From: an uncultured Verrucomicrobiae bacterium
GTDB taxonomy: Bacteria; Verrucomicrobiota; Verrucomicrobiia; Limisphaerales; JAFGQR01
Direction: 5' to 3'
DNA: 36,140 nt
Assembly (NCBI GenBank): GCA_963788655.1
Contig: CAWBHS010000098.1
Location: forward strand, 1-36,140
Part shown: positions 1 to 36,140 of the stretch, one piece after another
How the letters are laid out: each line of letters begins with the position of its first letter
How positions within the stretch are numbered: the stretch's first letter is position 1
Notes under the pieces: generated by a model
What the model was told of the DNA's origin: nothing
The model's input: only the letters and a program-made list of their open reading frames with translations
The model's database searches: none
Made by a program: the position numbers and the translations under genes

Positions 1-16
1 AAACTCCAGCCGGTCC

Positions 17-102
17 GCAGCAGCCGACGTGAGGAGGCTCATTTTTCCTCGGAAAACCGCGATGCGTCCGACGTGAATGAGCCTCCTTACGTCGGCTGCT
101 AC
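17..102. repeat. REP-like inverted-repeat doublet (family A)
   Basis: Arms GCAGCAGCCGACGTGAGGAGGCTCATT and AATGAGCCTCCTTACGTCGGCTGCTAC are near-perfect reverse complements. A related copy lies at 15390-15461. Confidence 0.8.
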
Positions 103-220
103 CATTTTTCAAACAGGCTCTAAGAGGTGGAATGCGCAAAGTGTGGTTTCTCCGATCATTTGCTTGCGGTTTCAGCCAGGGATTCTAACCATGGAAGGCC
201 AGAACTGTATGAACAACGAA

Positions 221-3012
221 ATGAAACTGCTTACCACATACCTCCAGTTGTCCGGTCCCAACCATCCACCGCTCGTTCAACCTGCCAAGGTCAACCGACG
301 CCTCACTTCGCGATTCGTCATCCGCGTGGGCGTAGCGGCGTTGCTTTGTCTCGGTCTGAACGCCGGGGCCGGAGAATTGCGCGTCCAGCAATTGCGTTGT
401 GAATACCTGGAAAACCCGGTCGGTATAGACGCCACCACGCCCCGGTTGAGTTGGATCGTCACGTCCGACCGCCGCGCTGAACAGCAGACCGCGTATCAGA
501 TCCTGGTCGCCAGCAGCGCGACCAAATTGAAGGCGAACGACGGGAACCTGTGGGACAGCGGCAAGGTGCCTTCCAATGAAACGGTGCAGATTCATTATGC
601 CGGCCAGCCACTTCAATCGAGCCAGCAATGTTTTTGGAAAGTCCGCGCGTGGGACAAGAACGGCGAGCCATCGTCGTGGAGCAAACCAGCGGTCTGGGAA
701 ATGGGCTTGCTCGCGGCGGGTGATTGGCAGGCCCAATGGATCGGGCGGACCACCGACACCAATTCACAACCGGCGCCATTGCTTCGCCGCAAATTCGAGC
801 TTCCCGAACAGGTGAAGCGGGCTACGGTGTATGTCTGCGGGCTTGGGTATTACGAATTGCACCTTAACGGCAAGCAGGTGGGCCATCGCCTTCTGGATCC
901 CGGTTACACCCGTTACGACAAGCGCGTGCTGTATGCCACCTACGATGTCACTGCCCAACTCAAACGCGGCCCGAATGCCCTGGGCGTCATTCTGGGCAAC
1001 GGCTGGTACAACGTGCATACCAAGGCGGTGTGGAATTTCCACGAGGCGCCGTGGCGGGCCGCGCCCAAACTGCTGCTGCAACTGCGCCTCGAATACTCCG
1101 ATGGCCGCGTGGAAAACATCGTGAGCGATAACACGTGGAAAACGTCCACGGGCCCCATCGTGTATGACAGCATTTATGGCGGCGAAACATACGATGCGCG
1201 TTTGGAAAAGCCCGGCTGGGACACGCCTGGCTTTAACGACACGGACTGGCAACCGGCTCTGATCGTGGAAGCGCCGAAGGGCAAACTGGTGGCGCAAATG
1301 ATGCCGCCGATCCGGGTGGAAGAACGCTCAAGCCGGTGAAACTCACCGAGCCGAAGCCGGGCGTGTTTGTGTTCGATCTCGGCCAAAACATGGCTGGCCG
1401 AGCGGGACTCACAGTCAAGGGCCCGGCCGGCACCAAGGTCGTCATGCAATATGGCGAGCGGTTGGACCAGGATGGTCGGCTCGACACTCGCGACATCGCC
1501 CAGCACGTCATGAAGAAATGGCCGGACCAGCAGTTCCAAACGGACACTTACATTCTGAAAGGCCAAGGCCAGGAAGTGTGGCAATCGCGGTTCACTTACC
1601 ATGGTTTTCAATACGTCCAGATGACTGGCTTTCCCGGACGCCCGACGCTCAACACGGTGCGCGGCCTTTTCAATCATTCGGATGTCCCGGTCGCCGGTCA
1701 TTTCACGTGCTCCAATCCATTGTTCGACAAGATTCAGCACGCCGCGCACTGGTCCTATCTTGAGCAACCTGCAAGGCATTCCCACCGATTGCCCGCATCG
1801 CGAAAAGAACGGCTGGACTGGCGACGCTCACCTGGCGGCCGAGCAAGGCATGTTCAATTACTTCCCGCCGGCGGTTTATACGAAATGGATCAATGACCTC
1901 GGCGACGAGCAACGGCCCACCGGCGAACTGCCCGGCATTGTGCCGACCAGCGGCTGGGGCTATTCGTGGGGCAACGGACCGGCGTGGGACAGCGCGTTCC
2001 TGTTGATTCCGGCATACATGGATGAGTATTACGGCGATGCCGACATCCTGCGGCGCCATTACGCGGGCTTCCGCCGGTACGTGGATTATCTCACCAGCAA
2101 AGCCAAGGACGGCATCGTGAGCATCGGCCTGAACGACTGGGCGCCGTTCAACACGCAGACCGGCGCGGCAATCACGTCCACGGCGTATTACTATCGCGAC
2201 GCGTTGATTACCTCGCGCGCGGCCAAGTTGATCGGCGATGAAACCGGGGCGCGCAAATACGCCGAACTCGCCGATCGCATCAAGCAGGCGTTCAACCAGA
2301 CGTTCTACCATCCGGACACGGGCCTGTATGACAACGGCAGCCAGACCGCCCTCAGTTGCGCGCTTTACCAGGGGCTGGTGGATCCGGCGAATCAACCGCG
2401 CGTCCTCAGCAACCTCGTGGCGGCGGTCGAGCAACGAAACTGGCACATTGACACCGGCATTCTCGGCGCCAAATACCTGCTGAACGCCCTGCTGGAAAAC
2501 GGGCGGGCCGACGTGGCCTATCGCATCGCCGCGCAGAAGGATCTGCCCAGCTGGGGGTGGTGGATCGAACAAGGCGCGACCACGTTGTGGGAGCAATGGA
2601 AGGGCACCGAATCGCGCAATCACATCATGTTCGGCGACATCAGCGCCTGGTTTTACAAAGCCATTGCCGGCATCAATCCCGATCCCCAAGCGCCGGGCTT
2701 CAAACACATTCCTGATCCAGCCGCATGTATTCGGGCGACCTCACGTGGGCCAAGGCCAGTTATGAATCGATCCGCGGAAGAATTGCCAGCGAATGGAAAC
2801 TGACGGACGGCGAGTTTCGTCTGCAGCTGATCATTCCAGCCAATACCACGGCTACGGTGCGTTTGCCCATTGCCGACCAGGCGAAACTGGAAGAATCCGG
2901 AAAGCCCGTCAGTCAGTCGGCGGGCGTGCGTGTGGTGAGCCACGATAGCAGCGGCACCGTAATGGAAGTCGGCTCGGGTAGTTATACGTTCACTGGACCA
3001 TTAGTGAAGTAG
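221..3012 (+). CDS. GH78 alpha-L-rhamnosidase-like secreted glycoside hydrolase, split by about 3 frameshifts
   Basis: Consecutive ORFs 77..1339, 1336..1896, 1682..2803 and 2725..3012 carry GH78 motifs in order: LRCEYLENPVGID..PRLSW, GLGYYEL, YGGETYDAR, FDLGQNMAG, FTYHGFQYV, IPTDCPHREKNGWTGDA, GATTLWEQW..SRNHIMFG, GSGSYTF. The start is uncertain (ATG at 191, 209 or 221). Confidence 0.9.
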
Positions 3013-3038
3013 GACAGCGCGTCCCGCCTGTCTCGAAC
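3009..3038. repeat. GTAG-type REP (family B) overlapping the GH78 stop codon
   Basis: GTAGGACAGCGCGTCCCGCCTGTCTCGAA. Related copies at 23182-23322 and 27297-27324. Confidence 0.75.
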
Positions 3039-3100
3039 TTCCAGAAGACGCTCGTTTCCGCAAGGTGGCGCCTTGGCTAATCGGTGCCTCGCACTGGCGC

Positions 3101-3237
3101 GCCAGCGTTGGGAGTGCGCCCGGCTTGCCGGCGCTTTCGCACGGAGCGGCACAGTCGAAACTTGCGGTCGCTGCGTTGCGCGTCCGGTGGCCAACGAAAG
3201 CGGGAGCAAGCTCCCCGCACTCCATACGCTTCGCGAG
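3101..3237. repeat. Palindromic REP-like doublet (family C)
   Basis: Inverted arms GGAGTGCGCCCGGCTTGCCGGCGCTTTCG and CGAAAGCGGGAGCAAGCTCCCCGCACTCC, located between convergent genes. Confidence 0.65.
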
Positions 3238-3368
3238 GTTCGGCGCCCCATTCCAAAACCAGCGCGCATGCAACACCTGTCGTCGTTGTCAGTGCCACTT
3301 CCCCACAAACTCCACTACGACCGCCTCGCGCGCACGCAAGCGCAGGTGGACTGGCCGCGGCTCATCGT

Positions 3369-5548
3369 TCAGCAGTTTCCTGGAGCGCTCCCGCAGCACG
3401 TAAATTGCCGTCGGCGCAAACCCGATTGTACGTCAGCTCCAGGCAGTTTCACATCGCACGCTTGATCGGTGACGTTCGCGACGGCCAAACCCACGTCCCC
3501 GCCCGGCGCACGCCAAGCCGCGGCGATTGCCTTGGGGACACGTTTCTTGAACGTCTTCAATTCGTCTTGTTGCCCCGCATAAATCGACAACCGCGACACA
3601 TCAATGGTCTGCTCGCCAGCTTCAAGCGTGGGAAAACCGATGAGAACGCCATCCGCGAGGAACCTCAGCGCCCGGGACCGCACGCGCGCGAGTTGCATCA
3701 CGAACTCGATTTCCCTGCGCCGTTCCCGCAGGTGCGATGCACGGAAATTGGCCAAGGTTGGTTGTTGCCCCCAGACAAAGCCCCGGCCTTGTTCGAGGTA
3801 AAACTGGCGGGAGAATTTCCGGTCCAGCAGTGCCAACGGCTTCTTGGGCGCAAACTCTGCCGGCCACAACTCGTCATACGGCGGCATCGTCAACGACGCA
3901 TAGTTGCCATACTGAATCGCGTAGGGATGGTAAACCGCCTGGAAGAAGGGAATCGGCTCCCAGCCGTCGGGGGCGGCGTAGCGTTCGCGGCTCACCTGCA
4001 GGCTGAGCATCAAGTCAAGATATGGCAGCCATGATTCGCCGACGCCTTCGCCCGCGAGCGCGAGCGGGTTGCGGTGCGACGCCTGCAAAGGCTCGAAGCA
4101 ACGCTCACGAATGTCAGTTGAAAGCAGACGAAAACCGTTCATCCAATATTTCCCACCGCCGACCGGATGCCCGTGCCGCGGATCGTAACACGCCAGGCTG
4201 CTGCACGCCTGGTCCATGTAAATTCCATCGACGCCCAATGTGATGATCGCCTCCTCGGCGATGTCGGCGTAGGTACTGCGCCAGAATGGGGTGGCAATGC
4301 ACATTGAGGCGCAGGGCGATTGGGTGAACGTGTTGTAAATCTCGGGATGCACCGCGCCGTTGGTTCCTTTCACCGCAAAGGTCCTCCGCGCCTCGGTTCG
4401 TCCAGCATTGCCGTCGTCATGCCCCAGAGTCGCTGGTTCATATAGACGATGGCGGGAATGCCCTGGGCGTGGGCCTGCCGCAGGGCGTTGGTGAACGAGC
4501 GTTCGCCTTCCCGTGGGGGCAAGTAATCAGGAAAACCGACGTTGTAGGCACAGCCGTGCCACCAATGCCAGAACACCGAAACCGGTAGCCCGAGTTGCTG
4601 CTGAAGGACGCCAGCCGGTTGCAGCACTTGCTCCGAGCGACCGCGGTTCCACACCCAGAGCGCCGTGTCGCGCACCCAACCGGGCACCGCACCGGTTCGC
4701 GCCCGGCTTTGGATGGCCCACCACTGATTCGTTGCCCAACGACGATATTGTTTCGCCGCCGTCAACCAATCACCGCGGAAGGTTCCCAACACAACTTGGT
4801 ACGGCAGGGTGTAGTCCGCCGAACCGTCGTTTTCGGGCAAGTGAATCAAACCCGCCTGAAGGCGCTGATCGTCGTCCAGCCACACCGTGAAGCTCTTGCG
4901 GAACGCATTGGTGTCATCGCAGGACAGAAACAATCCCGCCTCTTCGCCGTACAACGCGAGGCATTGCAGCGAGGATCCGCCGGGGTAGTCCCATTCGTAA
5001 CGCGGCACTTGGTTCGTCAGGACGTTCTGCCGCGGATTAGCCGCCAGTTGCCCCAGCCACACGGGAACGGCCAGGTGTTCGTCTGGCTGCTCGGGAATGT
5101 TGGGCACAATGGGAAACCGCACCTGGCGCAGGCGCAACGGGCCGAGATCCGTCACCGAAATTATCCACCGGCTGACCGGTTCGCGCGCGTCCAGTGCGAC
5201 CGTCGCTTCCACCTGCAAGCGCGGTTCTTCGAAGTCCGACCAGCGCAGCTTTAACACGTTTGCGCCCATCGTCTGGACTTCGAAATGTTGAGCTTGCGTG
5301 GCGCTTAGGCTGAACGCCTCGCCGTCCGCCCGCAGCAACACCGCGTCCCAAAGCGGCGCTGGACCGCAGACGCCAACGAAGTCGTGCTGGCTGGCAATTT
5401 CCGTCAACTCCACGAGCTGCCCATTTTGGGGATCCAGGCCGAGCCGCAGATGCTCATTCGATAGCGACATAGAGTCGTCACTGGCCGCTGCCGCGATTGC
5501 GAACATGAATCCGAGGCCCCACCGCACGATTGCACTTTGCCACATCAT
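3369..5548 (-). CDS. Secreted DUF6259-like putative glycoside hydrolase, frameshifted near 4400
   Basis: ORFs 4370..5593 and 3369..4373 join into one protein: signal-like N-terminus MMWQSAIVRWGLGFMFAIAAAA, WHWWHGC..GFPDYLPPREG, GVDGIYMDQ, CYDPRHGHPVGGG, IPFFQAVYH. Confidence 0.7.
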
Positions 5549-5683
5549 AGGAACTGCACGCGCCATTCGACGGCACGCCAGCGGTTTTCGCAACCCAATC
5601 TTGCCGGAGCCTCCAGTAATGATGCCGTCTGGCGCCCTTATTCAAGTTCTTGATCTGGCAGTATCATTGCTACGTAAAGAGGC

Positions 5684-7517
5684 GTGAAATACGGTTGTCT
5701 TTGCTTCGTTGCGTGGGCGATTTGTCAGGGCAACTTCGCCCAAGGCAGCGAGATGCTGCTGCGTCTGACGGCGTCGCCAACCGCCCTGGCGATCGATGGC
5801 GCTGGGTGGTTTATCGTCCGTGTGCCTGAAACCGGGGAATACTTGGCAACCCGCAAGGGCGCCTTCCATGTTGATGCCAACAATTTTCTTGTCAACGCAA
5901 CTGGCTGTTACGTCCAGGGATTTAGGGATCCAGATCTTAATGAGATGGGCTCTCTTAGCTTTGACTGGTCGATGCGGCCGGTTGGGATCAATCTGAACGC
6001 TGCGGTGACGAACATTGCCATCGAATCCAACGGTAGCATTCGCATGTTCCTAGACGACGGGACCAACTATGTGCGGGGGCAAATCTTGCTGCAACAGTTC
6101 CTGCACCCGCAACGACTGATCCGCACAGCGCCGGCCCTGTATGCGGGGCTTGACGCCGCCGGCCCCAGACCGTCGTTGGCCGCGCCGGGCACCCAGGGCT
6201 TGGGTTGGCTTCGGTCCCACTATGTGGAATTGGAGCCGCTCCGACTGAACGTCCCCCGCGTCAATCAACCCGGAATGCCGGCCCAAGGCGCACTGACAGC
6301 GGGCGTGGTGACCGACTTTGCCATCGTCGGCAACGGTTTCTTTCAAGTGCGCGATCCGCAAGGAGGCGGGCGCTTTGCCACCCGCGCAGGAATGTTTCTG
6401 CTTGATGGCGACGGTTACTTGATCACTTACCGCGGTATGCGCGTGCAGGGCTACCGCGATTCGGCCTTGACCGAGTTGGGCGATGTGCAGATCGATGCCC
6501 AGCAACGTCCGGTGAGCCTCGATCATACGGCAACAATGATGGCGTACGCCGTTGGCTACGATGGAAGGGTGCGCGTTCGCTTGAGCGATGGTAGCGAGTA
6601 TGCGCGTGGCCAGATTCTGTTGTGGTCGTTCGAGAATCCCACCAGCTTGGTGAAAACCAACGACGCGCTGTACGTCGGAGTCGCGGCCGCCCGGTCGCGG
6701 CCGCTGGCGTCCGCCCGCCAGCAGGGCTTGGGGACCATTCGGCAGGGCGTTCTGGAATTGCTAAGTGTCACCGAGAATTTGCTGGCCGAGCGACGAGACT
6801 TCAGCTTGTTTCAGCAAGGGACATTGCTTCGCACGGACGTGCTTTCCGATCTGGCAATTTCGGGAACCGGCTTCTTTGCGGTCCGCAATCCGGCGGAAAG
6901 CACAATGTTCGTCACGCGCAATGCCCCTTTTCATTTCGACGACCACGGGTACTTGGTCACGGCTGAAGGTTATCGGGTGCAAGGTTTCGCCGACGGGACG
7001 CTGACCAATCGGGGCGACGTCCATCTCGATCCAAGCTGGCGTCCAACGAGTGTCGCTCCAGAGGCTACCGTGGTGAGCTGTGCGTTCGACGATTACGGCC
7101 GCTTGCGGGTGCAGGTACTCGGACGGCTCGGCAGCGTTTCATGGCCAGGTGCTGTTGCAGCTCCTCCGCGCGTCTTATGCCTTGGTCCCAGCAGGTGACG
7201 GTTTATTCACGAATCTCCCGGCGGCCAGGCCGCTGCCCGAACTGGTTGCCGCCGGCACTCAGGGGGCGGGCCGAATTGAGAGCGGCGCTCGGGAAATTAG
7301 CGTGGAGGCTAAAGAACTGATGCTACCCTCCCCCGAAGGATTTCGTTTGTGGATCACCGGCGAGCCGGACACCACGTGCCGGGTGCTGGCCACGACCGAC
7401 TTCTCCGAATGGCAAGAAGTGAGGCAGTTCAACTTGGGGCAACTGGGCGAAGCGGATTTCAGTGATACGAGCATTGAGTCAACGCCCCGACGGTTCTTTC
7501 AGGTTGTCGGCGATTAA
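5684..7517 (+). CDS. Secreted protein with three tandem FlgE/FlgG-like hook/rod core domains and a verrucomicrobial-type C-terminal domain, frameshifted near 7113
   Basis: Three repeats of xLAIxGxGFFxV..TRxGxFxxDxxGYLxTxxGxxVQG..GQILL..GxGxI.SG..E beginning at about 5783, 6314 and 6848. Hydrophobic N-terminal leader. Repeat 3 continues in ORF 7080..7517 (YSDGSAAFHGQVLL), which ends ATTDFSEW...DFSD..PRRFFQVV. Confidence 0.8.
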
Positions 7518-7808
7518 TCTGCGCGACGTGCCAGTGGCCGGCGCATGGTTGGGAGACACGGCCCAAGCAAGCGAACAAAGATCGTGCTCAGTCGATTTGA
7601 ACACGCCGCGGTAGTGGTAATCCAAACGCAGCTACGACTCACCAAACCCATTCCGCAACGACCGCTCAAGAACCATCCGTCGCCCTTGCTGGTGCGAGCG
7701 GGTATCGGTAGATCTCTGGGTTATCGCCCGCGGCTGCGCTCAAGCATACCTCTTGCTCATTCGGGACAGCCAGGGCGTTGTGCTTCAGGGCGAGATGCTG
7801 TTTGGCAC

Positions 7809-9194
7809 TCAGCGCTTCGCAGCTTTCATTTCTTCCACCGCCGGCGCTGGCGGCTTGGATAACCGCGCCAGAAAATCACCCAACGCTGCAATCTCGTTCG
7901 TCTGGCCGACCAGGGGCGGCATGAAGGCGCGATAGGGCGAATTCGTGTCATGCTGGTGCAGCATGTTCAGCAGACTGCCAATCGCCTCCCGGTCACGGCC
8001 GGCCAGCAAAGTCTTCATCGAGCGATAGCCGTATTTTGTGTGGCAGGCCATGCACTGGCCCCGGAACATCGCTTCGCCCTGCGCCAGGTGCGGATCCCCA
8101 TTGCGGCTGGTCCAGATCGAAGGTGTGAGGTAGCCGGCCTCATTCAAGTGCGCCACGTCGTAGGCGCGGACACCGTTCGAATACATGTGCCGCCCGATCA
8201 CGTACGGTTTGCGCAGCATCTCGCGCGCGTATTCCCCGGAGCCAGTGGCCATCAACCCCAGCAGTAATACCGCCGTCGCATGGGCCGGGCTGAAATCCTC
8301 CGGCGAACGCCATGCAAAGAAATAAACCACCCCCACGATGGTGGCCGAGGTCATGACAATGATCAGCGCCACGCGGGTCACCTGCGTGAACGCGCCGGTG
8401 CCGATGGTGGTAATGCCAAATTGCAGCAGCGCGCGTTGGGCGGCCGGAACCTGCCACAAGTACCAGCCCAGCAAAAACGGCATCACCACGAACGACGGCA
8501 CCAGCCATTTCGCGCTCCAGCGCACCAATTCTTTTTTCAGCTCAGGCTGCAAGTAGCCGTCAATCCGGCTGCAAGTTACCAAGGCCCAGATTCCGGCCAG
8601 CGCGATGCAGATCACCGTTCGCAGTGCCAGACTGGGCCAGTAAGTGGGATTGAAAAAGGCCTCCCAAAACCGGCTGGCTTCCTGGCCCGTACCGGCCACA
8701 GCCATCCAGGCATCACCGGGCGTCAGCATGAAGGTCAAGATGCCGTTGATGATCACCAGCGTGCAGAACGACGCGGCAGCATACACCCAACCCACCTTTA
8801 AGTGCAGGTCGTCGGAAATGCGCCCCCACGTGTAGTAATACACCGCGGCCGTGCTCAGTTCGACCATGAAGAACACCCATTCGATGGCCCAGCCGAACAC
8901 GAAATTATGAATCAATGTGCTGGTGGCTTCGGGATTGGCCAAGCCGATGGCAAACCAGATTCCCACGCCCGAGGCCGCGCCAAAGACGCCCGTCAACACC
9001 AGGAAAAACTTCGAGTGCCGGCGCAGGATGTTCAGCCATTCCTGACGGTTTTCCCGAAGCGCCTTGCGTTCGGCCAGGGGCAGGTACAAGCCGCCCCCCA
9101 CGGCGAAGTGCGAAATCATGATGTGGAAGATCGCGATCAGGCCGATCACCCAGCCGCTGCCAATATGGGGAACGTTCCAAAAGGGGTAATTCAT
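7809..9194 (-). CDS. Cytochrome bd subunit I (CydA)-like membrane protein with a C-terminal monoheme cytochrome c domain
   Basis: About 9 TM segments. CydA-like motifs FHIMISHF, WAIEWVFFMVE and EYAREMLRKPY. C-terminal CMACH heme site with a downstream FMPP (candidate Met axial ligand). Confidence 0.8.
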   Translation of the reverse strand: MNYPFWNVPHIGSGWVIGLIAIFHIMISHFAVGGGLYLPLAERKALRENRQEWLNILRRHSKFFLVLTGVFGAASGVGIWFAIGLANPEATSTLIHNFVFGWAIEWVFFMVELSTAAVYYYTWGRISDDLHLKVGWVYAAASFCTLVIINGILTFMLTPGDAWMAVAGTGQEASRFWEAFFNPTYWPSLALRTVICIALAGIWALVTCSRIDGYLQPELKKELVRWSAKWLVPSFVVMPFLLGWYLWQVPAAQRALLQFGITTIGTGAFTQVTRVALIIVMTSATIVGVVYFFAWRSPEDFSPAHATAVLLLGLMATGSGEYAREMLRKPYVIGRHMYSNGVRAYDVAHLNEAGYLTPSIWTSRNGDPHLAQGEAMFRGQCMACHTKYGYRSMKTLLAGRDREAIGSLLNMLHQHDTNSPYRAFMPPLVGQTNEIAALGDFLARLSKPPAPAVEEMKAAKR

Positions 9195-9203
9195 ATCATT
9201 GCC

Positions 9204-10298
9204 TTACGCGTTTTTGAGGGCCGCGTATCCCCAAATCGTGGTGACGGTGAGCACCACCATAACCAACAGGCCGAAATACGTTGCGAGACGCGCCCGCCGT
9301 CCGCTGTGAGTCGCGCCATCATATAATGGAATCAGGAACCATAGGAGCAATCCCAGCGTAAACAGGGTCATGCCCAGGGCCTCCCCTGACGCGCCGGGAA
9401 ACCAATTGCCGAACAGCTTCAGTACCTGGAACGAACTCATAAAATACCATTCAGGATGAATCCCCGCCGGCGCCGGCTTGAGCGGGTCAGCCGCTTCGCC
9501 CAGGTCCCAGGGAAACACGGACGCCATCAACGCCAGCACGTTGAGCGCAATCAACCACATGGCCAGATCCTTCATGAAGAAATTGGGAAAGAACGGAATG
9601 CTCCGGCGTTCTGCGGTGGGTTTGGCTTCCTCACACGGCGGACGGGCGTTGCCATGCTTCTGCACCAACCACAAATGAAATCCCAGCAACGGCAGGAACA
9701 ATGCCGGCAACACGACCACATGCAGCGCAAAGAACCGTTGGATGGTGAACTCGTTGACCTCGGTCCCGCCCCGCACCAACGCGGCCAGTTGGTGGCCGAT
9801 CAATGGCAGCGACGCGGGAATTTCGAGGCCGACTTTCGTGGCGAAATAAGCCAGTTCATTCATCGGCAGCAAGTAACCGCTGAACCCGAAGAACATCGCC
9901 AACAGCAGCAACACCATGCCGCTCCACCAGCCAAACTCCCGTGGCTTGCGGTAGGCTTTCATGAAATATACCGAGAACATGTGAATGAAGATGGCGGCAA
10001 TCATCAAGTTGGCCGCCCACGAATGCGCCGACCGGAGCAACCAGCCAAAGTCGATGACAAACGTGATCTGCCGCACCGATTCGAAGGCGTCCGGTCCGGG
10101 ACGGTAATACACGAGTAACAGCACGCCCGTCAGCGCCTGCACCAGAAAGAAGAACAACGAAATGCCGCCCCAGTAGTACCAGTGCGACTGTGCGTGCAGT
10201 GGGACCGTTTTCTTGCGGGCGAACGCGACCAGGTCGGATACGCCCAATCGCTCGTCCACCCAGGAACAAACCGTGTTGATGGAAGCTTTCATGCGCAA
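9204..10298 (-). CDS. qcrB: Cytochrome b of a bc-type complex (b6 and subunit IV regions in one chain)
   Basis: YYWGG, GWLLRSAHSW (heme His), FIHMF, FSGYLLP, RFFALHV..FHLWLV and the Qo motif IHPEWYF. Confidence 0.92.
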   Translation of the reverse strand: MRMKASINTVCSWVDERLGVSDLVAFARKKTVPLHAQSHWYYWGGISLFFFLVQALTGVLLLVYYRPGPDAFESVRQITFVIDFGWLLRSAHSWAANLMIAAIFIHMFSVYFMKAYRKPREFGWWSGMVLLLLAMFFGFSGYLLPMNELAYFATKVGLEIPASLPLIGHQLAALVRGGTEVNEFTIQRFFALHVVVLPALFLPLLGFHLWLVQKHGNARPPCEEAKPTAERRSIPFFPNFFMKDLAMWLIALNVLALMASVFPWDLGEAADPLKPAPAGIHPEWYFMSSFQVLKLFGNWFPGASGEALGMTLFTLGLLLWFLIPLYDGATHSGRRARLATYFGLLVMVVLTVTTIWGYAALKNA

Positions 10299-10303
10299 TT
10301 TCC

Positions 10304-10788
10304 TCAGACTCGGGTCACCAACACGCCGGTTTCCGTGACCTTCACGTCATACCGCTTCAAAGGCCGGGGCGGCGGCCCACTCAGGTTCTTACCGGTGTTC
10401 GGGTCGTACACGCCCCCGTGGCAGGCGCAATGAATGCGGTGCTTTTCCGGCTCGTACTGCACGGTGCAACCCAAGTGGGTGCAGACAGCGGTCAACGCGG
10501 TCCAAGATCCGTCCGCGTGATGAATCAACATGCTCGGTTTGGAGCCGAATTTGAACATCAGCGCGCTGGCCACTGGGAGCTTCTCCGCGTCCTTCAGCGT
10601 GACCTCCGTCACCGCTGCAGCTTGCTCGGCCATTTCGACCGGCGACGCCAAATAGCGATAGACCGGATAACCGATCGCCGCCGCGTAGCAAATCCCACGC
10701 CGCCCAGCGCCACGCGCACAAACGTCCGCCGGCCCATCAATTCCTGCCACTCGGGCCGCGCGCTCATTTTGCAATTGGATTCGTCCAT
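10304..10788 (-). CDS. qcrA: Rieske 2Fe-2S subunit with a Tat signal, frameshifted near 10700
   Basis: CTHLGC and CACHGG..GPPPRPL motifs. The N-terminus MDESN..MGRRTFVRVALGG lies in the adjacent frame. Its ATG overlaps the upstream TGA (TGATG at 10786-10790). Confidence 0.9.
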
Positions 10789-11912
10789 CACACCACCTTC
10801 TCGGAAACTGGTTTTGCTCGCATCACCACGGAAAGCAACCACGCCACGCCGCCCAATCCAGCCACGAACGTAATCAGGAACAGCCCCACCACCGACCAAT
10901 TGGTCACCACCGTTCGCTGCCACACATCAAAGCCCTTGCTCAACAGCGTCACGTCGCGGATGCCGTCGCGATAAGTCGTCATGCTCAACATCGCCGCCAC
11001 ACCCAATGCCAGGCACAGCCAACTGGCCTGCCCGGCCCGGGCTTTGCCGAATCCCGTCCAGGTCCCGACCAGAAGAACCAAGACCATTACAATCAGCCAG
11101 GCGTAACCGGCAACCTGGTAAAATGGGTAGTCGGCCAATCCAGTGCGAACGGCTTCCGGTTGCTCGCGTAATACCCAGAATGCCACCGCCACCTGCACGA
11201 TCCCCATCACGACCGCCAGGCGGCCGCCGATTGTCGCCAGATGTGAGCGAACGGAGTCTTCCAAAGACTTGCGGCCCGAAAGCCAAACCAGCCACAACCC
11301 GGCGATCGTAAATCCGCCGGCCAGCATAAACAGCCAACGCGGTGTCAACGTGGCATCGACGGGCGGCAAATGAATCCCCATGGCCGTATTGGAATACATA
11401 GTTCCCCACACTTCGGGCCGTAGCATCAACGTCATGTTCGTCGAATAAATCCGCGCAATGACGCCCGCAATCAGCCACGCTCCCAACCCCAACCACCAGC
11501 CCGCCCGTCCGGCTTCACTGGCGGCGGCAAAGCGATACAGCAACCAATAGCACGCCATCAGCAGAAAGATGACCGCGATCCAATAAACGCCAATCAACAC
11601 GCTGCTGGTGTAGAGCGCCGGACCGTAAAGCACCTGGGCGAACAGCAACGGTGGCACCCCCAAGTTGATCACGTAGGTCATGACCACCGGCATCCGCCGC
11701 GCCAGGCTCGAAGACGTGTTCAAACGCAAGGCGCTGGCAGGATTATGCCCGCCGCGCGCCCCGAGGAAATTCAGCCACGTGGCCACGAGCAAGCCACCCA
11801 ACAGCATTTCCACCGACACAAAGTGCAGCGCCAGGGTGACGATGTGCAGCGCCTTGAACAGCCAGACTGGCGCCGGGATGGGAATTGGATCGACGGCGGG
11901 AAATATGTTCAT
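10788..11912 (-). CDS. Polytopic membrane protein, probable CydA'-like partner subunit
   Basis: About 9-10 TM segments. LHIVTLALHF and YVINLGVPPLLFAQVLYG motifs. First gene of a translationally coupled operon that ends with the CydA-like gene. Confidence 0.65.
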   Translation of the reverse strand: MNIFPAVDPIPIPAPVWLFKALHIVTLALHFVSVEMLLGGLLVATWLNFLGARGGHNPASALRLNTSSSLARRMPVVMTYVINLGVPPLLFAQVLYGPALYTSSVLIGVYWIAVIFLLMACYWLLYRFAAASEAGRAGWWLGLGAWLIAGVIARIYSTNMTLMLRPEVWGTMYSNTAMGIHLPPVDATLTPRWLFMLAGGFTIAGLWLVWLSGRKSLEDSVRSHLATIGGRLAVVMGIVQVAVAFWVLREQPEAVRTGLADYPFYQVAGYAWLIVMVLVLLVGTWTGFGKARAGQASWLCLALGVAAMLSMTTYRDGIRDVTLLSKGFDVWQRTVVTNWSVVGLFLITFVAGLGGVAWLLSVVMRAKPVSEKVV

Positions 11913-12327
11913 GGAATAAGCGTCTCGCGCTGGGCGAACTGTTCGCGACCCAACGTGGTTACAAATACGGTGCGGATGTTATCGATTGCGGCCATAGAAT
12001 TAACGGCGCGCATTCAAACATCTTCCTCCCCGCCTGACAACCATCGGAGCGTAAATTTTTTTTGCGCTGAAATTGCCTCCCTCCTTCGTCGAACCACCCG
12101 AGGGATTGGGACAATCCGAAGCATGACCAAGTATCAAATAAACAGCACAATGCTAATTAGCGATCAATGTCCAGTGAATGGCGACAGCCAAAGTCGCGTT
12201 ATGCGTAAAGTAGTCCAATTGCCATTGGTGTTAATTTGCCTGCTTGTTGGTAAACAGTTCGTTCTTAAAGCTGGGGAGAGGGCGTTGACGCGAGCCCGCG
12301 CTGCCCCACAAGAAACACCGAACAGCA

Positions 12328-12355
12328 GAACGGGCGCCGCACGCGACGCCCGTTC
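12328..12355 (-). terminator. GC-rich hairpin, possible terminator after the isomerase gene
   Basis: GAACGGGCGCCGC-AC-GCGACGCCCGTTC stem about 65 nt after the 12422 stop. The U-tail is weak. Confidence 0.4.
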
Positions 12356-12421
12356 CCACCCTTCGAACTCTCTACACTTTTAGCCCTTCAACACACTTCA
12401 CGCTTCAACTCTGCAACACGT

Positions 12422-13453
12422 TTACGCCCCCATCCCGTCTTCAAACGAGCCGGTGGCGACCGGGAAGCAAAGCGCGTCGCGCACGTATTCGATGCCGTTG
12501 GTGCTGGTGGCGTCCAGGTCGCGATAGGCGCTCTCGGCTTCGACAATCAGCGGAGCGGTTTGGGTGCCCATGATTTTGCAGTAGCGCTGCGGGTAGCCAA
12601 TGTGGATGAGCATTTCCACGTAGCGAATCATGTTGAGATCGCCACTGGGAATGTCCACGAACTGCATGGCGCGATTGGGCCAGTCCGCCGCCATCTTGCG
12701 CAATGGCACATCCGGGCGGATCACGAAGTTTTTCACGTGACAGGCATACACGCGGTCGGCGCATTTGCGGAACCGCGTTTCCCAATACTCATTTTCCCAG
12801 CAATGCGACGGATCGGCATTGACGCCGAGGCATTTGTCGCCGTCGCAGAATTTCACGAGTTGCAGGAAATCGTCGGCGCACATGGCCGCGGTGCCGGGAT
12901 GAATTTCGTGGCAGAGATACTGGCCGTTCTTATTGGCGTGTTCGCGAATCTTCGCCGTCTTTTTGGCGAAACGCTCGCCGCCTTCTTGAACGAAATCGTA
13001 GCCCGGCCCTTTCCAAAAGCCCCACGGATAACCGGTCGCCATTTCCCAACCGAAGGCGATACCCCAGAACATGGGCACAATCTTGAGGCCCAGTTCAGCA
13101 CACAGGTCGAGCAAACGCAGCAGGTAATCCTCAGCCCATTTTTCGATTTCTTCGGGTGACTTCTTGGCCACGTCCGGCGGGGTGAACGGGCGGATGGTCG
13201 GGCTGCCGGTCCAGGCGGTCGTGTGTACCCAGAACGGGCAATGCGCCGAAACGCCGTCCAGCTTCATGCCGGCCTTTTCAAAGGTGTCCTTGATTTCCTT
13301 GGCGGACTTGAAGCCCGGGCCGCTTTCCAACATGAAGTTGGACGGCTGCGCGCCGGTGGCGCCGGACTTTTTCGCGTAGGTCAGAAAGTCAGCCAGACTT
13401 TTCGCGCCGTGTTGGGCGCCTTCGATACTCGGATGAAAAACAGGTTGTCCCAT
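12422..13453 (-). CDS. Sugar phosphate isomerase/epimerase (xylose-isomerase-like TIM barrel)
   Basis: HEIHPG, NADPSH, CHVKN and IVEAE metal-binding motifs. Intact 343-aa ORF. Confidence 0.85.
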   Translation of the reverse strand: MGQPVFHPSIEGAQHGAKSLADFLTYAKKSGATGAQPSNFMLESGPGFKSAKEIKDTFEKAGMKLDGVSAHCPFWVHTTAWTGSPTIRPFTPPDVAKKSPEEIEKWAEDYLLRLLDLCAELGLKIVPMFWGIAFGWEMATGYPWGFWKGPGYDFVQEGGERFAKKTAKIREHANKNGQYLCHEIHPGTAAMCADDFLQLVKFCDGDKCLGVNADPSHCWENEYWETRFRKCADRVYACHVKNFVIRPDVPLRKMAADWPNRAMQFVDIPSGDLNMIRYVEMLIHIGYPQRYCKIMGTQTAPLIVEAESAYRDLDATSTNGIEYVRDALCFPVATGSFEDGMGA

Positions 13454-13582
13454 AAGTTTCTAGTTCTTCGCTCTGGTTATTGTTGTTTCGGGAGGGTTTA
13501 GCGGGGTTCCCGCCGGATTGCAACTGAAATTCGAACAGGCCCATTAATTCCCGGATGGCTTGGCATTATGGTAAGAATCACC

Positions 13583-14965
13583 TCAGTTTAATCCTGGCGC
13601 TGCTTGACGTTCGGCGCAGATGCCGACCACCGCATACACCGCAAATGCGCCGGCCAGCGATGGCAAATAAACGACCTCCCATTCCATCACGTACGTGCCC
13701 GCCACATAGATCGCCAATCCGGCAAACAGCGCCGCCATCGCGCTCCGCGGCCCACCGAACCGGGTGAACAGTCCCATTACGATGATCGCAAAAATGCCGG
13801 CGCTGCCCAATGCCGAGGCACTTTCCACCAAACCAAAAATGGTGTCCGCCTGAAGCGCCAGCACCCAGGCCACCACCCCGAACGTCGCCACGCCCAGGCG
13901 GGACATTCGGACCTTGCCGGCTTCGTTGATGCCGGGAAACAGGGGGAGGATCAGGTTGTGCGCCGTCAGCGAGGCCGCCGCCAGCAAGGTGCTGTCCACC
14001 GTCGAGAGGATGGCCGAGACCAATGCTCCGGCAAACAGAATGTAGAGCAGCGGTGGCAAATGCTGTTGCGCCAGCGTGGGCAGCAATTGCTCCGGATGAT
14101 CGAGATGCGGCAACATCGTTACGCCCACCAGCCCCATGAACACCGGAATCAGGCCGACGGCAATGTAGAGCCCGCCGCCCATCATCGCCGAACGGCGCGC
14201 CACGGTGGGCGAGCGGGTGGACAACACGCGAGCCACCAGTTCCTGCGCGACGACCGATCCGCAAATCGGGATCGCCCAGGCCTCCAACGTTTCCCACGGC
14301 GAGTGGTCGCCCCCGAACAGGTGGAGCCGGGCGGGATCAATGCCGTTCCAAGCCGTCTGCAACTGGCTCCAACCGGGAAACATCACCACCAGCAACAGCC
14401 CCAGTCCCAGAATGATCACCACACCTTGGATCAAGTCCGTGATAACGTCCGCCCGCATGCCGCCCGCGCCGGTATAAATAATGGCAACCGCGGCGGCGAT
14501 GGTGATGCCGGTGTTCGTGCCAATGCCGGACGAAGCATCCAGCACTTCGCCGAAACCGCGGATTTGCGCCCCCGCCCACATCACCGAAGTGGGCACCATC
14601 ATCAACACCGCCACGCGTTCCACCCCGACGGAATACCGTTGGCGGAGCAAATCAGCCAACGTCGTCAACCGCCGGCGCCATAAGGGAACGGCAAACACCA
14701 GCCCCATGAACATGATGCAAGCACCGTAGCCGAACGGCTCAGCCGAAGCGCCGGACAACCCTTCCTGGTAAATCCGCGCCGCGGAACTGATGCAGGTTTC
14801 GGCGCCGAACCAGGTCGCAAAGAAACTGAAGGTGGCCAGACCATACCCAAACCGGCGTCCGGCCAGCAGGTAATCATCCTCGCTGGCGATACGCCGGGAC
14901 ACAAGCACGCCCACCAGCAGTTGGAGGGCGACATAACCCATTACACCGATCAATACCGTGTTCAT
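13583..14965 (-). CDS. Sodium:solute symporter family transporter
   Basis: EDDYLLAGRR, FATWFGAE, YTGAGGMRADVITDLIQG, SAILSTVDS. About 13 TM segments. Start taken at MNTVLIG. Confidence 0.92.
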   Translation of the reverse strand: MNTVLIGVMGYVALQLLVGVLVSRRIASEDDYLLAGRRFGYGLATFSFFATWFGAETCISSAARIYQEGLSGASAEPFGYGACIMFMGLVFAVPLWRRRLTTLADLLRQRYSVGVERVAVLMMVPTSVMWAGAQIRGFGEVLDASSGIGTNTGITIAAAVAIIYTGAGGMRADVITDLIQGVVIILGLGLLLVVMFPGWSQLQTAWNGIDPARLHLFGGDHSPWETLEAWAIPICGSVVAQELVARVLSTRSPTVARRSAMMGGGLYIAVGLIPVFMGLVGVTMLPHLDHPEQLLPTLAQQHLPPLLYILFAGALVSAILSTVDSTLLAAASLTAHNLILPLFPGINEAGKVRMSRLGVATFGVVAWVLALQADTIFGLVESASALGSAGIFAIIVMGLFTRFGGPRSAMAALFAGLAIYVAGTYVMEWEVVYLPSLAGAFAVYAVVGICAERQAAPGLN

Positions 14966-15239
14966 GCGAGGGCAACAAGACACCGAAAATTGCCGGCGAT
15001 GTCCAGACTTCAGTTATGCGGGGCAGCGATTCAAAGGAAGGTCGAGCGGAACCGTGGTTCCGCCCCGCACCTACGGAGAAAATCGACGGCGAACGACCAC
15101 GGTTGGATGACGAAGTAGGGAAAAAGGAATTGCCTTCGCAACCAATGAATCTGCGGCAAATTTGGGGGTGCGGTAAAGGGGCAATCCAAGAACCGTGATT
15201 CCCGGTCCAGGCTGAGTAGAATGCCAAGAGGCGACTTCT

Positions 15240-15313
15240 TTCACCGCCAAGACACGAAGAGCGCAAAGAGTTGCGGCAGTCAGCCTTTGCGCTCTTCGGG
15301 TCTTGGCGGTGAA
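15240..15313. repeat. Long hairpin repeat (family D)
   Basis: TTCACCGCCAAGACACGAAGAGCGCAAAG paired with CTTTGCGCTCTTCGGGTCTTGGCGGTGAA. Related copy at 24560-24626. Confidence 0.8.
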
Positions 15314-15389
15314 CGGGTACCGGTCAGACTTTATGCGCGTCGAGCAGTTAGCCAGAATATTTCACACCGAGCTTGGAACGCCGACAGCC

Positions 15390-15461
15390 TGTAGCCGACG
15401 AGGTGAGGAGGCGGAGCGCAGGAAGTGGCTCCAGGTCCGCCTCCTCACGTCGGCGGCTACA
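15390..15461. repeat. GTAG REP doublet (family A)
   Basis: TGTAGCCGACGAGGTGAGGAGGCGGA paired with TCCGCCTCCTCACGTCGGCGGCTACA. Confidence 0.8.
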
Positions 15462-15476
15462 GTGCGTGTGTTCGAG

Positions 15477-16250
15477 CTAGCCGTTTCCAGCCTGAGGCGG
15501 TTTCATTTCGGCAGTCAGTCGCCGGCACAGTGGTTGCAGCGCGGCAATCCGTTGAGCAGCCGGCGGGTGCGAGGAGAAATACTGGCCCAAATCCGGTGAT
15601 TCCGTCGCGGCCTCATCGAGGCGGCGCAGCAAGGCGAGCGCCCCGTTGGCATCAAAGTGAGCCGAGGCCGCCAGGCGAAGGCCGAACTCATCTGCCTCGG
15701 TTTCGGAGTCGCGCGCAAACGCGCTTTGGAGCAAGCCCATTCCTTTGTGCCGAAGCCAGGTTCCCAACGGGCCGGTGCGGGCGGTGATGGCGGTGGCGGC
15801 CTGCGAAGCGGTCTGGCTCAACATCCGATCCCAGACGTGTTCACGAAGGATATGCCCCATTTCGTGGCCGATGATGAAGGCCAATTCGTCCGGTTGGCGG
15901 CCGCAAAAATTCAGCAGCGCGTGGCTCATGAAAATGTATCCGCCCGGTAAGGCCATGGCACTGGGCGTTTCGTCGAAAATCAATTCCACTCGGAAGTTGC
16001 GTCGCTGGTCGCGCACACAGGCAGTCAATCGCTGACATACCTCGTTCAGCAATTCGGTGGCCGGGGGATCGTTCAACGGTTCCGTGGCGTTGCGCAACTC
16101 GACCGCCAGCACCCGACCGAACGCCACTTCCGCCTGGAGCGCCTCTTCTTCGTTGCCGGTCAGTCCCGCCCAAATCCATTTGGACTTGCGCATGGCCGGC
16201 ACGGTTGCCCGCCCCAGACGACGCCCAATGTTGTGAAAGAATCCAGCCAT
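15477..16250 (-). CDS. M48 family zinc metallopeptidase
   Basis: AMALPGGYIF, DELAFIIGHEMGH (HExxH), ETEADEFG, YFSSHP...RI. Start taken at MAGFFHNIG. Confidence 0.9.
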   Translation of the reverse strand: MAGFFHNIGRRLGRATVPAMRKSKWIWAGLTGNEEEALQAEVAFGRVLAVELRNATEPLNDPPATELLNEVCQRLTACVRDQRRNFRVELIFDETPSAMALPGGYIFMSHALLNFCGRQPDELAFIIGHEMGHILREHVWDRMLSQTASQAATAITARTGPLGTWLRHKGMGLLQSAFARDSETEADEFGLRLAASAHFDANGALALLRRLDEAATESPDLGQYFSSHPPAAQRIAALQPLCRRLTAEMKPPQAGNG

Positions 16251-16300
16251 GTTCAATTCAGGTCCGGCGAGCAACTGCTGAAAGCCTGCCGCAGTCAACA

Positions 16301-17672
16301 CTATGGATCGAGCCGCACCACACTGCAAATCGCGTCCGGTAACGGGTCCGGGAGCAGGATCGTCAGAGAACCGTTCGTGCGTTCGAGGTGAAGCGGCTCC
16401 TTGCCCGCCAGCAGCGTGGCGCGGGACGCGTTCGCCGGCAGGGTGATTTGGCCGTTGTCCGGACGGGAGAAGAGGTGCAAATAGAGTTGCTCGCCCTTCT
16501 GGGTGCATCGACCGTCGAAAGGCAACTTGGACAATGGACTGGCCGTGGTGCCGTAGATTGCTTCGCCATTGACCTTGAGCCAGGCGCCGATGGCCCGCAT
16601 CCGCTCGACGCTTTCCGCGGGAATCGTGCCATCACCTTTCGGCCCCACGTTCAACAGGTAATTGCCGCCCTTGGACGCGATGTCCACCAGAGTTGCGGAT
16701 CAGTTGCTCGGTGGATTTCCAGGCGTGATCATGATCGGAATAACCCCAGGTGGTGTTCATGGTCATGCAGGCTTCCCAATCCACACCGGGCATGCCGGTC
16801 GAAGGCACAGTTTGTTCCGGCGTGGTGAAATCGCCTTGCGCCGGGCTCCACGTTTTCAGCCGTCCCACGGAATCGGCTTGCTCGATATTCGGAATCCGGT
16901 ACAGCCGATTGTTCATGATGATTTCCGGCTGAAAACTTTTCACCATTCGCACCAGGCTGTCGGCGCGCCAGAATTCGCCTTCGGCATCCGGCTTGGAGTA
17001 ATCCCACCACAGGATGTCAATGGGTCCGTAATGAGTGACCAGTTCGCGCACCTGAGCGTGGAGGTAATCCACATAAACGGAGTGATCACGCGGGCCGTTG
17101 GGGAAGGGCCGGCCTTTGAGCGGATGCGGCAAACCGTCCGCCGCTTCGTAGTCGTATTGGGGATGATGCCAGTCGATGACGGAATGATAAAATCCCACGC
17201 GCAAACCCTCGGCCCGCAGGGCTTCGACGATTTCCTTGACCAGATCGCGGCCGGTGATGTCCGCGGCGTCGTAAGTCGTCACCGCCGAACGATGGAGCGC
17301 GAAGCCTTCGTGATGTTTGGTGGTGAACACCACGTATTTGCAGCCGGCCTCGCGGGCCAGGCGCGCCCATTCCCGCGCAAAACCAGGTTGGGGTTGAAAG
17401 CGAGGAATGGCTTCGTGGGCGTATTCGTAAGTGTCCACCTTCACCCGCTGCTGCAACCATTCCATGCCGCCGCGCGTGCCGACCGCCTTGCCGTTCCAAG
17501 TTCCCGCCAGCCCGGAGTACAGTCCCCAATGGACGAACATGCCGAATCGCGCCTGCCGCCACCATGCCATTCGAGCATCGCGCGCCGCGGGGGATTCCGG
17601 CGGAAACCCGGCTTGCACGGTGAGCAGTCCGGCAAACAAAAGGGCGAAGGGCAATGTCAACTTAGAGATCAT
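16301..17672 (-). CDS. GH29 alpha-L-fucosidase, frameshifted near 16690
   Basis: Signal peptide [60 protein letters not shown]. The C-terminal part [20 protein letters not shown] is in ORF 16301..16687. Confidence 0.92.
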
Positions 17673-17732
17673 GCTGGGAGCATGGCGGTTTGGTTGCGAT
17701 GACTCAAGCATGGAACGGAGACTTGAAGCAGC

Positions 17733-18460
17733 GCAGCGTGCTGCCGGTATCTTGCCGGCAGATCGAACGCAGGAATGGCTAACGATTTGCCGCAGTGGTT
17801 CGAACGCACCGGGGGTATTCATTTCTGCCGGCGGAACGCCAGCAGCACGTTGGGCAGCGTGCTGCCGGCATCTTGCCGGCAGATCGAACGCATGAATGGC
17901 TAACGATTTGCCGCAGTGATTCGTACGCACCGGGGGGTATTCGTTCTGCCGGCGGGACGCCGGCAGCACGTTGGGCAGCGTGCTGCCGGCATCTTGCCGG
18001 CAGATCGAACGCAGGAATGGCTGACGCATTGCCGCAGTGATTCGTACGCACCGGGGGGTATTCATTTCTGCCGGCGGAACGCCAGCAGCACGTTGGGCAG
18101 CGTGCTGCCGGCATCTTGCCGGCAGATCGAACGCAGGAATGGCTGACGCATTGCCGCAGTGGTTCGGGCGCGCCTGGGGGTATTCGTTCCTGCCGGCGGA
18201 ACGCCAGCAGCACGTTGGGCAGCGTGCTGCCGGCATCTTGCCGGCAGATCGAACGCAGGAATGGCTGACGCATTGCCGCAGTGATTCGTACGCACCGGGG
18301 GGTATTCATTTCTGCCGGCGGAACGCCAGCAGCACGTTGGGCAGCGTGCTGCCGGCATCTTGCCGGCAGATCGAACGCAGGAATGGCTGACGCATTGCCG
18401 CAGTGGTTCGGGCGCACCGGGGGGTATTCGTTCCTGCCGGCGGGACGCCGGCAGCACGCT
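17733..18460. repeat. Tandem array of six 121-122 bp REP-doublet units (family F)
   Basis: Units start at 17733, 17854, 17975, 18097, 18219 and 18341. Each is bounded by inverted arms AGCGTGCTGCCGGCATCTTGCCGGCAGA and TCTGCCGGCGG(A/G)ACGCC(A/G)GCAGCACG. A single arm also occurs at about 28884-28911. Confidence 0.93.
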
Positions 18461-18461
18461 C

Positions 18462-19367
18462 TCAAATTCCAGCCGCGCGTCTCGCCGCCAGCCGCCGCCC
18501 GGTCCACGCTCCCAGGAGGCTGCGTCCGGCAAACGCCAAAGCGTAGAGTACGCCCAACAACGCCACGTCCGTCGGTCCCACCGGCAAATCATATTCGTAA
18601 GCCAGACAGAATCCGATCAGCGCGGACACCCCGCCAATCAGCGACGAACTTATCGCCAATTGCCGCATGTTGCCGGCGAACTGCCGGGCGATCAGTGGCG
18701 GGATCAGTAAAAAGCCAAACGCAATCAGCGGCCCAACGCTCAAAACCGCAATGGCCACCGTGAACCCGATGAGCAAAAACAAACTCAAATCCCAGCCCAC
18801 GACTTTACGTTTCAGCGTGATCGCCATTTCCGGGTCAAAGGAGACGAGCATGAACTCCTTGTTGAACAGCCACAAGGCCGCCAACACGATGAAGAAAGTG
18901 ACGCAGGTGATGACCAAGTCCGTGTTGGATATGGCGATAATTTCCCCTTTGAGCAGATTGAGCCAACCCCGTTCCGCCACCGGACATTTTGCCAATAGCA
19001 AAATGCTCGTAGCTGTGGCCACCACGTAAGCGGTCCCCAACCGTCCTTCCACCAACCCACGCCCGCGTTTCTCCATCAACGACAGCCACAAGATGGCGCC
19101 CAGCGTGAACGCGATGGAGCCGGTCAACGCCAGCAACCGTTGGTCTTCGCCGTGCGTTTCCATTCCCTGCCCGATCCACACGTGCATGGACAAGGCAAAC
19201 GCGATACCCGTCGAGGAAACCTGCGGCAAGGCCACGCCCAAAAAGATCAACCGGCGCAACACCAGGTAAATGCCCACCAGCGGACAGGCAAATCCGACGA
19301 GCAAGCTGACGTACACCGAATTTCGCAAGAGGAAGTCGAACGAGAGAATTTCAATAAGCGTGTGCAT
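18462..19367 (-). CDS. Zn/Mn-type metal ABC transporter permease (ZnuB/MntB family)
   Basis: GIYLVLRRLIFLGVALPQ, LVSFDPEMA, VGPLIAFGFLLIPP, DLPVGP. Confidence 0.9.
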   Translation of the reverse strand: MHTLIEILSFDFLLRNSVYVSLLVGFACPLVGIYLVLRRLIFLGVALPQVSSTGIAFALSMHVWIGQGMETHGEDQRLLALTGSIAFTLGAILWLSLMEKRGRGLVEGRLGTAYVVATATSILLLAKCPVAERGWLNLLKGEIIAISNTDLVITCVTFFIVLAALWLFNKEFMLVSFDPEMAITLKRKVVGWDLSLFLLIGFTVAIAVLSVGPLIAFGFLLIPPLIARQFAGNMRQLAISSSLIGGVSALIGFCLAYEYDLPVGPTDVALLGVLYALAFAGRSLLGAWTGRRLAARRAAGI

Positions 19368-19371
19368 GGTA

Positions 19372-20091
19372 TCAACCCCACGAGAGTTCGAGCAGTTCCG
19401 CGATTTTGTCCGGCGTCATCAGCTCACTGGTCTTGCCGTGCAGTACCGCGCCGCGTTTCAACCAGATCACGGCTTCGGCATATTGATGCACCGCCGCCAG
19501 ATCGTGGGTCACCCACAGCACGCTCATCCGCTGCTCGCGGTGCAACGTGCCCAGCACTTCCATAATGGCTTGGGCGGCCGCCGCATCCACGCCGGCCGTC
19601 GGTTCATCCAGCAACAGCAAGTGCGGTCGCGCCGCCAGGGCCCGGGCGATGAGCACACGCTGCTTCTGGCCGCCCGAAAGACGGGAGAATTGCTGGTGGG
19701 CAAATTCCTCGGCACCCGTCAGACGCAAGCATTTCCAGGTCAAATCGCGTTCCACGGCGGGCACCCTGCGTCCTGGTGGCACGCGCCCGTAGGTCCCCAT
19801 CAGTGCCACCTCGAACCCGGACAGCAGAAACAAGGGATCGAGCGATTCCCGCTGCGGCACGTACCCCAGAATAAGACGCTGGCCATTCCACTCCGGAAAG
19901 ACCACCCGCCCGGAAAGCGGCGGCAGAATGCCGGCCAACGTTTTGAGCAAGGTGGTTTTTCCGGAGCCATTGCCGCCCAGCAACGCGGTGAAACTGCCGC
20001 GCGGCAATTGTAGTTGCACCTGGCCCAGAATCTCGTGTTGACGGTATCCCACCGACACGCGTTCCAGCACCACCAAAGGATCCGTCGTCAT
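19372..20091 (-). CDS. Metal ABC transporter ATP-binding protein
   Basis: Walker A GGNGSGKTT, GYVPQ, signature LSGGQKQR, LLLLDEP, VTHD. Confidence 0.93.
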   Translation of the reverse strand: MTTDPLVVLERVSVGYRQHEILGQVQLQLPRGSFTALLGGNGSGKTTLLKTLAGILPPLSGRVVFPEWNGQRLILGYVPQRESLDPLFLLSGFEVALMGTYGRVPPGRRVPAVERDLTWKCLRLTGAEEFAHQQFSRLSGGQKQRVLIARALAARPHLLLLDEPTAGVDAAAAQAIMEVLGTLHREQRMSVLWVTHDLAAVHQYAEAVIWLKRGAVLHGKTSELMTPDKIAELLELSWG

Positions 20092-21002
20092 TCGTTCAAC
20101 GCCTCGCTCAAATGGGTGACATCGTATTCCAACCAACTGAAAAAGTCCTTGGCCTCCCGGTTACCGCCGGGCATCAACGGCAGCACGAGCAGCTTGGCTC
20201 CGATGGCCTCGGCCACGCGTTGCGCGGTGCGCCGGGGCCGGTTGGGCTCAATGATCACCAGTTTCACGCCCGCCTGTTTGGCTTCCGGCACCAAAGCGTT
20301 AATGTGCGAGGGCGACGGTTCAATCCCCGGTTTGGGTTCGATGGTATCGACCAGCACGAGTCCAAAATAATCCAGCAAATAATCGAAGGACTTGTGGTAG
20401 GTGACCACTTTGGTCCCGCGATACGGCGCCATCAACTTTTTCCATTCGACTTCCTTTTTCGTCAGCCGCTCGTTGAATTGTTTCAGATTGGCCTGGAAAT
20501 CGGCCGCGTGCGCCGCGTCCAGTCGGCCGAACACGTCCGCAATGTGCGCCGCCACAATCCGGCAGTTGTCCGGATTGAGCAGGTAATGTGGATTGCCCAA
20601 CCGATGCACATCGCCTTGGGCGCGACTTACCGACACCGTCGGAACTTGCAGCAGCCGGACCCCCAACGAGCCGTTGATGTCGGCCGAGCCGTTCGGCAGG
20701 ATTTTCGCATTGCGCGCGTTGTTGACCAGCGGCGGCAGCCAACCGATTTCCAATTCCGCACCGCCTTCGATCAGCACGTCCGCGCGGTTCAGCACACGGA
20801 TGAAGCTAGGTTTGGCATCGACGAAATGTGGATCCTCCATGCCGTTGGCCAAACAGGTGACCTTGACGTTGTTCCCGCCGATTTCCTCCGCGATGGCGCC
20901 CAAGTCAGGCAGCGTCGCCACCACGTTCAATTTGGCCGCTGCGCTGATGGGAACCAATACCAGCAAAGCCAGCAAACTCAGTTGTTTCATGATGTCTTTC
21001 AT
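20088..21002 (-). CDS. Metal ABC transporter substrate-binding protein (cluster A-I, ZnuA/TroA-like)
   Basis: Signal peptide, EDPHFV, GDVHRLGNPHY, VTYHKSFDY, IEPKPGIEPS. Confidence 0.92.
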   Translation of the reverse strand: MKDIMKQLSLLALLVLVPISAAAKLNVVATLPDLGAIAEEIGGNNVKVTCLANGMEDPHFVDAKPSFIRVLNRADVLIEGGAELEIGWLPPLVNNARNAKILPNGSADINGSLGVRLLQVPTVSVSRAQGDVHRLGNPHYLLNPDNCRIVAAHIADVFGRLDAAHAADFQANLKQFNERLTKKEVEWKKLMAPYRGTKVVTYHKSFDYLLDYFGLVLVDTIEPKPGIEPSPSHINALVPEAKQAGVKLVIIEPNRPRRTAQRVAEAIGAKLLVLPLMPGGNREAKDFFSWLEYDVTHLSEALNE

Positions 21003-21030
21003 AGAGCAGGAAAATGTGATCGGTTAAGAT

Positions 21031-22605
21031 TTAAAATTTGTGTGCTGCGTGGGCGCCGAGAACGAATTCAAACTGCAACCACACCGAATGATCCGGTCCC
21101 ACATAGCGGCGGTTGTCGTAATTGTATTGCAACCGAATCTTCGAGTATTCGCTCGGATACCAGGTCAGGTCGGGCGAGAGCCGCCAACGCTCAGCCCGCT
21201 GGAGATCATGCCCCAACGGTTGGCCGTCGCGGTAGAGCGGCAAACGTTCGTAGTCCGCGGTGTCGCCCGTCACGTAATCCAGCCGCAATCCGGCCACCCA
21301 GCCCTTGCGGAAGCCGTAGAGCAACTGGGTGTAGAACCCATAATCAGTGAGCGTTTCGCCGGGCAACACGGCGGGATTGCCGGCAGCATCCAGGATTGGG
21401 TCCGCCTCACCGGCCCAATCAAAACGCCCCACCTGGTACTTCCGCAGCATGGCTTCGCTTTGCCACTGCACAAAGGGAAAGCCGCCGTGTTGCCGGAGCG
21501 ATTTCCATTTCCACGTCAGGTCCACGCCATAAACCTCCGTGCGGGTGTCGCCGCTGCCTTCACTGCCGCGCGAGTTGGGACCGAACGCCGCCGAGGTGCC
21601 CAACAACAACACCTGGCTGGGCGTCAGGTCAAACGAAACCGCATACCGCGGGGCGAAAAGCAAATCGTCCGCACCGCCCAAGCCGCGATCGTTGTCAGCG
21701 TGCCGGTATGCAAACGGCAGCGCTGCTTCGTCGCCGGCGCCGTGGGTGTGCCCGCCGCTGCGAAAGGGGGTCGCCGTGTCGCCGTGACTGTTCTGAACCG
21801 CCAGGAGCAATTCCGAATAAAACGGCGTCGGCGCCAGCCAGGAGATGATCGCACCCGGATTACGCAGGCCGTCCGGTCCGAGAAACCGGCCATTGACCAG
21901 CGGGGTATCAATGAAGTTCCAGGTGTGTAAATGCGTGGCATTGTGCCGGCCGAACTCGGTGAACACCTGTCCCAACCGTAACTGCAAATTGGCCGGCAGC
22001 GCGGTGGTTTCCATCCAGCCTTCCTCCACCTCAAAGAAGCTTTCGCCGGCGGAATTCAGCGAATAGACCAAGTTGGCATTGGCGCGGAAAAACGGGTCCA
22101 CCGCGCCCTGAAGATTCAATTCGAGGCCCTGGACGTTGAAGCCGCGTTGATACGGATCATGTCCACCAGATTCGAGGTTGTTCTCAATGTCCCGCGTGGT
22201 CGAACTTCCCACCGCGAACGTGCCCACCAGCCCAATGTCCATATAAGCCTGGGCATTGCCAATCCGGATGGGGCTGGTCGGATTCCAGGAACTGGACGGC
22301 ACAGCGTTCGCCGTCGGCGTCGCGGCCACGGGTTCCGGGGTGGCGGGTCCCACGGGAGCCCGTGCTTTAACCTCGGCTGGCGGTGCGTTCGTCGATCCCG
22401 TGCGTGGCGGGGGTTGCAACCCCTCAAGCCGGTGATTCAACTCATCGATGACGCGCCGGTGCTCCTGGATGGCTTTTTCAAAATTCTCGTTGGCTTGTTG
22501 GAGCTGTTTCCGCAGCAACTCCACTTCATTGGTTTCCTGGGCCGCCACCGTCAGCAGCCCCAAGCTCAGGATCGAAACCAATCCAATTGCTTGCTTAAAA
22601 TTCAT
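21031..22605 (-). CDS. Outer-membrane beta-barrel, metal-uptake-associated family
   Basis: Signal peptide, coiled-coil and Pro-rich N-region, GHDP..RGF..ELNLQGAVDP, FGRHNATHLH, GGHTHG, C-terminal LQFEFVLGAHAAHKF. Directly upstream of the metal ABC genes. Confidence 0.8.
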   Translation of the reverse strand: MNFKQAIGLVSILSLGLLTVAAQETNEVELLRKQLQQANENFEKAIQEHRRVIDELNHRLEGLQPPPRTGSTNAPPAEVKARAPVGPATPEPVAATPTANAVPSSSWNPTSPIRIGNAQAYMDIGLVGTFAVGSSTTRDIENNLESGGHDPYQRGFNVQGLELNLQGAVDPFFRANANLVYSLNSAGESFFEVEEGWMETTALPANLQLRLGQVFTEFGRHNATHLHTWNFIDTPLVNGRFLGPDGLRNPGAIISWLAPTPFYSELLLAVQNSHGDTATPFRSGGHTHGAGDEAALPFAYRHADNDRGLGGADDLLFAPRYAVSFDLTPSQVLLLGTSAAFGPNSRGSEGSGDTRTEVYGVDLTWKWKSLRQHGGFPFVQWQSEAMLRKYQVGRFDWAGEADPILDAAGNPAVLPGETLTDYGFYTQLLYGFRKGWVAGLRLDYVTGDTADYERLPLYRDGQPLGHDLQRAERWRLSPDLTWYPSEYSKIRLQYNYDNRRYVGPDHSVWLQFEFVLGAHAAHKF

Positions 22606-22745
22606 ATCGTTCGTGCTTCTATTCAGGGGTGCGCAGTCCTTCCGCACACCAAAAGTTCAGACTCCGTTTCTCGAATGATCGAAGCGGAAGAAGGCCGGAC
22701 GTAACGTTGGGAGTCATTCAACCCGTCCCAACCTGCCACCGGGAG

Positions 22746-23075
22746 TTAAGAAGCAATGGAAGGAGGGGCGCGACTGGGAGCCAACCGGCGATCCACCGTC
22801 GGCGGAATCTGAACCGCCAGGCCGCCCGGGGCGTCGCCGGGGAAACACGACGGTGGAAGGAATCTGTCCGTGGAGAGTGCCACCCAAGCGTGGCCGTGGC
22901 TGAGGAGGGTCAAGATGCACTCGTGGCCGGCTTGTTGCGAATCGGCGTGCAGCCAATGGTGCAGTTCGGGCGAAGCGCTGAGCAGCGCCGAGCTCATCCA
23001 GAGCAGCACCAGCAAGCCAACCACCGCCGCACGCGCGGTCCACCATCGGCCAGAGTTTGGGCATCCAAACTTCAC
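22746..23075 (-). CDS. His-rich DUF2946-like leader protein ending in a RAPP ribosome-arrest motif
   Basis: Hydrophobic N-segment AAVVGLLVLLWMSSALLSA, then ELHHWLH..GHECILTLLSHGH, a Pro-rich linker and SRAPPSIAS*. Probable GTG start at 23075 (the ORF track uses TTG at 23096). Confidence 0.75.
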   Translation of the reverse strand: MKFGCPNSGRWWTARAAVVGLLVLLWMSSALLSASPELHHWLHADSQQAGHECILTLLSHGHAWVALSTDRFLPPSCFPGDAPGGLAVQIPPTVDRRLAPSRAPPSIAS

Positions 23076-23181
23076 GTCCTGATGTAAAAGCAGCAATGGG
23101 CCGGCAATGCAAGCGGGATTTTAGAACCGCCTTCTAAGTAACAACTCAATAACTGGGGCAGCGACAAGATGATTCGGCGTG

Positions 23182-23322
23182 GTAGGACAGGCGTCTCGCC
23201 TGTCTCGAATTGCCGAGGGCATCCTCCCCTTGGGGTGACATTGACAGAATCCCGGCACCGCGATGCAAGTCGATGGGTTGCTGTCGTTCGAGACAGGCGG
23301 GACGCCGCGGGACGCCTGTCCT
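23182..23322. repeat. GTAG REP doublet (family B)
   Basis: GTAGGACAGGCGTCTCGCCTGTCTCGAA paired with TTCGAGACAGGCGGGACGCC(GCGGGACGCC)TGTCCT, which has an internal duplication. Confidence 0.8.
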
Positions 23323-23359
23323 TCTGAATCGTTCCGGCGAGCACCATTGCCAACCGCGG

Positions 23360-24434
23360 TCAGGCAATCTTCATCGCCTGGGCCTGGGCTTTGAGGGCCA
23401 GTTCGGCTGCGAGGAATGTGTGTTGTTGCGTCATGGCCGTTTCGGTGCGGTGCATACAATCCAGCACGAGCTGTCCGAAATAGGGGAAGCCCACCTTACC
23501 ATTCACCGTGAAATGTTGCTCCCCTTTGTGATCGACAAGATAAACATGATCGGCCGTCGTGTCGCGCGCCACATCGAGGTATTTGCGCAATTCAATGTAG
23601 CCGTCGGTGCCGAGGACAATCGTGCGTCCATCACCCCACGCGCCCAGGCCCTGGGGCGTGAACCAATCGACGCGGAAATAGAAGGTAGCGCCGTTATCCG
23701 CAACGAGCGTAGCGTCGCCGAAGTCCTGGAAGTCCGGATGGTCCGGGCAATTGTAATTGGCCACCTTGCTGTGGACGACCGTTGCGTTCTTCGCGCCGGC
23801 ATAATGCAGAAATTGCTCGATCTGGTGGCTGCCGATATCGACGAGAATGCCGCCGTATTTTGCCGGGTCCCAAAACCACGCGGGACGCGAGGGCGCGTTG
23901 AGACGGTGCGGTCCAAGGCCGATCACCTGCACCACGCGGCCAATGGCACCGTCCCGAATCAGTTGATCGGCATACACGGCTGCTTCCACGTGCAGGCGTT
24001 CGGCGTAGTAGGCGGCAAAAATGCGTCCCGTCTCGGTGACCTTGCGGCGCGCGGCTTCGATCTGTTCCAGCGTCGTGAACGGCGGCTTGTCAGTGAAGTA
24101 ATCCTTGCCGTGGTCCATGGCGCGCAAACCAAGCGGCCCGCGTTCGCACGGCACCGGCGCGCTGGCAATCAGTTTGATGTTTGCATCGTCAGGATTTCCT
24201 CTTCGCTCCGGGCACTTTCACGCCGGGATAGGTTTGGCAAAATTGCTCGACTTTCTTGGGATCGGGATCGAAGACCCAAGTCAGTTTGCCGCCCGCTTCG
24301 ATCAGGCCGTTACACTGGCCATAGATGTGTCCATGGTCCAGGCCAATGGCAGCGAAGGGAAACTCGCCGGGTTGACAGACCGGTTTTGCTTTGCCCTTGG
24401 GGGCGTAATTCATGCCGTCCGATTTTTGGTGCAT
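23360..24434 (-). CDS. Gfo/Idh/MocA oxidoreductase, frameshifted near 24150-24215
   Basis: N-part MHQKSDGMNYAPKG..AAIGLDHGHIYG. C-part DYFTDKP, GLGPHR, GGILVDIGSHQ, GTDGYIELRKY. Confidence 0.85.
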
Positions 24435-24559
24435 AATGTTGGCCGCCAGTTTCCATGATTGGTCTCCAGCACGGAAGCGGAAACTGTCCAAATCCGGAGG
24501 GCCGAAACCCGAAATTCAAGGATGTCGCACCGGCCACTGGACATGGTAGGTCGCATTGC

Positions 24560-24626
24560 ACCGCAAAGACACGAAGCGCGCAAAGGCTGTGAAAGCAAAC
24601 CTTTGCGCGCTTCGTGTCTTTGCGGT
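24560..24626. repeat. Long perfect hairpin repeat (family D)
   Basis: ACCGCAAAGACACGAAGCGCGCAAAGG paired with CCTTTGCGCGCTTCGTGTCTTTGCGGT. Confidence 0.85.
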
Positions 24627-24726
24627 AAAAGATGGCTTTCCAAATTCTATCGGGGTGCGCTCCGGTTCAGATTTATCTAACTTCTTTCGGCCTTCGGATT
24701 TCAGATTTCAATTTGCCTTGGTTTCG

Positions 24727-25886
24727 CTATTTGCCGAGGTTCCGCCCCAAGGTGATGTCGTTGTTTGCGAAGTTTTCGACGCTCTTGGTCTTTTCGTGGA
24801 AATGCCGGGCGTGCTTCAGAATGCCCTCGCGCGAATAAAACGGATCGCTGGGCTGCAAGTGGCAACCGGACTTTTTCGCCCAGATGGCCGGATTGGTAGA
24901 TGGCCGAAATGAGTTCCGATGGTCTTGCGGGCTTCCGCCCCGTCAATCAGCAACGACTCCTGGCCAGCGATGGCCGCCAACACGTTGGCGATTTGTCCCT
25001 CGTGGCCTTCGTGGTCCAACGCGGTCAATTGGTCGTAGGCGGACTGGATCTGCGAAGTCAATTCAGCGTTGTCCTCCGGAAAACCATTTTCCTTCTGCCT
25101 AGCGGCTTTGACCTGCCACGGCACTGCGACTTTGGCGTGTTCGCCCTGGAAGACCATTTGCTGTTCCTCGCCATGATGGACCAACGATGCCGTGATTTGC
25201 CCAATCCGGCCATCGGCATACGACAACACGGCGGTGCTGAAGTCCTCCACCTCGGAATTGGCGTGGCTGAGATTGGCAGTCAACGCGTTCAGTTCGGTGG
25301 GCAGGCCCATCATCCATTGAAACAGGTCGATGTGGTGGACGGCGTGGTTCATGGTGCAGCCACCGCCTTCCTTCTCCCAAGTGCCGCGCCACCAAAAGTC
25401 GTAGTAGTTGCCGCCGCGCCACCAGAACGAATCCACTTGCGCGTGCAGCACCCGCCCGATGAGGCCGGATTCCAGGATTTGCTTGAGCTTCATCATCGGC
25501 GTCTTGAAGCGGTTCTGGGCGACGACCGACAGCAGTTGGCCACTGGCCTTCGCCGCGGCGATCATCGCGTCGCACTCTTGGAGGCAGGTGGCCATCGGTT
25601 TTTCCACCAGCACATGTTTGCCCGCCTGAAGCAATTTCACGGTCACGTCCGCATGCGCAAACGGCGGCAGACAGATCGAGGCCAGGTCGAACTCCGGTCC
25701 ACTCAGCAGTTCCTCCACGTCCTTGAACACAGCCACCGACAATCCGTGGTGGGCCGCCTTTTCCCGCGCTTTCTCGGGATACAAATCCACCACGGCGACG
25801 ATCTGACATTGCTGGTTGAACTTCAAATAGGCCTGAAGGTGGCTGTCTGAAATGGCGCCGGTGCCGATAATCGCGACTTTAATCAT
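24727..25886 (-). CDS. Gfo/Idh/MocA oxidoreductase with C-terminal frameshifts
   Basis: IIGTGAI Rossmann motif, HVLVEKPMA, EGGGCTMNHAVH. The C-terminus is reconstructed through ELISAIYQSG to ..NDITLGRNLGK* (TAG at 24727-24729). Confidence 0.88.
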
Positions 25887-25969
25887 GAAGCTGGGAAGGA
25901 GGTTGAGGATTGTCGAGGAGTTACGTGTTGTTGAGACATGGGGCTGCCTCTTGGCACAAGAACGTTCCG

Positions 25970-26109
25970 TTCCCCCTCACCCCGAACCTCTCCCCCAGGG
26001 AGAGGGAGAATTGATGGCCGCGCGTCAAAGTACCAACGCCAGTTCCCAACTGCCACCGCCGCCGCGAAGCTGTTCCCTCTCCTGGGGGAGAGGGATAGGG
26101 TGAGGGGAA
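25970..26109. repeat. CCCTCACCCC-type palindromic REP doublet (family E)
   Basis: TTCCCCCTCACCCCGAACCTCTCCCCCAGGGAGAGGGA paired with TCCCTCTCCTGGGGGAGAGGGATAGGGGTGAGGGGAA. Confidence 0.8.
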
Positions 26110-26127
26110 AGGAACCGCACGAATGGT

Positions 26128-27181
26128 TCATGGCGCTGTGCTTTCCATTGAATGATCGGCAACCGCCTGAGCCAATGCGTGGATATTCTCCCCCGGCGTC
26201 CCGGGCGAAACTCCGCCACCTGCCGAGAGAATAAGGCCTTTGGTTTCCGGATGGGCATTGAGGCAGTCGTGCGCCGCATGAAGCACTTGTTCCGGTGAAC
26301 CGTGCGCCAGCACCTCCAGCGGCGGCACATTGCCCATCAGGCACAAGTCCGGGCCCACCAATTACGCACCTTGCCGAAAGGGGCTGCCGGTGCGTGAAGT
26401 TAAAGATATGGATGCCCAACTCGCGGAGGAATGGGTACGACACCGGATTGTCCGTATCGTTGTGAAACACTTTCACCGCACCGGGAAAGGCGTCGAAAAC
26501 TGTCTTCAAATATGGATGCCCAAATTCACGGTAATCGCGCGCGGACATGAAACCCGCGAGGTCGTCCAGCACCAGGATGCCTTCCACCGCTGACAACGTT
26601 TCCGCCTGCGCCTCCAACCACGTGCGGGTAAGCGTCGTCGTCGTTTGGAGGAACTGATGGGTCCGCTTCGGATCCAGCTTCATCGCCAGCAGAAATTCGC
26701 TCACGCCCATCAGGTGCGCAGCGATGGTGAGCGGGCCGCGGGCGGCGACCATTTTGATCACGTGGCCAGCCTCATTCACGCGCGGTTCCAGCCGCCGATA
26801 GTAATTCAGAATGATCGGCATCAACCCGTCGCAGCGGGGATCGGGCGGAGACAGATGTTCCGCTTCCTCAATGGTGGTGATTAGATGAAAGATGGCCGGT
26901 GGCTGATGCTCAAAAAAGCTGATCCTCGTGCCGAAGCCGCTGGGTTCGGCGGCCATGCCCATTTCCACCCAGAAGCCCGGCAGCAAAGTGAGATCTGAGA
27001 ATTCTTGAACCAATCGCAGATTGGCCTGCAACCAAATCTCCGGGTCAGTGAGATAATCCAGCGTGGACAAGTCCAGATACCACGGAATCCACGGGCTATC
27101 GACAATCAGGGCAACCGGAGGAACGGCATTGGCTTCGCCCCGGGCGCACTGCTGGATGATGTCCCACTGTTCGAGGGTCAT
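26128..27181 (-). CDS. Uroporphyrinogen decarboxylase/MtaA-CmuA family protein, frameshifted near 26365
   Basis: IVDSPWIP, GPLTIAAHLMG, ILVLDD, VFHND. The C-part LMGNVPP..LILSAGGGVSPGTPGENI is in ORF 26128..26361. Confidence 0.82.
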
Positions 27182-27296
27182 GGTTTGATGCAGGCGAACC
27201 CCAGCCACGAAGGACAGCCGTCCCGGCTATCCCGGATGCAGCCGGGTGTCCACCGTTCTTGAAGCGTTTCGATAGAAGTTGAACGTTCCCTGGAAA

Positions 27297-27324
27297 TTCG
27301 GGACAGGCGGGACGCCTGTCCTAC
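27297..27324. repeat. GTAG REP (family B), reverse orientation
   Basis: TTCGGGACAGGCGGGACGCCTGTCCTAC. Confidence 0.75.
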
Positions 27325-27363
27325 GAGGGCCAGAATTGTTGCTGCGGCGTTCAACCCGAGAGC

Positions 27364-28765
27364 CTATACGAATTTGTATTTGCCTGGGATGGCCACTTCC
27401 GGAAAAGGCAGGTCGCCGAATTCATAGCGTTCCGGTCCGAGGCGTAGATTGGACTTCATGGCTTGGTCCCATTCCACGGACTGGCCGCTGTAGGCGCTTT
27501 CCCGTCCCATGATCCCGGTCATCGTGCTCTCGGCGACCGTGCGGGCCTCGTTCAACGGTTCCCCGGCGCGAATGCTGGCGATCAGATCCTCGTGCTCCTG
27601 CTGGTAGGCATTCGCGTCGCGGTCGCGGAAACGCCAATTGCTGCCACCATTCATCCGAATCCAACGGCAGCAATTGCTGTCGCCCTTGGTGCCCACGATG
27701 GCTTCCTCGACTATGCCTTCGCAGCCGTTGATCTGCCGGCACTGGCTGAACATCCGGACGCCGTTCGGGTATTCGAATTCCACGGCGAAGTGGTCGAAAA
27801 TGTGGCCGTACCGCTTGGCCGTGCGCACCTGCCGCCCGCCGAGGGCCGAGAGCCTTGATCGGGTGCGTGCCGATCACCCAGTTCATGACGTCCAGGTTGT
27901 GGACGTGCTGCTCGACGATGTGGTCGCCGGCGAGCCAGGTGAAGTAGTTCCAGTTGCGAAGCTGCCATTCCATGTCGCTCCAGCCGGGCTCGCGGTCAAT
28001 GACCCAGATCTCGCCGCCGTTCCAGTAGCAACGCCCGTAGACGATCTCGCCGATCGCGCCGTCGTGGATGCGTTTGATCGTTTCCTGGTAGCTCTTCAGG
28101 TGACGGCGCTGCGTGCCGGCCACGATGCCCAGCTTCTTTTGCTTGGCCAGTTCGCCGGCCTCCATGATCATCCGCACGCCCGGCGGATCGACGGCCACCG
28201 GCTTCTCCATGAACACGTTCTTGCCGGCCTCGATGGCGGCCTTGGCCATCATCGGTCGGAAGTGCGGCGGCGTGGCCAGGATGACGTAATTGATCTCCGG
28301 AACGGCCAGCAACTTCTGGTAGGCGTCGAAGCCGGTGAAGCAGGTTTCATTGGGCAGATTGATCCCCAGTTTTTGAAGGTTCTCGCGACACCGGGCCAGC
28401 CGGTCCGGGAACAGGTCGGCCAGGGCGACCACTTTGATGTTCTTGCTCTCGAACTTGGCGCCCTGGGCCACGTCCTCGGTGTGATAACCCGCCGACGGAT
28501 AGATCACGCGGGTGGCGGCGCCCAGGGCGTCCATCAGCGCGCCGGTGCCGCGTCCGCCGCAGCCGATGACGCCGATGTTGATCGGCGTATCCGCGGCCGC
28601 GTGGCTCGTCACTACGAACGGAGACTTGGCCAACGCCGCCGCGCCGGCCAAGGCCAACGAGGAATGCTTAAGGAATGCGCGGCGAGAAAGGTTTTCACGA
28701 GTGAGATTGGCTTGGGGATTGGAATCGAAATGGGTATCGAGATGGTGCTGTTTCATATTCTTCAT
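27364..28765 (-). CDS. Tat-exported Gfo/Idh/MocA oxidoreductase, frameshifted near 27850
   Basis: SRRAFLK twin-arginine signal, IGCGGRGTGA, ATPPHFRP, VFMEKPVAVD, GTQRRH, GDHIVEQHVHNLD. The C-part GHIFDHF..MGRESAYSG is in ORF 27364..27828. Confidence 0.9.
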
Positions 28766-28915
28766 AGCCAGTTTTGCCCAAGCCGCCTGGCAGCCCCAGA
28801 AGAACTGCGAACGGCCCGGATTTATTTGCGTGCGAAAAATACTCGAACGCCAGCCAACGAAAAGCCAGCCCAAATTGCGGGGTAACGTGCTGCCGGCGTC
28901 CCGCCGGCAGAAACG

Positions 28916-29058
28916 AAATGACCAAGAACCAATGACCAAGTTCCAGAGAATGCCCAAATCCCAAACCGCAAACCGCGTCCGAGCCGCCTTGCGCTGGCGG
29001 ACTGGGCTTTGGAGGTTGGTCCTTCTCTGGTGGTTGGGGTATTGGACATTGGTCATTT
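28916..29058. repeat. Heptamer-like degenerate repeats arranged as an inverted pair
   Basis: AAATGACCAAGAACCAATGACCAA... paired with ...TTGGGGTATTGGACATTGGTCATTT. Confidence 0.6.
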
Positions 29059-29457
29059 ATTCGCAGCCACTGTTCCAATCATGGCGTCATTAACTTGCCT
29101 GCGGCCTACGAACGTCGCGAAGCGTCTGGAGCGCCGGATCGGCTTGAGGCGGCGCTATCGGCTGAGCCTCCAGCGGCAGCTCCGCCTGGGGTAAGGAAGT
29201 CGAGGCAATCGGTGTCGGCGCTGCGGCTGGGGCGGCAGGGAGCATTGGCGCTTCGGGCATGGGCCAGAATAGCGGCCGTCCACCGGGTGGGAAAGCTTCG
29301 GAAAACCCGGCGCTGTCCCGCGAAGCGCCCGCCAACCAATTGACCAATCTGCGGGATTGAAACTCGTCCGTCTTTTCCTCAAAAGACCCCCGCTATTCTG
29401 AGTTCTGGGGTTAAGCTTGGTGTGAAATATCCGAGCTAAGCGGCGGGGTGGCGCAAC

Positions 29458-29483
29458 AAAAAACGCGGACAAAAATGTCCGCG
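29458..29483 (-). terminator. Rho-independent terminator downstream of the glycosyltransferase
   Basis: Minus strand CGCGGACA-TTTT-TGTCCGCG followed by TTTTTT. A second hairpin TTGACGACG/CGTCGTCAA lies at about 29503-29526. Confidence 0.7.
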
Positions 29484-29530
29484 CTCAACCACATCAATGG
29501 ATGTTGACGACGATTGCCGTCGTCAAAAAC

Positions 29531-30923
29531 CTATTGGCTGCATGAGGATTCGATCAGGTTGATCAACCGCGGCAGCAAGGTTTCCTTGGTAAAGCTACGG
29601 GTGATTTGAGCTGGCCGGTCAGCATTTCGGTCAATGGCCAAGAGCTGCATACGCCGGATGGCCTTCACCACCGCTTCCACGTCGCCGTGATCCGCTCGGG
29701 CCCAGGTTGCGGAACTGTCTGCTGCTCCGAGAATCTCCGGCACATGGCTGGCCCGCGGGCCGATATACAACACCGGCACCGCGACGCTGAGGATGTTGTA
29801 AATTTTGCAGGGATGGATGATGCCCACGAACGGATTACCCATCACCACCAAGTGCAGATCAGCGGCCGAAAGTGAACCCGCCAATTGGTCGAGCGGCTGG
29901 TAGGGGAGGCAGAGGATGTTGGGCGATGGTATGGATGCCGGATTCTGGATGCCTGTTGCCGGATGGATTGAAGGAATGGTTGAGGGAGGGGAAGCCGAGG
30001 GATCAGTTCTCAGTGAACAGTCATCAGGCTGAGGGGAAGATAAGGATTGAGGATTGAGGATATTGGGTGAAGCAGATACCTCGCTCTTGGCACGTGGTGG
30101 CTGGGGATTGGCGCGCTGCTGTTCCACGATCTTGCGCCATTCGCTGCCGCCACCGACGAAACAAAACACGATGTTCGGATCGTCCGCCAGTTGTTGGGCG
30201 GCGGCCAAGACCGTCTTGAGGGGATGACACGGGCTGTGGTTGCCTGAATACATCACCACAAATTTCTCCTGCAATCCGTGGGCAGCGCGAAACCGGTTCC
30301 GCCCAGCAACGTCAAATTGGACTTCCCCGTCGTGTGACCATGGCGGGATGACAGCGATCTTGTCGGCGCCGATGCCTTTTTGAGTGATGCGGTCGCGCAT
30401 GAAATGGTCGAGGGCGATGATCTGGGCGGCCCGTTTGAAGCTGAACCGGGAAAGGTGTTCGAGCCATTTCGCCAGCCACGATTTCGGCCGCAACCAGCCG
30501 GCGGCGATCGCCTCATCCGGATTCATGTCCATCACCCAATAGCAGAACCCGCCGCCGCGCAAGCGGGTGAACCAGGCGCCTAGGAAGGAAATCAGAGGCG
30601 GCGACGTCAACGCCACGACGACATCCTGACGGGGCAAACGAGCCAAGCGCACACAGCAATTCAAGAGGAAGCTGGCGAAATCGGCGGCGCGCCGCCACTT
30701 GGCGGTTTTGCCAAAACGGGTCGAACCGACCCGACAGATTTGGATGCCGCGCCAGGTTTCGCGCGCGGGAAAGAGCCGGTCGGGATCATCGGTACGCCCG
30801 GCGGCTCGTGACGACGGTAACCTGATGTCCACGTTCCACTAAGCGCACCGCCAGTTCCGTCAGATACTGCGCGGTGGCCATCACGTCCGGGTGGAACGTT
30901 TGGTTGAGGAGGAGGATGTTCAG
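29531..30923 (-). CDS. GT4 glycosyltransferase (WcaI-like) with a frameshift near 30791 and an internal low-complexity insertion
   Basis: The N-terminus (L)NILLLNQTFHPDVMATAQYLTELA..GHQVTVV lies in the adjacent frame. LTSPPL, WVMDMNPD, VMYSGN, LPYQP..SLSAADLHLV..HPCKIY. Confidence 0.88.
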
Positions 30924-31090
30924 AGGTCAGAAGGCAGAAGGCAGAAGGCAGGGGGCAGTAAACAGTGATCGGTGATCGGTAACCGGTGGACAGAGGTCGG
31001 ATGCCGGATGCCAGAGGGCAGAAGATGGAGGACGGAAGACAGCGGTCAGGAAGCGGGCATCGAGAGTCAGTGGTCCGGTGGTCTGATGGC
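30921..31090. repeat. Mosaic of degenerate 7-mer tandem repeats
   Basis: CAGAGGT CAGAAGG CAGAAGG CAGAAGG CAGGGGG, GTGATCG GTGATCG, GGATGCC GGATGCC and similar. Confidence 0.75.
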
Positions 31091-31144
31091 AGATTGCGTT
31101 CTGCTCCTTCCTTTTCGCGTCGTTCGCGTGCTTCGCGGTTGCCA

Positions 31145-32004
31145 TCAACCTTGGCTGGATTGTGCGGTCAGCCGACGCTCTCGCCACGTGCGCAAGCCGG
31201 CAATCATGAGACAGCTTAAAGCGGAGTACAGACCCCAGGTGGCGGGTTCGGGAACTGGAGTAAAGTCAACGTAAAATCATCAATGCCAACAAGTGTCACG
31301 GCTGCCAGGACCCGGTGGACTGATCAAGAGCAACAATGAGAAATTGGATGCCAGACGCTATGATCGGTTCCACGCGTAGGTCCGCAGAATTAAAGGAGAC
31401 ATCCGTTGAACTCCATGTTCACTGGATCAGTAAAAGTGCCAAGGCATTAATCCATACAAGTTCCCGTTTCATCATTCGGCAGATCAATAGATTCAACACG
31501 TAATTGTTACGATGAAGATTGTCGAACCGTCGCAAAATTGTGCCGACCAAACTGAGACTGAAACTTATCGAAGCCCTATGTTTTGAATCGGATCACGCAC
31601 GACCCAGGCAGCGCCAGGATCTCCAAAGCGAACCAGTCTGGCGAATTGCCCAAGGCACTTAGTCGCTCTGAAGCATGCTGCAAAGTGCCGTTGAGGTTGT
31701 TTCCGTCAAGCCGATCTGCTGAAGCCACGTTTCGAAATTCGCCAGCTCCGAACTCCCCATGTTGCGGAGTCGAACAGGAAACATCGAGTTCCCGTCCCGT
31801 CGAAGAGGCGGTCGACGTCATCACTGAACAGATGCACCGCTTCCGGAAGCCGCTCCCAATAGCCGTCGAAGATCTTGGTGCTGTACAGCTCACGGTCATA
31901 GAAATCAGCTGCCTCGCAATCAAATACAACAAGTCCATAGAAAAACACGCCAAGAACAACACCACACCCTTCCGCCCTGCCACTCTCACTTTTTCCTCGT
32001 TCAT
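31145..32004 (-). pseudogene. PEP-CTERM surface protein, fragmented by many indels
   Basis: The minus strand reads VPEPATWGLYSALSCLMIAGLRTWRERRLTAQSSQG* from 31255 to 31145. Upstream fragments in shifting frames read GIDDFTL, IVALDQSTG, GTFTDP, IRQTGS/GDPGAA and GEFRNVASAD. Signal-like N-terminus MNEEK..GVVLFLACF at 32004. Confidence 0.75.
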
Positions 32005-32237
32005 AGCGAGGTGGATTATTGGGGAACGAGGCAATCAATGTAAAGCGAAATTTTATCAAAATTTTGGTATGGATGATTGTCATTCTTTGCGCTAACCGTT
32101 AAGTGACATTCTCGATCCGTTCCCCTTCGTGTAAATTCGTGCAATTTGTGTCTCAGACCGAAAGAGACACGAATTTTGCGGATTGGCACGAAGGGGAATA
32201 GCCGAAAGCAAAAGACGCCCCCCTGGTTGTCGCTGTC

Positions 32238-32858
32238 TCAAGTCACCGTTTGCACAGCGGCGATGAGTGATTGTTTGACGGCGGCGGGGAGCGTCCTCAA
32301 TCCCGGTTCCTCGAAGTAACACAACGCTTGCAACGGCAGCATGACGTTGAACTGCGGGCCATAAACCTGTCGGGCATAGTCCAAACCCTGGTGCAACGAA
32401 ATTCCGGTTTGGAGAATGGCGTGGATATCCAAATAATCCTTGGCTTCAGCCCGCTGATAGACGGTGTTCAGCTTGGTGGCCAACAAATCAGCCAGCCCAG
32501 CCACCCGACACACTTCGTCATCAGTCCAGTCTGGCTCCGCGATCCGTTGAAAGGTCAGGCCTCCAAAAAAGGAGACCTTGACCAAATCAGCCCCGTCGCG
32601 CAGCAACACCGTTAAGGTGTTCGGTTCCAATTGCAGCACTTCGCCGGAGCCCAGCAGTTCATGGTTGCGCCGGAAAGCTGCCGGGTCCAGAGGCGCAAAC
32701 GAGAAAAAGTCAAAATCGACCGACGCCCGATGTCCCAAGCGCATGGCCAAGGCCGTGCCGCCATAAAGAATAAAGTCCGCCGCGGAAAAACGCAGTTTGG
32801 GCCAGAGCGTGCGTTGACCCGCTGGCAGAATATCAAGTCGCGGTTGAAATTGGCTCAT
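32238..32858 (-). CDS. AbiEii/AbiGii-type nucleotidyltransferase toxin
   Basis: LYGGTALAMRLGHRASVDFDFF, LATKL..RAEAKDYLDI. ATGA overlap with the upstream gene. Confidence 0.88.
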   Translation of the reverse strand: MSQFQPRLDILPAGQRTLWPKLRFSAADFILYGGTALAMRLGHRASVDFDFFSFAPLDPAAFRRNHELLGSGEVLQLEPNTLTVLLRDGADLVKVSFFGGLTFQRIAEPDWTDDEVCRVAGLADLLATKLNTVYQRAEAKDYLDIHAILQTGISLHQGLDYARQVYGPQFNVMLPLQALCYFEEPGLRTLPAAVKQSLIAAVQTVT

Positions 32859-33169
32859 GCGGGGAATCGATGCGGCAAGGGTGGGACTGGGAAGCGCCCC
32901 AGCCGAACATGCCAATAGTTCCAACGCCGCGCGCTAAACACCCCCGGCGGCGGCGCGTTGATAACCTCTTCGAAGATGGCTTCACCCAGTTTGCTTTTCA
33001 CGGTCATGATGTCCTCCCACGTGCCCAGACTCATGACCTGAGCGGCAAACCGATGCCGGTTAGTCAGGGCCTCTTCAGGCTTTTCCCACCAGAACAACCG
33101 CTGGGCGACGGGCAGCAAATCGGGGTCGCTCCGCAAATCAGATTTAGTGGTTGTTGCGGTTTGGTTCAT
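32855..33169 (-). CDS. Small partner protein (DUF6922-like), putative antitoxin
   Basis: RLFWW..AQVMSLGTWEDI..FSARRWNYW. Translationally coupled to the nucleotidyltransferase gene. Confidence 0.75.
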   Translation of the reverse strand: MNQTATTTKSDLRSDPDLLPVAQRLFWWEKPEEALTNRHRFAAQVMSLGTWEDIMTVKSKLGEAIFEEVINAPPPGVFSARRWNYWHVRLGRFPVPPLPHRFPA

Positions 33170-33509
33170 GCGTGATCGGCAATGAAAAGGGTAAAGACAG
33201 CCAGCTTAACGCACAAGGTTCAATTACCCAAAGCGAGACACTAATTTCACGGATTTTCACGAATTAATTGGCCCCAAGGAACGTAAAGGAATCAAAGCAA
33301 AACGCTAAAAAGCCGAAACGCTGAGCTGGAAATAAAGACTACAGGACCAAGGGTCCACGGACCAAGGAACGACAAGTCCAAGGAGCATGCGACCGCGCAA
33401 AGGGCTGTCGCGCAAAGGGCTAGACATGGGGGGGCGGGAGGCGCAATTCAGTAATGAGAAACGCCCTCGGCCATCCACAGTTGGCGTAACCATCGGTCCA
33501 GCGGAACCC

Positions 33510-33926
33510 TCAAGGTTGGGAGCGTGATGGATGAAAGGCGTAATACTCGACCGTACAGAAGCGGGCGTCGCGAATTGCAGGATCGGGCGTGATCAGCACC
33601 AAGTCCAACACGTGGGCCGTTGCGGCGATGGTTCGGTCAAAGGGATCACCGGGAAAACCGGCGGGCAACTCATTCGTCGCCACGGCCACGGTTGCGGTGA
33701 GATCCAGTAGTTCGATGTCGCGCGCCATTACCCGGTCAAAAAACTCGGTCAGGCTTCCCGCGAGTTGCAACCGACCCCGACGGTGGTGCATGGCCAATTC
33801 AAGCAGAGTGACGCCGCAGACACCCTTCACCTCATCGGTGTCCAGCAACCGGCGAACCCGCGCGGGAAACACCTGGGGCATCAGCGCACTGTTGGCCAGC
33901 GTGGCCGTGTCGAGCAGGTAACGCAT
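33510..33926 (-). CDS. vapC: PIN-domain VapC-type toxin
   Basis: MRYLLDT, LLELA, GDPFDRTIAATA, LITPD. TAATG overlap with the antitoxin gene. Confidence 0.88.
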   Translation of the reverse strand: MRYLLDTATLANSALMPQVFPARVRRLLDTDEVKGVCGVTLLELAMHHRRGRLQLAGSLTEFFDRVMARDIELLDLTATVAVATNELPAGFPGDPFDRTIAATAHVLDLVLITPDPAIRDARFCTVEYYAFHPSRSQP

Positions 33927-34141
33927 TAGTAATTGCCTTTCCATTCTGCACGCGGTACGGGATCGGGACCGAGGGGGGGGCCGGCCGCCAGGCTCCTGGC
34001 CGCACCGAAGCAACGCGTGGGCTTTTCGCATTGAAAGGTGAACTGCTTGCCTTGACGGTCCACCAACCGCACCGTTTTCCCGGCGGCGGCCAACCGTTTG
34101 AAGTGCGCCAAGCGCCTGGAAAATTCACGCATCGTAATCAT
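33926..34141 (-). CDS. Phd/YefM-like antitoxin
   Basis: ITMREFSRRLAHFKRLAAAGKTVRLV pattern directly upstream of the PIN toxin. Start at 34141 or 34162. Confidence 0.7.
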   Translation of the reverse strand: MITMREFSRRLAHFKRLAAAGKTVRLVDRQGKQFTFQCEKPTRCFGAARSLAAGPPLGPDPVPRAEWKGNY

Positions 34142-34146
34142 GTCAG

Positions 34147-34175
34147 ACTTTAAGGCTGCCATCCGGCCTCGTCAA
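34147..34175 (-). promoter_or_regulatory. Putative sigma70 promoter of the Phd-VapC pair
   Basis: TTGACG (34175-34170), 17 bp spacer, TAAAGT (34152-34147), then 5 nt to the ATG at 34141. Confidence 0.55.
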
Positions 34176-34178
34176 ACA

Positions 34179-34232
34179 TGCTGAAACGCTGAAACGCTGA
34201 AACGCTGAAAGGCTGAAAGGCTGAAAGTGAAA
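34179..34232. repeat. (NGCTGAAA)6 octamer array
   Basis: TGCTGAAA, CGCTGAAA x3, GGCTGAAA x2, GTGAAA. Confidence 0.9.
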
Positions 34233-34255
34233 TAGCCATTTAGTTCCGCGCTGGT

Positions 34256-34672
34256 TTATTGGGCGAACGGATTTAAGACTTGCGCACCAGTATTTTTAAA
34301 ACCGTCTTCGTCGCGACTGACCACCACGAGATTGTGGGCCATGGCCGTCGCGGCCAAGAGAGCATCGATTACGGGCACGGGTTGACCCAATCCCAAGCGG
34401 CCCCAACGGTCAGCCACCCGCTCGTCCACCGGCAGCAATCGGTCCGCAAAGTCGTCCGAAATCGAACGAAGCCACTTTTCCAAAGCGAGCGCCTGCGATG
34501 GGTCACGCAGCCGAATCCGCTCGATACCCTTTCGGATTTCGCCGAGCACGAGTACGCTCACGAACAGTTCTTCCGCGGCAACGTGGTCAAACCACTTCCG
34601 CACTCCCTCGTCGCAGCGGTTTTCCTTCCGAAGCTCGCTTAAGATATTGGTGTCGAGCAGAAATCCGCTCAT
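34256..34672 (-). CDS. vapC: PIN-domain VapC/FitB-type toxin
   Basis: FLLDTNILSELRK, SVLVLGEIRKG, IDALLAATA..VVSRD..F..TG..VLNPF. Confidence 0.92.
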   Translation of the reverse strand: MSGFLLDTNILSELRKENRCDEGVRKWFDHVAAEELFVSVLVLGEIRKGIERIRLRDPSQALALEKWLRSISDDFADRLLPVDERVADRWGRLGLGQPVPVIDALLAATAMAHNLVVVSRDEDGFKNTGAQVLNPFAQ

Positions 34673-34905
34673 AATTTAACGGATCGTTCGATTTGGGAAC
34701 CGCGCTCGAAATCGCTGTCGTCGCCGACATTGGGGATGGCGAGCAGGGCGTCCTTGAACGACCGCTTCTTCGCCGCCTTGCCGAGCAAAGCTTCGCGCAG
34801 GATTCGGCGGTGTTCCTCCTCCATCGAGACTCCATGCTGGCCGGCTTGCTGCTTAAGTTGCTTCACGACCTTTGCTTCGATTTGCCTGACAATCAGTTGG
34901 GGCAT
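34669..34905 (-). CDS. FitA-like ribbon-helix-helix antitoxin
   Basis: MPQLIVRQIE..LKQQAGQHGVSMEEEHRRILREAL. Overlaps the start of the PIN gene. Confidence 0.88.
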   Translation of the reverse strand: MPQLIVRQIEAKVVKQLKQQAGQHGVSMEEEHRRILREALLGKAAKKRSFKDALLAIPNVGDDSDFERGSQIERSVKL

Positions 34906-34924
34906 AACACATCGATCTTTATTC

Positions 34925-34941
34925 TGCTATCAATGATAGCA
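34925..34941. promoter_or_regulatory. Perfect palindrome TGCTATCA-N-TGATAGCA, probable antitoxin operator
   Basis: Perfect 8-bp arms about 20 bp upstream of the RHH antitoxin ATG. Confidence 0.7.
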
Positions 34942-34967
34942 CGGGAAGCTGGCGAAGACGAGCAAAA

Positions 34968-35103
34968 TGCTGAAACGCTGAAATACTGAAACGCTGAAAT
35001 TATCTGGCGAGCAGGGCGCGAAGGATCAAGTGTTGCAACAGCGTGGGCTTGATCGGGCCAACCGCGAGCAAAATGCTGAAACACTGAACCTTGAAATCTG
35101 AAA
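34968..35103. repeat. Octamer arrays: (NNCTGAAA)4 at 34968-34999 and a degenerate copy at 35074-35103
   Basis: Both begin with the same 18-bp direct repeat CGAGCAAAATGCTGAAAC (34959 and 35065). Confidence 0.8.
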
Positions 35104-35431
35104 TCATCTGGCAAGCAAGGCTCGGAGGATTAAGCGCTGGAGCAAGGTGGGCTTTACCGGACCAACACGCAAGGCACACTCGACGGCTTGCTTGAGGCCG
35201 GAAGCAAAGCGCTCCGGCCCCCAATCGGCAATGATGCGGCGACTGGCTTCGCCCATTTGGGCGAGCGTGGTCGAGGGGGAAGGTTGAGGTCGGAACGGGA
35301 ATCCGGCGGGGCGCCGGATTCAACAGGCGCGGCGCTTGTGCTACCCCCCTTGTCCATGGTTGAAATCTTGAGCATAAGCTGGGCGAGTTGTTGGACGGCA
35401 AATGGATTGAAGTCGAATCATCCACGGAACC

Positions 35432-35797
35432 TCAGTCATCCTGCTGATACACGCGGATGCGTCCTTTCTCGACAATCCAGAGTTTGCCGCTGATCGGATT
35501 CTGCTGCAGGCCTTTGACCAAGGTCTGAAGGGTCGGTAGCAGATCTTCCGACGAAGTCCTTTTGGGCAACCGCAAGACGGCAATTCCGGGATAATCGCTG
35601 GGACAATACTCCAGCGGATTGGCAAAATCTAAATCCAACGTTACCAGGGTGCGACCCTCGCGGCGGCAGGCTTCAATGAGCGCGGCATCCGACGCCGATT
35701 GCATCTGTTGCGATGGCACGGTGGCAACGTCGTGGCCGGCCCCAACCAACAGTGCCCGTCCGCGTTCGCCGAGGTTCTCATCCAGCTTGAATTTCAC
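35432..35797 (-). CDS. DUF5615 PIN-like toxin
   Basis: MKFKLDENL, GHDVATV, SDAALI..REGRTLVTLDLDF, GIAVLR. Confidence 0.88.
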   Translation of the reverse strand: MKFKLDENLGERGRALLVGAGHDVATVPSQQMQSASDAALIEACRREGRTLVTLDLDFANPLEYCPSDYPGIAVLRLPKRTSSEDLLPTLQTLVKGLQQNPISGKLWIVEKGRIRVYQQDD

Positions 35798-36051
35798 GCG
35801 TGGGCTTCCAAGGGGATATTCACATAACGCTCACGCGACATTTCCGAACCGTAGGCAATGCAGGCCAGGATGTCCGCCTCCTCCAGTCCGGGATAATCGG
35901 CCAGAATCTCCGCTGTGGACGCCCCGGCAGCGAGCAAGTCAAGGATGAGCGATACCCAGATGCGATGCCCGCGAATGCAGGGTTTGCCGCCGCACCGCTC
36001 CGGATCGATCCAGATGCGCTTCAATAGTAGTTTGCGAACCTCAGGTTTCAT
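35794..36051 (-). CDS. DUF433 antitoxin
   Basis: RIWIDPERCGGKPCIRGHRIWV..ILADYPGLEEADILACIAY. 4-nt overlap with the DUF5615 gene. Confidence 0.92.
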   Translation of the reverse strand: MKPEVRKLLLKRIWIDPERCGGKPCIRGHRIWVSLILDLLAAGASTAEILADYPGLEEADILACIAYGSEMSRERYVNIPLEAHA

Positions 36052-36100
36052 GCTGTCGCCAACCTACCAGAACCACTCCAACTTGTCTTGGGGAATCAAA

Positions 36101-36132
36101 TGCTGAAACGCTGAAATGCTGAAATGCTGAAA
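36101..36132. repeat. (NGCTGAAA)4 octamer array
   Basis: TGCTGAAA CGCTGAAA TGCTGAAA TGCTGAAA. Confidence 0.88.
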
Positions 36133-36140
36133 GGAGATTG

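Follow-up and report, generated by a model that had tools for sequence, protein, structure and literature searches.

The axial proteins of the flagellum are treated as subunits that carry a single set of domains, lack a leader, leave the cell through the type III system and polymerise, and their D0 segments are needed for both the export and the polymerisation. Against this background we analysed a gene encoded in a contig of an uncultured Verrucomicrobiae bacterium (Limisphaerales; JAFGQR01) represented in a soil Verrucomicrobiota genome (GCA_963788655.1, contig CAWBHS010000098.1). The window, by which we mean the whole stretch of DNA analysed, comprises positions 1 to 36,140 of the forward strand. 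We propose, with a probability of roughly 0.6, that this gene represents a family derived from the hook protein FlgE in which three D1 domains without D0 are combined with a Sec leader and an uncatalogued C-terminal domain, here called the FYRV tail, and which lies outside the flagellar route.

Three D1 modules between a putative leader and a tail domain

The gene is split over two overlapping open reading frames on the forward strand, the first (5684..7198) beginning with GTG and encoding 504 aa and the second (7080..7517, 145 aa) continuing it in the +1 frame. Reading through both yields a protein of about 610 aa composed of a short hydrophobic leader, three modules of about 170 aa each and a C-terminal beta-sandwich (Table 1).

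Table 1. Features of the three-module gene, in window coordinates
Feature	Positions	Strand	Basis
Sigma-54-type -24/-12 element, TGGCAG-N5-TTGC	5656..5670	+	13 nt before GTG; one mismatch to TGGCAC-N5-TTGC
GTG start and putative Sec leader (MKYGCLCFVAWAICQGNFAQG)	5684..5746	+	Hydrophobicity; relatives
Module 1, FlgE-type D1	5747..6241	+	hmmsearch envelope aa 15-186; PF22692 at 5789-6043; pLDDT mostly 84-97
Linker 1, low-confidence loop	6242..6268	+	pLDDT <50 at aa 188-200
Module 2, FlgE-type D1	6269..6769	+	Envelope aa 196-362, E 1.2e-82; PF22692 at 6320-6571
Linker 2 with short helix, possible C-terminal D0 vestige	6770..6799	+	Model helix aa 364-372
Module 3, FlgE-type D1, frameshift inside	6800..7304	+	Envelope aa 373-541 (read-through, X at break); PF22692 at 6854-7057
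Frameshift site, one surplus base between CAG (7112-7114) and TAC (7116-7118)	7112..7118	+	Three-frame translation
Premature stop of the upstream frame	7196..7198	+	ORF listing
FYRV tail domain, small Ig/FN3-like beta-sandwich, ending RRFFQVVGD	7305..7514	+	pLDDT, tail HMM
Stop codon TAA	7515..7517	+	ORF listing, sequence

An earlier note on this DNA had described three tandem repeats spaced 531 and 534 nt apart, and the positions of the PF22692 matches on the DNA bear this out. PF22692 (LlgE_F_G_D1) is the sole Pfam family matched in the window protein, in three stretches (E 1.9e-39; 134 bits vs a cut-off of 27), and the protein belongs to it by both its score above the gathering threshold and its D1 fold. 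Among the NCBIfam models, the subfamily model TIGR03506 (FlgEFG_subfam) was exceeded clearly (211.8 bits vs a cut-off of 70.25), all FlgE and FlgG equivalog models remained far under their cut-offs (e.g. 173.2 vs 469 and 149.8 vs 252.75), and the flgF model TIGR02490 was barely passed (179.6 vs 178.5) by a score summed over three stretches. The flgG model aligns to the window protein only at model positions 81-222 of 259, which is its D1 part. A PADLOC search gave no hit.

The predicted structure agrees with these assignments. The AlphaFold2 model (mean pLDDT 79.8, pTM 0.62) was matched by Foldseek to the rod protein FlgG (8wki_s, E 4.4e-10), to a FlgG fragment (6jf2_A, TM 0.82 on target) and to the D1 domain of Pseudomonas aeruginosa FlgE (9wwj_L, TM 0.86 on target, rmsd 2.1 Å), so that the modules fold like FlgE/FlgG D1, as the repeats had been expected to do.

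Both D0 segments had been described as absent. Neither PF00460 (Flg_bb_rod, N-terminal D0) nor PF06429 (Flg_bbr_C, C-terminal D0) matches the window protein at E<=1, and a six-frame search of the whole genome located the two families only on contigs C38 and C107 and in no frame of the window contig (PF06429 has five matches at E<=0.1 across the genome, none of them on this contig). The description needs one qualification, in linker 2. The nine-residue helix there follows the residues LELLSV, which align with LELSNV of FlgE (LEL.SV being where FlgE enters its C-terminal D0 helix), the family consensus at this point reads LEL.Q.D..LLA.R, and, judged by eye, the helix between modules 2 and 3 may be a D0 stub. 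With D0 missing, neither type III export nor polymerisation is expected for the window protein.

A hydrophobic segment precedes module 1 in 37 of 45 family members, and most of the remaining eight have very short N-termini. In the window protein, the most hydrophobic 12-mer of the leader reaches 1.98 on the Kyte-Doolittle scale. This leader hinges on the GTG at 5684, which lies just two codons inside an open frame of 506 aa and for which the promoter geometry would put the transcript start about 2 nt away; the gene caller behind P0001 picked ATG 5753, which gives a protein without leader. Either of the two codons may start the gene. The putative promoter was located with the sigma-54 consensus TGGCAC-N5-TTGC, in which GG and GC were held fixed; such one-mismatch matches occur genome-wide at 0.03 per kb per strand, and matches with up to two mismatches at 0.29. 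Across 18 family loci, the motif stands 12-15 nt ahead of a leader-opening start codon in eight and is absent from eight others, and rpoN is present in the genome of the window. Matches with at most one mismatch number 530 genome-wide and lie mostly away from gene starts, and no regulon can be delimited from so noisy a list. Around the gene, neither sigma-70 promoters nor terminators exceed chance level, and no sigma-28 promoter pattern was found ahead of the family genes or of the genome's own flagellar genes. Transcription is probably driven by the sigma-54 promoter and would begin immediately at the start codon.

The C-terminal domain follows the pattern W...[FY][FY]R[VLI] within about 65-75 aa at the extreme C-terminus, with FFQV in place of FYRV in the window protein. 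It is modelled confidently (pLDDT 91-96 over aa 90-130 of the 145-aa piece) with five strands. An HMM built from the family tails matched the window protein at E 1.4e-12, improving in round 3 to E 2.4e-14 with an envelope (aa 76-145 of the 146-aa frame) that ends one residue short of the stop. Already in round 1, this model found 37 frames in the genome at E<=0.01 (that of the window and 36 others), 36 of which end within 15 aa of the stop, and in round 3 the matches were terminal in 171 of 194 cases, the tail closing about 171 other open frames. The tail is thus a genome-wide C-terminal tag. Typical exoprotein domains were found in 19 of 20 sampled tail-bearing frames, the domains comprising LTD, Ig, PKD, Calx-beta, BACON, CBM, cohesin, phosphatase and sulfotransferase, and since the tail is common to frames of this type, it supports a non-flagellar export route for the window protein. 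No Pfam or NCBIfam model matches the tail domain and Foldseek returned nothing at E<=0.001 for its fold; in VIA-align the best Z was 6.3, shared by tied FN3/Ig-like chains with FlgD among them, and as this is not above background, no specific structural relative can be named.

Based on these features, we propose that the D1 domain of FlgE was triplicated, that the segments responsible for type III export and polymerisation, D0 and Dc, were lost, and that the chain acquired a Sec-type leader at its N-terminus and the FYRV tail found on many exported proteins. The protein would then cross the inner membrane via Sec, would be unable to enter the flagellar channel or to build a tube, and could come to lie in the cell envelope or extracellularly alongside other FYRV-tailed proteins, with its three D1 domains forming a non-polymerising array of beta-rich domains that may act as a binding or spacer body. 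The earlier suggestion that a hook domain has been co-opted into a non-flagellar surface protein stands as far as the architecture is concerned (three D1, no D0, leader in 37/45, tail); the surface location is predicted from leader and tail, and spacer, adhesin and decoy, the functions suggested there, are candidates.

The frame break in module 3

The frameshift that the earlier note placed near 7113 is present in the assembly as one surplus base near 7115, and the family consensus G.I.V.LSDG..F.RGQVLLQ carries on in the +1 frame past the break. A programmed frameshift was rejected, since the profile matches in the other 19 carrier genomes show no internal stop and positions 7105-7120 contain no slippery site; 17 of these matches span all three modules. 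Contigs from public soil metagenomes (only three sets, shares 0.09-0.10) cover 6765-6915 and 7408-7520, and nothing in 6924-7399, and no RNA data set was listed as containing the stretch.

The split copy may reflect either an assembly error at the site or a gene that is inactive in the source organism. The second explanation, in which the break near 7115 is real and the window copy, being frameshifted, is a pseudogene whose 504-aa product stops before module 3 is complete and has no tail, is one that we take seriously without favouring it. It would fit the location of the break outside any homopolymer run longer than two, and the fact that the two genes directly upstream are split as well, a GH78 rhamnosidase over three frames (77-2803) and a DUF6259 gene over two (3369-5593). 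However, splits are common in this assembly: 46 of the 171 tail-ended frames fall below 250 aa, and in 27 of these 46 a frame of 150 aa or more abuts upstream, a pattern suggestive of indel errors in the assembly. Both halves of the gene, moreover, still score well against the family profile (603 and 116 bits) and contain no further stops.

Genomic context and a possible link to the flagellum

The gene has the GH78 rhamnosidase, DUF6259 and cytochrome genes as neighbours in the window. The earlier statement that no flagellar genes flank it was confirmed for the 27 window ORFs scanned, none of which belongs to a flagellar family, and extends to the loci of 16 relatives, where none of 58 neighbours scanned within two genes on either side is flagellar. 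Beyond close kin, the family gene has no conserved neighbours. A separate flagellar gene set, which the earlier note had proposed to look for, is present and ordinary, and is located away from the window contig; in GC content neither this contig nor the flagellar contigs stand out from the rest of the bin.

A flagellar role is nevertheless possible, because all 20 carrier genomes encode PF00460 rod genes, compared with 199 of 401 genomes in the order sample. The protein could be an accessory of the flagellum, its Sec-exported D1 modules docking on, or mimicking, the D1 surface of the short, D2-less hook of this clade, and could as such form an outer hook layer, a periplasmic partner of rod or hook, or a decoy for hook binders; we consider this unlikely. 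In line with it, the one same-genus genome (G456, 93% complete) shows neither the family gene nor rod genes, and the modules have stayed as near to FlgE D1 (median identity 43%) as to one another (median 40%). The genome's own FlgE, a short verrucomicrobial form encoded on contig C38, has only 288 aa, from which we infer that D1 would form the outer surface of the hook. The co-occurrence with rod genes has little power once kinship is considered, because most genomes of the carrier families are flagellated in any case (9/11 genomes in family f2 and 12/13 in f92). The lack of flagellar neighbours in the window and the 16 loci also argues against such a role, and no sigma-54 motif with at most one mismatch was found ahead of any of 15 flagellar genes of the genome, so that shared regulation is not seen. 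A complex prediction that paired the D1 part of the own FlgE with the body of three modules (aa 22-480) gave a score of 0.00 and a mark of 0.32 and is uninformative in both directions.

More speculatively, and in our estimation improbable, the protein might partner or mimic the hook outside the cell, its D1 trio resembling a patch of the hook lattice and, delivered by the Sec and FYRV-tail route, coating the D2-less hook or serving as a decoy for phages or predators that bind the hook. If so, a flagellar axial domain would act on the flagellum after leaving the cell by a pathway other than its own.

Origin, distribution and comparison with known systems

The modules derive from FlgE, not from FlgG or FlgF. 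They share 39-51% identity with the genome's own FlgE (module 1, 39% with residues 71-252; module 2, 51% with residues 82-250; module 3, 47% over its first 103 residues) and about 30% with FlgG and FlgF. A tree places all modules together with FlgE in one clade (SH-aLRT 99) separate from FlgG and FlgF, which answers the question whether the repeats branch with verrucomicrobial FlgE. Within it the modules group by position, module 1 forming a clade with an SH-aLRT of 95, and the triplication is older than the spread of the family.

The same architecture, expected to recur in Verrucomicrobiota genomes, was found there and is conserved. Relatives comprise 47 (about 50) intact proteins of 550-743 aa with 82-95% query cover and 35-46% identity, matching PF22692 only, and exactly three modules occur in 45/45 aligned members, the window read-through included. 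Of the 401 genomes sampled from the window's order, 20 have a multi-module gene, which at least nine taxonomic families of the order have retained, and in a phylum sample of 401 genomes none of the matches listed is multi-module except in the window's own genome. As far as sampled, the family is confined to one order of Verrucomicrobiota. A locus search with a seven-row alignment returned 80 loci, mainly ordinary FlgE genes from many phyla with two Verrucomicrobiota MAGs at the top, and a search on named genomes with a single protein returned no loci. The search for fused forms of 883-2520 aa gave one match, an ordinary 939-aa FlgE with D0 domains, which is weak evidence. The earlier note did not recognise the architecture as described, and we likewise found no paper describing three D1 domains with leader and tail. 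Although every module is clearly FlgE-like, a misassembly or recent tandem pile-up of ordinary flgE genes in place of a separate gene is highly improbable, as the three-module, D0-less layout with the same tail recurs in 44 other database proteins and 19 other genomes, the modules cluster by position across the family, and the normal flgE adjoins flgD and fliK on another contig.

The relatives are labelled 'flagellar hook protein FlgE' at JGI, and because of these labels and of the summing of three modules by the flgF model, counts of flagellar genes in these genomes are possibly inflated. Read as a FlgE-derived family outside the flagellar route, the gene would clearly exemplify the reuse of a flagellar structural domain away from flagellar assembly, D1 alone having been kept, tripled and set between a Sec-type leader and an exoprotein-type tail. 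Should the protein act on the hook, it would represent a new mode of flagellum modification; should it not, it would offer a defined non-polymerising D1 scaffold for study.

Compared with FlgE and the FlgEFG axial family (TIGR03506), the D1 domain is alike in sequence and fold. However, FlgE carries D0 at both ends and Dc, whereas the window protein is without N-terminal D0, Dc and C-terminal D0; FlgE has one D1 per chain and the window protein three; and, unlike FlgE, the window protein begins with a hydrophobic leader, ends in a tail domain foreign to FlgE and is encoded outside the flagellar gene cluster. The T9SS C-terminal domains of Bacteroidota (Por_Secre_tail; PF18962 / TIGR04183), for which Pfam and NCBIfam gave no match in the window protein at E<=1, are alike in outline only, each being a small beta-sandwich that ends many unrelated exported proteins. 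At the C-terminus, the window protein resembles the FYRV-tailed exoproteins of the same genome, which end in the same tail, a small and confidently modelled Ig/FN3-like fold; these differ in their cargo, which consists of Ig, LTD, PKD, BACON and enzyme domains in the 20 sampled frames and of hook domains in the window protein.

Three D1 modules without D0

The only Pfam family detected in the 504-aa upstream ORF was PF22692, the D1 domain of FlgE, FlgF and FlgG, whose three matching segments (E 1.9e-39; 134 bits, with a cut-off of 27) reproduce the tandem spacing of 531 and 534 nt read earlier from the sequence. The NCBIfam subfamily model TIGR03506 scored 211.8 bits on this ORF. The FlgE and FlgG equivalog models were all far under their cut-offs, the flgG model aligning solely over positions 81–222 of 259, which is its D1 part, and the flgF equivalog TIGR02490 was barely passed (179.6 vs 178.5 bits), only via the sum of the three stretches. 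The D0 families PF00460 and PF06429 had no match to the ORF at E ≤ 1, and a six-frame search of the whole genome found them only on two other contigs of the assembly, C38 and C107, so that no D0 helix is hidden in another frame of the window contig and the reported absence of both terminal D0 segments holds.

An AlphaFold2 model of the ORF, built on an alignment of 44 relatives (mean pLDDT 79.8, pTM 0.62), comprises three beta-rich domains at about aa 25–183, 203–358 and 397–479 with low-confidence linkers, and a single short helix at aa 364–372. This helix, between modules 2 and 3, comes after 'LELLSV', where the family consensus is LEL.Q.D..LLA.R, and by eye only it looks like the stub of a D0 helix. 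Foldseek returned 46 PDB matches at E ≤ 0.001, ranks 1–44 of which are flagellar rod or hook entries, including FlgG in the distal rod (8wki_s, E 4.4e-10), a 20-kDa FlgG fragment (6jf2_A, TM 0.82 on target, rmsd 3.2 Å) and the D1 domain of P. aeruginosa FlgE (9wwj_L, TM 0.86, rmsd 2.1 Å over 149 columns). The modelled repeats therefore do fold like hook and rod D1 domains, in line with the identity proposed for them in the earlier note.

Features of the three-module gene and other genes in the window
Feature	Position	Strand	Description
GH78 alpha-L-rhamnosidase	77–2803		three frames: N-terminal domains, concanavalin-like domain, six-hairpin domain
DUF6259 gene	3369–5593		two frames, profile continuing across the break
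Sigma-54-type motif	5656–5670	+	TGGCAG-N5-TTGC, 13 nt ahead of GTG 5684, one mismatch to consensus
Upstream ORF	5684–7198	+	GTG start to stop at 7196–7198, 504 aa
PF22692 match 1	5789–6043	+	Pfam
PF22692 match 2	6320–6571	+	Pfam
PF22692 match 3	6854–7057	+	Pfam
Downstream overlapping ORF	7080–7517	+	+1 frame, stop at 7515–7517, 145 aa
Frameshift site	7112–7118	+	CAG 7112–7114 (last in-frame codon), then TAC 7116–7118 (first codon of new frame)
FYRV tail	7305–7514	+	C-terminal end of the three-module protein
Respiratory-type genes	7809–11912	−	461-aa protein, N-terminal half similar to cytochrome bd subunit I (PF01654, profile positions 4–195 only), C-terminal part with a CMACH heme-c-type motif; then cytochrome b, Rieske protein and a 374-aa ORF without a Pfam family
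Metal-uptake transporter operon	18462–21002	−	ZnuA/ABC-3/ABC_tran
AbiEii-type nucleotidyltransferase toxin gene	32238–32924	−	likely toxin–antitoxin module
PIN-domain gene	33510–34031	−	likely toxin–antitoxin module

Origin and distribution of the modules

The window's own genome also encodes an ordinary flagellar set, which answers the question of a separate operon. One run on C38 comprises flgB, flgC, fliE, fliF, fliG, fliH, fliI, fliJ, fliK, flgD and flgE (assigned by gene order and sequence ends, and partly a reading), and C107 carries flgF, flgG, flgA, flgH and flgI. There are also five flagellin genes, plus one weaker Flagellin_N match adjoining the C107 genes that is perhaps flgL. The FlgE of this genome is short (288 aa), and its residues 71/82–250 align by BLASTP with the modules of the 504-aa ORF at 39%, 51% and 47% identity, the alignments ending at FlgE 'LELSNV', the start of the C-terminal D0 helix; FlgG and FlgF reach about 30%.

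We inferred a maximum-likelihood tree of 85 rows from 23 of the 45 aligned family members, each contributing its three modules, and 16 D1 regions of FlgE, FlgF and FlgG from the same genome and four to five other genomes carrying the family. Every module groups with verrucomicrobial FlgE (SH-aLRT 99), separate from FlgG and FlgF, and FlgE is, as judged from sequence, the donor of the modules. The first modules of all 23 members cluster in a single clade (SH-aLRT 95), joined by a stray second module from the long-branched relative P0051. The second modules split into two groups that are pure for position, as do the third modules. Since the modules group by position, the triplication preceded the spread of the family. 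Within one protein, module–module identity has a median of 40% (range 31–52%, 135 pairs), and identity to the D1 of the own-genome FlgE a median of 43%.

A search of 5.8 billion proteins (E ≤ 0.001) gave 166 matches. Among the best 120 of these, 47 database relatives (P0002–P0048, 550–743 aa) cover 82–95% of the query at 35–46% identity and contain PF22692 alone; the next-ranked are ordinary proteins, about 285 aa long, that combine PF00460, PF22692 and PF06429 and that the sources call FlgG, FlgE or hook-basal body protein of Verrucomicrobia. With a profile made from FlgE D1, exactly three modules are detected in each of the 45 aligned members, the window read-through counted. A search among proteins of 883–2520 aa gave a single match, an ordinary 939-aa FlgE, a result that the tool itself rates as weak evidence.

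Source names and Atlas taxa of the family point to Verrucomicrobiota. Across a sample of 401 genomes of the window's order, a multi-module match (two or three modules in one frame) occurs in 20 genomes of nine families (G000, the window's own, and G770, G714, G548, G726, G655, G705, G587, G518, G578, G521, G650, G641, G682, G781, G451, G552, G677, G766 and G707). The match spans all three modules in one piece in 17 of the other 19 carriers; in G641 and G682 it covers two modules only. Among the matches listed for a phylum-wide sample of 401 genomes, beyond which there were 32 further matches, none outside the own genome has more than one module or exceeds 502 aa in frame length. The three-module protein is an order-restricted family with a conserved layout.

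Reading frame, leader and C-terminal tail

In the window copy, module 3 reads ...GRLRVQ in the upstream frame, followed by unrelated residues up to the stop, and the +1 frame resumes the module with YSDGSAAFHGQVLLQ..., corresponding to the family consensus G.I.V.LSDG..F.RGQVLLQ. The frameshift suspected near 7113 is thereby located, and since the last in-frame codon ends at 7114 and the new frame opens at 7116, one base is surplus; read through with an X at the break, the product has 611 aa. The public contig sets leave 6924–7399 uncovered. True inactivation of this copy is a minority possibility to be taken seriously, as the two genes directly upstream (GH78 rhamnosidase and DUF6259) are likewise split. 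However, splits are widespread in the assembly: 46 of the 171 own-genome frames ending in the FYRV tail, a C-terminal domain shared with the three-module proteins, are short (<250 aa), and 27 of these 46 directly adjoin an upstream frame of 150 aa or more, a pattern suggestive of numerous indel errors. The genome-wide splits resemble assembly errors more than decay of the three-module gene alone. A programmed frameshift is unlikely because the site has no slippery sequence, and profile matches in the other 19 carriers report no internal stop.

In 37 of the 45 members, the sequence ahead of module 1 includes a hydrophobic 12-mer (Kyte-Doolittle mean ≥1.6), often followed by A.A-like sites; the other eight mostly have very short N-termini. 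The putative leader of the window protein, MKYGCLCFVAWAICQGNFAQG, requires the GTG start at 5684, and the frame opens just two codons upstream. The gene caller behind P0001, the database entry of this protein, placed the start at ATG 5753 instead, leaving the protein without a leader. The GTG start is supported by the sigma-54-type motif directly before it; the consensus of such promoters is TGGCAC-N5-TTGC, and the genome background is 0.03 motifs per kb per strand at ≤1 mismatch and 0.29 at ≤2. With ≤2 mismatches, the motif lies 12–15 nt ahead of an in-frame start opening a hydrophobic leader at eight of 18 loci (the window, L071, L074, L075, L078, L079, L083 and L087, of which L074 and L075 are close kin); two loci have it at a different spacing and eight have none. 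The own genome encodes rpoN. From the motif geometry, the transcript would start at the start codon or a few bases from it, implying that transcripts of three-module genes may be leaderless or nearly so. No such motif (≤1 mismatch) precedes 15 own-genome flagellar genes, and the promoter therefore gives no tie to the flagellar regulon here.

The FYRV tail has no model in Pfam or NCBIfam. In a structural model of the 145-aa downstream piece, built with 43 relatives, five strands make up the final ~60 residues, and pLDDT is 91–96 over aa 90–130. Foldseek found nothing at E ≤ 0.001, and the best VIA-align hits, tied Ig/FN3-like chains at Z 6.3, are not above the tool's stated background. The 30 Atlas clusters closest to it consist of 'hypothetical' proteins with no Pfam family in common, the top three being of 66–69 aa and mainly from Verrucomicrobiota. 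A tail profile from 31 family members, run for three rounds against the 80,635 stop-to-stop frames of the own genome, matched 37, 142 and 194 frames at E ≤ 0.01, of which 36, 129 and 171 had the domain end within 15 aa of the stop. Round-3 frames have a median length of 534 aa, many being of 1000–2600 aa. Among twenty long frames from the top of the list, 19 contain extracellular-type Pfam domains (LTD, CBM_4_9, CotH, Ig, PKD, Calx-beta, BACON, cohesin, alkaline phosphatase, metallophosphatase, arylsulfotransferase). The tail is a genome-wide C-terminal end tag (for example, on contigs C104 at 24139–31281 and C57 at 224867–232869) that occurs on many exoprotein-type proteins.

Relationship to the flagellum and proposed export

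The three-module protein has three D1 folds and lacks D0, descends from FlgE and shares its tail with many exoprotein-type proteins. In axial proteins, D0 bears the export signal and builds the inner tube, so a protein lacking it should neither use the flagellar channel nor polymerise. Given its putative leader and tail, it would instead be exported by Sec and then reside in the envelope or outside the cell. We assign this joint reading a probability of roughly 60%. The earlier proposal of a hook domain co-opted into a non-flagellar surface protein is borne out as regards the three D1 domains without D0 and the exoprotein-type tail, the surface location being only implied.

A remaining hook role, in which the protein docks on the D1 surface of the hook or mimics it, would be compatible with this reading, and we regard it as unlikely; docking or mimicry in a stronger form is more doubtful still. 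All 20 carriers are among the 199 of the 401 order-sample genomes with PF00460, and G456 (5.3 Mb, 93% complete), the sole further genome of the window's genus in the sample, yielded neither PF00460 nor the family. This distribution fits a tie to the flagellum and is no proof of it. Carrier families are mostly flagellated regardless (f2, 9 of 11; f92, 12 of 13), and related genomes are non-independent samples. The window's own bin measures 8.96 Mb (86% complete, 5.6% contaminated); its contig GC is uniform (0.576–0.626) and so shows no sign of a mixed bin, although the bin may still combine more than one genome.

Gene neighbourhoods also speak against a hook role. We compared 19 carrier loci, with the three-module gene among the chosen ORFs in 18. 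No neighbour cluster is common to more than three loci, those that share one being close kin, and no flagellar Pfam family (E ≤ 1e-5) occurs in any of the 58 ORFs scanned among the 64 flanking the gene (two genes on each side; the other six duplicate neighbours in closely related loci). The window gene lies between the split rhamnosidase and DUF6259 genes upstream and the cytochrome gene group downstream on the opposite strand, as expected from the claim that no flagellar genes flank it.

These proteins bear on flagellar evolution and on annotation, as sources label them FlgE. The JGI name for the relatives is 'flagellar hook protein FlgE', and since the summed modules also pass the flgF cut-off, automatic annotation will give wrong counts of their flagellar genes. 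The architecture had not been recognised as described, and in the portion of the literature seen through a full-text search, no publication turned up that describes an FlgE relative lacking D0, carrying several D1 domains or exported by Sec. The D1 domain itself is already known, whereas the three-module architecture and the proposed export route are new.

Follow-up and report, generated by a model that had tools for sequence, protein, structure and literature searches.

Why do tandem octamers stand between successive toxin–antitoxin (TA) pairs at the end of this stretch of 36,140 nucleotides, here called the window? A sequence-only reading had suggested that the repeats could be either the recombination or insertion sites of a cassette-accretion system or protein- or RNA-binding signals that couple the TA modules to polysaccharide genes. 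The common orientation that it described for the arrays is borne out: the window has 11 two-unit (GCTGAAAN)n matches (up to one mismatch) against 0.01 expected, none of 100 shuffles reached 11, and all clear arrays carry GCTGAAAN on the + strand. Three arrays are clear, with four units at 36102–36133 (50 bp upstream, in the − sense, of the DUF433 start, with the contig end 7 bp beyond), four at 34969–35000 (63 bp upstream of the FitA start), and six at 34180–34227 (28 bp past the PIN stop and 17 bp ahead of the next start). Another, at 35076–35103 (+), is degenerate but detectable and falls in copy two of a tandem duplication of 104 bp (34959–35166, +; two copies, 78% identical), in which each copy opens with an octamer array and continues with the 3′-terminal part of a fragment ORF. 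That all four pairs have an array beside them is doubtful at 33303–33326 (+), where three weak, degenerate units with 1–2 mismatches each were recognized by eye only and drew no TRF call; GGACCAAGG-type repeats follow at about 33340–33385. From array to start codon of the downstream pair, the distances are 50, 63, 17, and 133 bp.

The genes of the four pairs all lie on the − strand, and the families of all four toxins are confirmed by Pfam. Pair 1 combines a putative antitoxin, the 85-aa DUF433 protein (35794–36051; PF04255, E-value 1.7e-26), with a putative toxin, a 121-aa DUF5615/PIN-like protein whose gene overlaps it by 4 bp (35432–35797; PF18480, 3.8e-19). Pair 2 consists of a 78-aa FitA-like ribbon-helix-helix (RHH) antitoxin (34669–34905; PF22513, 9.7e-15) and a 138-aa PIN-domain (VapC-type) toxin (34256–34672; PF01850, 4.7e-18). 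The toxins of pairs 3 and 4 are a 139-aa PIN-domain protein (33510–33929; PF01850, 2.5e-10) and a 207-aa AbiEii-type nucleotidyltransferase (32238–32861; PF08843, 2.1e-15, with a weak PADLOC AbiEii match); their putative antitoxins, a 78-aa ORF (33926–34162) and a 104-aa ORF (32855–33169), are assigned by position only. The family names first proposed hold for DUF433, DUF5615, FitA-like, both PIN proteins, and AbiEii. They fall away for these two ORFs, called ‘Phd-like’ and ‘DUF6922-like’, neither of which has a Phd or DUF6922 Pfam match even at E-values up to 5.

Other features of the window include a non-coding or pseudogene fragment (35098–35411) that is 80% identical to C68:465–800 in reverse orientation and has no Pfam, Rfam, or tRNA match; it contains a 10-bp perfect hairpin (35299–35321) within a piece of ~55 bp of which some ten genomes of the order also have a copy. 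A palindrome with 35-nt arms (32120–32198; RNA fold −49 kcal/mol), unique in the genome, closes the TA stretch. A PEP-CTERM context had also been described, and here a crude C-terminal motif scan found no PEP-CTERM protein in the window; the sole related signal is a glycosyltransferase (29531–30832) with a weak TIGR04063 match, at 38 bits against a cut-off of 442.

Genome-wide mapping shows that the placement of the arrays is non-random. In this 8.96-Mb genome, every strict array (29/29), every TRF array (28/28), and every pattern match (44/44) lies on the ends of contigs C98, C60, C68, and C63. These ends look like one fragmented polysaccharide/toxin-antitoxin island of ~28 kb; because they are not joined, we infer the single locus. 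Its 28.1 kb contain 55 arrays with a period of 7/8 nt, or 19.5 per 10 kb compared with 0.68 genome-wide, which makes it the genome's densest region of 7–8-nt repeats, about 29 times the average. Of the 21 intergenic gaps longer than 20 bp, 15 hold one array or more, and almost all of the locus arrays are on one strand. The octamers are accompanied by companion heptamers of CAGAGGW/CGGAGGA and GGACCAAR types, and 16 of the 19 arrays of the companion heptamer family are found here. Two of the spacers are homologous, with 94% identity over 154 bp. The locus has genes for surface polysaccharides and contains 2 of the genome's 29 PIN genes and 1 of its 11 DUF433 genes.

Each repeat unit has a core of seven conserved nucleotides, GCTGAAA, and an eighth that is free to vary. 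In the logo for this genome, position 8 carries 0.12 bit compared with 1.06 bit at position 1 and 1.25–2.0 bit at positions 2–7; only the contrast between positions 1 and 8, which played no part in detection here, is unbiased, and the logo for other genomes is biased by a species-collection scan that required four perfect GCTGAAA units. That scan yielded at least 126 loci, mostly in Verrucomicrobiota/PVC MAGs. Of 300 other genomes sampled from the phylum, 9 have the octamer (reversed control, 0/301), and among 400 genomes in the order about 29 have array-only matches. The family is sporadic across Verrucomicrobiota and other PVC bacteria and sits at gene boundaries: 70 of 92 arrays fall outside gene calls. 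Read along the GCTGAAA strand, the nearest gene is 5′ of the array in 33 instances against 17 (p = 0.03), a count that, like the array–gene distances, is approximate because genes in other genomes were called with a crude GC3-based ORF picker; the rule fails in the locus studied here (7 vs 12, also with crude gene calls). Single arrays elsewhere sit among housekeeping genes, many of them between genes of one operon, and their neighbours include no TA families (0/101 ORFs). Where arrays cluster, in at least 10 other lineages, the setting is a polysaccharide locus interleaved with small selfish genes. Opposite-strand pairs no more than 150 nt apart in other genomes have the order GCTGAAA then TTTCAGC in 10/10 cases. 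Such facing pairs form terminator-like predicted hairpins, 8 of the 10 at −46 to −68 kcal/mol with a flanking A-run and T-run and two at −16 and −18 kcal/mol; the window and most of the locus, where all arrays share a strand, are without hairpins of this kind.

If the arrays were recombination sites of an accretion system, they might be expected to travel with the cassettes. The FitA–PIN cassette (34233–34944) has homologues at 68–75% nucleotide identity in many genomes of the order, and cassette breakpoints in relatives do lie near the arrays, as had been anticipated: homology stops 6 bp and 25 bp short of the flanking ones. These ends, and the truncated gene fragments found beside arrays, would fit a recombination role too. 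Among homologous cassette loci in other genomes, none of 11 has an array within 1.5 kb; each homologue stands by itself among unrelated housekeeping genes, and in one of the genomes, G436, three TA pairs lie side by side without arrays. No tyrosine recombinase is encoded on the window's contig, and none of the genome's 20 PF00589 matches falls on the four array-bearing contigs. No Y1 (RAYT-type) transposase lies near arrays (0/6 loci, and 0/12 in this genome). The window has no attC-like structure, its spacers contain no recurring imperfect palindromes, and there is one R′′/R′ core pair in 4.1 kb compared with 0.7 expected and a shuffle maximum of 6. No integron or IS accounts for the cluster, there being no linked integrase, attC site, or RAYT transposase. 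On that point, and on array placement and breakpoints, the cassette idea survives the tests it had set itself. Its claim that the arrays are cassette-linked sites of an accretion system is not supported, given the homologous loci and TA clusters without arrays and the lack of a recombinase. Nor does the evidence at hand lend support to a gene-cassette capture system.

The reading that we prefer, at a probability of roughly 0.55, is of an intergenic octamer family amplified in one polysaccharide island, where it provides the spacers between independent TA modules and probably has a gene-boundary role. In this genome the family is restricted to what is probably a single variable island for polysaccharide biosynthesis, about 28 kb long and now in pieces at four contig ends, where octamers and companion heptamers together fill most gaps between genes. 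The four TA pairs would be ordinary selfish modules, each acquired independently, that accumulated there, and the arrays would be spacers between them, outside the cassettes proper. A candidate sigma-70-like promoter, TTGACG-17-TAAAGT, lies between array and start of the 78-aa ORF (34147–34175, −; by consensus match alone), and this promoter-like site suggests that the cassettes carry their own promoters, as the other pairs presumably do. The uniform strand of the arrays probably results from local spread of a composite spacer by duplication and unequal recombination. By analogy with the GGGNATC and TAACTGA classes, we think it most likely that the arrays serve as elements at gene boundaries and work on transcription or on the transcript, with the purine-rich strand antisense upstream of starts and facing arrays giving terminator-like hairpins.

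The foremost alternative, which we consider unlikely, makes the arrays landing pads: sites prone to breakage or recombination, or short patches of homology, for promoter-bearing selfish modules such as TA pairs. Insertion or exchange would proceed through the host's general recombination and repair with no dedicated integrase, each event splitting an array into co-oriented halves. The single strand of nearly all locus arrays and the ends of FitA–PIN homology agree with this, as do the 104-bp duplication bounded by arrays, the array clusters of other lineages with selfish genes inserted between polysaccharide genes, and the truncated genes that adjoin arrays (Wzy_C, FkbM, and GT4 fragments in this genome, an N-terminal fragment of GDP-mannose dehydratase at locus L031); a recombinase is neither needed nor found. 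However, TA insertions in a relative (G005) lie between duplicated 5′ fragments of wzt at junctions without octamer arrays, the TA cluster of G436 has none, and single arrays between housekeeping genes have no insertions. Any intergenic repeat would be expected to lie close to cassette ends, because these are gene ends in any case. An array can also arise within a gene, as in the variable linker of wzt in G005, which casts the repeat as an invader and not a target.

That wzt linker contains an inverted array pair translated in frame, where a one-unit change would shift the frame, and it favours contingency repeats, of the phase or rheostat type, in which slippage of 8-nt units would tune or switch the expression of surface-polysaccharide and TA genes nearby. 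Eight nucleotides do not make a whole number of codons, the window arrays lie 17–133 bp upstream of starts, the locus has the appropriate surface functions, and there are published precedents (PMC8262952; PMC12721329). We nevertheless find this rather improbable. Units within arrays differ at position 8, which speaks against recent slippage of identical units as the main process; many arrays elsewhere separate housekeeping genes of one operon; and the window arrays lie upstream of the cassette's promoter-like site, not between promoter and gene.

About as improbable in our judgment is a reading in which each array is a row of sites bound by one particular DNA- or RNA-binding protein, which as regulator or silencer would govern the island as a unit. 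The position-specific conservation of the unit gives the earlier proposal of a binding signal some support, while nothing shows a coupling of TA modules to polysaccharide genes. A core of seven conserved positions with one free position is found in this genome and in other lineages, the core occurs sporadically in distant families, and arrays of four units are common (8 of the 14 arrays here with at least three units). There is, however, no candidate protein, with a period of 8 bp neighbouring sites would face different sides of the double helix, and outside arrays the motif is no commoner than expected (observed/expected 0.94). In a set of 92 arrays, neither strand is favoured with respect to the direction of the adjoining genes (28 vs 27 for left neighbours, 28 vs 25 for right neighbours), which argues against a simple mRNA-level signal. 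Last, a sedentary chromosomal integron or other recombinase-driven array, with octamers in the attC role, would suit co-oriented, TA-rich small cassettes parted by a recurring repeat but is largely refuted and very improbable, given the PF00589, palindrome, core-pair, and Y1 counts, the 0/11 cassette linkage, and the promoter-like site ahead of the 78-aa ORF, which suggests that cassettes have promoters of their own.

Known systems help to place the amplified intergenic family that we favour. Integron cassette arrays with attC sites, such as the Vibrio VCR arrays, also have co-oriented small cassettes, many of them TA pairs, with a recurring repeat between; the octamer locus differs in having no IntI, no attC-type imperfect palindrome, and repeats that are not carried along with the cassettes. 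The inverted array doublets seen elsewhere, with their fixed order, long predicted hairpins, and one in-frame occurrence within a gene, are reminiscent of REP/REPIN elements and their RAYT transposases and of palindromic elements that sit in frame, the Rickettsia RPEs among them. Unlike REP/REPIN elements, the doublets have tandem octamers as arms and no Y1 transposase nearby, and the window has direct arrays only. Cyanobacterial short tandemly repeated repetitive (STRR) heptamers are lineage-specific tandem families in non-coding DNA whose function is unknown; the octamers are alike in these respects and differ in unit and phylum.

In Haemophilus influenzae hmw1A, the copy number of upstream heptanucleotide repeats tunes or switches expression (PMC8262952; PMC12721329). 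The octamers share with such loci 7–8-nt repeats upstream of or inside surface-structure genes and a length that is not a multiple of three, but their units are non-identical within an array and many arrays elsewhere flank housekeeping genes. The GGGNATC-type heptamers described in Xanthomonas and Nostoc are G-rich, form G-quadruplexes, and are spread genome-wide (Rehm et al., 2015; PMC4692102). By that description they too are tandem units of 7–8 nt, with copy numbers from 2 to above 20, enriched between genes and frequently in fours, found in unrelated lineages, with the purine-rich strand antisense upstream of ORFs and sense past stop codons (PMC4692102), and our 33:17 split matches this strand rule; GCTGAAAN differs in lacking G-tracts, in its 8-nt period and free base, and in its single island in this genome. 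The TAACTGA direct repeats of Beggiatoaceae, Cyanobacteria, and Bacteroidetes, of which one genome has 169 dispersed sets (MacGregor, 2015; PMC4679880), are likewise intergenic direct repeats of one short unit, often a few nucleotides from a start codon and also beside essential genes, and their similarly patchy distribution suggests horizontal spread with no evident mechanism (PMC4679880). They have another unit, occur in other phyla, and are not clustered in one island as here, and the abstract reports no TA or polysaccharide association (PMC4679880). Our best reading is that the GCTGAAA-core octamer is a new addition to this class of intergenic heptamer/octamer repeats (GGGNATC, TAACTGA, STRR), amplified locally.

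The octamer arrays of the window are real, and in the genome under study (G000) they are confined to one island. Three arrays of perfect or near-perfect units of GCTGAAAN lie on the + strand, at 34180-34227 (six units), 34969-35000 (four units) and 36102-36133 (four units), confirming the tandem, same-orientation arrays described in the sequence-only reading. A two-unit pattern with at most one mismatch has 11 matches in the 36-kb window, all inside these three arrays, against 0.01 expected, and none of 100 shuffles attains that number. A tandem duplication of 104 bp (34959-35166, 78% identity) has an array at the start of each copy, and the array of its second copy is the degenerate one at 35076-35103. 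The further array proposed at 33303-33326 can be recognized by eye as three degenerate units, but it is weak, with one or two mismatches in every unit. On the sense strand of the toxin-antitoxin (TA) genes, all eight of which are on the − strand, the arrays read TTTCAGCN. The arrays matter for annotation because spurious ORFs, such as '...SAFQLFSF...', run through them.

Mapping the octamer across the whole assembly (8.96 Mb in 115 contigs, the window being the complete contig C98) bore out a distribution far from random: four contig ends contain all of the arrays, whether these are counted strictly (29/29), by TRF (28/28) or as pattern matches (44/44). The regions are C98 33.3-36.1 kb, C60 2.2-18.4 kb, C68 0.8-4.5 kb and C63 near 270. 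Three of them adjoin contig ends, and because all three break contigs the arrays matter for assembly too. When the search is loosened to any two CTGAAA no more than 24 nt apart, 27 irregular matches of two copies each turn up on 25 further contigs, and two more at a distance along C60; all of these look like chance. The companion heptamer family CAGAGGW/CGGAGGA has 16 of its 19 arrays in the same four regions; other heptamer families are dispersed through the genome (AATGACC, 91 arrays on 46 contigs; AAATCCG, 44; ATCCGGC, ~40). Dispersed heptamers also occur in the window, for instance at 28917-28939 and 30928-31012, and a GGATGCT-type array reaches 55 units on C76.

Taken together, arrays of 7- or 8-nt period number 55 in the 28.1 kb of the four ends, or 19.5 per 10 kb against 0.68 genome-wide, and no other 20-kb window of the genome rises above 8 in the same density scan. 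At least one such array is present in 15 of the 21 intergenic gaps longer than 20 bp. The island's GC content is 52-57%, compared with 59.6% for the genome (0.2 to 6.9 percentile of 4-kb windows), although the TA ORFs, unlike the island as a whole, are near the genome average. We infer that the four ends represent a single fragmented island.

The window's TA genes are small co-oriented cassettes, and the TA-like genes at C60:4.2-9.5 kb are likewise on one strand. Four TA pairs had been proposed in the window. The toxins stand in all four (DUF5615/PIN-like, PIN, PIN and AbiEii by Pfam), as do two upstream partners of recognized antitoxin families (DUF433 and a FitA-like RHH), but the 78-aa and 104-aa partners, which overlap their respective toxin genes by 4 and 7 bp, match no Pfam family, those named for them earlier included. 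The proposed surface-polysaccharide context is represented by a glycosyltransferase gene (29531-30832), the nearest polysaccharide gene to the TA stretch; a crude C-terminal motif scan found no PEP-CTERM protein, and the first 29 kb of the window hold unrelated housekeeping genes. Rfam gave no match at E up to 1 in window 31000-36140, and ARAGORN detected no tRNA/tmRNA scar in 31-36 kb. PADLOC gave nothing beyond weak AbiEii matches and candidate-system matches (PDC-S09, PDC-S70) for three island proteins.

Several other sequence features of the window were recorded. A palindrome directly follows the AbiEii stop (32120-32198; 35-nt arms, 80% complementary, fold −49 kcal/mol); it is single in G000, and a 35-nt part of it has a 94% match in another genome of the order. 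The segment 35098-35411 is repeated at 80% identity at C68:465-800, codes only for a 50-aa ORF without a family, and has no Rfam, tRNA or Pfam match; a ~55-bp piece of it, in which a perfect hairpin of 10 bp lies at 35299-35321, is found again in ~10 genomes of the order, one of them unpublished, at 78-86% identity. Farther away, six tandem copies of a 122-bp unit (17733-18458, 93% matches) overlap a 534-aa ORF call without a family.

Outside the window, the island contains polysaccharide genes together with gene remnants and small TA-like genes. C60:10-18 kb encodes WecG/TagA-type and priming sugar transferases and a DUF354 protein, while C60:0.4-9.5 kb holds gene fragments (a piece of Wzy_C and the end of an FkbM methyltransferase gene) and, in a row, several small TA-like genes: ParE and its partner, two small proteins of 'addiction-module' type, nucleotidyltransferase-like proteins and an MntA-like protein. 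C68 carries UPF0175 with DUF3368, as well as an N-terminal GT4 fragment. The C60 spacers are composite, running from an octamer array through a heptamer block and a short A-rich junction to a second octamer array, and they are mutually homologous, one pair sharing 154 bp at 94% identity. On the same contig, a 787-aa ORF call (L001:15932-18295) has its DUF354 domain limited to residues 429-739, and its N-terminal part holds an octamer array as well as a heptamer block of GGATGCG type; the call may combine two genes or be an ORF that runs through repeats. Next to the array region on both C60 (18447-20453) and C68 (L003:5242-7248) lies a group II intron of 2 kb. Its copies, of which there are at least five (two on C60, one each on C68, C39 and C107), are 99.5-99.9% identical, and it encodes, on the − strand, a reverse transcriptase/maturase of 449 aa that has a YADD motif; the two copies abutting the array region could account for the contig breaks or for a mis-join. 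Other repeats here are an 820-bp element (L001:9939-10758) with 99% copies on C55 and C27, and dispersed families of ~150 and ~185 bp (C60:20759-20907 and C60:23246-23433), each with dozens of copies genome-wide.

The octamer family is spread over the phylum, patchily and in several lineages. Arrays occur in 3 of 40 genomes of the same order, a same-genus genome being without them, and array-only DNA matches were found in ~29 of 400 genomes of the order (one genome in this search, G610, is unpublished and gives just one short match, which enters a side observation). Three perfect units are present in 9 of 300 other genomes sampled evenly over the phylum, the reversed pattern in 0 of 301. With one genome per species, at least 126 loci have four perfect units; the majority belong to MAGs of many orders of Verrucomicrobiota and other PVC bacteria, and a minority are labelled as other phyla. 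Binning errors may be present among the MAG labels in general. Units number 2-7 per array in G000 and up to 17 elsewhere, and 70 of 92 arrays fall outside gene calls, which for genomes other than G000 come from a crude GC3-based ORF picker.

Single arrays and clustered arrays keep different company. The 101 ORFs next to single arrays, a set made up of loci other than those already studied, are largely housekeeping genes (Ffh, urease, NifU, IspG, Dxs, CysH/CysN and others), with ~8 loci of polysaccharide type and no TA families; one genome, G016, has MnmG/DnaK and ATP synthase genes as the neighbours. Multi-array loci (78 ORFs, 15 loci) are polysaccharide clusters, with GT4/GT1, carbamoyltransferase, epimerases, Wzm/Wzt, UDP-glucose dehydrogenase and EpsH, among which small selfish genes are interleaved (PIN, VapB, HepT with MNT, DUF433 with DUF5615, PF05635, PDDEXK_3, ORF6N), and the distance from array to ORF end is often 2-20 bp. 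PF05635 genes ('23S rRNA intervening sequence protein') stand between polysaccharide genes in three lineages (L076:568-927, L056:2102-2464, L040:2553-2909), each bracketed by octamer arrays within ~0-20 bp. The companion heptamers were rejected as part of a shared composite element: they differ between lineages, CGGAGGA alone recurring (4 loci).

The reading we prefer, with a probability of roughly 0.55, is that the arrays are a family of locally amplified intergenic heptamer/octamer repeats that would act as gene-boundary elements within a variable polysaccharide island, where they may have spread by duplication or unequal recombination of the composite spacer. Where adjacent arrays face each other on opposite strands at separations of up to 150 nt, the GCTGAAA-array precedes the TTTCAGC-array in 10 of 10 cases (8 genomes), and at up to 300 nt in 13 against 1. 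These pairs fold as hairpins. In eight of the ten the stem is preceded by an A-run and followed by a T-run, with folding energies of −46 to −68 kcal/mol; the other two fold at −16 and −18. The A-run, stem and T-run of the eight have a predicted shape like that of a bidirectional terminator. The inverted doublets occur in eight genomes, the window having none, and in one genome (G005) an inverted pair is translated in frame as the variable linker of an otherwise intact wzt.

A different explanation is that the arrays, being fragile or providing homology, are landing pads that capture promoter-bearing selfish modules without a recombinase, so that TA pairs, 23S-rRNA-IVS-type proteins and PD-(D/E)XK genes would have been taken up repeatedly in verrucomicrobial polysaccharide islands. 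Each capture would split one array into two co-oriented halves, and, if true, this would be an integron-like accretion running on host recombination alone. The FitA-PIN cassette has 68-75% identical nucleotide homologues in many genomes of the order, the congener included, and the homology (34233-34944) starts 6 bp after one array and stops 25 bp short of the next; DUF433-DUF5615 behaves in the same way. At the homologous loci of these two cassettes, however, the idea that the arrays are cassette-linked recombination sites found no support: none of the 11 has an octamer array within 1.5 kb, and each lies among a different set of unrelated housekeeping genes. Three adjacent TA pairs in G436 are without arrays, and so are the junctions of two TA-bearing insertions between duplicated 5' parts of wzt in G005. 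By these observations the arrays are a property of the locus and not of the cassettes: TA genes can cluster without them, and their presence is not enough for such clustering. Within G000, the island holds only 2 of 29 PIN and 1 of 11 DUF433 genes, a second PIN-rich stretch (C49) is not repeat-dense, and none of the 20 small proteins of the island has a close paralogue, so internal cassette boundaries cannot be defined. Synteny with the same-genus genome G001 (~70-77% identical) ends near window 28.7 kb, which precludes an 'empty site' comparison. Capture at landing pads seems to us unlikely.

The wzt locus of G005 has a layout of its own. Contig C83 carries three copies of the wzt 5' part (L018:5064-6488, 11860-12588 and 13172-13723), two of them truncated and each followed by TA-type genes, with the intact copy downstream; where the intact copy has the linker array pair, the truncated ones have other low-complexity sequence. 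The arrangement looks like repeated Campbell-type or homology-driven insertions.

Contingency repeats, in which a change in the number of units would alter the expression of a neighbouring gene, are in our view slightly less probable than landing pads. A match to a sigma-70-like promoter separates the six-unit array of the window from the start codon that comes next. The strand of an array is independent of the direction of neighbouring genes (28 vs 27 on the left, 28 vs 25 on the right), and a signal acting on the transcript strand was rejected on this ground. By crude gene calls, the nearest gene in other genomes tends to be on the 5' side of the GCTGAAA strand, with 33 cases for and 17 against (p 0.03); when each locus contributes a single array, the figures are 25 and 12. 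The order of the facing pairs is the one this rule predicts, but the G000 island, where nearly all arrays are on one strand, does not follow this rule (7 vs 12, again by crude calls).

Conservation within the unit bears on whether the arrays are specific binding sites. In a logo of 88 units from 19 arrays of G000, found by period-8 autocorrelation, which leaves positions 1 and 8 equally unconstrained, the information content is 0.12 bit at position 8, 1.06 bit at position 1 and 1.25-2.0 bit over positions 2-7. The unit thus has a 7+1 pattern, a GCTGAAA core and one free base, and a single free position would not be expected from neutral slippage and decay; other genomes give the same pattern, in a set biased by the search pattern. 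Outside the island, GCTGAAA is neither over-represented (observed/expected 0.94, rank 13,026 of 16,384 7-mers) nor strand-skewed (325 on the G-rich vs 290 on the C-rich strand), and a Chi-like or uptake-sequence signal was rejected. TGAAAC as an ECF −35 element was rejected as well, position 8 being free and no −10 lying at the right spacing, as judged by eye. A specific binding-site array is, if anything, slightly more doubtful than contingency repeats.

An integron with the arrays as recombination sites is very improbable, there being no IntI-type recombinase on the array contigs, no attC palindromes and no arrays travelling with cassettes. That no integrase is visible held beyond the window: none of the genome's 20 tyrosine recombinase (PF00589) matches is on C98, C60, C68 or C63, three of whose array regions reach contig ends. 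As for attC sites, the spacers have no recurring inverted repeats, and one RYYYAAC/GTTRRRY core pair occurs in 4.1 kb (shuffle mean 0.7, maximum 6). As far as this crude test goes, an attC-like role is excluded. A RAYT/REPIN system was also rejected; arrays are absent within 1.5-2.5 kb of Y1 (IS200-like) transposases at the 6 best loci of five array-bearing genomes (0/6) and in G000 (0/12). Metagenome scans returned no match to an exact 22-nt unique flank or to a 26-nt composite-spacer junction. Among public runs, shares of 0.08 and 0.05 of the sampled words occur in two soil-metagenome runs from a single study, and no run of RNA is listed for the stretch. Public-read contigs cover it thinly, in short pieces and with no joints, and the arrays match many unrelated contigs with different flanks.

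In searchable papers, supplements apart, we found neither the exact repeat strings nor a description of Verrucomicrobia with tandem, heptamer or octanucleotide repeats. If the gene-boundary reading holds, a well-defined octamer family joins the little-understood class of 7-8-nt intergenic repeats, with three testable properties: conservation within the unit, a fixed facing order that yields terminator-like hairpins, and in-frame entry into coding linkers. Polysaccharide islands of Verrucomicrobiota/PVC bacteria would then be places where selfish small genes and such repeats accumulate together. The STRR families of Cyanobacteria are a related class of short tandem repeats. With integron arrays the window shares co-oriented small cassettes, but no IntI, attC or site moving with the cassette was found; inverted doublets of the kind seen in REPIN/RAYT systems occur in eight genomes and are absent from the window, and no Y1 transposase was found near arrays. 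The closest described phenomena also include short-unit satellites in Bacteria (PMC6749651), the TAACTGA repeats of Beggiatoaceae, Cyanobacteria and Bacteroidetes (PMC4679880) and the GGGNATC heptamers of Xanthomonas and Nostoc (Rehm et al. 2015, PMC4692102). For the last of these, the rule is given that the purine-rich strand is antisense upstream of ORFs and sense after stops (Rehm et al. 2015, PMC4692102); the window arrays upstream of starts have the antisense strand for the purine-rich repeat. Like the GGGNATC, TAACTGA and STRR class, the octamers are specific tandem units of 7-8 nt in 2 to >10 copies, are over-represented between genes (70/92 arrays; 15/21 gaps) and are distributed patchily over several lineages.
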